Origin: Anaerolineae bacterium | GTDB lineage: Bacteria > Chloroflexota > Anaerolineae > DUEN01 | Length of the DNA: 64,000 bases | Direction: 5' to 3' | Assembly (NCBI GenBank): GCA_025060615.1 | Contig: JANXBS010000004.1 | Location: 5,400-69,399, forward strand | Part shown: piece by piece, positions 1 to 64,000 of the stretch | How the letters are laid out: each line of letters begins with the position of its first letter | How positions within the stretch are numbered: the first letter of the stretch is position 1 | The notes under the pieces: generated by a model | Told to the model about the DNA's origin: nothing | Database searches by the model: none | What the model saw: the letters and a program-made list of their open reading frames with translations, nothing else | Position numbers and translations under genes: made by a program

Positions 1-640
1 GAAGGCGAGGGAAATCTATCGTGCGCGGATAGGCACTGGCGCCGGCCACGATCAGCTTGGGCCGATGTTCACGAGCCAGGCGTTCAATGTCATCATAATC
101 GAGCTGCTCGGTCTCCGGATGGACGCCATAGTGGATGAAACGATAGAGCTGGCCTGACGCATTCAACCGGGAGCCATGGGTGAGATGGCCACCATGATCT
201 AGTTTCATCGCTAGTACCGTATCGCCAGGCTCTAGCAGTGCCAGATAAGCTGCCAGATTGGCCTGCGCGCCGGCATGGGGTTGCACGTTGACATGCTCTG
301 CGCCGAAAAGCCGCTTGGCGCGCTCAATGGCAAGCTGCTCAATCTCGTCTATGAACTCGCAGCCACCGTAATAACGGCGTCCTGGGAGCCCTTCGGCATA
401 CTTGTTGGTCAACACCGAACCGGTCGCTGCCAGCACAGCCGGGCTGACATAGTTCTCGCTGGCGATCAACTCGATCCCATCCGTCTGCCGACGACGCTCA
501 TCCTCGATGAGCGCAAACACCTCGGGATCTTCCATTTGCAGCACAGCCCTGGGATCGGGCATCTCTGTCCAAGGACGAAATCCATTCGTTCCCCTTATAG
601 TCGTCCATGTCAACGTAGAGAGCTCTTTCATTTACAGCCC
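1..640 (-). CDS. glyA: Serine hydroxymethyltransferase, N-terminal part only; the gene's 3' end runs past position 1 of the window
   Basis: Minus-strand translation from ATG at 640 (possibly 563) reads MKELS...[74 protein letters not shown]...[11 protein letters not shown], matching SHMT hallmark motifs. The +-strand ORFs 275..670 and 507..698 are antisense artefacts. Confidence 0.85.
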
Positions 641-672
641 CCTATTGGTATTGCATCTGCAGAGGTCTAGGA

Positions 673-1998
673 TTAGGGATGTTCCAGGTCGTAAATGACT
701 AGGCCAGAAGGCAACTTCGGATAGAAAAAGGTAGCCTTGGGAGGAGCCACTTGTCCTGCCTCAGCCACGGCCCGCAATTGGCTAAGACGCGGCGGGGTGA
801 CCAAGAAGACAGCCTGATAGCGCCCATGGCGCACACCGGCGAGGGCCCGCTGGGCATCGGGCTCGAAGTCAATGAATGGATATTGTTCATGGCTTTCCCG
901 TCCGATTCCCAAGATCGGCCCCAGCACCAGCGTTTGTAACGCGGTCACATCCCAATCAGCCACGGCCGGATGATCCTGTGCGAACAGGAGGCTCAAGGTA
1001 GCCGCGTTGGACCGCAGACGCAACAGGTAGCCGCCCGGCCGATCGGCCAAGACCAGGCCGAGGACGCGATGGGCACGCGTCGCCCTGCCCATCTCCGTCA
1101 GCAGATCAGCCTCTACGGCAAAGTGAATGAGCTCGAAGTGGCGTTCCAACTCCCGGAGCAGCCGATCGGGGTCGAATCCCGGCACATCATGTAGACAGCG
1201 ATGGGTGGGCAGAATGGTCAGCCCGGGATCTTCCATGGCTACCGCGTAGATTAGGACGTAGTTATATGGTGCCTCACTGGAATCGCCGTCCTCGCCCATC
1301 TCCTGACGCTGGTATGCCAGCGCTGTCTCATAGCGATGATGGCCATCGGCTACATAAAGTATGCGCTCAGCCATCGCCGCACAGGCTTGCGCGATGGCCT
1401 CGACATCGGTGATCACCCATAGGCGATGGGTGATCTCAGGCTCCTCAGCGACGGCGCTAGGGGTTGCAGGCCGCGCGGCCAACAGAGGAGCCAACACCTC
1501 TCCCAACGGATCGCTGTAGAGCAGGAAGACAGGGTTAAACTCAGCACGGGTTGCCATCAACAGCGCCAGCCTATCCGCTTTGGCGTGGGGGAAGGTTCGC
1601 TCATGGGGCAGCACCCCTTCGCCCCAAGGGACCAGGCGCAACCGGCCGATCAGCCCCGTGCGCGTGAGCTGTGGCCCCCCTGGCAATCGAAAGCACTGCT
1701 CTAGCACATACAGCGCCGGCGCCGCTTCCTGGATGAGGATCCCCTCTCGCTGCCATTGCCGGAATCGCTCAGCCGCTCGCGTATATCGCTCCAGACCCAT
1801 TGTCTCATCAGGCAAGTCAATCTGCACGATATTGTGAGGGTGAAGCCGCATCAGAGCCTGCCGCTGTTCGGCTGAGATCACGTCATAAGGGGGGGATAAG
1901 CGCGATATCAAGTTCTCCGTAGCAGGCACGGCAAAACGCCAACCACGGAAAGGGGCCAACATGATTGGTGCCCGTCCTTTCATTGGACACTCGCGCAT
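673..1998 (-). CDS. DUF1015 family protein
   Basis: 441-aa ORF with the ADGHHRY-type motif typical of DUF1015; 8-nt gap to the upstream HAD gene, 32 nt to glyA. Confidence 0.65.
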   Translation of the reverse strand: MRECPMKGRAPIMLAPFRGWRFAVPATENLISRLSPPYDVISAEQRQALMRLHPHNIVQIDLPDETMGLERYTRAAERFRQWQREGILIQEAAPALYVLEQCFRLPGGPQLTRTGLIGRLRLVPWGEGVLPHERTFPHAKADRLALLMATRAEFNPVFLLYSDPLGEVLAPLLAARPATPSAVAEEPEITHRLWVITDVEAIAQACAAMAERILYVADGHHRYETALAYQRQEMGEDGDSSEAPYNYVLIYAVAMEDPGLTILPTHRCLHDVPGFDPDRLLRELERHFELIHFAVEADLLTEMGRATRAHRVLGLVLADRPGGYLLRLRSNAATLSLLFAQDHPAVADWDVTALQTLVLGPILGIGRESHEQYPFIDFEPDAQRALAGVRHGRYQAVFLVTPPRLSQLRAVAEAGQVAPPKATFFYPKLPSGLVIYDLEHP

Positions 1999-2006
1999 CC
2001 TGGTGG

Positions 2007-3206
2007 TTACCTTGGTAGCCAGTCGTCAACCGGTTGACCCACCACGTGGGTGAGCTTGCGGTGAAGGGCTTGATATCCCTGTTCAGCCTGTTCCGGTGTC
2101 GGCAAGGAAGCCTCATCAGGCTTATCAGACAGAGCCAAGAGCAGCACACCTCGTCGATTCAGCCATCGCATTGCCGTCATGATCTCCCCGGTGAGGCAGA
2201 TCTCCTCGTTCAGACGTTGCTCCAAGGGCGCGTGATCCGGCAGATTGGCCATCCGTGAGATAGTCGCCAAGTATTCCTGGCGGCGAAACGCCTTGAAAGG
2301 CGTAGGATCACCAGACTGAAAGCGAGCGTAGATAGCTCGATGTAGGTCGATCAAGCAAACGTTCGTCTCACGGCATAGCCGCACATCCATCCAGCGGATG
2401 AACTGCTCGAAGTTCACCATATGTCCTTCGGCGATATCCTGCTTCAGCGCGTCTAAGGTACACATGCCTGCTCCGATCATCAAGCAAATGTAGGCCAGAT
2501 AGTCCTGATTATCGGCGGTGAAGGCATGGTAATCAGGTTGATTGAGCTCGCGGTACGCCGTTCGGAACGCTGTCAGGTCCAGATGCTCTCCCAACACTTG
2601 CTTTACGACGAGCTCAGCCCCCTCCATGCGCGCGCAGTCAATGGGCGTCGCATTGCGGCCGCGCGCCCCCAGCGCAGTTTTGTCAATGTCCACCACTACA
2701 GCAGTCGTCTCGTCGAGGCAGGCTTCCTGCTGATTGAGAAGCCAGTTTAGCCACTCAGCTATGGCGGCCCAGCGGTTGGCCAGCGTGATCCCATCCGCCT
2801 GATGCTCAATCTTGGGCGGAGCGGCCAATTGCTCGTTGGCGATGAATGCCCATCCCTGCCAGCCAGTGACTTGGACGAGGTTACGAAAGGCTGTACTATC
2901 GAGCAAAGCCGTGTCTCCCAGATACAACAGCTCCTGCAGGGGCTGCTGTACACCACGCATCTCTTGTGCAAGCCGTAACAGCCAGCCAACCGCCTGGGCA
3001 TAAGTGAGTTCGTGCTTGCGCGGCAACTGACTGTTCGGCAATCCCATCTCGTGCCAGGCTTCTTGGAACGAGGGCAATCGGCGGTCCACCGGCTCAAGCC
3101 GCCGGTACAGCACTAGATCGCCGAGCAGATCTGATAAGGCTCCAAGCCCCCGATTCTCCAACACCGGGGCTTCCAAGTACATCATGGTATTTACTTGCCT
3201 AGACAT
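2007..3206 (-). CDS. HAD-superfamily hydrolase with large N-terminal/cap region (5'-nucleotidase-like or phosphoserine-phosphatase-like; function unknown)
   Basis: 399-aa ORF; HAD motif I VVVDIDKTALG (DxDxT) at ~aa 165 and a later ALSDKPDEAS motif; start overlaps asd stop by 8 nt. Start codon uncertain (3206 or 3185). Confidence 0.5.
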   Translation of the reverse strand: MSRQVNTMMYLEAPVLENRGLGALSDLLGDLVLYRRLEPVDRRLPSFQEAWHEMGLPNSQLPRKHELTYAQAVGWLLRLAQEMRGVQQPLQELLYLGDTALLDSTAFRNLVQVTGWQGWAFIANEQLAAPPKIEHQADGITLANRWAAIAEWLNWLLNQQEACLDETTAVVVDIDKTALGARGRNATPIDCARMEGAELVVKQVLGEHLDLTAFRTAYRELNQPDYHAFTADNQDYLAYICLMIGAGMCTLDALKQDIAEGHMVNFEQFIRWMDVRLCRETNVCLIDLHRAIYARFQSGDPTPFKAFRRQEYLATISRMANLPDHAPLEQRLNEEICLTGEIMTAMRWLNRRGVLLLALSDKPDEASLPTPEQAEQGYQALHRKLTHVVGQPVDDWLPR

Positions 3207-4290
3207 GCGCCTTCGCTCGCTCTGCTGTCATTTGGGGGACAATCCAACCTTGGGCTACCAATAGCTCGGCGTTCAGAAGCGCGCCGCCAGCGGCGCCTCG
3301 GATCGTATTATGTCCCAACACTACAAACTTCCAGTCCAGCAAGGGACAGGGGCGAATGCGCCCCACCACCGTCGCCATGCCTGGCACACTGCCCGCTAGC
3401 CGATCCACACGGGGCTGTGGCCGGTCTATCTCTTCACGGATGAGAATTGGCGGCTGAGGCGCATGGGGTAATCCCAGCTTCTGGGGCAGCCCCTGGAACG
3501 ACCGCAGCGCCTCGATGATATCATCCCGGCTGGCCCGGCGCTGCAGCGCGATGGAGACGCATTCGGTGTGTCCATTGCGCACGGCCACGCGGTTGCAATG
3601 CGCGCTGACTTGGAACGAAGCCATCTCCACGTGGTCGCCGGCCAGACGGCCCAATAGCTTGCGCGGCTCGCTCTCGACTTTCTCCTCTTCACCGCTGATG
3701 TAGGGGATCACATTATCCAGAATGTCCAGCGAGGGGACGCCAGGGTATCCTGCCCCCGAGATGGCCTGCATACTCACCATAAACACCTTTTCCAGACCGA
3801 ACGCATCGTGCAATGGCTTGAGCGCGCTCACCAGATGGGTGGTGGTGCAGTTTGGATTGGTAACGATGAAGCCGCGCCAGCCGCGACGGCGACGCTGCAC
3901 CTCGATCAAGGCCGTATGATCGGGATTGACTTCCGGGATGAGCAGAGGGATGTCTGGCTCCATCCGATAAGCAGAAGCGTTGGAACAGACGGCATATCCT
4001 GCCTCGGCGAAAGGCGGCTCCACCTCACGAGCGATGTTAGCCGGCAGAGCCGAAAAAACGAGATCACATGCCAGCCCTGGAGCACCATACTCCAACACCA
4101 TGTCGCGCACCGCCTCTGGCATATCGCCGCGCAAGATCCAGCGGCAAGCATCCGCATATCGCTTGCCCGCCGAGCGCTCCGATGCAGCCAGCACGGTGAT
4201 CTCGAACCAGGGATGTCCGACGAGCAACTGCACGAAGCGTTGTCCGACAGCTCCCGTTGCACCCAGAATGCCCACACGGATCTTTTCCAT
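3199..4290 (-). CDS. asd: Aspartate-semialdehyde dehydrogenase
   Basis: MEKIRVGILGATGAVGQRF...NCTTTHLV...SGAGYPG motifs; start ATG at 4290 with GGAGAAG RBS. The ORF track extends it to 4410 with no support. Confidence 0.9.
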   Translation of the reverse strand: MEKIRVGILGATGAVGQRFVQLLVGHPWFEITVLAASERSAGKRYADACRWILRGDMPEAVRDMVLEYGAPGLACDLVFSALPANIAREVEPPFAEAGYAVCSNASAYRMEPDIPLLIPEVNPDHTALIEVQRRRRGWRGFIVTNPNCTTTHLVSALKPLHDAFGLEKVFMVSMQAISGAGYPGVPSLDILDNVIPYISGEEEKVESEPRKLLGRLAGDHVEMASFQVSAHCNRVAVRNGHTECVSIALQRRASRDDIIEALRSFQGLPQKLGLPHAPQPPILIREEIDRPQPRVDRLAGSVPGMATVVGRIRPCPLLDWKFVVLGHNTIRGAAGGALLNAELLVAQGWIVPQMTAERAKAHV

Positions 4291-4301
4291 ACGACTTCTC
4301 C

Positions 4302-5390
4302 TTACCTCATACACCGAGCTAAGGCCACAATATCCGATAACACCCCTGCGGCCGTGGCTTCCACCCCAGCTCCTCGTCCCTGCAGCACGAGCGGATCTGG
4401 CGTATACCATCGCGTGTGGAACTCGGCTAGGTTATCGCTGCCTCGCAGCCGGCCCAGCGGGCTGTCCACCGAGACAGGGCACAGGCCAACCACGCAGCGT
4501 CCTCCGGCGACTTCTGCCACATAACGCAGGGTCTGCCCTTTCCCTTGGGTGAATTGCATCCGATCGGCTAATTCCGCGTCGAACGCACGCAACCCGGCCA
4601 GAAACTCGTCTACCGTCCCCGATGCCAGGGATGGTGGGAACAGCGGCTCTACCGCTACGTCTGCTAATTCCAGATCCCAGTCTAGCATACGCGCCAAGAT
4701 CAAAGCCTTTCGGGCGACATCCAGCCCGCTCAGATCATCGCGCGGATCCGGTTCGGTATATCCCATCTCGTGCGCCTGATGCACCGCCACCGAAAACGGG
4801 CATCCTGACTCCAGCTGAGTCATCAGAAAACCCAGCGTGCCAGAGAGCGCCCCGGCGATACGCTTCACCTCGTCGCCGCTGCGGAGAAGAGCCTCTAGGG
4901 TGGCGATGATTGGCGTCCCCGCCCCGACGGTGGCCTCATGTCGCAGCCGTCCCGACGCAGTCAGCCGGCGAAATAAGGCCATTGGCCCCGTCAGCGGCTT
5001 CTTGTTGGCCAGCACCACGCCATAGCCGCGATCCAGCGCCATCTCCAACGCCGGTATCACCGCCTCGGTCGCCGTGCAATCCACCACGATCGCCCGGTCG
5101 CGGCCTGCCACGTCCACGATCGCGCGAGCGTCGGAGGCGTAATACCCATATGGCGTCTCCGCCAGCGGCGTGCCTTGTGCTTTGTGCTGTTCGATGAGCT
5201 GCAGCGTCTCATCGCTCAGGCCATTTGGCTCGACCACAGCCCCTTGGCTATCGGCCAACGCCACAATGGACAGATGTACCCCGTACCGTTCCGTGTGCAG
5301 CCGACGGTTGGCGATCATTTGTCGCAACAACGCCCGGCCCACCCCGCCGACGCCTAGGACGATGAGAGGTACGATATGCGCCGCGGCCAC
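4302..5390 (-). CDS. hom: Homoserine dehydrogenase
   Basis: 362 aa; N-terminal GVGGVG NAD(P) fold, LANKKPL, TVGAGTPII motifs typical of Hom. Confidence 0.9.
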   Translation of the reverse strand: MAAAHIVPLIVLGVGGVGRALLRQMIANRRLHTERYGVHLSIVALADSQGAVVEPNGLSDETLQLIEQHKAQGTPLAETPYGYYASDARAIVDVAGRDRAIVVDCTATEAVIPALEMALDRGYGVVLANKKPLTGPMALFRRLTASGRLRHEATVGAGTPIIATLEALLRSGDEVKRIAGALSGTLGFLMTQLESGCPFSVAVHQAHEMGYTEPDPRDDLSGLDVARKALILARMLDWDLELADVAVEPLFPPSLASGTVDEFLAGLRAFDAELADRMQFTQGKGQTLRYVAEVAGGRCVVGLCPVSVDSPLGRLRGSDNLAEFHTRWYTPDPLVLQGRGAGVEATAAGVLSDIVALARCMR

Positions 5391-5426
5391 TCAACTCCCC
5401 CCATCCGCAAGTCGCTCTGACAACAA

Positions 5427-5467
5427 AGGGGAACTGCAGGACTCCCTTCGAGGCCTTCTCAGTTCCC
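5427..5467 (-). terminator. Intergenic hairpin between lysC and hom: 9-bp perfect stem GGGGAACTG/CAGTTCCCC with a 23-nt loop, followed on the minus strand by TTTGTTGTC. Possible partial terminator or attenuator.
   Basis: Seen directly in the 195-nt lysC-hom spacer. Confidence 0.3.
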
Positions 5468-5585
5468 CTTTGAGCGGTGCCATCTCTGACAAAGTTTGTA
5501 CGGGCGCTTACCGTAGCCCACTGGCGGACAGTGCGAATCTTCGCCGATTCAAGCCAAATTTACAGGCTACATGATACCCGTGGCA

Positions 5586-6992
5586 TCATCCCTTGTCAAG
5601 TCCGAACGCGGCATGGATGCGGCGCACAGCTTCATCGCTGTCTCCCTGAGCAACGACCAGCGAGATGTTCGCCTCTGAAGACCCTTGGGCGATGGCGATG
5701 ACGTTGATGCCGGCATCCCCCAGCGCACCGAAGACCTTGGCAGCGATCCCCGGCGTGCCCTTCATGGCCGAGCCTACCACAGCTACGATAACGATGCCGT
5801 CCTCGCCGTGAATGGAGTCAATGAGCCGGCGCTCTAGCTCATAGGCCATCGCCTGACGCAGCGCTTCAAGGACACGTGCAGTATCTGCCTGGGGGATCAC
5901 AAAGCAGATGCTCTGCTCCGAGGAGGACTGCGAGATCATCAAAACGTTGGCGCCGACGCTCGCCACCGCTTGGAAGGTGCGCGCAGCGATGCCAGGGACG
6001 CCGATCATGCCCCGTCCCTCTACCGTCACCAAAGTCAGCCCCTTGATAGCGGTGATCGCCTTGACGACGTGCCCTGTGTTGTCAGCCTTGCGCACGATGC
6101 GGGTGCCCGGGTGGTCGGGATTGAACGTGTTGAGCACGTAAATCGGGATGTCCTGTTCGACAGCTGGCAAGATCGTCTTAGGGTGCAGCACCTTCGCGCC
6201 GAAGTAGGCTAGCTCAGCCGCCTCGGCATAGGAGAGCTGGGGCAACGTACGCGCTGTGGGGACGATGCGCGGGTCGGCGGTGAGTACCCCGTCCACATCC
6301 GTCCAGATCTCCACACGCTCGGCGTCCAAACAAGCTCCGACGATAGCCGCCGAGTAGTCAGAGCCGCCGCGCCCCAACGTGGTGGTGATCCCGTTTTGGG
6401 TCGCTCCGATAAAGCCCGTGACCACCGGCACCACGCCTTGCTCAATGAGGGGCAGAAGCCGCTCACGCGTGCGTTGGCGTGTAGGTTCCATCAGGGGGTT
6501 CGCGCTGCCGAAATGATCATCGGTGACGATGAACTCGCTGGCATCTACAGGTTCGGCTGGGATGCCGCGGGCATTCAACACGGCAGCCAGCAAGGGGGCG
6601 GCCAGGCGTTCGCCCAGGCTAGAGACCACGTCCAGGCCACGCGCCGTCAACTCGCCCAGGACGGCGATGCTGTGGCAGAGCTGCTCGAAGGTTGCCAGCT
6701 TCTCTTCGAACAGCCGTCCTAGCGCGGCGCGAGCCACGCCATCGGGCACGAGCTGGCCGGCCACCATTTGATGCCTAGCCAGCAACTCCGAGCGCACATC
6801 CCGATACACCTGCTCGTTCCCCTCGGCGGCGGCCTTGGCGGCCGCGATCAGGGAATTCGTAACGCCACTCATCGCTGAGGTCACCACCACCGTTTGTGGG
6901 TCCTGAGCGCGCGCCCGTTCGATGATGCTGGCAACGCGGGCGAAGGCATCGGCGTTCCCAACGGACGTCCCACCGAATTTCAAAACTCGCAT
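5586..6992 (-). CDS. lysC: Aspartate kinase (monofunctional, with C-terminal ACT domains)
   Basis: MRVLKFGGTSVGNADAF start, aspartokinase core and duplicated ACT region; GGGGAGG RBS. Confidence 0.9.
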   Translation of the reverse strand: MRVLKFGGTSVGNADAFARVASIIERARAQDPQTVVVTSAMSGVTNSLIAAAKAAAEGNEQVYRDVRSELLARHQMVAGQLVPDGVARAALGRLFEEKLATFEQLCHSIAVLGELTARGLDVVSSLGERLAAPLLAAVLNARGIPAEPVDASEFIVTDDHFGSANPLMEPTRQRTRERLLPLIEQGVVPVVTGFIGATQNGITTTLGRGGSDYSAAIVGACLDAERVEIWTDVDGVLTADPRIVPTARTLPQLSYAEAAELAYFGAKVLHPKTILPAVEQDIPIYVLNTFNPDHPGTRIVRKADNTGHVVKAITAIKGLTLVTVEGRGMIGVPGIAARTFQAVASVGANVLMISQSSSEQSICFVIPQADTARVLEALRQAMAYELERRLIDSIHGEDGIVIVAVVGSAMKGTPGIAAKVFGALGDAGINVIAIAQGSSEANISLVVAQGDSDEAVRRIHAAFGLDKG

Positions 6993-7160
6993 GTATGCCT
7001 CCCCAATGGAATTGCTTATAACCTACAGGCAGCTCTACAGTGAACCGCAGATGACTTTGAACTCCATCCCCATAGCCCCCTTCCCCTAATTTGAGGAAGG
7101 GAGGTCCTTTTTACTAGGGGGGTCTTGCGACGGCTACGCCGTTGCAAAAATCCCTCCACA
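6993..7160 (-). promoter_or_regulatory. Structured 5' leader of lysC: alternative hairpins share the segment CCTCCCTTCC (GGAGGG...CCTCCC versus CCCTTCC...GGAAGGG), plus hairpin TTGCAACGG/CCGTCGCAA. Class unknown; not an obvious L-box.
   Basis: Complementary segments read from the sequence; no conserved lysine-riboswitch motifs recognised. Confidence 0.25.
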
Positions 7161-7166
7161 AGGAAA

Positions 7167-7192
7167 CCCCGTCCCCGCATATGGGGCGGGGC
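7167..7192 (-). terminator. Hairpin CCCCGC...GCGGGG (interrupted) followed by TTTCCTT on the minus strand; weak intrinsic terminator after metW
   Basis: Seen in sequence downstream of the metW stop. Confidence 0.3.
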
Positions 7193-7217
7193 CAGGGATG
7201 AGAGCAAACACTTAGCT

Positions 7218-7838
7218 TTATCTTCCCTGTATGGAACTGTTTTTCTCGATCACCATGATCGCAACAGTGGCTAACAGGTTCTTCCATTTTCGCCAGGGCG
7301 ATACCCGCCCCCAATCGTTGAGGTAGACCTGATGCTTAATGTGAATGCCCTCGGCGCGACAGAAGTCGCCGAAGTCGCGCACGGTGAGCGGGCGCACGCG
7401 CGGCGAAGCATACCACGGCTGCGGTAGCGCCGGCGCGACAGGCATCCGGCCGGTGAGAAGCAAGCTCAGCCGACACCGCCAATGCCCCCAGTTGGGGAAA
7501 CTGACGATCCCCTGCCGGCCAACGCGCAGCATCTCATGCAGGATCAGCGCCGGGGCATCGAGATAGGGCAAAGTCTGGCTGAGGATGACGACATCGAACT
7601 GGCCATCCGGATAATCGGCCAGCCCTTCGTCTAGGTCCCCTTGGACAACGGAAAGGCCGCGGGCCACGCAGGTGCGTACTCCTGCTTCGGACAGCTCAAT
7701 CCCACGGCCATGCACTTGTTTGTGGTCAATCAGATAGCGTAGGAGCGTGCCGTCCCCGCATCCCAGGTCGAGCACGCGGGCTCCTACCGGCACCAGCTCG
7801 GCGATGGCTTGCAGATCGGGGCGCAAAGGCTCAGCCAC
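7218..7838 (-). CDS. metW: Methionine biosynthesis protein MetW (methyltransferase-fold)
   Basis: 206 aa, VLDLGCGDGTLL SAM-fold motif, immediately downstream of metX as in metXW operons. Confidence 0.8.
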   Translation of the reverse strand: MAEPLRPDLQAIAELVPVGARVLDLGCGDGTLLRYLIDHKQVHGRGIELSEAGVRTCVARGLSVVQGDLDEGLADYPDGQFDVVILSQTLPYLDAPALILHEMLRVGRQGIVSFPNWGHWRCRLSLLLTGRMPVAPALPQPWYASPRVRPLTVRDFGDFCRAEGIHIKHQVYLNDWGRVSPWRKWKNLLATVAIMVIEKNSSIQGR

Positions 7839-7859
7839 GATGAGATCACCCCTTGTAGA

Positions 7860-9065
7860 TCAGGAGCGCACAGGCTCCGCACACACTGCGATCCCTTCCT
7901 CTCGGCAGACCCGGGCCAAGAAGTCCCTTACCAGCTCGGTGAGCGTGTCCACCTCCAACAGGAAGGCGTCATGTCCGTAGTCAGAATCCACATCACAGTA
8001 GGTGACGTCCGCGCCGACAGCCTTGAGCGCGCTTACAATCTCACGCGACTGGTACGACGGGTACAGCCAGTCAGAGGTGAACGACACCACCAGGAAGCGC
8101 ACCTTCGCCGCCGGCTGGAAGGCTCTGACCAGGTTGCCGTTGCCATTGGTCAGGTCGAAGTAGTCCATCGCCTTGGTAATGTAAAGATAGCTGTTCGCGT
8201 CGAAGCGTTTGATGAAGTTCTCACCATGGTACTGCAGGTAGCTTTCCACTTCGAACTCGACGGAGAAGTCATAGCCATACTTCTCGCGGTTGCGCAGCCG
8301 TCGCCCGAACTTGCGGTGCATAGACTTATCGCTGAGGTAGGTGATATGGCCGATCATGCGCGCCAAGGCCAGCCCGGCGTTCGGCCGAGGCCCATCATAA
8401 TAATCGCCTTGGTTCCAGTTAGGATCGCGATAAATCGCCTGTCGTCCCACCTCGTTTAGGGCGATGCATTGGGGGGACAGACGAGCCGTGGCAGCCAGCG
8501 AAATACAGGAACGAACGCGCTCGGGATAGCTCACCGCCCACTGGAGGGCCTGCATCCCTCCCATAGAGCCGCCAACCACGGTCAGGAGCTTGTCTATGCC
8601 CAAGTGGTCTATCAAATGCCGCTGCGCGTTCACCATGTCGCCAATGGTGACGACCGGGAAGCTAAGGCCGTATGGTTTGCCCGTCTTGGGGTTGATGCTC
8701 GAAGGTCCTGTGCTGCCCTTACAACCCCCGATCACGTTGGAGCAGATCACCCAGTAGCGGTTTGTGTCGAACATTTTGCCCGGGCCGATGGCGTTATGCC
8801 ACCAACCCGGCTTGCGGTCTTCAGGCGTGTGATAGCCGGCCGCATGCGCGTCACCGGAAAGGGCATGTAGGATCAAAATGGCATTGGAGCGGTCCGCATT
8901 GGGATGACCATAGGTCTCATAAGCCAGGGTGATCGGCCCTAACTTCTCGCCGCTTTCTAAAATCAGCTCGTTGGGCGGCTCAGCGAAGGTGAAGTATTGC
9001 GTCTCGACCAGGCCGATTGTGCCCGGCGCTCCGAAACCGTTGTCAGGCAGTGAATTGCTGCTCAT
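7860..9065 (-). CDS. metX: Homoserine O-acetyltransferase
   Basis: alpha/beta-hydrolase GGSMGG nucleophile motif and MetX-like length and sequence; ATG at 9065 with GGGAG RBS (alternative GTG at 9077). Confidence 0.9.
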
Positions 9066-9077
9066 ACCGACTCCCAC

Positions 9078-9383
9078 TCCCTCTGGTGTGAACGCCTTTC
9101 TCCCCAGTAGTCTCTCATTTTATCGCCTTTTCCTGCCAGAGCGAGATGGCGTGAAGGCGAAACCCTTTTACGGTTCTAGCCCCTCCCCTACCTACGCCCG
9201 GCCTTATTCAGCAGATAGAAAGCCGAGATCGGCCGGGAGGAGGCTGAAAAAGGGTTCCTCTGGAGAAGGCGTTTGCCTCTTCACGCCATCTCCTCCGGGA
9301 CACCTGTCCCCTCTTGAGGACCACCAGTAGGAGAAGCTCAGGGAAAACCTCATGACCTTAGGTTAACGCGAGGGAACGCCGGA
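9078..9383 (-). promoter_or_regulatory. Structured ~300-nt leader between metY and metX. It contains a 21-bp long-range inverted repeat (9143..9163 with 9271..9292) enclosing ~107 nt, and a nested local hairpin GGAGATGGCG/CGCCTTCTCC (9263..9294).
   Basis: Inverted repeat gagatggcgtgaaggcgaaac / gtttgcctcttcacgccatctc read directly; class unassigned. Confidence 0.3.
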
Positions 9384-11055
<1,672 letters not shown>

Positions 11056-11084
11056 CGCTTGCGGAATATTCAATTGTTGGAGTG

Positions 11085-11113
11085 AGTGTAGCATAATCGA
11101 GGAGTGCTGTCAA
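11085..11113 (-). promoter_or_regulatory. Sigma70-like promoter for the riboswitch/metY transcript: -35 TTGACA (11113..11108), 17-nt spacer, -10 TACACT (11090..11085)
   Basis: Hexamers and spacing read from the sequence ~25 nt upstream of the aptamer. Confidence 0.4.
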
Positions 11114-11145
11114 ATCGAACCAGATCAGGAATTGTGTCAGGCGGC

Positions 11146-12257
<1,112 letters not shown>

Positions 12258-12261
<4 letters not shown>

Positions 12262-13643
12262 GAACGCACCGTAACAGCGGAGCGAGCCGGCAGTCCCTTA
12301 CCGTATCGTATAGCTGCGCGCGCAGTCAACCCAAGAAAAGCCGCCATCCCTAACACGCGCCCGATACCGCTCAGTCCGAAGATCAACTTATAGCTTACGG
12401 TGTCGGCCAGATATCCCCCCAGTAGTGGCCCGATCACTGCGCTGACGAAGACAACCGTTTGATACAGGGCCACAGCAACCGGCCGCTGGTCATCCGGCGT
12501 GAGCTCCAACAACAGGTTGAAGTTAGACAGATTGTACCCCGCCCAGAGCAGGCCGCCGAAAGCATTGATCAGAAGCGGCTGCCAAGGGTTTGTCACGAAT
12601 AGCCACGCCAACGGTAGGCCAGGAATCAACAGGCCAGTGATCAACTGAACCCACAAGGCACCCTTTATGTCCAGCAAGCGGCCGAACACGCGTTGCCCTA
12701 CTAGGGAGAAGAAACTGCTGACACCTGCTAACAGGCCTACGATCGAGGTGGTACCATGCAGCTGGTTTACCAAGTACACGTTGAAGAAAGGGGCAGCGAT
12801 TTGAAGTGCCAGGTTCCAGATGAAGGCGCTAATCACAAAGCCAAGGAAACCAGGACTGGTCTGAATGGCTTGGCGTAAGCTTCCCCGCTGTCGCTTTTGG
12901 ATCTCTAAGGTTGGGCGAGAGGGCTCTGAGATTTGCAGAAACGAGAGTGTGCCCAAGATGCCGAAGAGGAAAGCCAAACCGAAGACCACTTGGTATCCTA
13001 GAAAAGGCAGGCCTTGCCAACCGTTAAAGGCCTTGATCAGCTGACCGGCGACTGGAGCTACAACGAGCGCCGCGAGGCCCATGGCCATGTTCCGGCTGCC
13101 AAAATAGCGTCCACGCATCCCACGGGGTACCAGATCTGCAACCAACGCCGTCCAAGCAGGGTTAGCAAAGTTACCCATGAATGCCCGCCAGGCGTTCAGG
13201 GCGATGATGGCCGCAATGGCTAGGGAGGGCTCCGTCACCAGGAAGGGAAGGCAGACAAATCCAAGCAGAGCCAGCCGATTAAACCAACCGCCTGTCCACA
13301 CTACGAGCGCTTTCCACTTCCCCAGCCATTCCGCGGTACGCGCGCCCGGGAAGAGCGCCACAGCCCCTATCAGGCTTCCGATGGCCGTTAAGAGGCCCAC
13401 CTGGCCATTGGTGGCACCATACGCCAAGGCAAAGAGAGTGATAAAGTTAACGTAGAAGTTGTCGCTGATAGCGCTAAAGAGCCCATCCAGCCAAAAGTAA
13501 CGCAGGCAGGACAACCTCTCCGGCGAAAGCGGTCCTTCGGCACAGCGCTCCAGGTGATGATCCAGAGCCCGAATCGCAGCGTGCCAGCTTGATTGGGATA
13601 GATGCGAATGCTCGGCCGGGGTCTCGGGAAAATGCATGTCCAT
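12258..13643 (-). CDS. MFS transporter
   Basis: 461 aa, ~12 predicted TM helices; stop overlaps mutY start by 4 nt. Confidence 0.75.
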
Positions 13644-13668
13644 CGCTATAACAGCCGGCTGCCGACTT

Positions 13669-16600
13669 TCATCTCGTCTGTGCTAGAAGCTCCAGCACGC
13701 GCAGGAGGTTTATCTGCCAATCCTCACGCATGGGCATCCACACGGCGCGCCGGGCCACGCGCCCGCGAGTGCCCAACCGCCTCTGTAGGGCCTCTCGGTC
13801 CATGTGTTCCAGCGCATCAGACCGCAGCACCAATTGACCCTCCTCGCGCGCAATGGCCTGGACCTGAGCGTTTACAGCTAGGATCTTCACACGCATCTGG
13901 TAAAGCAGGTTGCGCGCCTCAGGGGGAAGTGGACCGAAGCGGTCCGCCAACTCCTTCTCCATGTCATCCACCTGGTGAACTGAGGTCAGCCCGGCCATAC
14001 GACGGTATAGTTGCAAGCGAAGCGAGGCGTCTGGCACATAGCTCTCGGGCAGGGCTGCCGCCAACGGCAAATCGAGTGAAACGGTGGGGGCAATGGGATC
14101 GTCAAGCAAGGTTCGATGTCCGTCCGCACGTTCCTGGTTGAGGGCTGTTTCGTTACGGCTCATGCGTTCCCGGGCTTCCTGAACGGCCTGAGCCAACAGC
14201 CGACAGTATAGGTCGAACCCGATAGCCGCAATGTGACCATGTTGCCGAGTCCCTAACAGCTCACCGGCGCCGCGCAGCTCCAGATCCCGCATTGCCACCC
14301 GGAAGCCGGCCCCTAGCTCACTCGCCTCCACAATCGCCTCAAGTCGTCGCCGTGCCTCGGGTGTCAAGTCCTTGGCGCGGTCGTAGAGCAAGTATGCGTA
14401 AGCGCGAACGGCACCTCGCCCCACGCGGCCGCGTAGCTGATAGAGCTGAGCTAGGCCGAAATGGTCAGCCCTGTTAATAATGATGGTGTTAGCGTTAGGG
14501 ATATCTAGCCCGCTCTCGATGATATTGGTACAGACCAGCACATCTACTTCTCCATTGGCGAAGCGCCACATCACCTCTTCCAGCTCCTTCTCAGGCATCT
14601 GTCCATGAGCGATGGCGAAGCGCGCTTCGGGCACCAACTTCTCCAGGCGACGGGCGATCTGGGCGATCCCCTGCACGCGGTTATGCACAAAGAAAACCTG
14701 GCCGCCCCGGTCCAGCTCGCGCAGGATGGCCTGACGGATCAGCGTCTCATCGTATTCTGCCATCATCGTTCGGATGGGCTGACGTCCCTCCGGCGGTGTA
14801 TCAATCGTGCTAAGATCGCGTACACCCGTTAGGGACATGTGCAGGGTGCGCGGGATGGGGGTAGCAGTCAGAGTAAGGACGTCCACCTCAGTGCGAAGCT
14901 GCTTCAGCCGCTCCTTATGAACTACGCCAAAACGCTGCTCCTCGTCCACGATGACCAGCCCCAGGTCCTTGAAACGAACATCTTTGGAGAGCAGGCGATG
15001 TGTGCCGATGACAATGTCCACCGAGCCCTTGGCCAGCCCTTCCAGCACCTTCTGCTGCTCGGCGCGCGATCGAAAACGAGAAAGCATCTCCACATTGACG
15101 GGGAATGGCCGCAGCCGCTCGACGAAAGTCTGATAGTGTTGCTGAGCGAGCACGGTAGTAGGCACCAACACGGCCACCTGTTTGCCATCCATCACCGCCT
15201 TAAACGCCGCACGTAGAGCCACCTCCGTTTTCCCATAGCCTACATCGCCACAGATCAGCCGATCCATGGGACGCGGCTGTTCCATATCGTGCTTGACCGC
15301 CTCGATGGCCAGGAGCTGATCCTCTGTCTCCACGTAAGGGAAAGAGGCCTCCAGCTCCTGTTGCCAGGCGCTGTCTTCGCTGAAAGCGTGACCAGGGACC
15401 AACTCGCGTTGTGCGTAGAGTCTTAACAGCTCTTCGGCAATGTCTTCCACGGCCTTCTTGGCGCGCTGCTTGACTACATTCCAGTCGGCCGTACCCAGCC
15501 GGTTTAGGATGGGGGGTGTGTCAGCTGCTCCGACGTAACGGCTGAGTCGGTCAGCCTGATGCACGGGCACGTATAGCCGATCTCCCTGAGCATAATCCAC
15601 CTGCAGGTACTCGCGCAGAGTGCCATCCACCTCCATCTTGACCAAGCCGCGGAAGATACCGATGCCGTGTTCCATGTGCACTACGTAATCGCCTGGTTGT
15701 ACATCGGCGAAGAAAGCCTCAGGTGCAACAGCCCGGGTACGCGTGACGCGGCGCAGGTGCGGCTTGCTCCATCCGAACAGTTCAGCATCGGTCAGGAGCG
15801 ACAGCAGAGGAACGAAAGGCTCCGGCTCAGGGCTGTAGCCATCTCCATCAGTCTGGGCCCGTTCTGGTCGGAGCAGCCAGCCCTCGGGCAACTGGCCAGG
15901 GACGATAATAATGCTGTTAGACGACGGCGGCTCCCTTATATGATCACAGGTTGTGACAGGCACACTCATCTCGCCGAATAGCTCGGTCAGCCGTGCCGCC
16001 TGACGCGTGATCAGGACTAGACGTCCACCTGCTCGTCGCTGGGCTTCTAACTCTTCGACGATCTGACGCATTCGCCCGCCGTATCGCGGCCCAGAGGCGA
16101 AGGCGCGCGCTAACGAAGACGAGCAGACGGCCGGGCGTCCGTCGAGCCCTCCGTAACCTAGGATGATCGGAGAGCGCGCCTCGATCAGCGGCAGCAATTG
16201 TGTCCATTGAAAATAAGGCGGGAGGGCGTTCTCGGGTAGCTCGCCGGTGGCCGTAAGATCGCGACGCAATCGCTCAGCCTGTCCTTCTAGGTCCATCCCT
16301 GTCGAGATGATCTCGGCGGCATCGTCCAAGATCAACAGAGCCTCGACCGGAAGGTGGTGCAAAGGCGAGGCGGGGTGCGTGTACAGGTAAGGTAGATACC
16401 ACTCGATGCCACGACAGGAAACACCAGCTACTAGTTGGTCTATCTCTTGTTCATATTCCGCGCGCGCCGGTGGATGACAAGGGCTTAAATCGAGCGCGGC
16501 GAGCCGCTCGCGAGCTGTCGGTCCCAACCGAGGCAGCGCCTCTGTAGCTGGGCCGATCAGGATTGCGTCCAGATGGGCTTGAGTGCGTTGAGTCGAGGGG

Positions 16601-17334
16601 TCGAACGAGCGCAGGCTGTCCACCTCATCGCCGAACAGCTCCAGGCGAGCCGGCGCGGGCAAGTTGGGCGGCCAGATGTCCACGATGCCGCCACGCCGAC
16701 TAAAGGTGCCTGGCTCTTCCACGAGAGCAACGGATCGGTAGCCCAAGCCCACCCAGGCCTCCAGAAGCCCATTCAAGTCCACGCGCTGGCCGCGACGAAG
16801 CACGCGTAGAGCAGATCGCAGCTCGCGAACGGGGATGGTCATCTGCATGAGGGCGCGAGCGGAGGCCACTACGACAGGAGGAGCTGAGCTATCCCTGGCG
16901 ACCTGGAGTCCAGGCAACTGTGCCTGGGCGAGAGCAATCAACGCGGCCATGCGCATCTGCCGCGTCTCGCGCGACCAGGGCACGCGCTCATACGGTAACG
17001 CATCCGGGTCAGCCAGCAAGAACACCACCTCAGGATGAGGCAACCAAGCGCGTAACTGTTCAGCATATAGGATTGATAGGTCCATGCGGGCGGTTATCAC
17101 CAGCGCTGGCCGCGCCAGCCGATTTACCATCGCAGCGCACACGTATGCCCGCGCGCTCGTCGGGATAGACAGCGGTATCGGGAAGGCCTTGCCTGCTTGA
17201 ATGCCTTCCAATAGATCAGCAAAAGGCTCGATGTGTCCCAGAAAATCCAACAACCCGCTCAGGTTCATGGTTCGCTCTACTGACGAAGGACGAACCATCC
17301 CTACCAAGGGTTCCCTCGGTCCTTCGTCGGCCAT
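13669..17334 (-). CDS. mfd: Transcription-repair coupling factor
   Basis: 1221 aa; UvrB-like N-terminus, RNAP-interaction domain, DEAD/DEEQ helicase motifs ([21 protein letters not shown]), TRCF C-terminus. Start uncertain (17334, 17298 or 17268). Confidence 0.9.
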
Positions 17335-17340
17335 TTGCGT

Positions 17341-17913
17341 CTATCTGGGAGGCGACCCGTTCGAGTTGAATTCGTTCATCGCCTCGACGATCCCGACCTC
17401 TAGCCAGCGCTCAATTGCCCTTACAGCGCGCTCACGCGCTTGCACCATGATTTCCTCTTGCTCTGGTGAAAAGTCCTGTAACACGTAATCTGCTGGATCC
17501 ATGGAGCCGATAGGCCGACCAATGCCGATGCGCAACCGTGGGAATGCCTGAGTCCCTAAATGCTGGATGAGCGACTTGACGCCGTTGTGCCCCCCAGAGC
17601 TACCTTTGGGGCGCAACCGGATCTTCCCCAAGGGCAGATCAAGGTCATCATAGATGACCAACATATCCTCCGGAGCCACCTGATGGAAACGGGCAACCGC
17701 GGCCACAGCCGGCCCTACCGCGTTCATGAAGGTCATCGGCTTTACCAGGATCACACAGTGAGATCTGATCTGCCCCAGCGCGAGGGATGCTTGATGGTAT
17801 CGCCGGTCAAAGGAGAGCCCATGGGTTCTCGCCAGCAGATCTACACACTGGAACCCTATGTTGTGGCGATGACGCTCGTAATTGGGACCGGGATTCCCCA
17901 ATCCCACAACCAT
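17341..17913 (-). CDS. pth: Peptidyl-tRNA hydrolase
   Basis: MVVGLGNPG...HNGVKS motifs; ATG at 17913 (alternative upstream ATG 17958); pth-mfd arrangement is common. Confidence 0.9.
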
Positions 17914-17980
17914 TTTCACAGACTCACGCTGGTTGGCGATCTCGGTCAACTCGTCCATTGGTCTTCAGATGGACGGCAAC

Positions 17981-18014
17981 ACAAAAGAGGGCTAATCGTA
18001 GCGACCAGCCCCTC
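17981..18014 (-). terminator. Hairpin GAGGGGCT...AGCCCTC followed by TTTTGTGTT on the minus strand, downstream of the 18073..18846 gene
   Basis: Seen in sequence. Confidence 0.4.
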
Positions 18015-18072
18015 ACATATCGCCCACTTCTGGTTAAACTTGGCTTTTCGACCTCGTTAAGCTAAACGAAGA

Positions 18073-18846
18073 TCAATGGTGATTCCGTCCAACTTTGAGC
18101 TGCTTCCAGACCCATCCCATTAGCCATTTCAAGCCGAAAAGCATTCCGACTGCGGCGAAGACGATTAGCGTCCAACGAGCGCCGCTCCAGAACGCCCGCG
18201 CCAACCCCTGTGGGCTGAGCACCTCAGGCAGGGCAGGGAGCGCACGCACAGCAGCCGGCTGAGAAGTTCTTTCCCCTGCCAGTGCAATAGGGGTGGCCGC
18301 CGGCTCGGGCGTACCTGTGTCCACTGCTTCGGGTGTTTGCATGTCAATCACAGGCGCAATCACCACGACGGTCGGCGTCGGGGGCAACGGCGTAGGCGTC
18401 ATGGTAGGCGTGGGCGTTTCAATAGGCGTGGGGGTCTCGGTGGGCTGGGCATTGGCGACTTGCAGCCCACGTACGATGTACTCGTCATAGTTGTAATCTT
18501 GTCGCACCACCCGCAGCCGTAAGCTGTACACTCCATCGGGAAGGCCACCTGTCTCCCACGTGCCCAGGAAACCGTTGGCCACCTGATTGGTATGAGCCTC
18601 TCCAATGAACACCCAGGTGTCATCACGTGCGGGCTCCGGACTGTAGTACAGCTCGTAACGCAGGAAATTCGGATGGACGGCTGTCCCTTCAATCGTTACG
18701 CGGCCCCGCACGGTGCTAAACGGCTGAGGCGAGGTGATGACCGCCTGCTGGGCGAGCGGCGCAGCCACAACCGACCAGGCGGACATAACTATCAAGGCCC
18801 CGATGATTAACAAATAATCTACTAAACGCACCAGGTCAGGTCTCAT
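18073..18846 (-). CDS. Bitopic/membrane-anchored hypothetical protein with central beta-rich domain, Thr/Pro linker and C-terminal TM helix
   Basis: ATG at 18846 (MRPDLVRLVDYLLIIG TM segment) with AGGAA RBS; TETPTPIETPTPTMTPTPLPPTPT linker; second TM near the C-terminus. Confidence 0.5.
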   Translation of the reverse strand: MRPDLVRLVDYLLIIGALIVMSAWSVVAAPLAQQAVITSPQPFSTVRGRVTIEGTAVHPNFLRYELYYSPEPARDDTWVFIGEAHTNQVANGFLGTWETGGLPDGVYSLRLRVVRQDYNYDEYIVRGLQVANAQPTETPTPIETPTPTMTPTPLPPTPTVVVIAPVIDMQTPEAVDTGTPEPAATPIALAGERTSQPAAVRALPALPEVLSPQGLARAFWSGARWTLIVFAAVGMLFGLKWLMGWVWKQLKVGRNHH

Positions 18847-18987
18847 ATGCTTAGGATTCCTGGCGCTTTGCCCACCGCACCGGAGAGGCACTACTATGCG
18901 GTTGACAGAGCATTCAGCTTTTACAAGCCTAGGGCACCCAAATAGTTTAACATACACCCACTGCGACTGCCAAACGGGCCACTAGCT

Positions 18988-20328
18988 TCAGTAAATCGCT
19001 AAGTACCGATCTAACTCCCATCGGCTGACAGAGACTCGATATTCTTCCCACTCTAATCGTTTCGCCTCTATGTATCGTTCATACACATGGCTGCCTAGGG
19101 CTGCTTGGATGACCTCATCTGCTTCGAGCGCATTCAGCGCTTCGTCTAATGAACGTGGCATCATTTGCAGCCGGCTGCGGGCGCTGCCGATCTCATACAG
19201 GTTTTCCTCCGCCGGGGGAGGTGGCTCCATTTGGTTGCGAATGCCATCCAGGCCAGCCGCCAGCATGACAGCAAAGGCTAGATATGGATTTGCCGATGGA
19301 TCGGGGCATCGCAGCTCGATGCGCGTTGACTCTGGACGGTCAGGATGGACGCGCGGAATGCGGATCAGGGCTGAGCGGTTGATCCTGGCCCAAGAAATGT
19401 AGACCGGCGCCTCGTATCCCGGCACTAAGCGTTTGTAGGAGTTAACCAGCGGCGCGATCACCGCCGACATGCCTCGTGCGTGCGCCAACTGGCCGGCGAT
19501 GAACTGCTTGGCGATGGTGGAAAGCCCATACTCATCGTTGGGGTCAGCAAAGGCGTTCTTTCCAGTGTCTTTGTAGGTGAGGCTCTGATGCGTGTGCATC
19601 CCTGACCCAGCGATGCCGGCGACCGGCTTGGGCATAAACGTGCAGTACAGCCCATTGCGCTGAGCAATAGCTTTCAGGGTCACCCGTAAAGTGACGGCGT
19701 TGTCGGCTGTGGTCACGGCTGGGCCGTACCGGAAGTCGATCTCGTGCTGGCCTACGGCCACCTCATGATGTGCTGCCTCGACGGCGATGCCGAAGCCGTT
19801 CAGCGCCTTCACCATTTGACGGCGCACGTTGTGAGCCAGGTCTGTGGAGACATCAAAGTAACCAGCCAGGTCGTGGGGATTGGTAGTGGGGTTACCATCT
19901 GGGCCAGGGCGAAACAGGAAGAACTCCAGCTCTGGGCCAGTGTGATAGACGAAGCCCATCTCCTCCGCCTCTGCGACCACGCGCTTCAGGACGTAACGCG
20001 GGTCGCCGGCAAACGGCTCGCCCTTGGGAGTGTACACGTCACAGATACAACGGGCGGTGACCAGACCTTCTGACTCCCACGGGATCACAGCGAAAGTGCT
20101 CAAGTCGGGCACCAGGTACATGTCGCTCTCGGCAATGCGCGCAAACCCCTCAATAGACGAGCCGTCAAACCAGATGCCATAGTCTACAGCGATCTTCCAC
20201 TCGCTGACTGGGATCGTCACTTGCTTGACGATGCCCACGATGTCCGTGAACTGGAGATTGATGAACTGGACGCCTGCTCTGGCGATGATCTCTTCGACGC
20301 GTTCGATCTCTGCGCGATCGCGCTTCAT
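18988..20328 (-). CDS. glnA: Glutamine synthetase, type I
   Basis: 446 aa with GS signature regions (FDGSSIEGF, KPVAGIAGSGMHTHQS, NSYKRLVPGYEAP). Confidence 0.9.
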   Translation of the reverse strand: MKRDRAEIERVEEIIARAGVQFINLQFTDIVGIVKQVTIPVSEWKIAVDYGIWFDGSSIEGFARIAESDMYLVPDLSTFAVIPWESEGLVTARCICDVYTPKGEPFAGDPRYVLKRVVAEAEEMGFVYHTGPELEFFLFRPGPDGNPTTNPHDLAGYFDVSTDLAHNVRRQMVKALNGFGIAVEAAHHEVAVGQHEIDFRYGPAVTTADNAVTLRVTLKAIAQRNGLYCTFMPKPVAGIAGSGMHTHQSLTYKDTGKNAFADPNDEYGLSTIAKQFIAGQLAHARGMSAVIAPLVNSYKRLVPGYEAPVYISWARINRSALIRIPRVHPDRPESTRIELRCPDPSANPYLAFAVMLAAGLDGIRNQMEPPPPAEENLYEIGSARSRLQMMPRSLDEALNALEADEVIQAALGSHVYERYIEAKRLEWEEYRVSVSRWELDRYLAIY

Positions 20329-20588
20329 TTCGTCCTTCCCTCCCGATGTCCGTTATAAGCCTTCATTCTGATCTAGGCCCTCTCTCCTGCCTATGCCTGG
20401 CCTCACCAAAGATGGAAAGCCGAAATGGGCAGGGAAAGGGCTTGAAAAGGGTTTTTTCCCTAGAGGGGCGAACACCCCTCCAGACCTCCCCTGTTCTTGC
20501 AGAGGTACCGGCACGGTCGGTAGGTTGAAAAATCTATCCAGGTGAGACATCCCTAGCTCTTCCCAGCAGCAGGAATAGGATCAGTAGC

Positions 20589-22172
20589 CTACAGAAGTTG
20601 TCTTACCTTCAAGGCCAATTGGAGGCGCAGGCGCGTCTCTGAATCCTCTAGGTCAACGCCCAGGATGGACGCGATCCGCTCCAGACGATAGATCAGGGTA
20701 TTACGATGCAGATGCATGATCTCAGCTGTGCGGCTGAGGTTGCCTAACTGGCTGAAATAGACCTCAAGCGTGTACATGAGATCGGTACCCTGTCGACGAT
20801 CGTACTCCTCCAGTACGCCAAGGTTCTCCTGATAAAACGTTTGCAGCACCGGCGAGCGTTCCAGAGGCAACAAGAGCCGATAAACCCCCAATTCGGCTGC
20901 GTCTACGAGCCGGCTGCCCCCGGTAGACGCTAGCCGCCGCCCCAGCGACCAGGCCTGTTCGGCCTCGTCTGCAGCCTCTTTCATTTCGGAGAGCCTCTCT
21001 ACGGGCCGGCTGAGTGCGGCCACCAGCGCGGTTTGAGCGAACTGCCGCTCTAGCGCTTCCAACACCGCACGGGCCAGTCGGCGTCCTGCCTGCGCCGAGG
21101 CCTCACTCGGCACGGGGTAGATGGCGATCACTGGGGCTGGCGCGTGGAGACGCACAGCGACAAAGCCGGCCACCTTCCGCTGCGACAGCTCGTCTTGGAC
21201 GCGTCGAGCCAGATAGCTTGGATCGGGCCCATCGTCACCAGCTACACCTAGCACCAGCACCACCTGAGGTGGCGATGGATCATAGTTAAAAGCTCGCGCT
21301 CGGCGCATCAGGACACTGATATCAAGGTTCTGACCGTTGAGCAACTCTTCGAGAAAGCGGATCCGCTGTTGTACCTCCATGCCGGTGACGGCCCGTTCCT
21401 TGGCCAGCTCCAATGCGCAGACCAACGCCCCTTCCTCTGCGATGATGTGATCGCTGACGTCGAAAGCTCCGGTGAGCCCTATTAGCGAGAGGTAGCCACT
21501 AAGGGTCCCTTCCACCCGGATCGGGAATGCTAGCCGGCTGGCCTCGCCCCCGCCGATCGGCAGAAGACGGGGGCTGTTGAGCCCCTGCACCTCCTCGCCG
21601 TGCAAAGGCCACATGGGGCCGGAGCCAGCCGCCTGACCCAGGATGCGCAACATGGCGTCCTGGATCACTACCGCCTTCTGGCTGGCGCGCGCCAAGGCGC
21701 GCGCCAGGGCATCCCATCCCCGGTTGGCCATCACGACCTCAGCCAACTGATGGGCGACCTGGGCTCGATAACGTCCCAAGGCCGCCTCTCGATCCACGAT
21801 AAGGCGGATAACGGCCCGCTCCACCGAGTTAGCATTCGTCCCTTCCGGCAAAGCAAACAGCGGCATACCGACCTGTACTGCCGTTTCTACCGCCTCCTGG
21901 TTGACTGGGCCGATGACAGCGATTGCAGACACGCTCGCCTCATGCAGGCCGCGAATCACCCGCTCTAGAGAAAGGCCCTCCAGGTATCGTAAGTCCTCGA
22001 CGTTGATCAAGGCCAACTCCTGGCCTTCTAGGCGCGGAAAGGCGGGAGGGCTGGGGCGCATCACACATGTCCAGAGGACGCGACGGCCTAAAGAGGTGTG
22101 TCCCGCCAAAAGCCTCGTCCCCTCTGGCAACGCTAGCCGCCAGACCTCCCCAACAGTTATCTGGCCCGACAT
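20589..22172 (-). CDS. PucR/CdaR-family transcriptional regulator
   Basis: 527 aa; C-terminal PucR-type HTH (LSRTAEIMHLHRNTLIYRLERI); immediately upstream of glnA on the same strand. Confidence 0.7.
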   Translation of the reverse strand: MSGQITVGEVWRLALPEGTRLLAGHTSLGRRVLWTCVMRPSPPAFPRLEGQELALINVEDLRYLEGLSLERVIRGLHEASVSAIAVIGPVNQEAVETAVQVGMPLFALPEGTNANSVERAVIRLIVDREAALGRYRAQVAHQLAEVVMANRGWDALARALARASQKAVVIQDAMLRILGQAAGSGPMWPLHGEEVQGLNSPRLLPIGGGEASRLAFPIRVEGTLSGYLSLIGLTGAFDVSDHIIAEEGALVCALELAKERAVTGMEVQQRIRFLEELLNGQNLDISVLMRRARAFNYDPSPPQVVLVLGVAGDDGPDPSYLARRVQDELSQRKVAGFVAVRLHAPAPVIAIYPVPSEASAQAGRRLARAVLEALERQFAQTALVAALSRPVERLSEMKEAADEAEQAWSLGRRLASTGGSRLVDAAELGVYRLLLPLERSPVLQTFYQENLGVLEEYDRRQGTDLMYTLEVYFSQLGNLSRTAEIMHLHRNTLIYRLERIASILGVDLEDSETRLRLQLALKVRQLL

Positions 22173-22277
22173 TATCTCTCCAGTCCACCCCTTAGGAAGG
22201 GGCCTGAAAGGCTTTGATCAGCTCTTTCTGCGCTAGATCAGTAATGAAGCTTACTCCTAGCGAAGACCGTCTAAGCG

Positions 22278-22307
22278 AAAGCCGGGGGCTTGTTTTCGCC
22301 CCCGGCT
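22278..22307 (-). terminator. Perfect 11-bp hairpin AAGCCGGGGGC/GCCCCCGGCTT with 8-nt loop downstream of the 22399..22881 gene; weak U-tract
   Basis: Seen in sequence. Confidence 0.35.
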
Positions 22308-22398
22308 TCGCATCCCCGCGAACACCTACGGCTATCTATTTAATTATAGCTGAAGGCTAGCCCACATGACAAGCCTTCATTACTTTACTTTAACTTTA

Positions 22399-22881
22399 CT
22401 ACGCTTCATCCTCCTCAGGCAGCTCATCCCAATGCCCAATCACCCAACCGCTCGGCGCGACAATGATCGCCTCATCCTCGTCGGTAGCGAACACCAGAAC
22501 CAGCCCGTCTTCCTCATCAGTGGTCACCTCACTGAGGATCGCCCCATGCTCCGTGATCTCCCCCAACGCGCTGGCGATCTCATCGAGCCCTGTCAGCGGC
22601 TCATCGTTGACATCACGGTAAACGGTGGCAGCATATACTTCCAGCAGATTTTGATCCTCCAGGTACAGATCAAAATCCACAAAGACGCGCTCTTCCTCGG
22701 GGACTTCTTCCCCTAGCTCTTCGTCAGCAATTGAATCCGACCATAAGGCCAGCCCCTGGACCATTTTTCCCTCGAGTTCCTGAAGCTGAGCCAACATAAC
22801 CGGATCCAGCTCGGTCTGGATGGCATATTCTCCGTTCGGCCGCCAATGGCCACGCCCATTGCTGTTGTGGATATCACTCAT
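22399..22881 (-). CDS. Acidic hypothetical protein (pI very low, Asp/Glu-rich)
   Basis: 160-aa ORF overlapping the GNAT gene stop by 4 nt; no recognisable motif. Confidence 0.45.
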   Translation of the reverse strand: MSDIHNSNGRGHWRPNGEYAIQTELDPVMLAQLQELEGKMVQGLALWSDSIADEELGEEVPEEERVFVDFDLYLEDQNLLEVYAATVYRDVNDEPLTGLDEIASALGEITEHGAILSEVTTDEEDGLVLVFATDEDEAIIVAPSGWVIGHWDELPEEDEA

Positions 22882-23852
22882 GGGTGTTTCGCCTCCTCTA
22901 CAGCGTCCTTGCGTTGGTGGCTTAGTTTACAGCGGTACCAGTGCAATTGCCCGATCTCGACAAACCCCAGTGCGTCGTAGAGGTGTCGCGCCTCTGCGTT
23001 TTCGGTGTCCACCGTGAGCTCGATGACTCGACACCCTCGCTCCCACAGATAGTTCATGGCCGCTAACAATAGCGCTCGACCCACCCCATAGCCCCGATAG
23101 GCGGGCAATACAGCGACATCCTCGATGCGCCCTATCGGCGTCCCTATGGGTGTTTGCTCTCGTGAGCTGCAGCGAGCTAGCGCTTGCCCTATCAATTTAC
23201 CACTGATCTCTGCAAACCACAATCCAGCAGGGTCGAAATCCGGGCGGCTGGTGATGGCGACCACATCGGCCATGGTCAGCGGGGCAGCGCCCCAATGCCC
23301 TGAAAAGGCGGTCGCGTCCAACTCGATCCAGGCTGCTGCGTCTTCCTGGCCTCGGTAGGTGCGCAATCGCACACCAGTTGGTGGATTTGATGGTGGCGGT
23401 GGGTGATGTCCTACCCATACCATCTCCCACCAACGACGAGCCAGCCGACAACCAGCACTGGTTAGCAACGCGACTGCTGCCGTGATACGCGGCACCACGG
23501 GCACATCTAAACACCAGGCTCCTTTTTCCTTCGCCAATGCGATCAGCCGGCGCAGCAACTGATGCCCGATGCCGCGCCTGCGAAAGCGGGGATGCACTGT
23601 CACTCCACCGATGGCGCGTCCATCGCTTTGCAGCCACAAGTCCGCATAGCCCACCAACTGTTGGCCTAGCCAGCCCAGCAGCACATGGTCATACCCGTAG
23701 CCGGGCGAACGCAACTTGACTAGCGCCTCTTCGACCGTCGTGGCGCGGCCCAGTTCGTCCACCGCATCAGCGGCGTTGATCAAGGCCACCCAGGCCTTGA
23801 TCTCTTCGGGACGAAGAGGTCGGATGTGAACCGACAGTGAGCGCTGGCTCAT
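22878..23852 (-). CDS. Tandem-GNAT N-acetyltransferase (MshD-like architecture)
   Basis: Two acetyl-CoA-binding motif repeats (RRRGIGHQLL and RGYGVGRALL), 324 aa; overlaps neighbours by 4 nt on each side. Confidence 0.7.
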   Translation of the reverse strand: MSQRSLSVHIRPLRPEEIKAWVALINAADAVDELGRATTVEEALVKLRSPGYGYDHVLLGWLGQQLVGYADLWLQSDGRAIGGVTVHPRFRRRGIGHQLLRRLIALAKEKGAWCLDVPVVPRITAAVALLTSAGCRLARRWWEMVWVGHHPPPPSNPPTGVRLRTYRGQEDAAAWIELDATAFSGHWGAAPLTMADVVAITSRPDFDPAGLWFAEISGKLIGQALARCSSREQTPIGTPIGRIEDVAVLPAYRGYGVGRALLLAAMNYLWERGCRVIELTVDTENAEARHLYDALGFVEIGQLHWYRCKLSHQRKDAVEEAKHP

Positions 23853-24733
23853 GGGCTACGCTCGGCCACGTAAGCGATCCACTCTGCGCCATCGTAGAGC
23901 TCGAGGCCGTCCCAGGCCGGATGTACCTCTGTCCGGGAAAACCCCGCTTCGGCGCACATGGCAACAAACTCGGCGGTGGGATAGCCCTGATCTGCGATTC
24001 CGTAGGTGTGCATCTCGCCCGTCTCCAGGTTGATGATGAAATACCGTTCGAGAGAGGCTCGCCGTTCCTCGTCCCAGTCTCGTTCACCCAGGTGCAAGTA
24101 AGGGAAATCACCCCACAGCCCGCCGCGATCGGTATACCACCATGAGCTGTGCGGGCGACGATCTAGCCGCTCGAAGTCTAATAGCTCAATCAATAGTCGT
24201 CCACCTGCCCGCAGGGCATGGGCGCATCTCTGTAAGAGCGTCGCTGCCTCCTCGCGAGGGAAGACGGCCAGTTGGCCGTAGAGGAACAGGGCCGCATCAT
24301 AGCCGGCGCCGGCTTCACGAGGCAGGACATCGCGTACATCCGCCTGGGTAAAGCGACAGCGATCAGTAACCCCTTCCCGCTCCGCCAACGCACGAGCGTA
24401 GCGGATAGAGGCGGGGCTAATGTCAATGCCATGGACGATACAGCCACGCTGAGCTAGGCGCACGGCGTAGAGGCCAGGGCCACATGTCACATCCAGCACA
24501 CGTGCCCCTGGGCTCAGGCGCAGCCATCGCCATATCGCCTCGATCTGGCGCTCAATCTCAATCAGGGGGCGGCTGGCAGCCCCATGGGTCTGATCTAGAT
24601 GCTCACGTAACATGCGCTGGGAAAAATCTGGATCGTCCCAGGGCAGGTTGCTCCCATCCCGCCAGGGAACGGCTGGCTGGGGCCGATCGTAGATTTGCCA
24701 CAGATGGGCCCACAGCCGCTGTCCAGCCATCAT
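23849..24733 (-). CDS. Class I SAM-dependent methyltransferase
   Basis: VLDVTCGPGLYAVRLAQRGCIVHGIDIS motif I; start probably ATG 24733 (ORF extends to 24802). Confidence 0.75.
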   Translation of the reverse strand: MMAGQRLWAHLWQIYDRPQPAVPWRDGSNLPWDDPDFSQRMLREHLDQTHGAASRPLIEIERQIEAIWRWLRLSPGARVLDVTCGPGLYAVRLAQRGCIVHGIDISPASIRYARALAEREGVTDRCRFTQADVRDVLPREAGAGYDAALFLYGQLAVFPREEAATLLQRCAHALRAGGRLLIELLDFERLDRRPHSSWWYTDRGGLWGDFPYLHLGERDWDEERRASLERYFIINLETGEMHTYGIADQGYPTAEFVAMCAEAGFSRTEVHPAWDGLELYDGAEWIAYVAERSP

Positions 24734-25054
24734 CAGTGATCTCGTCCTCGTTCTCTTTTGATGTGACATCTCAGAGCTCACTGACGTACGGATCGTTGCC
24801 ATTCGAGGGTGTTTTGAAAAGTCTTGGCCAGCCCCTTTTGCGCCAGGCTTTATGGGCGCAAGAAGGAGTAGCTATCTCATTTGAGCCTTCCTCTGCCTCA
24901 TTTAAGCCAATCTTTGTCCCACCCGGCCAATTTACCCGATACTCTCCTTGTTAGGTTTTAGTCAGTATAGACCATTGACGTGACCCGGAAAAGCCCTTAT
25001 AATGCCTTCAAACTTTTGCTTCTAGCGATGATGTGATGATCGAGGGTAGAGGCT

Positions 25055-26023
25055 TTGCCTATCCGTCTTCCAATCCTCTTGCTTATTGGAATACTGCTGT
25101 TATCCCCTTTGTCAACAGCCCAGGCCGATCCTGATACGCCAGGTAGATTTGTCTATCGGGTGTTCTTGCCCTTGATCAGCGGGCCACAATCGGCCACTTC
25201 CACTATACATACAAAGATCCACACCTTCTGGGCGATCCAAGGCTCCTTTGAGTACGTCGTACAACCCGGCGACACGTTGATCAGCATCGCCATTGACCTT
25301 GGCCGTGATCTGACTGACATGGCGTGTGCCACGCGATCAGCTGGCGAAAGCCTCGATACCCTGCGGCCTGGTCAAGTCCTCTCGATCCCAGCGCTAGGTA
25401 CCGTCTGCCATGTGGTCCGAGAGGGGGATACGCTCGAAAGCCTAGCAGCTCTGTACGGCGTCCCGGTCGCGGTCATCGTAGACAACGCCTGGAATCAGCT
25501 CAGCGGTCCACCATACGTTTTGGTGCCTGGGCAACGGCTGCGCATCACCGGCGCGCTGGATCCCCGTTTTATCCCGCAGCCAACGGCCAGCCCTCGCATA
25601 GCCCGAACGGACCGCACGGTTAGCACGCCCCTTCCCTCCGAGTTATGGCCTTACGGCGATGGGCGCTTTATCTGGCCGATCCAAGGGACAATCACCCAGG
25701 GCTTCTCCAACGAGCATCGTGGCATCGACATCGCCGCCGACCTGGGCGATGTGGTAGTGGCGGCGGACACCGGCACTGTGATCAAGGCCGGCTGGAATGA
25801 TCAGGGGCTGGGCTATCGCGTGGTCATCGATCACCACATCGACTATATCACCCTTTACGCTCATCTCTCCGCCGTGCTGGTGCACGAAGGCGAAGTGGTC
25901 AAGAAGGGGCAGCCGATCGGACTGGCCGGCGCTACCGGCAACGCTACCGGAGTACATCTCCACTTCGCAATCTTGGACTACGGCATCGCTACCGATCCTT
26001 TAAACTTGCTCCCCCCTCGGTGA
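25055..26023 (+). CDS. Secreted M23 family metallopeptidase with two LysM domains
   Basis: Signal peptide, two LysM repeats (YVVQPGDTLISIA; HVVREGDTLESLA), C-terminal M23 motifs HRGIDIAA...HLHF; TTG start. Confidence 0.85.
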   Translation: MPIRLPILLLIGILLLSPLSTAQADPDTPGRFVYRVFLPLISGPQSATSTIHTKIHTFWAIQGSFEYVVQPGDTLISIAIDLGRDLTDMACATRSAGESLDTLRPGQVLSIPALGTVCHVVREGDTLESLAALYGVPVAVIVDNAWNQLSGPPYVLVPGQRLRITGALDPRFIPQPTASPRIARTDRTVSTPLPSELWPYGDGRFIWPIQGTITQGFSNEHRGIDIAADLGDVVVAADTGTVIKAGWNDQGLGYRVVIDHHIDYITLYAHLSAVLVHEGEVVKKGQPIGLAGATGNATGVHLHFAILDYGIATDPLNLLPPR

Positions 26024-26049
26024 TCTCCTGAGATAACTAGCTGAGAGAG

Positions 26050-26787
26050 TTAACTATGCTTGCGTTGCCGTTGGCGAGCAATAAATCGTCGCGTTTGCCA
26101 TACCCGCCACACCGTGCGCAGGAAGTCCAGACTGTCCCGCAGTGGGTGAAAGTGGCTCTGTTCACCTCCATAGATCGTGCGGATCGGCACCCAGGCGATA
26201 GAGTAGCCAGCGCCGATCGCTCGAGCGATCACGTCCACCTCATAGCTGAAACGGGCGGGGCTTTGCTCATCCTCCAGAGCTTGTAACAGCTTCAGTAGAC
26301 GCTGGCTATACAGGCGATATCCGCTTTGATTATCGGGCACATCCTGTCCCAAGGCCAGCCTCAGGAGCCAGCGTCCAGTTCGGTTGGCCCAGCGGCGGAG
26401 GAAAGGCATCGAGGCATATGCCCGCCGGCCGATGATCAGATCGGCCCGCGTTTGAGTGTAGGCCTCTACGAAGCGTGGCATCTCACTGGGATCGTGCTGG
26501 CCATCGGCATCCAGGGTGAAGATCAGGTCGAAATCATGGCGCAACGCCCAAGCGAACCCGCTGCGCAGCGCCGCGCCTTTCCCTCGGTTGACCGAATGGG
26601 CGATTACCGTAGCTCCTGCTAGCGCGGCGGCAGCAGCGGTGCCGTCAGAGGAGCCATCGTCCACTACGACGACGGCCTTGACATGCTGAAGGGCACCGCG
26701 TACCACAGCTTTGACAGTAGAGACCTCGTTGTAGGCTGGAATTATGGCAGCCATTTGATCCCTGTTCAAGCCGGTGGCAGAGCCCAT
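26050..26787 (-). CDS. Family-2 glycosyltransferase, polyprenol-phosphate sugar (mannose/glucose) synthase-like
   Basis: AIIPAYNE, VVVDDGSSDGT, TLDADGQHDP motifs typical of Dpm1/Ppm1-like GT2; ATG 26787 with GGAGG RBS. Confidence 0.8.
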   Translation of the reverse strand: MGSATGLNRDQMAAIIPAYNEVSTVKAVVRGALQHVKAVVVVDDGSSDGTAAAAALAGATVIAHSVNRGKGAALRSGFAWALRHDFDLIFTLDADGQHDPSEMPRFVEAYTQTRADLIIGRRAYASMPFLRRWANRTGRWLLRLALGQDVPDNQSGYRLYSQRLLKLLQALEDEQSPARFSYEVDVIARAIGAGYSIAWVPIRTIYGGEQSHFHPLRDSLDFLRTVWRVWQTRRFIARQRQRKHS

Positions 26788-27087
26788 CCCACCCTCCCCT
26801 GGCACAACCCATGTACAGAAGCTACTCGATTGTAGCATGACGGCCCATGGTGAGCAACCTCGCTTGCATTCAATTTAGACATGAGTCAATGACCATCCAT
26901 CTCGGGAGCGGGGTCAAAGGTAAGCATCCAGCTTTCGGGCTCGCTCCACGATTCAGTAGAGCTGTCAGGAGCAAGGGGATGGATCCAAATAGTTACTTTA
27001 ATTAGTTTACAAACGAGAAGTTTTATGATACGATCTCTGTGAGGGATCAGTTTATTCAGCGATCTGAGAGCGTAAAGTGGGAGAGAG

Positions 27088-27768
27088 ATGATGAGCATCA
27101 ATAAAGCGAAGGCCGAGCCAATCCAGCCCACGCGACGGCGTATCCTCTTCGAGTTGAAGCGATCAGGCGGGCTCACCTGTCAAGAGCTAGCGAAGATCTT
27201 GGGTATCACGTCTATGGGGGTTCGACGCCACCTGATCACACTGGAGCGGGACGGCCTGGTACGCTACAGGACCCAACAGCGCGGCCCTGGGCGGCCTAGT
27301 TACGTATACCACCTGACTGAACTGGCCGAGGAGATGTTTCCCAGAAGCTATGGGCAACTCACCAATGAGTTGCTGAGCTACATTGAGTTGCTTGATGGCG
27401 AAGCGAAAATCCAGAGCCTGTTTGATCAGCGCGCGCAGCGTCGAATCCACCACGCCCAGGCTCGCTTAAAAGGGCTTTCGTTTCCCCACAAGGTCATGGA
27501 GCTGGCGCGCATCCTGGAGGACGATGGCTATCTAGCCGAAGCCGTACAGGTGGACCAGGATACCTTTCTCCTGCGAGAGCACAACTGCGCTATCCACCAG
27601 GTCGCCGCGCGCTTTCAACAGGCCTGCGCTAGCGAGCTGAACTTCCTGCGCGCAGTGCTCCCGGAGGCAGAAGTGACGCGCGAACACCACATGGTGTCAG
27701 GCGAGACGTATTGTGGCTATCGGATCACCCTCCGCCAGGAAAAGCCTCAGCAGGGAAGAGCCTCTTGA
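27088..27768 (+). CDS. Winged-HTH transcriptional regulator (ArsR-like N-terminal HTH plus C-terminal domain)
   Basis: RRRILFELKRSGGLTCQELAKILGITSMGVRRHLITLERDGLV HTH; immediately upstream of a proline dehydrogenase operon. Putative promoter TTTACA-17-TACGAT at ~27010..27040. Confidence 0.6.
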   Translation: MMSINKAKAEPIQPTRRRILFELKRSGGLTCQELAKILGITSMGVRRHLITLERDGLVRYRTQQRGPGRPSYVYHLTELAEEMFPRSYGQLTNELLSYIELLDGEAKIQSLFDQRAQRRIHHAQARLKGLSFPHKVMELARILEDDGYLAEAVQVDQDTFLLREHNCAIHQVAARFQQACASELNFLRAVLPEAEVTREHHMVSGETYCGYRITLRQEKPQQGRAS

Positions 27769-27930
27769 GCGCTTTCTATACTGGACCCTATCCTTTGAAA
27801 TTCAAAGGCTGGCTTCAAGCTGTCTTTAGTCAAGTTCAGAGCTAGCTTGCAGCCTTTGCCCGCCTCTATCCGGAGTGGTACAATCCTCCCAGTTGATCCG
27901 GTATGGTTTCACCCCGTCAGAGGACATCCC

Positions 27931-28863
27931 ATGCTGCTACGTGAGCTTTTCTTGATCCTCTCTCGTAACCAGAGCTGGCAAGGCCGGATCGCATCTCTGC
28001 CAGCTGTCCGTCGCATGGCATGCCGATTCGTCGCAGGAGAGACGCTAGATGACGCGCTGACAGTGGTGCAGCGGCTGAACGAGCGAGGCCTTGTGGCCAC
28101 CATCAATCACCTGGGCGAAAATGTGAATTCAGAGGCCGCCGCATCGGTCAGCGCTGAGGCCTATCTGGCTGCCCTAGATGCCATCGCTGTGCTGAACCTG
28201 AAGAGCCATATCTCGGTCAAACCGACCCATCTTGGCCTGGACCTGGGAGATGAGCTCTGTTATGCTAACCTCGAACGGGTGGTCGCCCACGCAACCACAC
28301 GAGGGAACTTCGTCTGGATTGACATGGAGGGTTCGGCTTATACCCAATCCACGATTGACCTGTATCGCCGATTGCGGCGCGCCCATGAGAACGTGGGATT
28401 GGCCATTCAGGCATACCTGTATCGCAGCCGGGCAGATGTGGAAAACTTGATCGAGGAAGGGATCGCCCATTTGCGGCTCTGTAAGGGAGCCTATGACGAG
28501 CCGCCCAGCATCGCCTATCCCGACAAGCGCGATGTGGACGAGAATCTGTTTCAGTTGACACGAACGATGCTCCAACCAGCAGCGCGGGCGCGCGGCGCTT
28601 ATCCGGCCATCGCCACGCATGACGAACGCATCATCCGCCGGGTGCGCGCGTATGCCTATCACCGTCGCATCCCACCGGACGCTTATGAGTTTCAGATGCT
28701 TCACGGCGTCCGCCGTGAGCTCCAATGGCGCCTGGCCGATGAGGGTTATCAGGTGCGCGTATACGTCCCGTATGGCTCCCACTGGTATCCCTATTTCATG
28801 CGGCGCCTGGCCGAGCGTCCAGCGAACGTGCTGTTCTTCTTGCGGGCGCTTTTCAGCCAGTGA
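27931..28863 (+). CDS. Proline dehydrogenase (monofunctional PutA-like)
   Basis: ~310-aa ProDH family similarity (…LCKGAYDEP…YEFQMLHG…); ATG 27931 with AGAGGA RBS. Confidence 0.8.
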   Translation: MLLRELFLILSRNQSWQGRIASLPAVRRMACRFVAGETLDDALTVVQRLNERGLVATINHLGENVNSEAAASVSAEAYLAALDAIAVLNLKSHISVKPTHLGLDLGDELCYANLERVVAHATTRGNFVWIDMEGSAYTQSTIDLYRRLRRAHENVGLAIQAYLYRSRADVENLIEEGIAHLRLCKGAYDEPPSIAYPDKRDVDENLFQLTRTMLQPAARARGAYPAIATHDERIIRRVRAYAYHRRIPPDAYEFQMLHGVRRELQWRLADEGYQVRVYVPYGSHWYPYFMRRLAERPANVLFFLRALFSQ

Positions 28864-28876
28864 AAAGACTCGAGGG

Positions 28877-29635
28877 ATGAAAAAAATGAGGAATCCCCAT
28901 CCAGAACGGCCATTGATCTTCGCTCACCGAGGAGCCAAAGCCGTTGCGCCTGAGAACACCATCCCCGCTTTTCTGAAGGCGATTGAGCTGGGCGCAGACG
29001 GCGTCGAGCTGGATGTCCAGTTCTCCGCCGATGGAGCGCTGGTGGTCATCCATAACGTGATGCTGGACGAGACCACCAATGGCCATGGCCGCGTCACGGC
29101 GCATACACTGGAAGAACTAAAAGCGCTGGACGCAGGGAGCTGGTTCGCCCCGGAGTTTGCTGGCACCCGCCTATGCACCCTAGAGGAGGCCCTAGATGCC
29201 ATCGGCCATCGCTTGTTGGTCAACATCGAGATGAAATCGTTCTCGATGGGCAATGACGGCATGGCTGAGCAGGTGGCCGAGATCATCCGACGGCGAAACC
29301 TGTACGATCAGGTGATTGTCTCATCCTTCAATCCATTCACCCTGCGTCGTCTAAAGAAGGTCGATCCCAGGATCGAGACAGGCCTTCTCTATGCGCCGGG
29401 GCTGCCGATCTATCTGAGCCGAGCCTGGCTGCGCCCCTGGGCCAAACCGGATGCACTTCATCCTGAGTACGTTATGGTGGATGAGGCGTATATGCGCTGG
29501 GCGCGCCAGCGGGGTTACCCTGTGAATGTCTGGACTGTCAACGAACCTGACGAGATGCGGAAGATGATCGCGCTGGGGGTGAACGCCATCATCACTGATT
29601 ACCCCGATCGCCTGCGAGAGCTGCTGGAATCGTAG
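28877..29635 (+). CDS. Glycerophosphodiester phosphodiesterase
   Basis: IFAHRGA, ENTIPAF, GADGVELDVQ GDPD motifs; ATG 28877. Confidence 0.85.
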   Translation: MKKMRNPHPERPLIFAHRGAKAVAPENTIPAFLKAIELGADGVELDVQFSADGALVVIHNVMLDETTNGHGRVTAHTLEELKALDAGSWFAPEFAGTRLCTLEEALDAIGHRLLVNIEMKSFSMGNDGMAEQVAEIIRRRNLYDQVIVSSFNPFTLRRLKKVDPRIETGLLYAPGLPIYLSRAWLRPWAKPDALHPEYVMVDEAYMRWARQRGYPVNVWTVNEPDEMRKMIALGVNAIITDYPDRLRELLES

Positions 29636-29646
29636 CGAGGAGGCCT

Positions 29647-30540
29647 TTGCCCACCGCCAAGCTTATCGTCAACCCGTATGCTGGCCGCTGGGCCGGCCGT
29701 GCGGCTCTTCCAAAGGTCGCGGAGACGTTACGTCGTTTGGGATATCCCTTCGAGCTGGTCACTACAGAGGGGCCGGATCATGCCATTGCATTGGCGCGCG
29801 CGGCGGCCGAGGCCGGCTACAGCCCCATCGTGGCCGTCGGAGGGGATGGCACGATCAGCGAGGTGGTAAATGGGCTGATGGAGGCCGCCGCAGGCGGCGT
29901 GGCCGGTCCCTTGGGAGTTATTCCCGCCGGTTGCGCCAACGACCTGGCCCGGCAGTTGGGGCTGCCTCTAGATGTAGCGACCGCGTGTCGGCGTCTGCTC
30001 GCGGGCAGCGAGCGCGTCATCGACGTGGGCCGGGTCAACGGGCGCTACTTCGTGAACGATGTCGGCGTGGGATTCGAACCCCAGGTGACGCTGGAAGCGC
30101 GCCAGATCCGGTGGCTGCGGGGGACGCTCGTCTATTTGGTTGCCGTGTTTCGCGCGCTGCGACACCTACGTCAGCCGCATATGACCGTCGAATGGGACGG
30201 CGGGCGGGCCAGCCACCCAATGCCGTTGGTATCGGTGGGTAATGGGAACATCACCGGCGGCTTTCGCCTGACGCCGCATGCCCGCTTAGACGATGGAGCA
30301 TTGGACTTCGTATTTGCCCAGCGCGTGACTATGCTTCAGATTCTGCGCCTGTTGCCTGGCACCTTGCGGGGCACGCATATCCATCATCCATCGGTCGTCA
30401 CCGGCCGCTCCACACGCCTCGCCGTGCATTCCGAGGAGCCGGTACCCCTCGGCGTGGACGGCGAGGTGCGCACCACAGGAGCTCAGGATCTGAGCTTTGA
30501 GATCTTGCCTGCTCGGCTGCGTGTGATCGTCGGAGGCTAG
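29647..30540 (+). CDS. Diacylglycerol kinase-family lipid kinase (YegS/DagK-like)
   Basis: DAGK_cat motifs AVGGDGTISEVVNGL and GVIPAGCANDLAR. Confidence 0.8.
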   Translation: MPTAKLIVNPYAGRWAGRAALPKVAETLRRLGYPFELVTTEGPDHAIALARAAAEAGYSPIVAVGGDGTISEVVNGLMEAAAGGVAGPLGVIPAGCANDLARQLGLPLDVATACRRLLAGSERVIDVGRVNGRYFVNDVGVGFEPQVTLEARQIRWLRGTLVYLVAVFRALRHLRQPHMTVEWDGGRASHPMPLVSVGNGNITGGFRLTPHARLDDGALDFVFAQRVTMLQILRLLPGTLRGTHIHHPSVVTGRSTRLAVHSEEPVPLGVDGEVRTTGAQDLSFEILPARLRVIVGG

Positions 30541-32804
30541 AGGCGGCCTCGGGCCTGTGACTCGCGCCGCTGCGCGTCCACGACGGCGATCGCCGCGATA
30601 CGGACGATGTCCTTCACTTCATCGCCTGTCTGCAAAACGTGCACCGGCTTCCCTGTCCCCATCAGGATCGGGCCAATGGCCTCCGCACCGCCCAGCCGAT
30701 GCAGCAGCTTGTAAGCCACATTAGCCGCCTCCAGATCAGGGAAGACCAATACGTTGGCATCCCGTACTCGGCTGAAGGGGTAACGCTCCTCGATGATCTC
30801 CGGCACCACGGCCGTGTCCGCTTGCATCTCGCCGTCTATGCACAGATCAGGCCGGCGCTGTCGCACGATCTCTACCGCCTCCCGTACCTTCTCGGAGAAT
30901 GGGTGACGGGTCGAGCCGAAGTTGGAGAACGAGAGCATCGCGATGCGCGGCTCGATGTCGAACTCGCGAGCCAGATCAGCGGCCATGATGGCGATCTCCG
31001 CCAGCTCCTGCGCGTTTGGGTCAATGTTGACCGTGGCATCGGTGAAGAAGTACACGCGATCGCGCACAATCATGATGTACAGCCCCGCCACGCGGCAGAC
31101 GCTCTCCTGTGTGTGAACGATCTGCAAGGCCGGGCGCAATACCTCCGGGTAACTGTACGTGAGGCCGGAGATGAAGGCATCGGCATCACCTTGGTAGACC
31201 ATCATTGCGCCGAAGTAGTTGGGTTGCTGGATCAATTGGGCCGCCAGTGTGCGAGTGACGCCTCGCCGCTGCCGCAATTGATATAGCGCCTCGGCATAAC
31301 GTTCATCGTACTCGCTGGCGCCCGGTGTGACGACGCGAGGCTGGTAGTGCAGTCCCAGCTCTCGGATCCGTTCCCGGATCACCTCCGGCCGGCCCAGTAA
31401 GGTGACCTTTCCGATGCCCTCTTCTTCGATCTGGGCAGCCGCTCGCAGCACCTTGCGCTCCTCGCCCTCGGCGAAGACGATCCGCTTGGGCTTGGCCTTG
31501 GCCTTGTTGATAACGCGGCGCATCAGCTCCCACCCCTTGCCCAGCCGCGCCTCCAACTTTTCACGATAGCACTCGATGTCAATGTGCACACGGGCAACGC
31601 CTGTCTCCATGGCTGCCTTAGCGACGGCCGGCGCGACCCACAAGAGCACGCGCGGGTCCAACGGCTTAGGAATGATGTATTCGGGGCCGAAACGCAATGA
31701 TGTCAGCCGGTACGCGCTCAACACCGAGTCAGGCACATCTTCCCGCGCCAGCGCGGCCAGGGCATAGGCGGCGGCCACTTTCATCTCATCGTTGATGGCG
31801 CGGGCGCGTACGTCTAGTGCGCCGCGAAAGATGAACGGGAACCCCAGCACATTGTTCACCTGATTGGGGTAATCGCTACGGCCTGTGGCCACGATCGCGT
31901 CGGGCCGGGCAGCTCGAGCCTCCTCATAGCGGATCTCCGGGTCAGGATTGGCCATGGCGAAGATGATGGGATTGGGAGCCATAACCTGGATCATCTCACC
32001 GGTCAGCACATTGCCTACGGAGAGGCCTAAGAACATGTCGGCGTCCACCAACGCCTCGGCTAGCGTGCGAGCTTTAGTGTCGCGAGCGAAGCGGGCCTTG
32101 AACTCGTTCATGTTCACCTCGCGGCCAGCGTAGATGACGCCGCGAGAGTCCAGCATGGTGATGTTCTCGCGCCGCACGCCCAGCCGCACGTAGAACTCAG
32201 CGCAGGCGATAGCCGATGCGCCTGCGCCGTTGACGACAACCCGAAGATCCTCTGGCCGACGGTTGGTCAGCTCGCAGGCGTTGAGCATAGCTGCCCCAGA
32301 GATAATCGCCGTGCCATGTTGGTCATCATGGAAAACGGGGATGTCCAAGCGCCGCCTTAGGATCTCCTCGATGTAGAAGCATTCCGGCGCCTTGATGTCC
32401 TCTAGGTTAATCCCGCCGAAGGTAGGAGCGATCGCTTCGACGACGCAGATGAAGATCTCGGGATTGGGGGCGTTGACTTCAATGTCGAATACATCAATAT
32501 CGGCGAATCGCTTGAAGAGAATCCCTTTGCCCTCCATCACCGGTTTAGAGGCCAACGCGCCGCGATTGCCTAGCCCTAGGATGGCGGTACCATTGGAGAT
32601 CACAGCCACTAAATTCCCCTTCGCCGTGTACTCGTAGGCTAGGTCTGGATCCCTGGCGATCTCTAAGACCGGGAAGGCCACGCCCGGCGTGTAAGCTAGC
32701 GACAAATCCCGTTGCGTTAGGGTTGGCTTGCTCGGAACGACCTCGATCTTCCCTTTGCGCCCTTCGCTGTGGTAAGCGAGGGCCTCTTCTGGTGTAATAC
32801 GCAT
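30537..32804 (-). CDS. maeB: NADP-dependent malic enzyme with C-terminal phosphotransacetylase-like domain
   Basis: 755 aa; malic enzyme N-terminal and NAD-binding domains followed by PTA-like domain. Confidence 0.9.
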   Translation of the reverse strand: MRITPEEALAYHSEGRKGKIEVVPSKPTLTQRDLSLAYTPGVAFPVLEIARDPDLAYEYTAKGNLVAVISNGTAILGLGNRGALASKPVMEGKGILFKRFADIDVFDIEVNAPNPEIFICVVEAIAPTFGGINLEDIKAPECFYIEEILRRRLDIPVFHDDQHGTAIISGAAMLNACELTNRRPEDLRVVVNGAGASAIACAEFYVRLGVRRENITMLDSRGVIYAGREVNMNEFKARFARDTKARTLAEALVDADMFLGLSVGNVLTGEMIQVMAPNPIIFAMANPDPEIRYEEARAARPDAIVATGRSDYPNQVNNVLGFPFIFRGALDVRARAINDEMKVAAAYALAALAREDVPDSVLSAYRLTSLRFGPEYIIPKPLDPRVLLWVAPAVAKAAMETGVARVHIDIECYREKLEARLGKGWELMRRVINKAKAKPKRIVFAEGEERKVLRAAAQIEEEGIGKVTLLGRPEVIRERIRELGLHYQPRVVTPGASEYDERYAEALYQLRQRRGVTRTLAAQLIQQPNYFGAMMVYQGDADAFISGLTYSYPEVLRPALQIVHTQESVCRVAGLYIMIVRDRVYFFTDATVNIDPNAQELAEIAIMAADLAREFDIEPRIAMLSFSNFGSTRHPFSEKVREAVEIVRQRRPDLCIDGEMQADTAVVPEIIEERYPFSRVRDANVLVFPDLEAANVAYKLLHRLGGAEAIGPILMGTGKPVHVLQTGDEVKDIVRIAAIAVVDAQRRESQARGRL

Positions 32805-32861
32805 CTTCCTCCTCCCTTCAATTAGCCCGTGGACAACAGGTCATAGACGCCTTTAGTTCGT

Positions 32862-34172
32862 TTATGGCCTTGCCTCTTGGACCTGCATCAGCGCCATCCG
32901 ACGTTGGCGCGGCTCCTCCAGCCGCGCAGCGCTGAATAAGCCAGCCAGGCAAACGATCGCTGTGAGGCTCAGCAAAACCGTATATGAGGAAATCTGTAGC
33001 ACCCACCCACCCAAAAACGGCGCAATTAAGACCACGCTGCCTAGCGTATTAGCTAATCCCACGTAAGTGGACCGCTCGGCTGCGGGCGCGATCTCCAAGA
33101 TGTAGTTCATAAATCCAGCCATATTGGCGTTAGCCAACGCGCCCAGAAGGGTGAAGACTAGGGCGTAGACATACATCAGCACCCCCCCTGGCAGCCATGT
33201 GCGCAGCCAGGAGATGCACAGCGCCAGGGTCGGTGCGCCCACTGCCATACCAGCTGTCAGGCAGATCACCATACGCGTCCCCTGTCGTTCACTAATGTAA
33301 CCCATCACCAACCCGGAAAGGATGCCACCAATCACTTGAGCGGAGAGAAATATCCCCACCACCCCCTGGTCAAATCGTAGCACGTCTAATGCATAGATCA
33401 CATAAAAGGGGATGGCCATGTTACTCCACATCACCAACAGCCGCACGAGAACCACTAGACGAAACATGTGATCAGCTCGCATCACCTCGATCAGCCGACT
33501 GATATAAGATGGCCAGGGCAGGCGATCTTGGACGATCTCCAACGGCTGCTCCTTTACCCGGATGAATGACAAAAGCGACAAGGAGAAGAAACCACTGGCG
33601 ATGGCGAACAGGAGCGCATAGTTGATGGGAAAATCCGGCCCATTTGGTCCCAGGATATGACTCACGATGATCCCTGCCCCGACGCCTGCCATGCCCGTGC
33701 CGGTCTGTGCCAAGCCCACCAACCGGCCGCGGCGTGCAGGTGGCAAACTCTTGCTGAACACGTCAAACCAGGCGACGCTGGCGATCCCATCGGTCATGAT
33801 GAAGAGAGTCAAGACCAAAAAGAACAGCACAAGCACCAGGTTGGGATGAGGCACGGCCCACAGCCAGATCGCCACCGTCAGCAATAAGTAGCCAAGCCGA
33901 CCTGTCAATGCTGGGAAGACAACATAAGGCTTCTTCAGCGGCTTGCCAGCCACATAGTTAGCCGCAATCAACTGCGGCAGCATCCAACCCCCGCTCAGGA
34001 TGGTAGTTACCAACCCAATCAAGGGTGCGGAGCTGGTAAGCTGCCGGACCAGAGATGGCATCACCGTGGTTGGGTTGATGAAGCTCATCGCCACACCGAA
34101 GAAGAAGAAATCGCCCAACAAAGCAGCGAAATTGCGGCGATAATTCGGTGGGAGTTCGCGATCCAAGGACAT
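32862..34172 (-). CDS. MFS transporter
   Basis: 436 aa, 12 TM helices. Confidence 0.75.
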   Translation of the reverse strand: MSLDRELPPNYRRNFAALLGDFFFFGVAMSFINPTTVMPSLVRQLTSSAPLIGLVTTILSGGWMLPQLIAANYVAGKPLKKPYVVFPALTGRLGYLLLTVAIWLWAVPHPNLVLVLFFLVLTLFIMTDGIASVAWFDVFSKSLPPARRGRLVGLAQTGTGMAGVGAGIIVSHILGPNGPDFPINYALLFAIASGFFSLSLLSFIRVKEQPLEIVQDRLPWPSYISRLIEVMRADHMFRLVVLVRLLVMWSNMAIPFYVIYALDVLRFDQGVVGIFLSAQVIGGILSGLVMGYISERQGTRMVICLTAGMAVGAPTLALCISWLRTWLPGGVLMYVYALVFTLLGALANANMAGFMNYILEIAPAAERSTYVGLANTLGSVVLIAPFLGGWVLQISSYTVLLSLTAIVCLAGLFSAARLEEPRQRRMALMQVQEARP

Positions 34173-34218
34173 AGGCCTTGACTTTGCGTCCTAGTTCACA
34201 ATCATAACACAAAAACCC

Positions 34219-34250
34219 GGCCTGGAGTATGATCCCACTCCAGGCCGGAG
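34219..34250 (-). terminator. Intrinsic terminator: perfect 12-bp stem CCGGCCTGGAGT/ACTCCAGGCCGG followed on the minus strand by GTTTTTGTGTT
   Basis: Seen in sequence between the 34446..35066 gene and the MFS gene. Confidence 0.55.
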
Positions 34251-34445
34251 CGAAGATCACTTGCCTTGATCGATCAGCTTGTGCTCATGGGGGAAAGATG
34301 GCCCCTTCATCAGAGGAGTTGGCTCATGTTCATGAGAGCAGCCTATCCTTGGGCGAAAACGATCCACGGTAGCCCTTTCCCCGGAGAGGCTGATGTCTCT
34401 CAGCTCCAGAAGCCGCCTAGGCCATGCTATCAACATGCCCTTGGC

Positions 34446-35066
34446 TCATGGGCGAATCTCGATTCTGATTTTCCCTTCGCCGATCTGCAAATCCCTAACG
34501 TAGAAGCCGGCCGTGTACTGCGTTAGAGCCTGCTCAGCGATGCCAGGCAACATACGGGTCATCAGGTTTAAAGGCTGCAACTGCTCGACTGCCATGCGCA
34601 CTCGCCCGTTCTCGGCCCACAGCCGAATCGTAGCCTGTAAGTTGCTGATGGATAGCAATCCGTAACGCAACTGGCCTGCCTGCACCTGCACCCGTCCGCC
34701 AGTAAAGCGTACCGTCAGGTCGGTCACCTGAACCTGTCTCTGCACCTCTTCGCTAACGATGGCCTCCTCGATCATGCCCTCAGTGATCTCCCATACAATG
34801 CGATCCGGGGTGGGCGTGGCTACTGCCTCGACTTTTGGCGTAGGCGTGGGAGTGGACGTAGGCGTCGGCGTTGGCGTAGGCGGGATTGGTGTCGGCGTCG
34901 CAGTGGGTGTCCAAGTAGGGGCCACCGTTCCAGGCAGGGGAACTGGCGTGAGCGACACGAGCGCCGGGAGCTGAGGTGGCATGCAGGCAGCTATCCAGAG
35001 CGCCAACGCTACAAGCCATCCCCAACCCATCCATTTCAGCTTTAGCATGTGGCTCTTTCGTTGCAT
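34446..35066 (-). CDS. Exported/lipoprotein-like hypothetical protein with Thr/Pro-rich linker and C-terminal beta domain
   Basis: Signal peptide (…WIAAC lipobox-like), TPTATPTPIPPTPTPTPTSTPTPTP linker. Confidence 0.5.
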   Translation of the reverse strand: MQRKSHMLKLKWMGWGWLVALALWIAACMPPQLPALVSLTPVPLPGTVAPTWTPTATPTPIPPTPTPTPTSTPTPTPKVEAVATPTPDRIVWEITEGMIEEAIVSEEVQRQVQVTDLTVRFTGGRVQVQAGQLRYGLLSISNLQATIRLWAENGRVRMAVEQLQPLNLMTRMLPGIAEQALTQYTAGFYVRDLQIGEGKIRIEIRP

Positions 35067-35177
35067 CTTTTCTCACCTCTCCGCAATAGATCTCTAAATG
35101 ATTGTGAAGTTTAATGACCGAATCATCATGAAGCGTCTGGAGCGCACGTCAATTGATCGATGGGGGAAAAGGTCATC

Positions 35178-35711
35178 TCATCCTGTTGAAACAAGCGTTT
35201 GCTCGCAGGCATGACGCAGGCCACAACCTAGGCAGCGAGCGGGATCTTGATGTGAACGAGCGACCTCAACGCGCGTCAATGCTCGCCGCAGTTCAGTCAA
35301 AGTCTCTAGCACCGCTTGTCGTAGGGCATCGTCGAAGGGTACCACCAGAGTGGCATCATCGTAACACAGTAACCCATGCGAGGGTCGATGGCTAGCCCAA
35401 TCCTCGACCAGTAGACAGTAGGCAGCTAGTTGTAGAAGATGAGACGGATGAGGGTGTATAGGGCGAGGGCCAGATTTGACCTCGACCGGGATGATCTCTC
35501 TCCCATGCTTAACCAGATAGTCTGGGCGGCCGACCAATCCCCAACGCCGGCTGATGATGGACGTCTTCACGCGCCACCACCGACTCGTGTCAGCATAGAT
35601 CACGCGGCCGGCTGGCAACCCAGCAGCCCGGCTAATGCGGCTGGACCACCACAACATGAGCGCGCCTGTCACGATGAGCAGAAAGGCGATCCCCCACAAT
35701 ACAGCGGACAA
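35178..35711 (-). CDS. Membrane-anchored PD-(D/E)XK nuclease core, Cas4/DUF83 family, with C-terminal CX2CX5C cluster but no N-terminal Cys motif
   Basis: N-terminal TM helix, then GRPDYLV…IIPVEVKSG (motifs II/III), LLQLAAYCLL (QhxxY), C-terminal ARCLGCGLRHAC. Confidence 0.6.
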   Translation of the reverse strand: MSAVLWGIAFLLIVTGALMLWWSSRISRAAGLPAGRVIYADTSRWWRVKTSIISRRWGLVGRPDYLVKHGREIIPVEVKSGPRPIHPHPSHLLQLAAYCLLVEDWASHRPSHGLLCYDDATLVVPFDDALRQAVLETLTELRRALTRVEVARSHQDPARCLGCGLRHACEQTLVSTG

Positions 35712-35782
35712 GCGATTTTGCCCCGCTAATTAGATGCAGGCGATAGACGAAAAGCTCTCAAACACTGACCAGCGGCTGACCG

Positions 35783-36502
35783 CTACCCTTTCGCCGGTGG
35801 CCTCGTCCACGGTAGGATGATAATCGGTACGCCATACGGTCCCCACCGCGTAAACCACTCGGCATCCTCCGGGCGCAGGCGGATGCATCCACGGCTGGCC
35901 GGAAATGCGCCCAATGCATACATCTCCTGGTACCGCTTGACGCCGTTCTCGATCACGTAGGGAGCACCGTGGATCAAAATATGGCCCTCATGCCGGAACA
36001 GGAACCAGCCGTGATCGGCGCTCACGCCATTGGCCGAGAAAGTCCCCCAATACTCGCCGACCCGGCCCACCCAGGCCGGCGTGCGATATCCTTGATCCGG
36101 ATCCCCGCTGCTAATCGGCAGATCTGCTACGATTACACCGCCCTCCGCTACGATCATACGTTGGCGGTCCTGGTCTACCACGATAAAGCGGCCATTGGGA
36201 TCGAACCCGTTCTCTTCCACCAACGCCCGAAGGCGCGTATCGGGCGTTGGGATGGGAGTGGGGATCACAGGATCGGACATGATCCAGGCTGATGGCCGCG
36301 TGGGTGACGGCAAGAGAGTTGGCGCAGACAATGGGGTAGGAGACGGGCGTGGCGGCCGCATCCAAGGCTCGCCGGGGAAGTCAGCGCGCTCAGGAGCCGC
36401 CAGATCTTGCGAGTGGGTGAGGGTCATTACCCACCAAGCCACGAATGCAAGGGAGAACATCAGCCCCAGCCGCAGGAGTAGGCGCTTGCCCCTTCTAAAC
36501 AT
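35783..36502 (-). CDS. L,D-transpeptidase (YkuD domain) with N-terminal signal anchor
   Basis: Catalytic motif HGAPYV…SRGCIRL; start ATG overlaps the stop of the upstream 82-aa ORF (ATATGTTTAG). Confidence 0.8.
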   Translation of the reverse strand: MFRRGKRLLLRLGLMFSLAFVAWWVMTLTHSQDLAAPERADFPGEPWMRPPRPSPTPLSAPTLLPSPTRPSAWIMSDPVIPTPIPTPDTRLRALVEENGFDPNGRFIVVDQDRQRMIVAEGGVIVADLPISSGDPDQGYRTPAWVGRVGEYWGTFSANGVSADHGWFLFRHEGHILIHGAPYVIENGVKRYQEMYALGAFPASRGCIRLRPEDAEWFTRWGPYGVPIIILPWTRPPAKG

Positions 36503-36743
36503 ATCGGCCGATCCCCCAGACGATCAACACGAACGCTAGCGTGAGCAATCCATAGCCGAGAAGACGTAACTCGTATGCCAATGCGACTCGTCTCCCGTGC
36601 TGTGCGTGACGTTGAACTCCCACCCGAAGGGCTGATATGTTCTCACTTTTTATGCCGCGCACTCTTTGTAGCCACCAGGCGCGGGCACAATAAGCGTACA
36701 GGCCGATCTCACTGGCTCTGATCAGGGGTTGGTTCGTAGCCAT
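36495..36743 (-). CDS. Small protein carrying a Cas4-type N-terminal motif (…ASEIGLYAYCARAWWL…ENISALRVGVQRH) followed by a TM helix
   Basis: 82-aa ORF with GAGGAG RBS 7 nt upstream of ATG 36743. The motif resembles the Cas4 N-terminal Y-x-Y-C-P-R / EN…G…H region. Confidence 0.45.
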   Translation of the reverse strand: MATNQPLIRASEIGLYAYCARAWWLQRVRGIKSENISALRVGVQRHAQHGRRVALAYELRLLGYGLLTLAFVLIVWGIGRYV

Positions 36744-37455
36744 ACACTGGCTCCTCAGGCGATGGTAGGTTCAGCCGCCTTTCCAGGGCAGCCAATGCAG
36801 CATGCATTTGGTCCTGGCGGATCGCCATGGTCAGATCGCCGCGTGTGCGCTCTAACACGCCGCGCACCATATCGGTTGTTCGGCGTAGCCCGCCAGTGAT
36901 CGCGTCCGGGTAATCCACGGTGACGAGCTGGCTATAAACATCATCCATGACTTCTAACAGCGGTTCAGCCTCCGCTGCCTTGCCAGCTCGGATCAGGTCG
37001 AGGATATAGCGGCGGAGCTCGCCCATCGCTTCGCCTAGGCCGTTAAGGTAGGCCGCATATTCGACTTGCAGATGCTCGGGCGAGGGCAGCGGCTGGCCTT
37101 GCACCAGCGCATGAACGATAGAGGCTTCGGCCAGTTCCTTGAGGGCATCTTGAGTATAGCCAACCCAGTACAGATCGGGATAACCCGCCAGCGCCTCGCG
37201 CATTTGAGCTGCCGTCTGGCGGGCCGTCTCCAGCAGTTGGGCGGCTTCTACCCATTCGCGTCGGTGCGTGGCTCGGATGCTCAGGGAACAGTAGCGAATC
37301 AACTCGCGCGAGCGTCGCAAGGTCTCATCACGCAACTCGTTGCGGCGCTCGAAATCAGAGCGTATGGCCTCAAAGATGTCCGAGAGAGATGACAATTGGC
37401 GCCTCAATATACTGATAGCGTCAGTGATTATACCTGTAAGCCGACGACCGAGCAA
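36709..37455 (-). CDS. Translin-family protein (bacterial translin-like)
   Basis: 248 aa, helical; YLNGLGEAMGELRRYILD resembles the translin GLADLTGELMR signature; 35-nt overlap with the downstream small ORF. Confidence 0.5.
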   Translation of the reverse strand: MLGRRLTGIITDAISILRRQLSSLSDIFEAIRSDFERRNELRDETLRRSRELIRYCSLSIRATHRREWVEAAQLLETARQTAAQMREALAGYPDLYWVGYTQDALKELAEASIVHALVQGQPLPSPEHLQVEYAAYLNGLGEAMGELRRYILDLIRAGKAAEAEPLLEVMDDVYSQLVTVDYPDAITGGLRRTTDMVRGVLERTRGDLTMAIRQDQMHAALAALERRLNLPSPEEPVYGYEPTPDQSQ

Positions 37456-37702
37456 CTAGGCCCACGTTACCCACCGGTGAGCCACTCCCACCCTTGCACA
37501 AGGCCAGGCGACAGCCCATGCCCAGCCGCATTCTGCCGTCTGGCCAGCAACTGACCTATAGCCATTGCGCCTCAAACCTCTCAGGCGAGCCCGTCAAGAA
37601 GGTCACAGACAGCCATTTGAGGAATTGATTGGTAACCATATCTTACGGCCATTGGGCAGAGATAGGCGGGATAAGACAACGAACGCATGGGATAAGGGAT
37701 CC

Positions 37703-38080
37703 TTATCCAGGAGGCCAGCGCATATGACGGCCGCCGAGCAGATGCACATGGAGATGATCTATAGACTGCCCGGCCTGGGGGCCATTATTGATGACGAGTC
37801 GATACCCGGAACGGGCGATCCCCTCGCGCTCAGCCAGCTCACGAGCGACCAGCATCAGCCGCCCGGCCAGGGTGCCATCCTCCGCTCCTAGGGCTGTTAT
37901 CGCGGGGATGTGCCGGCGGGGCACGATCAAGACGTGCACGGGCGCCTGTGGGTTGATGTCTCGAAACGCCACGACCTCCTCGTCCTGGTACACGATATCG
38001 GCCGGCGCCTCACGACGCACAATCCGGCAGAACACGCAACGAGCATCGCTCAATTCGTCACCTCTATCACCTTGCCCCAC
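37703..38080 (-). CDS. HIT-family (histidine triad) hydrolase
   Basis: CVFCRI and HLHVHLLGG (HxHxHxx) motifs. Confidence 0.8.
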   Translation of the reverse strand: MGQGDRGDELSDARCVFCRIVRREAPADIVYQDEEVVAFRDINPQAPVHVLIVPRRHIPAITALGAEDGTLAGRLMLVARELAEREGIARSGYRLVINNGPQAGQSIDHLHVHLLGGRHMRWPPG

Positions 38081-39360
38081 AGGGCATCTCCCTCTAGCTG
38101 ATCCAACCGAACCGGGGTGATCCGGTTGTGCAGGCCCACATCTGCTGGCATCATCGTCAACACGCGCAGATAGTTATCCGTCAGGCCAGTCCACACGCGC
38201 TGATCAGTTCCTAACAAGGGCTGTCCATCCCCTTCCCAGAGCACTGGCCGAACCTGTCCCAACTGGGCACGGCGCACCTCGCGCCCACTGCGGGCATCTA
38301 GATCGCGCATGACTGCGCTGCGCTCACGTTTAACCGCCTCAGGGACCTGTCCTTTCATGCGTGCGGCCGCCGTGCCAGGCCTGGGTGAATACGGGAAGAC
38401 GTGAAGATGGGCAAACCGCATGGATTCCACGAACCGCAGGCTCTGCTGAAACTCTTCATCGGTCTCGCCAGGAAAGCCCACGATGATATCCGTAGTGATG
38501 GTCAGATGGGGGATACGCTCGCGGGCGCATTCCACTAAACGAGCGTAGCTTGCGGTGGTGTAGCGACGGGCCATACGGCGCAGGGTAGCGTCGCACCCGG
38601 ATTGCAAGGGCAGGTGTAGATGCGGGCACAAGCGGCCTTCGCTTTCCCGCCATAGATCGAAGAAATCCGGACCCAGGTCCCATGGCTCCAGCGAGGAAAG
38701 CCGCAGGCGAGGCAGACGAGTCTGGCGCAAGATCGCTCGCACCAGGGACGCTAAGTTGGTGCCCAGATCGCGCCCATAGGCGCCTAAATGCACGCCGGTG
38801 AGCACTGCCTCTTGATATCCCTCGGCGACCAGGGCGTTGATCTCGTTCACCACCGCAGCGAGAGGCCGGCTGCGTTCCTCGCCGCGGGCGACTGTGACGA
38901 TACAGAATGTGCAACGATTGTTGCAGCCGTCTTGCACTTTGACGAAAGCGCGGGTCCGCGTAGCAGCAAAAGGCGGACAATCCGGTCGGAACACCTCATC
39001 TGCCGGTCGATGGGGGAGTTCCTCCGCCCATAGAGCCAGCAGGTCGGCCAGCCGCTCTTTTTCGCGATTGTCCACGACCAAGCGCACTTGTGGCAGCCGC
39101 TGAACGGTGGTCGGTGCCAAGGTGGCATAACAGCCGGTGATAGCTAGGCGCGCATGAGGATTAGCCCGAGCCAGGGCGCGCGCCAGCGCGCGCGATTTCG
39201 CTTCAGCCGTCGTGGTCACTGCGCATGTGTTCAACACGCAGACATCCGCATCGCTAGGCGCCTGCACCACGTGAAGGCCGCGGGCCGAGAGCTCACGCGC
39301 CAACCGTTCCATCTCGCTAAAGTTCAAGCGACACCCCAACGTCTCCAGATATATCCGCAT
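38050..39360 (-). CDS. Radical-SAM tRNA methylthiotransferase (MiaB/MtaB family)
   Basis: N-terminal MTTase domain (LETLGCRLN, NTCAVT), radical SAM CNNRCTFC, C-terminal TRAM; 436 aa. Confidence 0.85.
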   Translation of the reverse strand: MRIYLETLGCRLNFSEMERLARELSARGLHVVQAPSDADVCVLNTCAVTTTAEAKSRALARALARANPHARLAITGCYATLAPTTVQRLPQVRLVVDNREKERLADLLALWAEELPHRPADEVFRPDCPPFAATRTRAFVKVQDGCNNRCTFCIVTVARGEERSRPLAAVVNEINALVAEGYQEAVLTGVHLGAYGRDLGTNLASLVRAILRQTRLPRLRLSSLEPWDLGPDFFDLWRESEGRLCPHLHLPLQSGCDATLRRMARRYTTASYARLVECARERIPHLTITTDIIVGFPGETDEEFQQSLRFVESMRFAHLHVFPYSPRPGTAAARMKGQVPEAVKRERSAVMRDLDARSGREVRRAQLGQVRPVLWEGDGQPLLGTDQRVWTGLTDNYLRVLTMMPADVGLHNRITPVRLDQLEGDALWGKVIEVTN

Positions 39361-39577
39361 ATCTCTCAGTACATGATCTCCCCTTCAAGGGTGGGCTCCT
39401 CTTTCATCGCACTCGACGGGGGAGGATCAAACCCGCCCTTGTTTTCATTATATCTCTATTCACTTGAACGCAAAAGCGCGCGACCTAGGCTTCAGCGTTT
39501 GGGGACCTCGCGAATTCTGCGTATACTGTCAGTGGAAGCACACTTCCCCCTGAGATCTCTGCTAACGGTGGTGTGAC

Positions 39578-42283
<2,706 letters not shown>

Positions 42284-42310
42284 CAGCCGCCAAGGCGAGT
42301 ATTAAGCGCT

Positions 42311-43900
42311 ATGTCGTCCTTGATGAGCTATCAACTACGGCAACGGGAATACCTGCTGGAGATCAGCCGGGCGATGACAGCCCGCCTCGAGCTCGGTGCC
42401 GTCTTGCGGCTTATCCTGACCTACGCCGCTGAAATGGTCGGAGCCGAGGTGGGCTTGATCGCCCTGAGCGAGCGCAACGGTGAGCTAGTCGTAAAGGCCT
42501 CGTACGGGATCCCAGCTCAGCTCTTGCCGCGCTTCGCCCCGTTGCTGACCGATATCCCGCGTCTAATGGATTTGCAGCAGCGCACTGGCTGGCAGATCCC
42601 CGATCTCAACCTACGCCTGCATGCCGTCTCGGCAGCAGTGGGCTTGCCTCTGGACCAGGTCATCTCCTTACCGTTGGTGGTGGAGGATGAGCCGCTGGGG
42701 GTGATTTACCTCTTCCGCTCCGGCAGCCTCGCTTTCACCAGCAACGACCGCCGGGTGTTGATGGCGTTCGCTGCGCAGGCTGCGATTGCTGTGCGCAACG
42801 CCCGGCTGTATTCAGACCTGGTCGCTGGCAAGCAACGGCTGGACGCGGTCATTGAGAACTCGGCCGACGGCATCATGATCCTGGATCCACAACGGCGGAT
42901 CGAGATCATCAACCGGGCGATGTTGCAGATGACCGGGTGGTCGCGCGAGGACGCCCTTGGGCAGCCATGCCACAAAGTGCTGGCTTTGCAGAACATCGAA
43001 GGAAACGATATCTGTCAAATCGAGAACCCAGAGGCCCAGTTGCCGCGTCAGGGGACCCTCTATGTCGAAGGGGAGCTCATACGTCCCAGCGGCTCGCGCC
43101 TGGTGGTGGGCGTCCGCTACACCCCGCTGTGGGATGAGGCGGGCCACCTACGCAACATCATCGTCAACGTGGTGGACATTACCCGCTACCGGGAGGCGGA
43201 GGACATGAAGCGCACCTTCATCTCCGTGATCTCCCATGAGCTGAAGACCCCTGTGGCTCTGATCAAGGGATATGCGACGACGCTGGCTCGCGAGGACGCC
43301 CATTGGGATCAGGAGACCCTGCGCGAGGGCCTGCGCGTGATCGAAGAGGAGAGCGACCGTCTCAACAGCCTGATTGACAACCTGCTGGATGCCTCGCGCA
43401 TCCAGGCCGGCGTGTTGAAACTAGAGATGGGGGATGTAAACCTACCACAACTCGTGCGTCGCGCAGTTGAGCGGTTCTCCACCCAGACTGATCGGCATCA
43501 ATTTGAGATTGATTTCCCAGAAGACTTTCCCATTGTGCTGGGGGACGATGAGCGACTACGACAGGTGCTGGATAACCTGATCAGCAACGCCATCAAGTAC
43601 TCGCCTGACGGCGGCGTAATTCGCATCGGCGGATGGGCGGATGAAGACCAGGTGACCGTGTATGTGGCCGATCAAGGGATTGGCATCCCGCCAGAGGAAC
43701 ACAGTCGGCTCTTCAACCGATTTTACCGGGTGGATTCCAGCCTGCGCCGCAAGACGCAAGGAGCAGGTCTAGGGCTGTTCCTGTGCAAGTCGCTCGTTGA
43801 GGCCCATGGTGGGCATATCTGGTTCCGCTCGGAGCCGGGGAAAGGCTCTACCTTTTTCTTCTCACTGCCCATCGCTAAGGGCGAAGCTGCGGCACGATAA
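42311..43900 (+). CDS. Sensor histidine kinase with GAF and PAS domains
   Basis: HisKA H-box ISHELKTPVALIKGY, HATPase N/G boxes (LDNLISNAIKYS, DQGIGIP, GAGLGL). Confidence 0.85.
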   Translation: MSSLMSYQLRQREYLLEISRAMTARLELGAVLRLILTYAAEMVGAEVGLIALSERNGELVVKASYGIPAQLLPRFAPLLTDIPRLMDLQQRTGWQIPDLNLRLHAVSAAVGLPLDQVISLPLVVEDEPLGVIYLFRSGSLAFTSNDRRVLMAFAAQAAIAVRNARLYSDLVAGKQRLDAVIENSADGIMILDPQRRIEIINRAMLQMTGWSREDALGQPCHKVLALQNIEGNDICQIENPEAQLPRQGTLYVEGELIRPSGSRLVVGVRYTPLWDEAGHLRNIIVNVVDITRYREAEDMKRTFISVISHELKTPVALIKGYATTLAREDAHWDQETLREGLRVIEEESDRLNSLIDNLLDASRIQAGVLKLEMGDVNLPQLVRRAVERFSTQTDRHQFEIDFPEDFPIVLGDDERLRQVLDNLISNAIKYSPDGGVIRIGGWADEDQVTVYVADQGIGIPPEEHSRLFNRFYRVDSSLRRKTQGAGLGLFLCKSLVEAHGGHIWFRSEPGKGSTFFFSLPIAKGEAAAR

Positions 43901-45440
43901 ACCCGAACAGCGCCAGCAGATCGAGGGCGGCCATCCCCAGATAGACGAGCGCCAGATACACACCGCGCCATCGCGCCGGCGTCAAGCCGACAAAGCCCAA
44001 TGCGATCCCCGCCCCGCCCCCTAGCGCAGCCGTCCATCGGCTCACATGGCCACGAGAGAGGCCGAAAACGAGATAGCCCAATGTGGCGATCAGTAGCAAG
44101 CCTGCCATCCACTGGCTAAGGCGCGGTTGCAACACCCGATCCAATCCCACAGCGAAGCACAGCCCCCAAACTGGCAACGCTGGGAACAGGTAGCGCCCTT
44201 GGTGCTGCACAAATGTCAGATTGTACCAAACATATGCGCCAATGGTCAGTAGCAGCCACACCAGCATCCACGCAATCACTTGCCTCTGCGCGCTCCCCTC
44301 GTTGATCATCGTAGCCGGCGAGCTCTCGTCACTATGATGTTGCTCTCCTCTTTCAAGGCTTTCTATAGCCCTCGGACGAACATGAGGACCTGGTCGTCTG
44401 CCAGGCTGAAGCACCTCCCAGACCGCCACCAGGCATCCCACCGCTATCACCGCGCTCAGGATCGCCAGCGCAAGGTAGATGCGGCTGTCCATGAGCACGC
44501 CCATCCAACCGAATTGTCCCCAGAAGCTACGAAAGGTGGTGACACCTGCCTGTCGCAATAGCTCGACCGATCCCATCTGTGCCAGCCATTCGCTCGTGCG
44601 CGGCTGGCCAACCACTACCAAGTTGTGCTGCCTGAGGCCCAGGATGTCGCCGGGGCCGTATACCAGCCAGTTACGGACCCACCAGGGCAATCCCAGCAGT
44701 ATCCCAGGCCCCAATCCCAACGCCAAACGCCGGGCCCAATCCCGACCATCACTCGCGCCGCGCCATAGAATCGCTAGGAAAACCAACGGCCACGCCAAAT
44801 AAGCGGTAGTCTTAGTCAGAAAGCCTAGCCCGGTGAGCAGAGCCAGGCCTAGGAGCAGCCAACGGTCGCGTCGCCAGTCCCCTTTGCTGCGCAGATAAGC
44901 CAACGACAGAGCCGCGCATCCGGCGAGAATCCACTCGCCCAGGATATCGTTGTTGACGGCTGCGCTCATCGCTATGTGCTGGGGTAAAAACGCCGCAAAG
45001 GCCGTTCCCCCCAACGCCAGTCCCTCGCGGCCCGGAAGTGCGATGCGCAGAAGCCGATAGATCGTCCATAGCAGCCCTACCCCCAGCGCCACGCTGAAGA
45101 GGCGCAACGCGATCAACCGACCATCGGCCAACCGGTACACAGGCACTGCTAGCACATAGTAGAGCGGAGGCTGATGAGACTCGTATCGGATGGGATCTAC
45201 AGACATGTCAGCGGGGAAGCGGCGCGCCTTGATCTCCTCGAGATAACCCTGATTGTAATCGCCCGGCTGAAGGATGGGGAGTTGTCCCTTCTCAGCCAGG
45301 TCACGGATGTAGTTATAGTGGGCCGGTTCATCGGGGGCTTGCCAAGCGGGGGTGAAGACAGCATATAGGCTGGCGATGACCACGTAACCCACGAGGATTA
45401 AACCGAGCAAGATGCGCGACCATGTGGCGGCAGGTGACAT
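43875..45440 (-). CDS. Polytopic membrane glycosyltransferase of the PMT_2/GT39-GT83-like (ArnT/Pmt) type
   Basis: 521 aa, >10 TM helices, first periplasmic loop with APDEPAHYNY (DE motif); stop overlaps HK stop. Confidence 0.55.
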   Translation of the reverse strand: MSPAATWSRILLGLILVGYVVIASLYAVFTPAWQAPDEPAHYNYIRDLAEKGQLPILQPGDYNQGYLEEIKARRFPADMSVDPIRYESHQPPLYYVLAVPVYRLADGRLIALRLFSVALGVGLLWTIYRLLRIALPGREGLALGGTAFAAFLPQHIAMSAAVNNDILGEWILAGCAALSLAYLRSKGDWRRDRWLLLGLALLTGLGFLTKTTAYLAWPLVFLAILWRGASDGRDWARRLALGLGPGILLGLPWWVRNWLVYGPGDILGLRQHNLVVVGQPRTSEWLAQMGSVELLRQAGVTTFRSFWGQFGWMGVLMDSRIYLALAILSAVIAVGCLVAVWEVLQPGRRPGPHVRPRAIESLERGEQHHSDESSPATMINEGSAQRQVIAWMLVWLLLTIGAYVWYNLTFVQHQGRYLFPALPVWGLCFAVGLDRVLQPRLSQWMAGLLLIATLGYLVFGLSRGHVSRWTAALGGGAGIALGFVGLTPARWRGVYLALVYLGMAALDLLALFGFIVPQLRP

Positions 45441-45483
45441 ATGAACTCCCCTGAAACGAGCGATGGGATTGCCTTCGCCTGCC

Positions 45484-47532
45484 CTATGGCTGCAGCGCTG
45501 CCGGCAGCGAGAGGGTCACGGCTGGCGGATTGCTCATGGGCGGATCGGCGTCGCGCACGGTGAGCCGCAAGCCGCTAGCGTCACTCGCCACATCGAACAC
45601 GATCACACCGATGGCCGTTTCCCAGGGCGCCAGTTTATGCAGCGCCAACGAGAGCAACCCATGTTGCTCTGCGTAGCGGTTGGTAGCTGCGATGTTCACC
45701 TCATACCGACGGCCTCGGCTGTCCCGCACTCCTTCGCCGAAAGTCAAACTAGCAGCGATCTGTTGATAACCACCGCTTCGGTTCACGATTCGCAATGGCA
45801 CGACTAGAAAGCGACCCTGCTCCGGCCGAAGTGTAGGCGCGCCCTCCAGCAGGTTTACGAGCGTCGGCGTGCTGACGGCGATTTCGAGATCACCGACTAC
45901 CTGAACCGGGCCGAAAGCAAGCTGAGGCGGTGTAGGCGTGGGCGTCGCTAAACGCACTTCTCCGGGCGGGTGCATAGCAATGGCCGAATCAGCGGCGACC
46001 TGTAATTGCGTGATAGACAGCCGCAATGCGCCTAGCTCGCGCGGGAGCTCGCCGGCGGTCAACCATGGCGGCGTATCCACCTGGATGGATCGCTGGCGGT
46101 CGCCTCGACGCGCGGTCAGCCGATAGGTCAGGCATGTGGGACAAGACTTGCCGAATCTATCTTGGGAGAGGTCAAAGAGGCCCTGTCGCTCTAGCTGCCC
46201 CAGCAGCGCCGCCACATCCTCGGGCCGGCCATGCACCACCCATTGCTGGGCGCGACGGCGATCTTCGATGACCACCCTTCCGTCCTGGAAGTAGCTCACC
46301 TGGCGATCCACCTGGAGGCTCTGGCTCTCGTAGGAGAAGACGACGACAGCCTCCACGGGTGATCCGGGTGTTACGATGGGAGTGCTCGTCGGGATGTGAG
46401 ATGTCGCCGTGTGGGTAGCCGTGGGCGGCTTTGCCATCGCAGTGAAGGTAGCGGTCGGCGGCACTAGTGTAAGCATGGGCGTGGGCGGTTTCGGGGTCGC
46501 CGTCGGGGAGACTGTAGGCGTGTGAGTAGGCAGTCGTGTCGCCGTAGGACTGGCTGTTGCAGTGGCTGAGGGTGTTACGGTGGGCGCGACGGTAGCCGTC
46601 AGAGTGGGGGTTGACGTTGCCGTTGGACTGGGAGTCCATGTCTCGGTAACCGACGGGGTAGGGGTGGCCGAAGGAGTCGCCGTGAGCGTTGCGGTCGGTG
46701 CCCCGGTGGGCGTCGCCGTCGGAGAGGGAGAAGGCGTTTTTGTCCCAGTGGGCGAGGGTGTAAGCGTTGGAACGGGCTTCTCCGTCTCAGTAGGGGAGGG
46801 CGTAGCCGTTGGGACAGGTGTCTCTGTCTCAGTGGGCGAGGGAGTCGCTGTAGACGTTGCGGTTGGCGTCTCCGTCTCGGTAGGCGTCGCCGTCGGAGAG
46901 GGAGGGAGTGCCTCGGTCTCGGTGGGCGACGGAGTAGCTGTCGGGACAGGCGTGAGCGTCCCGGTGGCTGAGGAGGTCGCTGTAGGCATTGCGGCTGGCG
47001 TGAATTCCTCAATCGCACTTGCTGCAGCTTCCAGCGTCATCACCGGCGCGGAGAAAGGCGAGACAGTTGCGGTGGGTGTGGCCGTCTGAGGTATCGAGGC
47101 GACCTCACCGAGCCTGATAGGAGGTATTGGTCTCATGGTAGGGGAGGGTAGGAGCGGAGTCGGCGTTGAACTGGGCTCGAAGGTAGCGGTAGGGCTCGCC
47201 GTAGCGGTTGGGCTGGGCTCAAAGGCTGCGGTGGGGCCCTCCGTAGCGCTCGGGGTTGCTGTTGGCTCAACGGTGGCTGCAGCGCTTTCCGTAACGGTAG
47301 GAGACGCCATCGCTACAGGCTGCGCCGTTGGAGATGACGGGGGGGGCGGCGTATCAGGAGGCAGGGTCAGCGTGCTCGTAGGAAGAGGCGGCGTACTTGT
47401 GAAAGTGAGCATGGGAGGCGGAGGAGTCAAACCAACTTGAGAAGCACCTCTCCCCCTGGCGATCAGCCATGCTGCCCCGATGATGAGCACAGAGAGGACA
47501 ATACCGATGATCAGCAAACGTGAGGAACTCAT
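45484..47532 (-). CDS. Signal-anchored surface protein with ~350-aa Thr/Pro/Ser/Ala-rich region and C-terminal globular domain
   Basis: ATG 47532 with GGAGG RBS; MSSSRLLIIGIVLSVLIIGAAWLIA anchor; long PTxT repeat region; immediately upstream of, and co-oriented with, the PMT-like gene. Confidence 0.6.
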   Translation of the reverse strand: MSSSRLLIIGIVLSVLIIGAAWLIARGRGASQVGLTPPPPMLTFTSTPPLPTSTLTLPPDTPPPPSSPTAQPVAMASPTVTESAAATVEPTATPSATEGPTAAFEPSPTATASPTATFEPSSTPTPLLPSPTMRPIPPIRLGEVASIPQTATPTATVSPFSAPVMTLEAAASAIEEFTPAAMPTATSSATGTLTPVPTATPSPTETEALPPSPTATPTETETPTATSTATPSPTETETPVPTATPSPTETEKPVPTLTPSPTGTKTPSPSPTATPTGAPTATLTATPSATPTPSVTETWTPSPTATSTPTLTATVAPTVTPSATATASPTATRLPTHTPTVSPTATPKPPTPMLTLVPPTATFTAMAKPPTATHTATSHIPTSTPIVTPGSPVEAVVVFSYESQSLQVDRQVSYFQDGRVVIEDRRRAQQWVVHGRPEDVAALLGQLERQGLFDLSQDRFGKSCPTCLTYRLTARRGDRQRSIQVDTPPWLTAGELPRELGALRLSITQLQVAADSAIAMHPPGEVRLATPTPTPPQLAFGPVQVVGDLEIAVSTPTLVNLLEGAPTLRPEQGRFLVVPLRIVNRSGGYQQIAASLTFGEGVRDSRGRRYEVNIAATNRYAEQHGLLSLALHKLAPWETAIGVIVFDVASDASGLRLTVRDADPPMSNPPAVTLSLPAALQP
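46777..46951. repeat. Imperfect tandem DNA repeat (period ~42-48 nt) encoding the [ATPSPTETETPVPT]n units
   Basis: Repeating tctccgtctc(a/g)gt(a/g)gg… units read in sequence. Confidence 0.4.
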
Positions 47533-47735
47533 AAATAGACCTCCGAGCCGAGGCCATCTGAAAAGCGGCGCAAGCAGCTGAACGCATTCTACTCCAGGCG
47601 TGAGGAAAAGCAAGCTAGCTAGGTGGAAGAAGAGACCCCCCTCCGCCACCTCAAAGGCCGGGGGTCAGGGGTACGCGCTCATCTGATTTCTGTCCCGCTC
47701 GCATTGTCTTCAAGGCATTTCCAAAGGGGTTCAGC

Positions 47736-49505
47736 CTAGCGAGTGCTGGCCGCTACCAGCCTTTCCACTTCTTGCTCGATCACAGACTCTTCCAGCTTGC
47801 GGAAGAGGGGCTGTGGCTCGCGCAGCGGCTGTCCGGGCGGAAGGCGCTCAGGCCTCCAGGCTGCCGACAGCCCCGAGACATCGTAGCGCAGCGCCAGATG
47901 AGAGCGCTCTGTTTCATGATAGGTTTCCACATACTGCCGACCAAAGAGGGTGCCCTTATGCCCTAGATACTCATGCAGCTTTTGCGAAGAGAAGGGCAGG
48001 AATGGGCTGAAGATTACCCGTAGCCAATCCACCGCTTGCAGGCAGACGTAAATGCTAGTGGCGGCAGCGGTCGGATCGGTCTTGATTTGCTGCCAGGGCT
48101 CCTTCGCATTCAAATAGCGATTGGCTTCTTGGGCTAGGCTCATGGCTTCGGCGAGGGCGGCCTTGAAGTGACACCCCTCGATCTGCCGGCCGACAGACTC
48201 GAAGCCGGCCTCGATGCGGGCCAGCAGGGCGCGGTCGGCCTCATCCAGCTCCCCTGGCTCGGGCACGCGGCCGTCAAAGCGACGGTAGGCGAAGCTGAGC
48301 ACCCGATTCGCCAGGTTGCCCCATGTCGCCACCAACTCGGTGTTGTTGCGACGGACGAATTCCTCCCAAGTGAAGTTGACATCTGCCGTCTCCGGCGCGT
48401 TGATGGTCAGGATATAACGCCATGGGTCGGGGTCGTACCGTTGCAGGACATCCAGCACCTCGATCACCCAACGGCGTGATTTAGAGAGCTTCGCTCCCTC
48501 AACGTTCAGGTACTCGTTGGCCGGCACGTCGTAAGGCAGGTTCAACCCGCCGTACGCGTAGAGCATCCCTGGCCAGATGATGGTGTGAAATGGAATGTTG
48601 TCCTTGCCAATAAAGTAGTAACTCTTTACATCGGGCGCGATAGCCGAATCCCACCACTCTCGCCACGCCTCTGGTTGACCGGTGATCTTGGCCCACTCTT
48701 TGGTGGCTGAGAGGTAGCCAATCACCGCATCGTACCAGACGTAGATGCGCTTACGCTCATAGCCGGGCAGCGGGATGGTGACACCCCATTGGATGTCACG
48801 GGTAATGGGCCGGCCGCGTAGTTCGCCTGACTCCAGTTGTGCCCGCGTGAAATTGAGGACGTTGGGGCGCCAGTGTTCCTTGTCTTGGCGGATCCACTCT
48901 AGGAGGGGAGGATTCAGTTTCCCCAAATCCAGGAAGAAGTGCTCCGTCTCTCGGATGACGATCTCAGCGCTTCCACACACCTTACAGCGCGGGGTGATCA
49001 GCTCAATGGCATCCAATGTGCGACCGCAATTGTCACACTGATCGCCGCGGGCGCTGGTGGAACCACAATACGGGCACGTCCCCTCGACGTAGCGATCGGC
49101 GAGGAACCCCTGATGGCGGTTGCAGTAGGGGGCTTGTTGGATGTCCTTGTAGATATAGCCACGCTCCAGGTGGCGCAGAAACATGTCCTGGGTGACCGCC
49201 CAGTGGTTCTCCGTATCTGTCTCAGTGAACAGGTCGAAGGTGATGCCCAGCTTCTGGAACATCTCTAAGAAGCGCGGATGATAGCGATCTACCACCTCGC
49301 GCGGCGTGATGCCTTCCTCTTCAGCGCGTACGGTGATCGGGGTCCCATGCGTGTCAGAACCCGACACCATCAGCACCCGGTTCCCTTTCAGACGATGATA
49401 GCGGGCGAAGATGTCTGGTGGCAGGTAGGCGCCGGCGATGTGGCCGATATGCAAATCGCCGTTGCAGTAAGGCCAGGCGACGCAGACCAGGATTTTCTCA
49501 GGCAT
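47736..49505 (-). CDS. metG: Methionine--tRNA ligase
   Basis: HIGH motif ([12 protein letters not shown]), zinc knuckle CPYCG…CDNCG, KLSKS. Confidence 0.9.
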
Positions 49506-49870
49506 AGCTCCACACTCCTATGAGACTAGCGGTCAGATCCAAACGAACAGCTAACCCTGTCTTAGCGAGTCATATAAACTCGGAGGATAGTCACAGATTA
49601 ACACAAAACGAGCAAAACGTGAACTTCCGCTCATGCAGCACTACTGCACTTCAGCGTGGTTGAAGAAGCGGAGAGTTCCGGACAGACTCATCCCCTCTCA
49701 CGAGGGCTTTTAACCAATTCTTTACTCACCCCCTCTAGGCCATGGGAGAGGCCAACTGAGTCAGAAAAAGGCAGGTGAAAGTTAAGAGAAGGTTTATTAA
49801 GTGCAAAGCGAACGTGATTGGCCTTGACAGGCTACCAGCCTTGTTGACATGTCGCTTCGCCTCATATAAG

Positions 49871-50593
49871 ATGTTAGCAACATTTGCTAGAGGGCTGCTC
49901 TTGCGCACGAGTATACTGCGACGACTGGAACGCCTGACTTTGCTGATCTTCCTGCTGGCGCTTGGAGGTAGCGCGCTACTAACCGAAGAGCTGCGTAGCT
50001 GGGGGGAACAGGCTCGCCAGTTGGTCCAGTTCTTGCCCATTCCCGGCCTCATCAGCCCACTGGAGGGACGACGTGTGGGCTTAGTCGCTGGACACAGTGG
50101 CAACGACTCCGGCGCCGTCTGCCCGGATGGCTTGCGTGAGGTGGATGTTAATCGGGCGGTCGTGTTACGGACGGCGGAGCGGTTGCGTCGAGCCAGGGCT
50201 GAGGTAGATGTGCTGGATGAGTTCGACGAGAGACTTGTCAACTACCGAGCGGATGCCCTGGTGTCCATTCATTCAGACTCGTGCATCGACGCCACCGGGT
50301 TTAAAGTCGCCCGCGCGATCACCAGCGCGATTCCAGAGATCGAGGATCGGTTGGTCGCCTGTCTTTATCAGGCCTATGGCCAGGTGACCGGGCTTCCCCG
50401 CCACGACGGCAGCATCACAGTGAACATGACCCGATATCATGCGTTTCGCGTGATCGCCCCAGAGACGCCTGCAGCCATCATTGAGTTAGGGTTCCTAGGA
50501 GGAGATCGCGATATCCTCACTCGTGATCAAGACCGCCTGGCGAAAGGCGTGGCCCAGGGGATCATCTGTTTCCTAACGGAATCTCAGCCCTGA
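49871..50593 (+). CDS. N-acetylmuramoyl-L-alanine amidase (Amidase_3 family)
   Basis: VGLVAGHSGNDSGAV…ADALVSIHSDS motifs; start uncertain (ATG 49871 or GTG 49775). Confidence 0.7.
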   Translation: MLATFARGLLLRTSILRRLERLTLLIFLLALGGSALLTEELRSWGEQARQLVQFLPIPGLISPLEGRRVGLVAGHSGNDSGAVCPDGLREVDVNRAVVLRTAERLRRARAEVDVLDEFDERLVNYRADALVSIHSDSCIDATGFKVARAITSAIPEIEDRLVACLYQAYGQVTGLPRHDGSITVNMTRYHAFRVIAPETPAAIIELGFLGGDRDILTRDQDRLAKGVAQGIICFLTESQP

Positions 50594-52545
50594 TCGGCCA
50601 GTCTGGGCTTGCCGATCATGAGTTGCATCAGCCCCCATCCACCGCGATCACCGGTATAGTCATTGGCTGGCCCTGGCTCCGCGCTGAACGTCAGCGTGAC
50701 CTCACGCCCACGCCACGGTGTCAGATCCACGGTTACATCGTGCCAGCGCTGATCCTCCGGCCCGTTGCCGATATGCCTTTGGAAGGCTACCGATGGGCCC
50801 CCTCCATCATCTATTGCGAGCACAAAGGTGGCACCATCGCCGCCCCATCCCCACGTGACTGGGTCAAGCGCCAGGCTCAACCACAAAAAGGCAGGCTGAT
50901 CAGGCAAGCGTAGTCGATAGCTCACTTGCGCCGGCGGATGGGTCACCATCACCGGCCGCGTGTCCCCATTCTGCGGCATAGTGAACCGGGTGATGGCGAC
51001 GTACTGACATATCGTTGGGTCCTCGCCGGGTTCAGCCTCGCACAAAGGCTGTGGCGGATGCTGCACCTGCGCTTGCGAGAACTCAGCAATCAGATCGTGA
51101 ACACGATAGATGGCCAACAAGTCCACCTTGGCAGGGTTCAGCTCTACACGCTGGTAAGCATGATTGCTCCACACCCACGGCGTGGTGAGACACAGGGACG
51201 ATGTGAGCAGGGCAACGCCGACGCGCCGGGCAAGGGCTGGCGTCGCTTGGGCAACCATATGCGCCGTCCAGGCCGTCACCGGCACAGATGCGATAGCGAA
51301 AAGGTCCCAATCATCTGGCCGTGGCAGCTTGTTGTCAAAGGCCAACGAGTAAGCCAGCACGCCCAGGGTGGACGTACCCCAAAACGTCCCAGACCGGCCT
51401 TGTGACCTCCAGCCTATAGCTAGTAACAGAGCCGCGGCAATTACAGAGGGCGCAACCAAGTACAGGTTGTTGAAGACATCGAGCAGGTGACCTGGCGATA
51501 GCATCTCCCTCGCGGAAAGCCATAGCCGGGTGTCATCAGCGAAGCGATTCACTCCGATCTGCAATGGCGGTGCGCCGATTGCCTGCGCCAGCCCGAAGAG
51601 GATTAACAAGGGCACTGCCAGCCCGATCGCCAGCCAGAACACTTGCCTGAGTACCAGCCTAAGGGCCGGACAGGCAATCTCAAAAGGATAGCGCTGACGT
51701 GCAGTCGGAGGACCGTCGCGGCCTGGCTCTGCTGCACTTCGCAACGGGTTGCAAACAGAACCGAGCAAAACCGCCAGGGAGGGAGCCAGAAAAACTGCCT
51801 GAGGGTGAAATGCGATTGCCAGCCCCAGCGTACCTGCGGCCCAGACAGGATGTCTACGTCCATGCAGCGTCTGAAGCGCCAGCCACATGTAGCCAAGCGC
51901 GGTCGCCGTCACCAGCGTATAGTTCTCCACATGCCCAAAGAAGAGCTGCATGGCGCCAGGGGATAGCAACAGCGCAAAGGCCAGCCCACGGCGCAAGGCG
52001 TCATCCGCCATCTCCCCAGCCAGCCGCCAGGCGATCCACACATAGGCCACTCCGGCCAGACAACTGACCAAAGCGATAGCCCGCCAGGCATCCCAGCCAA
52101 CGAGGGCATGAGTGATCTGATATACGGCGACCACCAGCAGGCGATCCAGCGGCTCCTTCCAGAAGTACTCGCCGCGCCAAGTGGTGCGCCATCGCCCCTC
52201 CAGCAGCGCCAGCGTGTAGAGAGCATCCCCCCACAGCGTGCGCTCTCGCAGTAGCCAAAACAGGAGTCCACTGGCGATCAACAGCGCAGCACCCACCGCA
52301 CGCGGCGCTCGCGCCAACCAGCCGATGGCTCGCTCTAAGGCGCAGCTTACCCATTCCACCGCCGGCGGCAGCAGCGCGGCGAACGGCAGCGCGACCAGGA
52401 TTATGCGTGCTGGCCAGGGCAGGTCGGTCAGCGCGCGCATGGCCCACAATGCCTCACGGCCGGACAACAAGAGGGCTAATACCGCAAAGATAAGGGCGTT
52501 GAGCAAGAGCGCCAGCGAAGTTCGGCGTGCTATTGGGAGGGACAT
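50584..52545 (-). CDS. Polytopic membrane protein with C-terminal extracytoplasmic domain, possibly a glycosyltransferase of the PMT/DUF2723-like type
   Basis: 653 aa, many TM helices in the N-terminal 400 aa, soluble C-terminal ~200 aa. Confidence 0.45.
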   Translation of the reverse strand: MSLPIARRTSLALLLNALIFAVLALLLSGREALWAMRALTDLPWPARIILVALPFAALLPPAVEWVSCALERAIGWLARAPRAVGAALLIASGLLFWLLRERTLWGDALYTLALLEGRWRTTWRGEYFWKEPLDRLLVVAVYQITHALVGWDAWRAIALVSCLAGVAYVWIAWRLAGEMADDALRRGLAFALLLSPGAMQLFFGHVENYTLVTATALGYMWLALQTLHGRRHPVWAAGTLGLAIAFHPQAVFLAPSLAVLLGSVCNPLRSAAEPGRDGPPTARQRYPFEIACPALRLVLRQVFWLAIGLAVPLLILFGLAQAIGAPPLQIGVNRFADDTRLWLSAREMLSPGHLLDVFNNLYLVAPSVIAAALLLAIGWRSQGRSGTFWGTSTLGVLAYSLAFDNKLPRPDDWDLFAIASVPVTAWTAHMVAQATPALARRVGVALLTSSLCLTTPWVWSNHAYQRVELNPAKVDLLAIYRVHDLIAEFSQAQVQHPPQPLCEAEPGEDPTICQYVAITRFTMPQNGDTRPVMVTHPPAQVSYRLRLPDQPAFLWLSLALDPVTWGWGGDGATFVLAIDDGGGPSVAFQRHIGNGPEDQRWHDVTVDLTPWRGREVTLTFSAEPGPANDYTGDRGGWGLMQLMIGKPRLADQG

Positions 52546-52547
52546 CT

Positions 52548-54116
52548 TTACTGCTTCGCGTCTGAGCTCAGGAGATAGCGCAGGATGATCCCATGCACCA
52601 CCTGTTCGATGGGTGCTCGATCGTCGGTGAAGATCGGCGTGTCCGGCAAAGGCTTCGCGACTCGGGCCTGAGGCAGCGCCCGACGCATTACCTCAATTAT
52701 CAATGGATGGGTTAGAGCGGCCGCATTGACGTGCAGGTTCTCTAGCCGGGTTGGCTGCACCGTGCCCACCACCAGGCTATTTCCCAACCCGTAACCGAGG
52801 TCGGGCTCGTCCACGATGTAAACGGAGGGGAAAACTTGAGACAGCGTGGCGGCCAGAGCGTCTACCAGCCGATAATCGTCATGGGTCCGGCCTACGTTGA
52901 CGGCGATCACACCCTCATCAGTCAGATGGGCGCGTGCGAGCTCGAAAAATTCTACTGTGGCTAGATGAAACGGGATATATGGCGGTCGGTACGCATCAAC
53001 AGCGATCACATCATAACGGCGATCGGTCGTCTGCAAGAAAAAGCGACCATCTTGAGCCACAGCTCGTATGTTCAGCTGGGTCATGGCGAAATAGCGTTGC
53101 CCTGCTTCGATTACAGTTGGGTCTAGCTCGACGCCGTCAATGGGAATAGAGCCAAACACCTGTGTATACAGATGGGCGATCGTGCCGCCGGCCAAGCCGA
53201 TCAAACAGAGGCTATCCACCTGCTCGGTGGAATATGGTGGCGAATTGAAAAAGGGGACTATTAAAAAGTAGTCCCAAATCCCCTCGCTTAGAGCCATATC
53301 CGGAGCATAGACCGATTGCAGGCCCTGTCCCTCATTGAGCAACAGCCGCATCTCCCCATCTTGGTGTACGACCTGAACATAGTTGTATGGCGTCTCCGCC
53401 TCGAATACCAGGCCGGGAGCGGGCTTGATGGGCGCTGACCGGGCAACCCAGGCGATGAGGAGCACGATCAGCAGCATACCGGCGTAGGGGAACAGGGCGC
53501 GGGCGCGATGTGTGCACAACCAGATGCCGTAGCAGGCGATTGCTAACAGGCCGATCCCGAGCATGCTGAACGTCTGACGCGTACCGACCTGAGGGATCAG
53601 CACTAACACCGGCAGAAAAACGCCCAAAATACTGCCGACAGTGGAAAGCGCGTAGATGCGCCCAGATGCCTGGCCGGTGGAATCCACGTGAGTGACGGTT
53701 AATCGTACGGCGAAAGGCGCGATGCACCCCAACAGGATCACGGGGACAGCCAGAAGGGCCAAGACACCGCTAAGCGATCCCCCCAGCAAGGCCAGGTCGA
53801 AGCGCACATCGTCAAAGCCGCGCGCCGCTAGACTCAACACCGGCCGAGAGAGCAGCGGCACCCATCCGATGAGGAAGCCGGCCCATGCAGCCAGTTGGCA
53901 CAGTGTCAGCAAGTTGGGAGAGCGGTCGGCCAAACGACCGCCAAGGGTATAGCCTACCGAAAGATATAGCAAGATGAGGCCGATCAGGCTAGCCCAAACG
54001 AGTATGGAACTGCCAAACCAAGGTTCTAACAAGCGGGACGCCGCCAGCTCAACCCCCAGCGTGGTCATGCCGGCAACGAAGACCAGCACATTCAGATAGC
54101 GTGTTTGTGCCTGCAC
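52548..54116 (-). CDS. Spermidine/spermine synthase-family protein fused to an N-terminal multi-TM domain
   Basis: N-terminal ~7 TM helices, C-terminal aminopropyltransferase-like fold (…DVIAVDAY…). Confidence 0.65.
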   Translation of the reverse strand: MQAQTRYLNVLVFVAGMTTLGVELAASRLLEPWFGSSILVWASLIGLILLYLSVGYTLGGRLADRSPNLLTLCQLAAWAGFLIGWVPLLSRPVLSLAARGFDDVRFDLALLGGSLSGVLALLAVPVILLGCIAPFAVRLTVTHVDSTGQASGRIYALSTVGSILGVFLPVLVLIPQVGTRQTFSMLGIGLLAIACYGIWLCTHRARALFPYAGMLLIVLLIAWVARSAPIKPAPGLVFEAETPYNYVQVVHQDGEMRLLLNEGQGLQSVYAPDMALSEGIWDYFLIVPFFNSPPYSTEQVDSLCLIGLAGGTIAHLYTQVFGSIPIDGVELDPTVIEAGQRYFAMTQLNIRAVAQDGRFFLQTTDRRYDVIAVDAYRPPYIPFHLATVEFFELARAHLTDEGVIAVNVGRTHDDYRLVDALAATLSQVFPSVYIVDEPDLGYGLGNSLVVGTVQPTRLENLHVNAAALTHPLIIEVMRRALPQARVAKPLPDTPIFTDDRAPIEQVVHGIILRYLLSSDAKQ

Positions 54117-54378
54117 GAGATCCTGCCCTCTACGGGAGGATTATAGTCTCAAGGCAGTGGGACGGCAAAACCACTCAGCTTATATTCAAAGCAGGTGCGG
54201 CCTGCCCGCTGCCCACAATCAATGGCTATGCCAGAGGCCGGCGACCCAATAGCGATGAGACACGCCCAATTCCTCCTGGCATTCCCGCCGGCGAGGGAAG
54301 CGGAGATCATCCCACCCTGAGTCACTCCCCTGAACGCCCGGCGGAAGAGAGGGACTAGTACGCTAGCACGCTTCGAAC

Positions 54379-54407
54379 TTGCCAACGCGATGTATCCGTG
54401 GTAAAAT
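54379..54407 (+). promoter_or_regulatory. Sigma70-like promoter for tRNA-Gln: -35 TTGCCA, 17-nt spacer, -10 TAAAAT
   Basis: Hexamers 14 nt upstream of the tRNA 5' end. Confidence 0.4.
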
Positions 54408-54420
54408 GTAAATGCATAAT

Positions 54421-54492
54421 TGGGGAGTCGTCTAATGGGCAGGACAGCAGACTCTGGATCTGCACGTCGGGGTTCGAGTCCCTGCTCCCCAG
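54421..54492 (+). tRNA. tRNA-Gln (anticodon CUG)
   Basis: Manually folded cloverleaf: acceptor TGGGGAG/CTCCCCA with U1:A72, D-stem GTCT/GGAC, anticodon stem GCAGA/TCTGC, loop CTCTGGA, T-arm CGGGG-TTCGAGT-CCCTG, discriminator G; no encoded CCA. Confidence 0.85.
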
Positions 54493-54499
54493 CCTGGGA

Positions 54500-54527
54500 G
54501 GCTAAAGTTTACGCTTTAGCCTTTTTT
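54500..54527 (+). terminator. Intrinsic terminator after tRNA-Gln: GGCTAAAG-tttacg-CTTTAGCC followed by TTTTTT
   Basis: Seen in sequence. Confidence 0.6.
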
Positions 54528-54528
54528 A

Positions 54529-55302
54529 CTATCGCAACATCGCGACGCGCGCCACTTCACGTCCCTTCTCCGTCAATCTCAGCCGCTTGCCACCATCTAC
54601 CCGCTGCGCCAGTCCATGGCGCACCACATAGTCCGCTACCTGCTCAGCAAACGCTGGCGACCAACGTAGATGTCGCTCTAGGTGATCTAAAGCCGTCTCC
54701 TCAGCCTCGTCTGCTGCGCCCTCGTGCTGCGAGAGGTGCACCAGCAACATCTCCCCGGCGAACTGCCAACGCTGATGACGCAACCTAGCCCAGCGCGCCA
54801 CCAGCCCACGCTCCGGCGCCAGGAGCAGCGCTGCCAGGAAAAACAGCCCTGCCATGGTTGCCATGCTTCCCGCAATGGAGGCATCAAGCTGCCGCGCTAG
54901 GAGATAGCCTGAAACCGCCGAGGCCACGCCGATACCCACGCTCATCCCCAGCATCGTTGACAGCCGCTCGGTCAGCAGATAAGCCGCTGCAGGCGGCGCG
55001 ATCATCAAGGCCACCACCAAAACCGACCCCACCGCCTCAAATGAGCCTACCGCGGTCACGGAGACCAAGGTCATGAGCGCGTAGTGGATCAACGCGGGCG
55101 AGAACCCCAGCGCCGCCGCCAGGCCGACATCAAACGTCGCCAGCTTCAACTCCTTGTAGAACACTAGGATGAAGGCCAAGTCCACCAGCCCAATCGCCCC
55201 GGTCAGCCACAATGCCCTCGGCCCCAGGTCCAGACCCGCCACGATAAACCGGTCAAACGGCGCGAAAGCCAGCTCACCCAAAAGCACAGCGTCCACGTCC
55301 AT
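54529..55302 (-). pseudogene. N-terminally truncated ABC-3 (ZnuB/MntB-type) metal-transporter permease fused to a C-terminal winged-helix-like tail; probable gene remnant
   Basis: The ORF begins at the motif DVDAVLLGELAFAPFDRF, which sits mid-protein in ZnuB-type permeases. Only ~5 TM helices remain and only ~200 bp of non-homologous upstream DNA. No cognate ATPase or substrate-binding protein gene nearby. Confidence 0.45.
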
Positions 55303-55507
55303 CTGGACGTGGCTAGCTCCCAGCTGAAAAATGGCTAGATATGGTCCATGGACCGGCCAAAGGCGGTTGACTTGACCCAGTATCTAGGCTATCATCAGAG
55401 TTGTATAGGGAGGTCCGGAGCAAACAGGCCCTTTGAAGAGAGCGATATAGCGTCACCTCCCTCTCCCAATCTCTATCCGAGCGGAAGCTGAAAGAGGAGG
55501 AATGGTT

Positions 55508-57388
55508 ATGAATGAGCACCTGCTCCTACTGCCTATGCCTCAACGCCTGCACTGGCTGGGAGGCACGTACCAACTTCAGCCAGATCGCCTAATCTGGCTG
55601 GCCGGAGACCCTCCCAACGCGCTCCTACGCATCGGTCAGGCCGTCCAGGAAGCGCTGATGACCGTCGGACCCCGTTGGGAGCTGACCGCGGCACGCGGGG
55701 ATGACCTCAGCCGCATCGGCGTGATCATTCACGTAGACCCAGCTCAGGTACCTCAAGCCGAAGGATATCACCTGACGATCGCAGCCAACCAGATCCGTAT
55801 CGTGGCCCACGACGCCGCCGGCGCCTTCTACGCCGCGATGACCCTGCGACAGCTTGCCCGCCAATTCGCGGGGGCCGGCCAGCTCCCCTGCCTGCGCATC
55901 GAGGACTGGCCCGACTTTCCCCATCGGGGCGTCATGCTCGACATCAGCCGCGACAAGGTCCCTACCATGGAGACGCTGTATGCGCTGGTGGACATGCTGG
56001 CCGAGTGGAAGATCAACCAGTTCCAGCTTTACACCGAGCACACCTTCGCCTATCGCAACCACCGGGAGGTGTGGGAGAAGGCCTCACCCATGACCGGCGA
56101 GCAAATCATGGCCCTCGACGCGTACGCTCTCGAACGTTATGTCGAGTTAGTGCCCAATCAGAACTCGTTCGGGCATATGCACCGCTGGCTCATCCACGAG
56201 CGCTATCGGCATCTGGCCGAGGCGCCGAGCGGCTGGGTGTCGCCTTGGGGCACGCGATACGAGGAGCCCTTCAGCCTCTGCCCGCTAGATCCTGGTTCGC
56301 TCGCGCTGTTGCGCGAGCTATACGATGAGCTGCTGCCCCACTTTTCTAGCCGCCAGTTCAACGTCGGCTGTGACGAGACTTTCGATCTGGGACAGGGCCG
56401 GAGCAAGCAGGCGTGCGAGGAGCGGGGGACTGGGCGCGTCTACCTGGATTTCCTGCTCAAGATCCATGATTTAGTCCAGCGCCGGGGCCGGACAATGCAG
56501 TTCTGGGGCGATATCATCATGCAACACCCCGAGCTCATCTCCGAGCTGCCGGAGGGCATTATCGCGCTCGAATGGGGCTATGAGGCCGATCATCCCTTCG
56601 CCGCCGATGGCGAGAAGTTCGCGGCGGCCGGCGTCCCCTTCTACGTTTGTCCTGGCACGTCGAGCTGGAACACCATCGCCGGGCGCACCGAGAATGCGCT
56701 GGGCAACCTATGGAACGCGGCGGAGAACGGGCTCGCCCACGGCGCCATCGGCTACCTCAATACCGACTGGGGCGACAACGGCCATTGGCAACCATTGCCG
56801 GTCTCCTTCCTGGGCTTCGCCTACGGTGCGGCGGTGAGCTGGGCCGCCCGAGCCAATCGAGACATAGACCTGCCGCGAGCATTGGACCTGCACGCATTTC
56901 GGGATGCCGCCGGCGTGATGGGACGGCTAGCCTACGACCTGGGCAACGCGTATCGAGAGACTGGCGTGTTGATTCACAACAGCTCGGCACTGGCTCGGAT
57001 TTTGCGCGAGCCAGAACGTCCGGTGGAAGATGGCCACCTAATCGGGTTAACGGTGGAGAAGCTCGAGCACACCCGTTCCTACATTAACCAGGTGATGGCG
57101 CGCCTGCCCGAGGCGCGTATGGCTCGCCCGGATGCCGCGCAGATCGCCGACGAATTCCGCAACGCTGCGGCCCTGCTCCAGCATGCCTGCAAACTGGGGA
57201 TCGCCCGTCTGCAGGCAGACGGCGGCGAGATCGCCCGTATCCCTGCCCAGGTACGACAGGGACTAGCTGAGGAACTGAGGGAGATCATCGCTGAGTATCG
57301 GCGGCTGTGGCTGGCCCGCAACCGACCGGGCGGGCTGGACGATAGCGCAGGCCGCCTAGAGCGGCTGTTGAGCTTCTATTCGGCATAA
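55508..57388 (+). CDS. GH20 beta-N-acetylhexosaminidase
   Basis: GH20 catalytic region (…HRGVMLD…, NVGCDETF, …W…); ATG 55508 7 nt after AGGAGG. Confidence 0.85.
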   Translation: MNEHLLLLPMPQRLHWLGGTYQLQPDRLIWLAGDPPNALLRIGQAVQEALMTVGPRWELTAARGDDLSRIGVIIHVDPAQVPQAEGYHLTIAANQIRIVAHDAAGAFYAAMTLRQLARQFAGAGQLPCLRIEDWPDFPHRGVMLDISRDKVPTMETLYALVDMLAEWKINQFQLYTEHTFAYRNHREVWEKASPMTGEQIMALDAYALERYVELVPNQNSFGHMHRWLIHERYRHLAEAPSGWVSPWGTRYEEPFSLCPLDPGSLALLRELYDELLPHFSSRQFNVGCDETFDLGQGRSKQACEERGTGRVYLDFLLKIHDLVQRRGRTMQFWGDIIMQHPELISELPEGIIALEWGYEADHPFAADGEKFAAAGVPFYVCPGTSSWNTIAGRTENALGNLWNAAENGLAHGAIGYLNTDWGDNGHWQPLPVSFLGFAYGAAVSWAARANRDIDLPRALDLHAFRDAAGVMGRLAYDLGNAYRETGVLIHNSSALARILREPERPVEDGHLIGLTVEKLEHTRSYINQVMARLPEARMARPDAAQIADEFRNAAALLQHACKLGIARLQADGGEIARIPAQVRQGLAEELREIIAEYRRLWLARNRPGGLDDSAGRLERLLSFYSA

Positions 57389-57477
57389 TAGCAAGCGAAG
57401 ACGACCGCTCGCAGGACGCCTACGAGCGCCTGTTTTAGAGGGACGTGTGGCGACACACCTCGAAGTCTTGAAGCTCG

Positions 57478-58791
57478 ATGATCAAACAACGAATCGGCCA
57501 GGTGATAGCCTTTGCGCTGATCTGCGCGGTGGCCGCGACGGTGATCGTAATGCAGACCCCAGCCGGCCGTGCCGCTTATCACGTGGCCGACTTCCGCATC
57601 CGTCGCTGGCAGATCCAGCAGTGGGGTCGGCCGGCGATTCCGCCTGAGCAGCGTGGCGGCCTGGCCGGACGGGTCGTCGGGCCTGATGGACAACCGCTCT
57701 CGGGCGCCGTTGTGCTAGTCGCCGAGGCAACAGGCGAAACCCACTATGACTACACCGATCTCGACGGCCGTTACGAGATCACCGGCGCGCCGGCGGGGCG
57801 GTATGTGCCGCTGGCCGCCGCTTGGGGCTATCGGCCACAAGCGCGGCCAGCCATCCGCGTGCGGCCAGGAGCCATCCTGGAGCCGATTGACTTCAGCCTC
57901 GAGCCCCGCCGGCCGTTTTCAGCCCCCACCACAATACCTGTGACCATTACCGAGCGCACCGTTGTGACGGGCACGTTCCCATCGCCCGATGTGCAGGCAG
58001 AGCGAATCGGCTTTCGCTTTTTCCGAGCCGGGGTCGAGGTAGCCGTGGACCAGGTCTTTCAGCCAGTGGGGCAGCGCTCCCCTGGCCCCACTCTGGTGAT
58101 GGCCTTTCCCAGCCACGAGCCGCATTGGGATCCTCCGGCCATCGCTTTCGCCAGCCAGGGGTTCACCGTCCTTTCAGTCAAGCCCGTCATGGCGCATGGA
58201 TGGCTGGACATTCAGGCCCACGCGGAGGATCTCCAAGCAGCAGTAACGCTGCTGACCTCGGGTGCTCTCACGCCAGCGGCGGATCCCCAGCGGATGGCGT
58301 GGCTAGCCGGAAGCTTTAGCACCTTATTCATGTATCTCGTGTTGCCTGATCACCCTGAGGTGAGGGCGGTTATCACGGTAGGTGGGATCAGCGACGCCTT
58401 CTTAGGCGTGGAGGCCCTGTATGAGGAGTCGCTGGAGATACCGGAGCGTTTCCGGCTGGCGGTGGCATCGTTGGGCCGGCCTGATCGCGATCCGGCTTTC
58501 TTTATGCAGTACTCGCCGGCGTTTTTCGCCGCGCACATGCCGCCCACGCTGGTCGTGCACACGCCAGTGGATCGGGTTATCCCGTATAACCAATCGGTGC
58601 GCTTTGCCCAGGCACTGGCAAATGCCGGCATCCCTCACGAGCTCATCTTATATCAGGACACCACGCACTACCTAAACGCGGCCAACCCATCTCCTGAAGG
58701 AATCGCTGTGTTCTGGCGCATGATTGAATTCCTGACCCAAACCCTCTCCCCGATCTCTAGCCCTAGAGATGAAGCCCAGACCGCCCCATAG
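57478..58791 (+). CDS. Secreted alpha/beta hydrolase (S9/dienelactone hydrolase-like) with N-terminal carboxypeptidase-regulatory-like domain
   Basis: TM/signal, GRVVGPDGQPLSGAVVLV…TDLDGRYEI beta-sandwich, C-terminal hydrolase fold. Confidence 0.65.
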   Translation: MIKQRIGQVIAFALICAVAATVIVMQTPAGRAAYHVADFRIRRWQIQQWGRPAIPPEQRGGLAGRVVGPDGQPLSGAVVLVAEATGETHYDYTDLDGRYEITGAPAGRYVPLAAAWGYRPQARPAIRVRPGAILEPIDFSLEPRRPFSAPTTIPVTITERTVVTGTFPSPDVQAERIGFRFFRAGVEVAVDQVFQPVGQRSPGPTLVMAFPSHEPHWDPPAIAFASQGFTVLSVKPVMAHGWLDIQAHAEDLQAAVTLLTSGALTPAADPQRMAWLAGSFSTLFMYLVLPDHPEVRAVITVGGISDAFLGVEALYEESLEIPERFRLAVASLGRPDRDPAFFMQYSPAFFAAHMPPTLVVHTPVDRVIPYNQSVRFAQALANAGIPHELILYQDTTHYLNAANPSPEGIAVFWRMIEFLTQTLSPISSPRDEAQTAP

Positions 58792-58870
58792 ATTTAAGCC
58801 AAGGTCATGAGCCCCCCTTCCCTGTCCCTATGGGATGGGGGAGGAAAGGGTAAGGAAAGGTAGGGGCAGG

Positions 58871-58899
58871 TTGCCCCTACCCAGCTCATCGGGTATAAT
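58871..58899 (+). promoter_or_regulatory. Candidate lepA promoter TTGCCC-17-TATAAT, overlapped by a perfect 9-bp hairpin (58860..58880)
   Basis: Hexamers and hairpin GTAGGGGCA-ggt-TGCCCCTAC read from the sequence. Confidence 0.35.
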
Positions 58900-58942
58900 T
58901 TTATGGCTTTATGACAAATGTGAGCGCAGTTGGGATAACTGC

Positions 58943-60751
58943 ATGATGATGGATTTGAAACACATCCGCAATTTCTGCATTATCGCCCATATTGACCACG
59001 GCAAGTCCACCTTAGCCGACCGGCTCTTACAGCTGACCGGGACCGTCAGCGAACGCGAAATGAAAGATCAACTGCTCGACGATATGGAGCTAGAACGGGA
59101 GAAAGGGGTTACCATCAAGGCCTCAGCCGTGCGGATGCTGTACACCCATACTGATGGGGAGACTTATGAGCTGAACCTGATTGATACACCGGGCCATGTG
59201 GACTTCTCCTACGAGGTCTCGCGAGCGCTCGCCGCGTGCGAGGGAGCGATCCTGGTGGTGGATGCGTCGCAAGGCATCGAGGCGCAGACGTTGGCAAACC
59301 TCTATCTGGCCCTGGAACATGACCTGGAGATTATCCCCGTGGTCAACAAGATCGACCTTCCCGTCGCCCAGCCGGACGCGGTAGCCCACGAGGTCGCAGA
59401 GCTATTGGGCGTGGACCCCGATACGGTCCTTCGAGTCTCTGCCAAAGAGGGCACGAACGTCGAGCAGGTGTTACAAGCCGTAGTCCGTCAGGTCCCACCG
59501 CCCCAAGGTGATCCAGAAGCGCCGCTGCGCGCGCTCATCTTCGACTCACATTATGACCCATATAAGGGGGTAGTAGCCTATGTACGGGTGATGGACGGCT
59601 GTGTAGCGACTAACCAGCCGCTTCGTCTGATGTCCACTGGGGCGGAGACCTTGCCGCTGGAGATCGGAGTGTTCACGCCGGCCATGCGTCCCACCGGCGA
59701 GCTGCGCGCGGGCGAGGTCGGCTACATCGCCACTGGCCTCAAGACGATCCGCGAGTGCCGCGTGGGCGATACCATTACTTTGGCAGCTCGTCCAGCAGCC
59801 GAGCCGCTTCCGGGCTATCGGCCTATGAAGCCGATGGTCTTCGCCTCGGCCTATCCCTCTGAGGGCGAGGACTACAATCTGCTACGTGAGGCATTGGAAA
59901 AGCTACAGCTCAATGACGCCTCGCTAGTCTTCCAGCCAGAGACCTCCCAGGCGCTGGGATTTGGCTTTCGCTGCGGCTTCCTAGGCATGTTCCACATGGA
60001 AATCGTACAAGAACGGCTGGAACGGGAGTACGGCCTCGACATCGTCTTTACAGCGCCGTCAGTTGAGTATCGCGTGGTCAAGACCAACGGCGAGACCATC
60101 CTCGTGGACAGCCCGGCTGAGTTACCGCCGGAGAACGAGATCAAAGAGATCGCCGAGCCCTGGGTGGAGATCTCGATCTTCACGCCGGCCGAGTTCATCG
60201 GCTCAGTGATGGAATTGGTCACGCGACGGCGTGGAGAGTTCAAGAATCAGGAATATCTAGATGAGCGACGGGTCCTGCTAACGTACAAAATCCCGCTTAG
60301 CGAGATCCTAGTGGACTTCTACAATGAGCTCAAGGCACGCACGCGCGGCTACGCCTCGCTCGACTATCACTTCGATGGTTATCGGCCGGCGGACTTGGTG
60401 CGACTGGATGTGCTGGTCAACGAACAGCCGGTGGACGCGCTCTCCATGATCGTACACCGAGATCAGGCATATCAGAAGGGGCAGCGGCTGGTCTCCAAGA
60501 TGAAAGAAGTGATCCCTCGCCAGTTGTTTACCGTGCCGATCCAGGCGGCCATTGGGAAGCGGGTGATCTCCCGCGCCAACGTCAAGGCGCTGCGCAAGGA
60601 TGTGCTAGCCAAATGCTACGGCGGCGACGTCACTCGCAAGCGGAAGCTTCTGGAAAAGCAGAAAGAGGGGAAGAAGCGGATGAAGAAGATCGGCCACGTG
60701 GAGATCCCGCAAGAGGCGTTTTTCACCGTATTGCGACTGGAAGAGGAGTGA
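58943..60751 (+). CDS. lepA: Elongation factor 4
   Basis: [16 protein letters not shown]1 motif, [12 protein letters not shown]; LepA-specific C-terminus; ATG 58943. Confidence 0.9.
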
Positions 60752-60757
60752 ACAGCA

Positions 60758-61321
60758 ATGAAGAAGTTCGTCACCGCCCCTTCCGAGGCCAGGCTGATCA
60801 CCGGTGAGGAATTGCTAGCGATGGGCGACATCGGCCCATGTGAGCTGATAGATGGGAGGATCGTGCCGATGGCGCCAGCTGGGATCCAACATGGAACCAT
60901 CGAACTGAACCTTGGATCCGCCCTGAAGCAATTCGTCCAGCAGCGAGAATTGGGCTGGGTAGCAGCAGGGGAGGTGGGTATCTACACGCGGCGCAACCCC
61001 GATCGTGTCCGCGGTGCCGATCTCGTGTTCATCTCCAAAGGGCGCCTATCTAGTGGCCTGCCTCAAGGCTTCCTAGAGATAGCCCCCGAGCTGATCGTGG
61101 AGATCCTGTCGCCGGAGGATCGCTGGCAAAACGTGCGACAAAAGATCGAGGAGTACTTCGCTATCGGCGTAGAACGGGTATGGGTGGTTGATCCCGAGAA
61201 TCGAGCCGTGCTGGTGTACCGCTCGAACACCGAGATGCGCCAACTCGGCGAAGGGGACATCTTGAAGGGCGAAGGGATCTTGGAGGGGTTTACGCTGCCG
61301 GTAGCCAGCCTGTTTCAGTAG
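60758..61321 (+). CDS. Uma2-family (DUF820) putative endonuclease
   Basis: 187 aa; Uma2-like PD-(D/E)XK pattern (…[12 protein letters not shown]…[10 protein letters not shown]…). Confidence 0.75.
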
Positions 61322-61374
61322 CGAGAGCACAAAGCGCTTAGATGTCATTAGGGCGTCCGCCGACTCTGATCGGC

Positions 61375-61880
61375 ATGGCCACTCTCGTCTGGGAGATCTG
61401 AGAACAGATGGGCGGCTGTGGACCTGACTGGCTGATCGCGCTGGTGGGACAGGGCACGCTTTTGTTGCGAGCCTGGCGCGGCCTCCAAGCACTGGTAAAA
61501 GCCGATCTGCTCGAGCAGCCATCCAGGCTAGTAGCCGTTCAGGCTGAACGATGCGCCCCTCAGCGATAGCCTGGGCCGCTGAACAATAGGAGGCCGTGGC
61601 TGCCCTATCACAGCTTACCATCGCTGAAGGGAGCGCTATCCCAAAGCCGATTCGCAGCCGTGCTTTACTGCAAGCGCTACAGGAGAGCTGCGGGCTTATC
61701 TTCGCCGTGACAGAAGAGGAGATCGCTCAGGCGCAAACTCGCCTCGCCCGCGCTGATTGGTATGTTGAGTCGACCTCCGCTGTTGCGGCAGCCGCATTAT
61801 CTCAGGTTCAGCCACATATCTCCCCTGGCGAGAGAGTGGTGGTAGTGCTCACCAGGTCGGGATTGAAAAGCCCCCACGGT
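61375..61880 (+). pseudogene. thrC: Remnant of a threonine synthase-like PLP (PALP-fold) enzyme gene; C-terminal half only, with frameshift and stops
   Basis: The fragment DWLIALVGQGTLLLRAWRGLQALVKADLLEQPSRLVAVQAERCAP (frame 1, ends in stop) resembles the ThrC glycine-rich/PRLIGVQAEGA region. The frame-0 ORF 61596..61880 ends in …ADWYVESTSAVAAAAL…VVVVLTRSGLKSP, a PALP C-terminus. There is no room for the N-terminal half. Confidence 0.4.
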
Positions 61881-62002
61881 ATTCATTCATTGATTTCAGG
61901 TAAAATCCACATTTTTTATAAGGCTTGGCAAGTCCACGTATGAGAGCACACGTCCTTATCCCCCACGAACTGAACAAAGGGGGATTAACTTTGACCCACA
62001 TC

Positions 62003-62731
62003 ATGGGATTATTGGAACAATTCGAGGCCGATACCGGCCTTCATTTCTCCGATAAAACGCTGTTGCAGCGCGCTTTGACCCATCGCTCCGTGGTGAATGA
62101 AGTTCCAGAGTTCCCCTTGTCGGATAACGAACGCCTGGAATTCCTGGGTGATGCGGTGCTGGACTTCCTGGTGGCAGAGTTTTTGTATCATCGCTTCCCG
62201 GAACAACGGGAAGGGCCGTTAACTAGCATGCGGGCCGCCCTGGTGCGTCGGGACACATTGGCCCGTTTCGCACAGCAGATGAATCTGGGCCGTTACTTGC
62301 TGATGGGGCGCGGTGAAGAGGAATCTGGGGGACGACGAAGGCCAGCCACCCTCTGCGCGGCGTTTGAGGCCCTAGTGGGAGCGATTTACCTGGATCAGGG
62401 ATTGGAGGCAGTAGAGGCCTTCATCCGACCTCTTATCGAGCCCGAATTAGACCATGTACTGCAGGAGGCACTTGACAAGGACGCCAAAAGCCGGCTACAG
62501 GAGTGGAGCCAGGCTTATCTGCAGGCCACCCCGACATACAAAACCGTGGGCGAACGCGGCCCAGACCACGCTAAGGAGTTCACCGTCCAGGTGATAATCA
62601 AGGGTGTCGTTTACGGAGAGGGTACTGGGCACAGCAAACAACTAGCCGCACAGGCAGCTGCCAAGGCTGCGCTGGAACTGCTCACGCGCTTATATGCCGA
62701 GGGAAAGTTGCCAGGGGTGGCAGAGGGCTAA
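62003..62731 (+). CDS. rnc: Ribonuclease III
   Basis: ERLEFLGDAVL catalytic signature and C-terminal dsRBD; start ATG 62003 (alternative TTG 61991). Confidence 0.85.
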   Translation: MGLLEQFEADTGLHFSDKTLLQRALTHRSVVNEVPEFPLSDNERLEFLGDAVLDFLVAEFLYHRFPEQREGPLTSMRAALVRRDTLARFAQQMNLGRYLLMGRGEEESGGRRRPATLCAAFEALVGAIYLDQGLEAVEAFIRPLIEPELDHVLQEALDKDAKSRLQEWSQAYLQATPTYKTVGERGPDHAKEFTVQVIIKGVVYGEGTGHSKQLAAQAAAKAALELLTRLYAEGKLPGVAEG

Positions 62732-62839
62732 CCGATTCATCCCTTACGCTTGATGAGTGGCAAAAGGGTTATAGACGACGACACGTTATCGTGCTATACT
62801 TGATTGGAAATCGAATCTCATCATCAGGGGGCGGCGATC

Positions 62840-63289
62840 ATGGCGGCGGAACGAAAATGGCGGATCCTCTACGTCGAAGATCAGCCGGAGATGATAGATC
62901 TCATCGAGCTAGCCTTCCGGCAACGGCCAGTCGAAATTGTACGAGCCACGAGCGCGCCCCAGGCCATTGAGCTCCTTCATCGGTCGCCTCCAGATTTGGT
63001 GTTTTTGGACCTGATGATGCCAGAGGTGGATGGCTGGCGTGTCCACCAAGAGATCGTAGAGAATCCCATGCTCCGACATATCCCCATCATTGTGATCACA
63101 GCCCGAGGCAACCCCGAGGAGCGCGAGAAGGGGTTGCGTATGCAAGGGATCGTGGATTACTTCATCAAGCCGTTCTCCCCCTCTGCCTTGCTGGCTAGCG
63201 TGGATCGGGTGCTAGCCGGGCTTTCAGCTCAGAGGGGGATGGTATCCCTTACCTCCGACTCGGACCAGGAAGAGAACGATGCCGCCTAA
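62840..63289 (+). CDS. Single-domain response regulator (CheY-like receiver)
   Basis: RILYVEDQ, DLVFLDLMMP, phospho-acceptor Asp context, IIVITAR, K in FIKP. Confidence 0.8.
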   Translation: MAAERKWRILYVEDQPEMIDLIELAFRQRPVEIVRATSAPQAIELLHRSPPDLVFLDLMMPEVDGWRVHQEIVENPMLRHIPIIVITARGNPEEREKGLRMQGIVDYFIKPFSPSALLASVDRVLAGLSAQRGMVSLTSDSDQEENDAA

Positions 63290-63746
63290 CGCTCTGAAAA
63301 TCGGCCTTCTTGCGCTTGGGCTGGGCGTAGGATTAGGGATATTCTCGGTCATCCCCCTGGTAGGCTGCCTGGCGCTTCCGCTGTCCTGGGTTCTATATGT
63401 GGCGATGGGCATTGTAGCAGCGCTTCAGTTGCCGGCACCACGACAGGCCGGGCCGGGCGCGGGAGCCGGCGCCATCGCTGGCGCGCTGGCTGGCCTGGGC
63501 TATGGAGCCGTGAACATGATCGCCACCCCGATCCTGTTCTCCCTGATGGGCGGGGCTGAAGCCGCCGTGCAAAGCCTTCCCCCTCCGCTTTTGGAGCTGT
63601 ACCGCCAGGCGGGGTTAGACCCTCGGCAATTCCTTTCCCCGTTGGTAATCACCGCCAGCGCCGGGCTGTGTTGCATCAGCAATTTCGTCTTCGCCGCTAT
63701 CTTCGGCGCCGTCAGTGGCGCCATCACCGCCGCAAGCGCACGATAG
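63279..63746 (+). CDS. Small hydrophobic membrane protein (4 TM, Gly/Ala-rich)
   Basis: 155-aa ORF overlapping the RR gene by 11 nt. Confidence 0.45.
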   Translation: MPPNALKIGLLALGLGVGLGIFSVIPLVGCLALPLSWVLYVAMGIVAALQLPAPRQAGPGAGAGAIAGALAGLGYGAVNMIATPILFSLMGGAEAAVQSLPPPLLELYRQAGLDPRQFLSPLVITASAGLCCISNFVFAAIFGAVSGAITAASAR

Positions 63747-63834
63747 CTCCGCAAATTTACCATCCCCGAGGCACTGGGTAACAACGAAACGGTTGTTGGC
63801 TGGCCCACGCGTCCCATGCACCGGCAATAGGGAC

Positions 63835-63863
63835 TTGACATGGAAAACGTTTTCCAGTATAAT
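63835..63863 (+). promoter_or_regulatory. Sigma70-like promoter (-35 TTGACA, 17 nt, -10 TATAAT) whose spacer is a perfect 16-bp LacI-type operator palindrome TGGAAAACGTTTTCCA (63841..63856); a half-site repeat TGGAAAACG directly follows the -10
   Basis: Read directly; sits 43 nt upstream of a LacI-family regulator start. Confidence 0.5.
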
Positions 63864-63905
63864 GGAAAACGATTACCGCACTGATCCCTCAAAGGAGGTC
63901 TCCTG

Positions 63906-64000
63906 TGCCCGTTTCGCTCGCCGATGTAGCCAAAGCCGCTGGCGTCTCCAGCGCAACGGCCTCTCGGGTCCTCAATGGGAGCAACCACCCCGTCGCCGAG
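63906..64000 (+). CDS. LacI-family transcriptional regulator; N-terminus only, runs off the window end
   Basis: VPVSLADVAKAAGVSSATASRVLNGSNHP HTH; GTG start with AAAGGAGG RBS. Confidence 0.75.

Follow-up and report, generated by a model that had tools for sequence, protein, structure and literature searches.

A palindromic interspersed repeat of the MITE/REPIN kind very probably forms the long hairpin between metY and metX in an uncultured Chloroflexi bacterium

The methionine operon and the inverted repeat in its spacer

The stretch of DNA that we analysed (64 kb of an Anaerolineae contig, hereafter the window) carries a methionine operon on its minus strand. The upstream gene of the operon is metY (10688..9384), which encodes O-acetylhomoserine sulfhydrylase, a PLP enzyme (PF01053, E 2.4e-141). 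It is followed by metX (9065..7860), encoding homoserine O-acetyltransferase and preceded by the ribosome-binding site GGGAGUGGGAG at about 9082-9072, and by metW (7838..7218), which was assigned from its translation and from the PF07021 MetW domain recorded for the identical gene on locus L001. An aspartokinase gene (6992..5586) comes after metW on the same strand. The nearest homologues bear names of uncultured Chloroflexi (Anaerolineae, Caldilineae or Ardenticatenia MAGs), which assigns the window to this group. Upstream of metY, and also on the minus strand, a promoter scan located a sigma-70-like site (11113..11085) ahead of a SAM-I riboswitch aptamer (11055..10895; RF00162, 81 bits, E 1.5e-18), and a terminator scan located a terminator-like hairpin after the aptamer (10879..10856). 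The whole metY-metX-metW operon is controlled by this SAM-I riboswitch. One stem of the aptamer has an insertion of about 64 nt, as seen from the skipped positions of the Rfam model. Two terminator-like hairpins with U-tracts follow the aptamer in succession on the minus strand (10879-10856 and 10820-10800), and the second of them gave a weak match to the anti-hemB sRNA (23 bits, below threshold). The promoter, the aptamer and both hairpins of the metY leader (window 10800-11113) are kept at 20519-20850 of L023, the locus of the closest relative.

The genes metY and metX are separated by an intercistronic spacer of 318 nt (9383..9066, minus strand), where the promoter and terminator scans found no promoter-like site and no credible terminator. 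This spacer holds a spaced inverted repeat, of which the arms at 9143-9156 (GAGATGGCGTGAAG) and 9279-9292 (CTTCACGCCATCTC) are complementary at 14 of 14 positions and enclose 122 nt. In the RNA sense (minus strand), the 5' arm (9279..9292) reads GAGAUGGCGUGAAG and the 3' arm (9143..9156) reads CUUCACGCCAUCUC. Beyond these 14 bp, the extension of the arms is imperfect (AGGCAAAC versus GCGAAAC); the inverted repeat of the original prediction is therefore real, but its description as 21-bp near-perfect arms was generous. When gaps are allowed, about 29 of the 32 terminal positions pair. No other spaced perfect inverted repeat of at least 14 nt within 400 nt occurs in the whole window, and a spaced 14-nt perfect inverted repeat arose in only 7 of 40,000 shuffles of the spacer (about 2 per 10,000). 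The position of the repeat also differs from that first described: the 5' arm begins 92 nt past the metY stop and not immediately after it, and the 3' arm ends about 60 nt ahead of the metX ribosome-binding site, somewhat closer than the predicted 70 nt or so.

Inside the arms, a nested 9-bp helix (AACCCTTTT/AAAAGGGTT, at 9248-9256 and 9161-9169) and a further inner hairpin complete one long structure. The central long hairpin (9161..9256, minus strand) has the closing helix AACCCUUUU/AAAAGGGUU and the conserved blocks UCGGCUUUCnAUCU and AGGCCnGGCnUAGGnAGG. For the minus-strand RNA of 9300..9135, a fold of -90.7 kcal/mol was predicted, compared with -61.6 +/- 4.0 kcal/mol for shuffled sequences (z = -7.4). 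A local hairpin competing for the 5' arm had been predicted as well, and it is present: GGAGAUGGCGU/ACGCCUUCUCC pairs 9293-9283 with 9272-9262, has one U-U mismatch, and is mutually exclusive with the long-range helix. Enforcing this local hairpin gave -78.5 instead of -90.7 kcal/mol, a penalty of about 12 kcal/mol, and the probability of the long-range pairing at equilibrium was 0.998 in the predicted fold.

The two junctions of the element are identical in a Logan assembly made independently from run SRR15826899, which argues against the element being an assembly artefact. The same assembly breaks within the element (L014 ends at about window position 9214 and L001 starts at 9153, with about 60 nt unassembled), and such a break fits repeated or strongly structured sequence.

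Copies in the window and in relatives

The original prediction had also considered a MITE-like insertion with terminal inverted repeats, for which a BLAST search for further copies was suggested. Within the window, blastn and blastn-short searches with the spacer found no second copy, whereas nhmmer with the element of the metY-metX spacer as the query (copy 1, about 175 nt; 9128..9305, minus strand) alone detected a second, diverged copy (20482..20357, E 2.6e-10, about 74% identical). The genes on either side of this copy 2 (20340..20504, minus strand) are, by Pfam, one for a PucR-type regulator (22172..20589) and glnA (20328..18988), both on the minus strand. The copy consists of the 5' stem-loop and the central hairpin without the 3' inverted-repeat arm; its end is about 29 nt ahead of the glnA start codon. 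The profile of the family matched copy 1 at 9305..9130 (E 9.6e-37). A profile built only from the six copies of relatives recognised copy 1 (9300..9159, E 5.6e-9) and copy 2 (E 2.7e-9) and nothing else at E < 1 in the 64-kb window. Because this profile retrieves exactly the two window copies, the family membership is not circular. No further match to the terminal modules, and no lone terminal module, was found in the window besides the two diverged copies, and the genome of the window seems poor in the family. The element is non-coding, as only an ORF of 49 aa and an antisense read-through ORF run across copy 1; its translation found no relatives among 1.84 billion representative proteins.

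Short BLAST matches to the spacer at 46.7-47.1 kb of the window were rejected, being in a repetitive coding region and not in a copy of the element. An ORF of 721 aa (45484-47649, minus strand) carries a DUF4352 domain at its C terminus, contains tandem 42-nt and 18-nt units at 46732-46894 and 47173-47214, and adjoins the gene for methionyl-tRNA synthetase (47736-49505).

The closest relative is represented by L023, a locus that ends inside metY on a 255-kb JGI contig (JGI 3300066320, Ga0599197_00160). Its GlnA is 96% identical and its DNA 77-86% identical to those of the window, and the gene order from pucR to metY is the same. The profile found at least five copies within 21 kb of L023, three on the plus strand (9769-9979, 11483-11667 and 11739-11949) and two on the minus strand (12130-11994 and 20424-20241). 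The copies are inside duplicated composite blocks: a direct duplication over 309 nt is 95.8% identical, and an inverted one over 331 nt is 97% identical. Since the orthologous coding DNA of the window and L023 is only about 80% identical, these duplications at 96-97% identity are recent. The two window copies, at about 74% identity, are by contrast old. The composite blocks (9678-10027, 11399-11976 and 20138-20508), of about 310-330 nt, consist of several modules, among them a perfect hairpin (CCCTGCCCTGTGAAAT...ATTTCACAGGGCAGG) that lies within the element; in the JGI annotation the repeats are overlain by ORFs of 145 and 124 aa. A second relative, L024 (GlnA 87% identical), has one full copy at 5463-5300 in a divergent promoter region and an isolated terminal stem-loop module (11345-11382; GGCGTGGGGGAATCCCCTCCACACCTCCCCCTGTGGAG) immediately behind the glnA stop, which resembles a REP singleton at the 3' end of a gene.

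The wider spread of the family was visible through the spurious 145-aa ORF over the L023 repeats. It matched 45 distinct domain-less 'hypothetical proteins' (53-99% identical) in a collection of 5.8 billion proteins, and these are spread over many large contigs, with at least 10 of them listing the same longest contig of 999 kb. From these matches, a genome of that lineage would hold dozens of copies. The 45 repeat-derived proteins gave no tblastn matches in the window, because the window copies are too diverged.

Scans of other collections did not add members. A genome-contig collection, evidently without the window's own genome, was scanned with the two arms and gave five matches, none of them true members. 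Three were inside long ORFs and are due to chance, and the other two belong to a 160-nt palindromic repeat in the Omnitrophota MAG JADGBR01, the interior of which is not significantly similar to the window element (z from -0.6 to 2.1) and which was negative with the family profile. This Omnitrophota repeat is intergenic at both places (L009 753-912 and L013 3539-3698, in opposite orientation) and has 20-bp terminal inverted repeats (GATGGCGTGAAGGAGATGGG) that have 12 nt in common with the window arms; it looks like an unrelated family met by chance. A scan of metagenome contigs with the conserved core pattern gave four matches, which were to the pattern alone and in the number predicted by chance. 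The GC-rich module at 9725-9816 of L023 is 77-81% similar over about 80 nt to several intergenic sites on Azospirillum brasilense megaplasmids. This weak resemblance was seen in 21 records at up to 4 places each (for example NZ_CP032348.1 614631-614710, unannotated), and may be due to convergent GC-rich palindromes or to a distantly related repeat. The family itself had no match in Rfam or in the literature searched, and the window copy was unmatched in the plasmid collection; a palindromic repeat family of this kind in uncultured Chloroflexi is apparently undescribed.

The sites occupied by the element vary between relatives. We compared the window with its nine nearest metX relatives. In these (loci L002-L008 and L015-L018, with MetX 85-89% identical), the metY-metX-metW order is kept throughout. 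Their metY-metX spacers are 50-78 nt long, against 318 nt in the window, and neither the element nor its structure is present in any of them. Conversely, two sites that are empty in the window are filled in L023: the region downstream of glnA (124 nt in the window; 955 nt with three copies in L023), and the region from mutY to the riboswitch promoter (51 nt in the window; 484 nt with one copy in L023). The pucR-glnA spacer holds a copy in the window and a composite insert in L023, and no copy in L024. Thus, the family has multiple copies in both orientations that are present or absent between relatives, and the suggestion of a MITE-like insertion with terminal inverted repeats is upheld by the second window copy, by the L023 copies in both orientations and by the variation of the occupied sites. 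The relatives with a 410-aa MetX have a different hairpin in their spacers (L005 2924-3000, L016 744-821, L017 2424-2500 and L018 2424-2500). It is conserved, GC-rich and about 48 nt long (GGGCGAGGCC...GGCCUCGCCC), and is followed by UUUCU; its apex varies and seems to have undergone compensatory changes. This hairpin is unrelated to the repeat element and may be an intercistronic partial terminator or stabiliser.

We also examined the insertion sites. No convincing target-site duplication was found around the metX-spacer copy; the 7-nt direct repeat CTACTGG (9330-9324 and 9110-9104) is about 30 nt outside the arms and at chance level. The similarities between the window spacer and those of the relatives are marginal and insufficient to define the insertion boundaries. 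In L023, a 24-nt duplication of the region around the glnA ribosome-binding site and start (GGGAAGGAGGATCGAATTGAYATG) flanks the 309-nt composite insert; such a duplication is atypical and raises the possibility of an unusual insertion mechanism. Neither the window nor the loci showed a transposase or RAYT gene with matching ends, and there is no transposase among the Pfam-annotated genes of L023 and L024.

Architecture of the family and comparison with known repeats

We aligned eight copies (the metX-spacer and glnA-spacer copies of the window, five from L023 and one from L024) using MAFFT, which is not structure-aware, and the alignment gave only a partial consensus structure. A GC-rich 5' terminal stem-loop module is found in all eight copies (for example GUGCGGAGGG-UCCC-CCCUCCGCAC and GUGUGGAGGGG-AGCU-CCCCUCCACAC), and the differences between subfamilies in this module are compensatory. 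In the metX-spacer copy, the module (9262..9293, minus strand) is the very hairpin that had been described as competing for the 5' arm. In the full-length members, the terminal inverted repeats are imperfect and about 30 nt long; they are best preserved in the metX-spacer copy with its perfect 14 bp. These terminal inverted repeats were seen in the metX-spacer copy and in L023_a and L023_b, and are absent in the one-ended copies (the glnA-spacer copy, L023_c and L023_d), which have the 5' module and the central hairpin only. The layout of a 5' stem-loop module with an inverted 3' module, as in REPINs, was recognised in the metX-spacer copy, L023_a, L023_b and L024_a. In the central hairpin, all 31 pairs are retained in both window copies.

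The arms of the metX-spacer copy correspond to the termini of the family. The 3' arm aligns with the family 3' terminus CCTCCACGCCA[C/T]CCC of L023_a and L023_b, after which GGCAGGAA is shared; together with what follows it (CGCCTTCACGCCATCTCGCTCTGGCAGGAA), it was aligned to the L023_a/b 3' end TCCCTCCACGCCA[C/T]CCCTTTCAGGCAGGAA. The 5' arm is the counterpart of the reverse-complemented L023_b 3' end (GGGATGGCGTGGAGGG). The terminal modules have the form GG[A/T]GG-loop-CC[T/A]CC (GATGGCGTGRAGG), and the flanks of the aligned termini in the eight copies are (C)AGGGGAGGT...stem...AGAAAACCC. By inspection, GTAG, CTAC, CGTC or GACG was found beside the terminal stems in none of the eight aligned copies, and the element is thus not a classical tagged REP (PMC3733652). 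The two folds of the metX-spacer copy are mutually exclusive since either terminal repeat, being a palindrome, forms a stem-loop module of its own, and not because of a switch; termini that fold on themselves or on each other are a structural property of REPIN-like elements.

Several known systems share part of these features. REPINs, or REP doublets, of Pseudomonas and Enterobacteria, which are mobilised by RAYT tyrosine transposases, are likewise non-coding, intergenic and multi-copy (PMC3116915, PMC3337134), and the similarity extends to the occurrence of lone modules, such as that at 11345-11382 of L024, and to the lack of an evident target-site duplication. However, the present family is longer (150-200 nt versus about 100 nt), has a large structured spacer with nested extra hairpins, has no GTAG/CGTC tag by the terminal stem-loops and is hosted by an uncultured Chloroflexi lineage, and no RAYT gene was identified in the window or the loci. 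GTAG-tagged REPs are known from the same phylum (GTAG-23 of Thermomicrobium roseum) and are also palindromic intergenic repeats, but they are units of 20-40 bp with the tag, whereas the family here is several times longer and tagless (PMC3733652). In the GTAG REP families, G-T pairing in the stems has been taken as a hint of a function at the RNA level (PMC3733652). The bacterial MITEs ERIC/IRU (127 bp, Enterobacteria) and Correia/CREE (Neisseria) resemble the present family in their size of 100-200 bp and their terminal inverted repeats (PMC10969869, PMC2649163, PMC3184786), in forming co-transcribed long RNA hairpins, in inserting between operon genes or in untranslated regions, and in being present or absent between genomes. 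RNase III cleaves Correia transcripts where the inverted repeats pair, and mRNA decay is altered by ERIC insertions (PMC10969869). The differences are that there is no sequence similarity, that no target-site duplication was found here although Correia duplicates TA, that no internal promoter or IHF site is evident, and that there is no known parent insertion sequence. The family is shorter than about 500 bp, non-coding and bounded by terminal inverted repeats, and has dispersed copies that are present or absent between relatives, as is characteristic of MITEs. SAM riboswitch classes (RF00162 and others) have the methionine-operon context and alternative pairings in common with the metX-spacer copy, but the element has no covariance-model match, is unconserved in orthologous leaders and occurs also at non-methionine sites.

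Alternative readings and consequences for the operon

On this evidence, we consider it very probable that the hairpin, a copy of about 175 nt, belongs to a family of MITE/REPIN-like repeats which are non-coding, palindromic and interspersed in an uncultured Chloroflexi lineage. The original prediction named as another possibility a second riboswitch or attenuator, which would be specific to metX-metW and would sense SAM or another ligand through competition between the local and the long-range helix. The two mutually exclusive structures and the setting in a methionine operon speak for such a switch, but we regard it as highly improbable. A cmscan of window positions 6500-12500 (E <= 10) with 4227 Rfam families, including all SAM classes and T-box, assigned no family to the spacer except microRNA models (18-19 bits, E 5.8-9.2). 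MicroRNA models favour long hairpins generally. The sole SAM or T-box match in the scanned region was the SAM-I at 10895-11055 upstream of metY, and the entire operon is already behind this riboswitch. An expression platform, either a terminator or a sequestered ribosome-binding site tied to the alternative folds, was not found in the spacer: no U-tract follows the 3' arm, the single terminator-like match is a weak 5-bp stem inside the element, and the metX ribosome-binding site is outside the structure and left free. The lack of the structure in orthologous metX leaders, named beforehand as a ground for abandoning the riboswitch, was observed in 9 of 9 relatives. Moreover, the element is found upstream of glnA and at intergenic sites unrelated to methionine, in both orientations, and the long-range helix is strongly preferred in the predicted fold. 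The element is not a ligand sensor. A local origin of the inverted repeat, by inverted duplication or template switching of the spacer and unique to this locus, is even less credible. Its support is that the 77-nt spacer of L005 shares GAGATGGCGT with the arm (p of about 0.02-0.04 before correction for 14 tests) and that the spacer has somewhat more short direct repeats than expected (9 versus 3.8); these spacer similarities are marginal under multiple testing, and, against a unique origin, the 5' module and the 3' arm align with family termini at unrelated L023 sites and the profile from relatives alone recognises the metX-spacer copy.

The remaining alternative is that the family is less a selfish mobile DNA than an RNA structure that acts in cis and is maintained by selection in transcripts such as metYXW and glnA, where it would stabilise the mRNA, mark a site of processing or serve as a regulatory hairpin after co-option. 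At the metX locus, such a structure would set the metY:metXW ratio. Several observations point in this direction and, equally, count against a purely mobile repeat. Both window copies are sense-oriented and just upstream of biosynthetic genes, and all 38 pairs of the two-copy window consensus are kept despite about 26% divergence (11 one-sided G-U changes, 4 two-sided changes and none broken), which fits selection on the RNA structure. The two-copy consensus folds at -37.2 kcal/mol in the sense strand versus -20.8 kcal/mol in the opposite strand, and each window copy folds better in sense than in antisense (-87.0 versus -74.4 and -62.4 versus -56.4 kcal/mol). The compensatory differences in the 5' stem-loop between subfamilies agree with this. 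However, the 38-pair structure was derived from the same two sequences in which the covariation is counted, and the shuffle control matched the observed value in 30 of 500 cases. The strand asymmetry is not consistent across the family either, since in the L023 copies the antisense strand folds equally well or better, and these copies are in both orientations while the genes there are uniformly on the plus strand. The occupied sites differ between relatives, near-identical recent duplicates exist, and the metX copy is missing from nine relatives with the same operon. We therefore judge a primarily functional RNA to be unlikely. Against the preferred reading as a mobile repeat also stand the failure to find a convincing target-site duplication, or a transposase in the window and the loci, the presence of only two copies in the 64 kb of the window, and the collection scans and translated search, which added no members.

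As a repeat of the MITE/REPIN kind, the family, being non-autonomous, would depend or have depended for its spread on a transposase acting in trans, and one copy would have inserted into the metY-metX spacer within this lineage. The element, in or after which there is no promoter-like or credible terminator-like site, is probably co-transcribed with metY, metX and metW from the promoter of the SAM-I riboswitch. The transcript would then carry, between two cistrons, a hairpin of about -90 kcal/mol that leaves the metX ribosome-binding site, about 60 nt further downstream, unpaired by it, and most likely the operon is affected modestly or not at all. If REP, ERIC and Correia elements are a guide, the hairpin could stop 3' exonucleases or undergo cleavage by RNase III (PMC10969869, PMC2649163), and either process might shift the metY:metXW ratio; a neutral passenger is equally plausible.

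A related but minor possibility, which we hold to be doubtful, is that the two old sense copies have been co-opted in the metXW and glnA transcripts to govern the processing or stability of the RNA, or to switch kinetically between the terminal stem-loop and the long-range helix, or else that the element inserted by an unusual mechanism. If co-option were true, amino-acid biosynthesis genes would be tuned downstream of, and independently from, the SAM-I riboswitch. With the mobile-repeat reading, the locus is a natural test case for the expression of an operon with a hairpin of about -90 kcal/mol between two of its cistrons. The family also has practical consequences for sequence data: at least 45 'hypothetical proteins' in public data are spurious calls caused by it, and it may break assemblies. 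The value of the finding is mainly corrective, in that a statistically real long-range hairpin in a methionine operon is easily mistaken for a new riboswitch.

Follow-up and report, generated by a model that had tools for sequence, protein, structure and literature searches.

To our knowledge, the nucleases of the Cas4 family and the related Fe-S nucleases (AddB, Dna2, Exo5) have always been described as single-chain domains. AddB, AdnA/AdnB, Dna2 and Exonuclease V are large soluble helicase-nucleases whose Fe-S ("iron staple") nuclease domains hold the cluster within one chain, and the purpose of the cluster in Cas4-family and related nucleases is still debated. Canonical Cas4 (PF01930/TIGR00372), represented by SSO0001 (4IC1), the type I-C protein (8D3L) and the Cas4/Cas1-fusion domain (7MI4), is marked by an N-terminal Cys, GxxxH, D...ExK, QxxxY and CX2CX5C motifs. 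The motif-I His of Cas4 is a metal ligand, His62 in SSO0001 (PMC13621843). A monophyletic group of solo-Cas4 proteins has been described in "many Chloroflexi" (Hudaiberdiev et al. 2017, PMC5704561), and ACE1 (9IAB, 9IAC) is a Cas4-family enzyme associated with an Argonaute (PMC12094033).

Here we describe a locus in which the same series of Cas4 motifs is distributed over two short open reading frames (ORFs) of 82 and 177 aa, denoted the N-half and the C-half. We consider it probable that the two encode an obligate two-subunit, membrane-tethered solo-Cas4 nuclease without a CRISPR link.

Organization of the locus

All features described lie on the minus strand of the 64-kb window (the whole stretch of DNA that was analyzed, whose numbering is used throughout). 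In the direction of transcription, the genes are a TRAX/C3PO-like gene of the translin superfamily (36709..37455, 248 aa), identified by matches to NCBIfam NF011160 and to AfTRAX in the PDB; the N-half (36495..36743, 82 aa, ATG start), identified from the ORF list and matches to Cas4 models; a YkuD-type L,D-transpeptidase gene (35783..36502, 239 aa), identified by its Pfam YkuD match; and the C-half (35178..35711, 177 aa, TTG start), identified by TIGR00372, Pfam Cas_Cas4, PDDEXK_1 and PDB matches. The three ORFs on which the preliminary description was based, the two halves and the transpeptidase, are all present on this strand, and their key codons were checked individually.

The stop of the TRAX/C3PO-like gene overlaps the start of the N-half by 35 nt, and the TRAX/C3PO-like gene is probably the first member of the same operon. 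Between the N-half and the transpeptidase gene there is an 8-nt overlap of stop and start (ATGTTTAG), which makes translational coupling plausible at this junction. The transpeptidase and the C-half are separated by 71 nt, and coupling by overlap is absent there. Thus the earlier claim of a complete, translationally coupled transpeptidase gene between the halves holds as to completeness and is plausible as to coupling on the N-half side, with no overlap to support it on the C-half side. A scan of positions 34300-38300 for promoters and terminators gave matches at chance level only.

Two proteins with complementary Cas4 homology

The C-half contains the PD-(D/E)XK core motifs GRPDYLV (D64), EVK (E77, K79) and QLAAY (Q94, Y98), followed by H154 and C160-x2-C163-x5-C169. 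The triad D64, E77 and K79 is encoded at 35475..35522, and the predicted C-terminal Fe-S ligands C160, C163 and C169 at 35205..35234. The protein passes the curated Cas4 thresholds, with 67.1 bits against TIGR00372 (positions 55-179 of 180; cut-off 65) and 31.0 bits against Pfam Cas_Cas4 (cut-off 22.7), and PDDEXK_1 is also matched. A search of the PDB with the C-half family profile returned Cas4 chain 8d3l_I (residues 102-199) as the top match, and the Cas4 structures 7mi4 and 4r5q were also found. D64, E77, K79, Q94, Y98, H154, C160, C163 and C169 are invariant in 44/44 homologues from loci retrieved via the N-half, and dN/dS is ~0.1. Lengths range from 169 to 205 aa among the best 120 C-half homologues.

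One further cysteine of the C-half, C99, is kept in 38/44 of the loci retrieved via the N-half (G, L or F in the other 6) and is present in 123/129 full C-half sequences. As an obligatory in-cis fourth ligand it was rejected, being substituted in 6/44 independent sequences; judged from the alignment, it could act as an alternative cluster ligand.

The N-half has a predicted cytosolic part (residues ~1-55) followed by a C-terminal transmembrane (TM) helix and a 3-residue tail. The cytosolic part contains C19, within YAYCARAWWL, and G42-x3-H46. C19 (codon 36687..36689) is predicted to be the first Fe-S ligand and aligns to the N-terminal Cys of 8d3l_I; H46 (codon 36606..36608) is a predicted metal ligand and, by homology, would be equivalent to His62 of SSO0001. 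C19, W23, G42, H46 and H49 are invariant in 53/53 homologues from loci retrieved via the C-half, with dN/dS of ~0.2. The N-half family comprises 1163 clusters, and the best 150 of the 1163 are all 73-133 aa long.

Individual matches of the N-half to Cas4 models are weak. It scores 14.3 bits against TIGR00372 (E 0.027, below threshold; profile positions 3-44 of 180) and matches four Cas4 models of PADLOC (E 0.001-0.007). Its best single E-values are ~1e-3 in small libraries and 0.28 against the PDB, and a curated Cas4 threshold is never reached. In all five Cas4 models, however, the matched region is N-terminal (positions 3-44 to 3-56). In the PDB, the N-half family profile finds Cas4 chain 8d3l_I first (residues 6-58), and the alignment pairs the Cys, the His and the G42-x3-H46 motif of the N-half with the Cys, the His and the G-x3-H of that chain. 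The HMM comparison proposed for both ORFs is therefore clear for the C-half and sub-threshold, though consistent in position, for the N-half.

When the two halves were fused with both hydrophobic helices deleted, TIGR00372 gave one alignment covering positions 3-179 of 180 with 81.3 bits, and the scores of the two halves were additive (14.3 + 67.1 vs 81.3). One PDB chain, 8d3l_I, tops both family profiles with all four Cys positions aligned. The preliminary description had read the 82-aa ORF as a Cas4 N-terminal signature with the first Fe-S Cys ahead of a TM helix, and the 177-aa ORF as a TM helix ahead of a PD-(D/E)XK core and CX2CX5C, so that the four Cys ligands of one cluster would be divided over two polypeptides. 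This reading is borne out: the four-Cys Fe-S motif of Cas4 is complete across the two chains (C19 on the N-half; C160, C163 and C169 on the C-half), and the four are aligned to Cas4 and invariant. The homology and the fold match suggest that the four converge on one cluster. As the N-half also carries the invariant motif-I His H46, the catalytic site is predicted to be composite too, and not the Fe-S cluster alone.

The two halves are separate conserved genes, complementary to each other with respect to Cas4, and under purifying selection. We infer from the sequences that the subunits assemble, share a cluster, sit in the membrane with the topology given below and have nuclease activity.

Relation to described nucleases

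Together the two halves have the features of a Cas4/DUF83 protein, namely a score above the profile threshold, the D/ExK and QxxxY motifs, the four-Cys motif and the motif-I His. They differ from canonical Cas4 in four respects. Instead of one soluble chain of ~160-220 aa, the nuclease consists of two polypeptides from two genes; two TM helices, one in each, stand in place of a loop of ~10 residues (profile positions 44-55); the locus is away from cas1, cas2 and a CRISPR array; and the predicted positions of the cluster and of the metal site are between subunits. Compared with AddB, AdnA/AdnB, Dna2 and Exonuclease V, the staple here would link two small membrane proteins. ACE1 is similar in being a Cas4-family nuclease outside CRISPR that is partnered with an adjacently encoded nucleic-acid enzyme. 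It differs in being a soluble single chain with a pAgo partner, whereas the neighbor of the split nuclease is TRAX/C3PO-like and the partnership is putative.

The C-half family, which databases name Cas4, is very likely the solo-Cas4 group of Chloroflexi described previously (PMC5704561). When that paper was searched for the relevant terms, neither a split nor a separate N-terminal gene, TM helices or a translin-like neighbor came up. In the literature searched, on Cas4 in connection with membrane anchoring, Chloroflexi or translin, we found no description of this two-piece membrane architecture.

Predicted membrane helices and structure

Hydrophobic segments were scored by the Kyte-Doolittle mean over 19 residues, and TM helices and topology were derived from hydropathy and the positive-inside rule. 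Means exceed 2.1 in both halves, here and in almost every homologue. The N-half helix (residues ~59-79, 36507..36569) scores 2.12, with 2.05-3.28 in its homologues and one outlier (L059), and the C-half helix (residues ~4-23, 35643..35702) scores 2.28. The helix is C-terminal in every N-half except L059, and N-terminal in every C-half whose start can be placed. A cluster of Arg and Lys follows the C-half helix in all homologues, and the basic residues lie on the predicted cytosolic sides. The predicted topology is thus opposite in the two proteins, with the N-terminus cytoplasmic and the C-terminus outside in the N-half, and the N-terminus outside and the C-terminus cytoplasmic in the C-half.

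We modeled the pair with AF2 as a covalent concatenation of the N-half and the C-half with unpaired alignment rows, which is not a heterodimer prediction (pLDDT 84.5, pTM 0.72). Both TM segments are helical in the model, which contains a helical hairpin formed by helices 36-79 and 85-111 (concatenated numbering); residues 51-80 belong to the continuous helix 36-79 (pLDDT 81-93). N-half residues 8-9 are modeled as beta structure, and the C-half strands are their only possible partners, so that in this concatenation the N-half appears packed against the C-half sheet. The top Foldseek match of the model is 8d3l.

Distribution of the two genes

C-half relatives are encoded by the genomes of at least 575 species, almost exclusively from the class Anaerolineae of the Chloroflexota. 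The usual state in these relatives is two separate neighboring genes, each with a TM helix. The 129 loci with a full-length C-half comprise 99 separate N/C pairs and 30 loci with no N-half in reach; of the pairs, 73 are adjacent, 18 have a transpeptidase gene between them and 8 have another insert. The question raised earlier, whether the nuclease is contiguous elsewhere, can thus be answered: in relatives it is normally two adjacent genes (73/129), and it was found as a single ORF once.

That fused ORF (P0158) is the only one among the best 120 matches to the concatenated halves. The contig, from a metagenome, is 1216 bp long; the protein has 236 aa and is the one member of its cluster. It has one hydrophobic segment of ~24 residues, and with a single membrane pass both soluble parts cannot be cytoplasmic. 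We set it aside as an exception that may have arisen by deletion or misassembly.

The orphan C-halves (30/129, about a quarter of C-half loci) form a near-monophyletic clade from Caldilineaceae, Litorilinea, Thermoflexales and Roseilinea. They retain an intact set of catalytic residues and have no N-half within 6 kb; the C-half may therefore work alone in these lineages. N-halves without a linked C-half also occur on long contigs (L168, from GCA_964437445.1, and L169, L144 and L147), so the orphan C-halves may instead have a partner elsewhere in the genome. Members of the orphan clade are found, for example, in Litorilinea aerophila (GCA_006569185.2), in Caldilineaceae (OZ242006.1) and on JAWKOU010000001.1.

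The L,D-transpeptidase gene between the halves

The transpeptidase scores 61.1 bits against Pfam YkuD (PF03734; cut-off 23.4, E 2.4e-16). It consists of an N-terminal membrane anchor, a Pro-rich linker and a catalytic domain with the motif SRGCIRL at residues 203-209, in agreement with the S-x-G-C-[IV]-R pattern of YkuD. The transpeptidase at this junction is orthologous across 17 loci with the catalytic motif kept in 17/17, and its divergence follows that of the C-half (Spearman 0.58). The order trl / N-half / YkuD / C-half is also found in a Caldilineales genome. In other lineages the junction is occupied by a HEAT-like or a YycE-like gene, and in one locus (L096) only a 36-aa remnant of the transpeptidase is left between two intact nuclease halves. 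No repeats or mobile-element features were found flanking the transpeptidase gene.

Since the split occurs without a transpeptidase in most loci, other genes are inserted in some, and L096 retains a remnant, the halves were most likely already two genes when the transpeptidase gene was inserted between them. An insertion event had been offered as one explanation of the locus. An insertion did take place, but the 73 adjacent pairs and the variety of inserts argue against it as the origin of the split. We therefore view the transpeptidase as a lineage-specific passenger and not as the cause of the split; it would be a functional periplasmic enzyme that has settled at this junction in one or a few lineages.

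Genomic context and the TRAX/C3PO-like gene

No cas genes or CRISPR array had been noticed nearby in the preliminary description, and wider scans agree. The 64-kb window yielded no CRISPR-like array, and cas domains are absent both from the 10 largest neighboring ORFs and from the listed contexts of related loci. The surrounding genes have metabolic or housekeeping functions. A defence island was considered and rejected; PADLOC gave only Cas4-type matches, weak DruK-like matches and one marginal PDC-S01 match (C-half), and no defence neighbor.

The 248-aa protein encoded upstream of the N-half scores 300.2 bits against NCBIfam NF011160 (cut-off 291) and 20.2 against Pfam Translin (PF01997), below the cut-off of 25.9. 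It matches AfTRAX (3zc1) with an E-value of 5e-24 over 183 residues (29-211), including the GELRRY and D-x2-RG-x2-ERT stretches, and NEQ131 with an E-value of 1e-8. Its nearest relatives are the archaeal TRAX-like C3PO proteins (AfTRAX 3ZC0/3ZC1, NeTrax 5JR9). A gene of this type lies directly upstream of the N-half in 21/49 genome loci and 50/60 metagenome loci. The preliminary description had not noted this conserved neighbor. Bacterial members of the translin/TRAX superfamily have been reported to occur in Chloroflexi alone (PMC5100593). In the searchable literature, no linkage of TRAX-like C3PO to the Cas4 family is reported, and "Cas4" and "translin" are not mentioned together in any paper.

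Proposed mechanism and alternative explanations

The two-subunit membrane nuclease, already among the options first raised for this locus, is the explanation we favor, given the complementary homology, the invariant residues, the purifying selection and the conserved adjacency of the two genes. The N-half would be a tail-anchored protein that exposes ~55 residues with C19 and H46 to the cytosol, crosses the membrane once and ends in a 3-residue external tail. The C-half would be inserted in the opposite direction, with a short external N-terminus, the TM helix, a positively charged cytosolic stretch, the nuclease core and CX2CX5C. The two antiparallel helices would pair in the membrane like a hairpin, and the cytosolic parts would fold into a single Cas4 domain, in which one Cys of the N-half and three of the C-half ligate the Fe-S cluster and the His of the N-half completes the metal site. 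With the cluster and the metal site shared in this way, the nuclease should be active only when both subunits are present, and only at the cytoplasmic face of the membrane.

Could the C-half instead be a self-sufficient, truncated membrane nuclease, with the 82-aa protein, descended from a Cas4 N-terminus or only similar to one, acting separately as a regulator, inhibitor or assembly factor and contributing nothing to the active site or the cluster? The near-monophyletic orphan loci keep all catalytic residues and C99, which could serve as the fourth ligand in cis and is widely conserved; according to the literature some Cas4 proteins are active without a cluster, and the N-half matches to Cas4 models are individually weak. 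We nevertheless judge this explanation unlikely. Invariance in the N-half falls precisely on the positions of the Cas4 ligands, C19 and G42-x3-H46, its score adds to that of the C-half in a continuous Cas4 alignment, and the AF2 concatenation places it on the C-half sheet. In 6 of the 44 sequences G, L or F stands in place of C99, but C19 shows no substitution, and the unlinked N-halves on long contigs leave room for distant partners of the orphans.

The intervening gene suggests other explanations. If the transpeptidase were a functional part of the system, the locus could encode an envelope-spanning module that couples, for example, cell-wall status or phage attack to the nuclease; the 8-nt overlap with the N-half, the orthology, conserved motif and co-divergence of the transpeptidase in 17 loci, and the same gene order in a Caldilineales genome fit such a module. 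It is nonetheless improbable, as 73 of the 99 pairs have no intervening gene, unrelated cytosolic HEAT-like or YycE-like genes take the same position elsewhere, L096 has lost the transpeptidase and kept both halves, and the transpeptidase catalytic domain is predicted to lie across the membrane from the nuclease domain. The order of N-terminal part, foreign gene and C-terminal part also resembles an insertional disruption, by which the two ORFs would be decaying pseudogene fragments of a broken cas4 gene. We find this hardly credible: purifying selection acts on both pieces (dN/dS 0.08-0.25, with dS around or above 1), hundreds of species have them as separate conserved genes, in most cases with no transpeptidase, and their catalytic and ligand residues are all invariant. 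In addition, each piece has its own conserved TM helix, which ordinary Cas4 lacks, and the insert is free of surrounding repeats and mobile-element features.

Returning to the two-subunit nuclease, its biological role is the least certain part of our proposal. Vertical inheritance across a class, housekeeping neighbors and the frequent TRAX/C3PO-like neighbor lead us to favor, as a conjecture, a resident role in nucleic-acid end-processing or degradation at the membrane over membership of a mobile defence island. A more ambitious proposal, which we put forward tentatively and with more doubt than conviction, is that an obligate heterodimer, with a subunit-bridging Fe-S cluster that controls its assembly, acts together with the TRAX/C3PO-like nuclease as an unrecognized, vertically inherited system of membrane nucleic-acid processing or surveillance in Anaerolineae. 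If so, the pair would act as a naturally occurring "split-enzyme" switch on the inner membrane face, with activity dependent on the cluster, and one possible role would be to act on DNA or RNA that enters the cell or is handled at the envelope.

A cluster and a metal site assembled from two polypeptides would provide a natural test of the structural "staple" idea for Fe-S clusters, and the split nuclease may be an example of cluster-dependent subunit assembly. Membrane anchoring is not typical of Cas4 proteins and suggests that this one works at the envelope, and the frequent linkage to members of the sole bacterial translin/TRAX branch offers a lead on the roles of both solo-Cas4 and bacterial C3PO-like proteins. 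The split also affects annotation. In hundreds of genomes the C-half is annotated as "CRISPR-associated protein Cas4", a name at odds with its lack of a CRISPR association and with its probable incompleteness on its own, while the partner N-half gene is labeled "hypothetical protein" in NCBI records or is left uncalled.

Organization of the locus

Four minus-strand ORFs form a tight run from 35178 to 37455 of the window. The first encodes a 248-aa translin/TRAX-like protein (36709..37455, −), and its stop overlaps by 35 nt the start of an 82-aa ORF, the N-half (36495..36743, −). The N-half stop in turn overlaps by 8 nt (ATGTTTAG) the start of a YkuD L,D-transpeptidase gene (35783..36502, −, 239 aa), which is separated by 71 nt from the TTG start of a 177-aa ORF, the C-half (35178..35711, −). 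The preliminary description took the transpeptidase gene to be translationally coupled; the 8-nt overlap agrees with coupling to the N-half, and the 71-nt gap leaves no coupling by overlap to the C-half. A scan for consensus promoters and terminators returned matches at chance level and nothing more.

The run is surrounded by metabolic or housekeeping genes (proline dehydrogenase, GDPD, diacylglycerol-kinase-like, malic enzyme/PTA, MFS transporter, HIT, MiaB-like methylthiotransferase, aconitase and histidine kinase), and no CRISPR-like array was found across the 64 kb, as noted earlier for the vicinity of these genes. Identical proteins are present in an NCBI MAG labelled 'Anaerolineae bacterium', where the C-half is annotated as 'CRISPR-associated protein Cas4' and the N-half as 'hypothetical protein'. 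Directly 3′ of the C-half lies a 206-aa ORF (34446..35066, −) whose product has a hydrophobic segment at its N terminus and an extended Pro/Thr-rich tract, where an 18-nt tandem repeat (34839..34882) lies; it has no Pfam family and adjoins the module in few relatives only. An imperfect 42-nt tandem repeat (46732..46842, 2.6 copies, 73% matches) lies within the minus-strand ORF 45484..47649.

The two ORFs resemble complementary parts of one Cas4 domain

Profile searches with both ORFs gave matches to different ends of Cas4. The C-half scored 67.1 bits against TIGR00372 (curated threshold 65) and also exceeded the Pfam Cas_Cas4 threshold, covering only profile positions 55-179 of 180. The N-half matched positions 3-44 with a weak score (14.3 bits, E 0.027), as well as the N-termini of four PADLOC Cas4 models (E 0.001-0.007). 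When N-half residues 1-55 were joined to C-half residues 29-177, removing both hydrophobic helices, the fusion gave a single continuous HMMER alignment to TIGR00372 (positions 3-179); its 81.3 bits correspond to the two individual scores added together. Family profiles built from 37 N-half and 35 C-half homologues had the same best PDB match, chain 8d3l_I of type I-C Cas4, which aligned with the N-half profile at residues 6-58 (E 0.28) and with the C-half profile at residues 102-199 (E 3.7e-7). In these alignments YAYCARAWWL of the N-half is paired with FQFCKRQWAL, G-x3-H with G-x3-H, and the CX2CX5C of the C-half with its counterpart. The Cas4 homology of the two ORFs is thus complementary and specific to position, with a statistically weak contribution when the N-half is taken by itself. 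This bears out the earlier assignment of the Cas4 nuclease core and CX2CX5C to the 177-aa ORF and, more weakly, of the Cas4 N-terminus to the 82-aa ORF.

Because the peptide patterns of our collection scans contain some of the key residues, invariance was counted only in independently retrieved sets. C19, W23, G42, H46 and H49 are present in 53/53 N-halves from loci found via the C-half, and D64, E77, K79, Q94, Y98, H154, C160, C163 and C169 in 44/44 C-halves found via the N-half. The four proposed cysteine ligands of the predicted cluster, C19 plus the CX2CX5C, are therefore divided between two polypeptides as originally described, and all are invariant. C99, which follows the QxxxY tyrosine, is retained in 38/44 of the same C-halves and is otherwise G, L or F; it therefore cannot be mandatory as a fourth ligand. 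C19, on the partner polypeptide, shows no substitution at all. In the alignment, H46 falls on the conserved histidine of Cas4 motif I, a metal ligand in SSO0001 (His62; PMC13621843), so the catalytic site, and not the Fe-S cluster alone, is predicted to be a composite of both halves. Among the window and close relatives, wherever dS was estimable, Nei-Gojobori dN/dS ranges over 0.17-0.25 (N-half) and 0.08-0.17 (C-half), which marks both ORFs as genuine genes under constraint.

An AF2 model of the concatenated pair, computed with an alignment of both families, has a mean pLDDT of 84.5 and a pTM of 0.72, and extends a long helical hairpin (36-79 and 85-111, pLDDT mostly 81-94) out of an alpha/beta domain. 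Structure comparison gave the highest score to the Cas4 domain of Cas4/Cas1 (7mi4; 16.7, aligned length 165), followed by Type I-C Cas4 (8d3l; 14.0, 166), Dna2 (12.5, 172), AdnA (9np6; 11.3, 166) and SSO0001 (4ic1; 9.5, 137), and Foldseek agreed (top match 8d3l, E 7e-7). In the top matches more residues are aligned than the C-half has in its soluble part (~148), so some of the N-half occupies a Cas4-like position in the model; the sole beta-structure of the N-half, residues 8-9, must there pair with C-half strands.

The split is the normal state of the family

A scan of one genome per species revealed a C-half relative in at least 575 genomes, almost all Chloroflexota (Anaerolineales, Caldilineales, Thermoflexales, Roseilinea). 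The best 120 C-half homologues measure 169-205 aa. Searching 1.84 billion cluster representatives in full (HMMER, N-half profile) yielded 1163 clusters, 437 at E<=1e-10, and the best 150 are all 73-133 aa. Among 129 loci with a full-length C-half, the N-half lies directly upstream in 73, the transpeptidase gene intervenes in 18, another insert intervenes in 8, and in 30 the N-half is not within reach. In most related loci the halves are thus separate genes lying next to each other. Directly upstream N-halves in genome loci are spaced by ~−80 to +250 nt, often with a 1-4-nt overlap or a single stop codon between the genes. The 80 metagenome loci found via the N-half comprise 41 adjacent pairs, 11 spaced pairs, 24 cut by a contig end and 4 with no C-half despite >1.5 kb of downstream sequence; none is fused.

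With one outlier (L059), all N-halves have a hydrophobic helix at the C terminus, 3-8 residues from the end; all C-halves with a placeable start open with such a helix, and an Arg/Lys-rich stretch comes next. By the positive-inside rule, both soluble parts would lie in the cytosol and the helices would run antiparallel, as in a hairpin whose external loop has been cut. Among the best 120 matches to the concatenated halves, a single protein was fused, P0158 (L005 347..1057, 236 aa, on a 1216-bp ENA contig). Its one hydrophobic segment (~24 residues) has Arg clusters on both sides, a pattern that does not fit a once-spanning helix; we treat the protein as an exception, perhaps a variant with a deletion or an artefact of assembly.

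Genes inserted at the junction

The preliminary description considered an insertion event as one explanation of the split. Insertions have occurred at the junction: at least three unrelated genes have occupied it, and most simply they entered the intergenic junction of a gene that had been split beforehand, which argues against insertion as the origin of the split. The transpeptidase combines an N-terminal anchor and a Pro-rich linker with an SRGCIRL catalytic motif, and S-x-G-C-[IV]-R is kept in 17/17 junction orthologues. Its pairwise identities (40-99%) indicate about the same divergence as those of the C-half (43-99%) and track them (Spearman 0.58, non-independent pairs), so it is a long-established and functional occupant of the junction, inherited vertically in part of the family. 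The trl (TRAX-like)/N-half/YkuD/C-half order recurs in a Caldilineales genome, transpeptidase-bearing loci form ~3 groups on a short-protein NJ tree, and no repeats flank the insert in the window. In L096 the halves are separated only by a 36-aa remnant of the transpeptidase 3′ end (4775..4882; CDGCIRLHPDDARWFTAWGPRGVPVI, E 6e-10), evidence of loss by deletion.

A different Anaerolineae subclade carries a conserved HEAT-like protein of ~210 aa at the same junction (L024, L028, L059, L064, L065, L071, L080; e.g. L064 337..969), its HEAT-repeat similarity being weak (Pfam HEAT_2, E 0.014). L037 retains a 67-aa remnant of it and L065 has an additional 152-aa SdrD_B/GEVED-like ORF. In L038 a 128-aa YycE-like/glyoxalase-fold protein lies between the halves (5593..5979; Pfam YycE-like_N and _C, E ~1e-25). 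L117 and L118 (N-half at ~2400 and ~2040, C-half at ~5130 and ~5640) have 1.6-2.5 kb more sequence between the halves, after the transpeptidase gene.

Linkage to a TRAX-like gene

Within the translin superfamily, the 248-aa upstream protein is TRAX-like (NF011160, 300 bits); it matches AfTRAX (3zc1) over 183 residues (E 5e-24), with the GELRRY and D-x2-RG-x2-ERT stretches conserved. TRAX-like proteins form C3PO nucleases in archaea and eukaryotes. Among bacteria, reports of them are confined to Chloroflexi (PMC5100593). In 21/49 species-level loci a homologue stops no more than a few dozen nt from the N-half start, and the same holds for 50/60 metagenome loci whose upstream sequence is long enough; the orphan C-halves, those without an N-half within 6 kb, have none nearby. 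As this linkage is frequent yet not universal, a functional partnership with the split nuclease is a hypothesis, and no paper in the literature searched combined Cas4 and translin.

A proposed two-subunit, membrane-tethered Cas4-type nuclease

The best-supported mechanism is the bona fide two-subunit membrane nuclease already put forward as one possibility. The two helices would pair in the membrane and the cytosolic parts would complete one RecB-like fold, the small subunit contributing one Cys and one His, and the large subunit the remaining ligands and the D/E/K triad. The gene structure, synteny, complementary homology, residue invariance, purifying selection and predicted fold are established, and subunit assembly, a shared cluster, membrane topology and nuclease activity are predictions. 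Sequence, motifs and predicted fold place the pair in the solo type of the Cas4 family (DUF83); it differs from customary Cas4 in that it is not a single soluble chain and has no CRISPR association. Hudaiberdiev et al. 2017 (PMC5704561) report a monophyletic solo-Cas4 group in many Chloroflexi, which is very likely this family.

The split, the separate N-terminal gene, the membrane anchors and the TRAX linkage are not described in the literature searched, so that a clear and widespread architecture has gone unreported there; it would imply an Fe-S 'staple' between subunits at a membrane. The enzymology is probably conventional. Class-wide vertical inheritance and the housekeeping neighborhood favor a resident role over mobile defence, and we tentatively suggest end-processing or degradation of nucleic acids at the inner membrane face, possibly with the C3PO-like nuclease.

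Unlinked halves

The 30 loci lacking an N-half are nearly monophyletic (Caldilineaceae, Litorilinea, some Thermoflexales and Roseilinea). These orphan C-halves (L003, L009-L013, L018, L021, L022, L026, L027, L031, L032, L034, L039, L043, L046, L050, L053, L058, L069, L073, L074, L082 and others) keep every catalytic and Cys residue, and both the N-half and the TRAX-like gene are absent within 6 kb. Conversely, two N-halves on long contigs have no C-half within 10 kb (L168, GCA_964437445.1, 8409..10240; L169, 5628..5915), and L144 and L147 have none in 4.8-5.8 kb of downstream sequence. Unlinked genes of both kinds fit two independently encoded subunits assembling in trans. A rival reading, in which the C-half is sufficient by itself, draws its main support from the orphan C-halves, whose N-half would have to be encoded elsewhere in the same genome.

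L168 keeps an SSB/DUF3467/215-aa gene/N-half order, followed by Sua5; in L001 and L166 the module likewise comes after SSB and DUF3467. The C-half of L032 (CALOFL010000005.1), from a MAG labelled 'Candidatus Krumholzibacteriia', falls in the orphan clade beside 'uncultured Chloroflexia' L011 and L022, a placement that may reflect mis-binning or horizontal transfer.

Follow-up and report, generated by a model that had tools for sequence, protein, structure and literature searches.

Within the window, meaning the whole stretch of 64,000 nucleotides that was analysed, a gene encoding a polytopic membrane glycosyltransferase (hereafter the enzyme) lies immediately downstream of a gene encoding a membrane-anchored protein with a long Thr/Pro-rich stalk (Table 1). 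An earlier note on this DNA had read the two as a co-operonic pair for protein O-glycosylation, and both the ORF positions and the public gene call agree with its placement of the genes on the same strand, 43 nt apart. No terminator-like site was found in this gap, and the shared strand, the short distance and the missing terminator make co-transcription of the Thr/Pro-rich gene with the enzyme gene plausible.

Table 1. Features of the locus and of the rest of the window.
Feature	Position	Strand	Details
GAF-PAS histidine kinase gene	42311..43900	(+)	convergent with the enzyme gene, overlapping its 3' end by 26 nt
GT-C fold membrane glycosyltransferase (enzyme)	43875..45440	(-)	521 aa, ~13 transmembrane helices; public gene call with the same boundaries
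D37-E38 codons of the enzyme	45327..45332	(-)	start of first extracytoplasmic loop; translation WQAPDEPAHY
Intergenic spacer	45441..45483	(-)	43 nt; GGGGAG Shine-Dalgarno-like sequence before enzyme ATG
Membrane-anchored protein with Thr/Pro-rich stalk, clade-specific	45484..47532	(-)	682 aa; public gene call agrees
DUF4352 beta-sandwich domain	45550..45894	(-)	residues 547-661; Pfam PF11611, 27.3 bits (cut-off 25.9)
First folded domain, alpha/beta	45973..46353	(-)	residues ~394-520; pLDDT ~90
Thr/Pro/Ala/Ser-rich disordered region	46354..47430	(-)	residues ~35-393; net acidic
N-terminal hydrophobic helix, signal anchor	47461..47517	(-)	residues 6-24; Kyte-Doolittle 2.92; translation LLIIGIVLSVLIIGAAWLI; conserved in orthologues
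metG (methionyl-tRNA synthetase)	47736..49505	(-)	Pfam tRNA-synt_1g and Anticodon_3
Exported protein	18073..18846	(-)	signal peptide, ~40-aa Thr/Pro linker, C-terminal membrane anchor
Small GT2 glycosyltransferase	26050..26838	(-)	Pfam Glycos_transf_2, 88.7 bits
Putative lipoprotein	34446..35066	(-)	lipobox-like IAAC; ~40-aa Thr/Pro linker directly after Cys

The ATG assigned as the start of the 682-aa protein is preceded by GGAGG, and four orthologues share the first residues of this form (M[SN]SSRLL), which makes initiation at the GTG further upstream (47649), giving a longer protein, unlikely. The protein has one hydrophobic helix, located at its N-terminus, in keeping with its earlier description as signal-anchored; the charges around this helix are ambiguous (one Arg before it, two after), and the stalk that follows is likely to lie outside the cell. 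The stalk accounts for 53% of the protein and consists of 25% Thr, 21% Pro, 13% Ala and 10% Ser. Its 359 residues contain 29 PT.T motifs and ~140 Ser/Thr in Pro-rich surroundings; as had been proposed, this is a composition favoured by actinobacterial Pmt (PMC12331936). Its length differs among orthologues (255-363 aa), and tandem DNA within it is limited to a 42-bp unit present 2.6 times at 46732..46842 and two short 18-bp arrays. Thus, the estimate that about half of the protein is Thr/Pro-rich holds, but the stalk is low-complexity sequence and for the most part not exact repeats, and the label "giant" overstates a protein of 682 aa.

Beyond the stalk, the alpha/beta domain contains an invariant CxxC (C464 and C467, corresponding to C72 and C75 in an alignment), and structure searches with it returned only weak matches to Mago-like folds. 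The model of the DUF4352 domain matched B. anthracis 4les and B. subtilis YjhA (3cfu) in Foldseek, DUF4352 proteins with which it has the beta-sandwich fold in common; the 682-aa protein differs from them in that both this domain and the small, additional CxxC domain would be carried by a ~360-residue stalk on a membrane-anchored surface protein. The folded module has only seven homologue clusters in 5.8 billion proteins, against more than 5000 homologues for the enzyme, and orthologues of the 682-aa protein were found only beside enzymes at least 60% identical to the one in the window.

Among the families to which the enzyme might have been assigned, Pfam PMT_2 (PF13231) scored above threshold (38.3 bits, cut-off 26.1), whereas PMT (PF02366, the GT39 family) gave no match at E<=0.1 and DUF2142 (PF09913) stayed below its cut-off (16.5 versus 30.1 bits). 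In an alignment of 61 homologues, PMT_2 was matched by 59, DUF2142 by 38 and PMT by 10, the last two counted at E<=0.01, and the C-terminal four-helix module PMT_4TMC (PF16192) had no match either in the enzyme or in this alignment. Judged by these profiles, the enzyme is not a GT39 Pmt in the strict sense, since both PF02366 and PMT_4TMC are missing. Nonetheless, the earlier description of a polytopic, GT39/GT83-like protein with a loop-1 DE motif proved sound: helix 1 is followed directly by APDEPAHY, in which D37 and E38 are invariant across the 61 homologues. R416 and Y417 are also invariant and D165 is nearly so, and the long loop that joins helices 7 and 8 contains the invariant aromatic residues F303, F306, W307, F310 and W312.

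Enzymes with the GT-C_A fold have in common seven N-terminal helices that form a conserved module, and a long external loop 1; an acidic residue at the beginning of this loop (DE or DxD) is the presumed catalytic base of GT-C enzymes. The AlphaFold model of the enzyme (pLDDT 91.7) has ~13 helices, nearer to ArnT and PglB than to the 11-helix PMTs, and an Arg-rich loop at residues 345-374. All Foldseek matches at E<=0.001 were GT-C enzymes (ArnT, AglB, Pmt4, STT3, AftB and Emb), and the modelled polytopic fold and the acidic residues of loop 1 together place the enzyme in the GT-C superfamily, GT-C_A type.

The top Foldseek match was ArnT, the GT83 undecaprenyl-phosphate-L-Ara4N:lipid A transferase (5f15, E 7e-6), which also resembles the enzyme in its ~13 transmembrane helices and in belonging to PMT_2, and JGI automatic annotation names many of the homologues "4-amino-4-deoxy-L-arabinose transferase-like". 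An ArnT-type function, in which a sugar resembling aminoarabinose would be added to lipid A or LPS, is the outcome that the earlier note had set against its own reading, and we regard it as scarcely credible. The match has a TM-score of 0.48 at 15% identity, and Pmt4 reaches the same score and AglB about the same, so that ArnT, AglB and Pmt4 are about equally close to the model (TM ~0.45-0.5). Furthermore, no NCBIfam ArnT model matched the enzyme at E<=0.1, the C-terminal soluble domain of ArnT is missing from it, and searches of PDB sequences with the single sequence or with the 61-homologue profile found none, ArnT included. Chloroflexota are generally held to be without lipid A, LPS and an outer membrane. 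As to the acceptor, ArnT as the nominal best structural match and the larger number of homologues matching DUF2142 than PMT (38 versus 10 of 61) count against a protein; for this enzyme, Pfam and structure alike fail to tell a protein acceptor from one that is a glycan or lipid.

The same observations bear on a second reading, according to which the enzyme adds a side-chain sugar derived from a polyprenyl-phosphate sugar to a peptidoglycan- or lipid-linked cell-wall glycopolymer, or to a membrane glycolipid, on the outer face of the membrane. In Gram-positive bacteria, GT-C enzymes of the rhamnose-polysaccharide and teichoic-acid pathways add side-chain sugars in this way. In Streptococcus thermophilus, the rgp loci, responsible for a rhamnose-containing cell-wall polysaccharide, encode polytopic DUF2142 proteins together with GT2 enzymes (PMC9746298). 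These proteins are GT-C-like, as the enzyme is, and the DUF2142 matches among its homologues and the lipid acceptor of its top structural match speak for this reading, as do the housekeeping conservation and metG linkage of its gene (see below), which would suit a core envelope function. A Bac_transf phosphoglycosyl transferase is also encoded less than 5 kb away in two related loci (L001 and L004), but in these two only, the enzyme's own DUF2142 score is sub-threshold, and within the window its gene lies outside any polysaccharide gene cluster. We consider a glycopolymer or glycolipid acceptor a serious possibility, if somewhat short of an even chance; the Thr/Pro-rich neighbour would then have no connection with the enzyme.

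To place the gene pair in its wider context, gene order was compared across relatives. The orthologous group of the enzyme comprises more than 5000 database matches in at least 567 species of the class Anaerolineae. Among the 74 species with enough upstream DNA to assess, the enzyme gene is immediately preceded by metG in 30, whereas the Thr/Pro-rich gene stands between the two in only two species, both from one clade; as an upstream neighbour, metG is the more widely conserved of the two. The Thr/Pro-rich gene was found upstream of the enzyme gene in a single shallow clade (enzymes of 60% identity or more), which takes in these two survey species and three other fetched contigs (L001, L002 and L003), and in which the order metG, Thr/Pro-rich gene, enzyme gene was seen wherever the fetched DNA reached metG. 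In the nearest relatives outside this clade (L030, 55% identical, and L047, 50%), metG is followed directly by the enzyme gene. This distribution shows that the neighbourhood formed by the enzyme and the Thr/Pro-rich gene is recent and lineage-specific. Because the neighbour arrived recently, the two are not established as enzyme and substrate, contrary to the pairing first proposed, and because it is a clade-specific insertion, the pairing is an accident of gene order and not a dedicated module.

If the two genes formed a dedicated operon, with the stalk of the upstream gene's product as the specific substrate for O-glycosylation by the enzyme, adhesin glycosylation clusters and pilin-specific GT-C enzymes would offer parallels. 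The 43-nt gap on one strand without a terminator, the ~140 candidate Ser/Thr of the stalk and the adjacency retained in every clade contig examined (the window, L001, L002, L003, L012 and L013) all agree with such an arrangement, but the enzyme extends far beyond the one shallow clade of the neighbour and is elsewhere often preceded directly by metG. In addition, adjacency to a Thr/Pro-linker gene was found in four of 85 enzyme loci, all of a single lineage, which equals the background of Thr/Pro-linker ORFs (~1 per 20 kb), and no changes peculiar to this clade were found among the conserved residues of the enzyme in the 61-homologue alignment. A dedicated operon is therefore improbable, and is largely refuted by the gene-order survey, in which the enzyme gene and the candidate substrate gene do not stay together across the range of the enzyme.

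Within the clade, where the enzymes are 60-100% identical, the pair is retained with its short gap, which is compatible with some functional coupling.

The enzyme, which is conserved across the class Anaerolineae, is most likely, by analogy with known GT-C enzymes, a housekeeping glycosyltransferase that uses a polyprenyl-phosphate sugar. It would take a single sugar from this donor at the outer face of the cytoplasmic membrane and hand it to an extracytoplasmic acceptor, with D37 as the base. The Thr/Pro-rich gene was inserted just upstream of the enzyme gene in one shallow lineage, where the two are now probably co-transcribed. We postulate that the acceptor could be Thr/Ser in the Pro-rich linkers of exported proteins, in a general O-glycosylation similar to that by actinobacterial Pmt, and give this a probability of roughly 0.4; the 682-aa neighbour would then be one substrate among many.

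Among the exported proteins of these organisms, Thr/Pro linkers are indeed common. Scanning the window in all six frames confirmed the two further exported proteins for which such linkers had been claimed and found no Thr/Pro-linker ORFs beyond these and the 682-aa protein. In related loci, 41 such ORFs were counted over 839 kb, some of them encoding lipoproteins and one a protein with a Tat-type signal. The functional reading of the Thr/Pro-rich neighbourhood is drawn from composition.

Actinobacterial Pmt (M. tuberculosis Rv1002c, GT39, acting with the polyprenol-phosphate-mannose synthase Ppm1) is one of the nearest parallels: it and the enzyme are both GT-C proteins of ~500 aa without a MIR domain, with an Asp (Asp-Glu) where external loop 1 begins and, further along, conserved loop residues Asp, Arg and Tyr. 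In the M. tuberculosis protein the essential set is D74 (loop 1), D176 (loop 2) and R441/Y444 (loop 5), of which D74 is equivalent to the D37 position, and an aromatic loop 4, with a WW-like hairpin and an aromatic cradle, selects Pro-rich Ser/Thr peptides, the composition in which the exported proteins of the present host are rich (PMC12331936). On the other hand, the enzyme differs from Pmt in the two missing Pfam modules and in its number of predicted helices (~13 versus 11), and is structurally no closer to PMTs than to ArnT or AglB.

A similar logic to the one proposed here operates in the streptococcal GtrB/PgtC2 and PgfS/PgfM1 systems, in which a GT2 enzyme makes an undecaprenyl-phosphate sugar and a GT-C enzyme passes the sugar on to many membrane-associated proteins, in disordered, Ser/Thr-rich regions that lie outside the cytoplasm (PMC12041528). 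PgtC2 and PgfM1, however, belong to the YfhO family of GT-C enzymes and not to PMT_2, and their substrates are poly-Ser/Thr tracts, whereas Thr/Pro linkers would be the substrates here. The small GT2 glycosyltransferase of the window is a candidate for the lipid-linked sugar donor synthase. It resembles polyprenyl-phosphate sugar synthases, and among NCBIfam models it comes nearest to PpgS, AglJ, dolichyl-phosphate hexose transferase and ArnC, with scores far short of the cut-off in each case. Its gene is not linked to the enzyme/Thr/Pro-rich gene pair.

Anaerolineae are filamentous bacteria that abound in activated sludge, sediments and hot springs, and we found no description of protein glycosylation in Chloroflexota in the literature searched. 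It is conceivable, though rather unlikely, that the whole metG-linked group is the general protein O-glycosyltransferase of the class, acting on the Thr/Pro linkers of a large share of the exported proteins and lipoproteins. If so, it would represent a Pmt-like general O-glycosylation lineage outside strict GT39, would extend this type of modification beyond Actinobacteria, and would put a name to the enzyme behind a very common trait of exported proteins in Anaerolineae. As by-products, the analysis defines a class-wide orthologous group, with D37, E38, D165, R416 and Y417 as candidate catalytic residues, and its linkage to metG in many species. Downstream of the enzyme gene, the GAF-PAS kinase gene follows directly in the window, L002 and L003, and after two intervening genes in L001.

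The genes of the membrane-anchored Thr/Pro-rich protein (682 aa counted from its ATG; here the neighbour) and of the GT-C glycosyltransferase (521 aa; here the enzyme) lie head-to-tail in that order on the minus strand, with both boundaries identical in the public gene call (identical NCBI contig in GCA_033581235.1, metagenome-assembled 'Anaerolineae bacterium'). The neighbourhood described in the earlier note, namely the two ORFs, the Thr/Pro composition, the common strand and the 43-nt gap, was accurate. The neighbour gene starts at the ATG at 47532, which is preceded by GGAGG; a longer GTG start at 47649 was rejected because the orthologues begin with a conserved M[SN]SSRLL, and it is also disfavoured by the reading frame of L001 (L numbers denote loci fetched around enzyme homologues in other genomes), where there is space for only 15 codons upstream. 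GGGGAG is present in the 43-nt spacer, where no site resembling a terminator was found; the two genes are probably co-transcribed in the window.

Features of the window that concern the enzyme, its neighbour and their surroundings
Coordinates	Strand	Length	Feature	Remark
18073..			Signal-peptide protein with Thr/Pro stretch	six-frame scan
26050..26838	-	262 aa	GT2	17 kb from enzyme gene
34446..35066			Putative lipoprotein with Thr/Pro stretch	six-frame scan
35178..35711	-		Stand-alone Cas4-like PD-(D/E)xK nuclease	beside YkuD gene
35783..36502	-		YkuD L,D-transpeptidase	beside Cas4-like gene
42311..43900	+		GAF-PAS histidine kinase	convergent; overlaps 3' end of enzyme gene by 26 nt
43875..45440	-	521 aa	Enzyme
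45484..47532	-	682 aa	Neighbour
46132..46143	-		Codons of neighbour CxxC	C464-C467 (SCPTC)
46172..46639	-		Spurious ORF	Thr/Pro region
46562..47089	+		Spurious ORF	Thr/Pro region
47135..47440	+		Spurious ORF	Thr/Pro region
47736..49505			metG
49775..50593	+		Amidase_3	convergent with the next two genes
50584..52545	-	653 aa	Polytopic membrane protein	soluble C-terminal part; no Pfam match
52548..54116	-	522 aa	Membrane protein, spermine/spermidine-synthase-like domain	2 nt from preceding gene

The enzyme is a genuine GT-C glycosyltransferase of the PMT_2 kind, and the class proposed for it earlier holds at the clan level. It matches Pfam PMT_2 with 38.3 bits (cut-off 26.1), its DUF2142 and TMEM260-like matches fall below their Pfam thresholds, and no NCBIfam model matched it. 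Among 61 homologues, 59 matched PMT_2, 38 DUF2142, 10 PMT (PF02366) and none PMT_4TMC. Searches of the PDB by sequence, with the single enzyme sequence or with a 61-sequence profile, found no solved structure, which leaves Pfam and fold as the basis of the classification. The AlphaFold model (pLDDT 91.7) has about 13 membrane helices, a number like that of ArnT, and a long first external loop, with an Arg-rich loop of low confidence at residues 345-374. All significant Foldseek matches were GT-C proteins (ArnT, AglB, Chaetomium Pmt4, STT3, AftB and Emb), at 10-17% identity and with none outstanding, the TM-scores of ArnT, AglB and Pmt4 being inseparable at about 0.43-0.50 (0.48 for both ArnT and Chaetomium Pmt4). 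The enzyme, annotated at NCBI as 'glycosyltransferase family 39 protein', lies outside the strict definition of a GT39 Pmt. It also lies outside that of ArnT, and an ArnT-type modification of lipid A is highly improbable.

Invariant positions in the enzyme include the pair D37 and E38, with which loop 1 begins, R416-Y417, which follow helix 9, and five aromatic residues (F303, F306, W307, F310 and W312) clustered in the loop that joins helices 7 and 8; D165 is nearly invariant. The essential residues of M. tuberculosis Pmt are D74 in loop 1, D176 in loop 2 and R441/Y444 in loop 5, a catalytic set that according to its authors is shared with most GT-C enzymes (PMC12331936). The enzyme is an uncharacterised new member of an already known enzyme kind. 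The polytopic 653-aa protein of the window was considered as a remote paralogue and rejected, since the profile comparison, in which a stretch beginning FWKEPLD aligned inside the PMT_2-matching region, was not significant (probability 1.7%).

The neighbour begins with a single hydrophobic helix (residues 6-24), followed by a low-complexity region at about residues 35-393 that consists of 25% Thr, 21% Pro, 13% Ala and 10% Ser and contains 29 PT.T motifs; tandem repeats at the DNA level are limited to a 42-bp unit present 2.6 times and two short 18-bp arrays. The C-terminal 290 residues form two folded domains (model pLDDT 76), an alpha/beta domain with an invariant CxxC and a DUF4352 beta-sandwich matching B. 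anthracis 4les and B. subtilis YjhA (3cfu). Apart from the CxxC the protein is devoid of Cys, and this pair, on a domain exposed at the surface, could form a disulfide or serve as a redox or metal site. One Arg precedes the membrane helix and two follow it, charges that by themselves leave the orientation unfixed; we infer that the stalk is outside the cell, given the DUF4352 domain and given that the other Thr/Pro-linker proteins are clearly exported. In 5.8 billion proteins the folded module has just 7 clusters of homologues, none of them below 55% identity, and the orthologues retain the anchor and the folded domains around an acidic Thr/Pro region of 255 to 363 residues. As a surface protein, the neighbour is young and restricted to its lineage. 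Its Thr/Pro region also yields long spurious ORFs, Gly/Val-rich on the opposite strand and present in other frames too, and public gene calls have been misled: the L001 orthologue (4214..5948) appears as two calls, of which the first is in the wrong frame, and several database homologues are truncated to about 290 C-terminal residues.

Relatives of the enzyme number more than 5000 in the database, and relatives occur in at least 567 GTDB species, of which the best 80 are all from Chloroflexota (Anaerolineae, Caldilineae, Thermoflexales and Ca. Amarolinea); one carrier of the orthologue is Ca. Amarolinea aalborgensis (L055). Gene order was counted in the loci of 74 species for which the upstream DNA extended over 2 kb or more. 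The earlier note had read the two genes as a putative O-glycosylation pair, with the enzyme acting on the neighbour, and this was not borne out: metG precedes the enzyme gene in the same orientation in 33 of these loci, directly so in 30 (gaps of about 9 to 190 nt, loci L015-L081), whereas the Thr/Pro-rich gene has an upstream position in only two of the species (L012 and L013). The latter arrangement is also found in contigs L001, L002 and L003 and in the window, always with an enzyme at least 60% identical, and the Thr/Pro-rich gene sits between metG and the enzyme gene wherever metG is within the fetched DNA (none was found in that of L001). In the closest relatives outside this clade, L030 (55%) and L047 (50%), metG is followed directly by the enzyme gene. 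The simplest history would be that a clade-specific gene was inserted immediately ahead of the enzyme gene, at a place where other genomes have a metG-enzyme pair. The pmt gene of actinobacteria (Rv1002c, cg1014) is presumably separated from metS by a few genes. The enzyme is class-wide, with probably constitutive expression.

Since Thr/Pro-rich ORFs are common in the related loci (41 in 839 kb), their adjacency to the enzyme gene in 4 of 85 loci, all of a single lineage, is no more than background, and the surveyed loci gave no independent recurrence. Of the downstream Thr/Pro ORFs in other lineages, which were discarded, five are copies of one conserved gene that encodes a large lipoprotein and is separated from the enzyme gene by 0.8 kb or more, and three others are spurious frames. 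A dedicated pair is unlikely, being unsupported by comparative genomics. The lipoprotein, of another Anaerolineae lineage (L021, L031, L051, L059 and L063), is encoded ~0.8-1 kb downstream on the opposite strand and has ~620-650 aa, with a lipobox and then a Thr/Pro linker; it may be a solute-binding protein, and it illustrates that such linkers are common on lipoproteins in the class.

The enzyme would take a polyprenyl-phosphate sugar on the outer side of the membrane, and we tentatively favour general protein O-glycosylation as its role (probability about 0.4). Abundant Thr/Pro linkers on exported proteins argue for a protein acceptor, as do two precedents: M. tuberculosis Pmt, whose aromatic, WW-like loop 4 picks Pro-rich Ser/Thr peptides (PMC12331936), and the general GT2 plus GT-C system of streptococci, whose targets are disordered regions rich in Ser/Thr (PMC12041528). 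An acceptor that is a glycopolymer or a lipid is an almost equally probable alternative, to which point the leaning of the family to DUF2142, known from streptococcal cell-wall polysaccharide loci (PMC9746298), the ArnT-like helix count and the fact that glycans are the target of most characterised bacterial GT-C enzymes. A literature search on protein O-glycosylation or O-mannosyltransferases in Chloroflexi gave nothing relevant.

Regarding general protein O-glycosylation, a six-frame scan of the window found exactly three Thr/Pro-rich ORFs, all exported, and thereby confirmed the two further linker proteins reported earlier. The lipoprotein among them is encoded close to the Cas4-like/YkuD gene pair. 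The GT2 could, as a candidate judged from its sequence, supply the lipid-linked sugar donor; its best matches in NCBIfam, all to synthases of polyprenyl-phosphate sugars (PpgS, AglJ, dolichyl-phosphate hexose transferase and ArnC), fall well short of the cut-offs, and its gene is bordered by genes for a LysM/M23 peptidase and a regulator.

As to the surroundings of the enzyme gene, a polysaccharide-cluster context was rejected, given that a Bac_transf gene and a conserved, convergent ~500-aa gene occur nearby only in L001 and L004 and do not recur in the other loci or the window. The histidine kinase gene is found downstream of the enzyme gene throughout the clade, at 84-96% identity, and in L001 it is adjoined by a response regulator gene.
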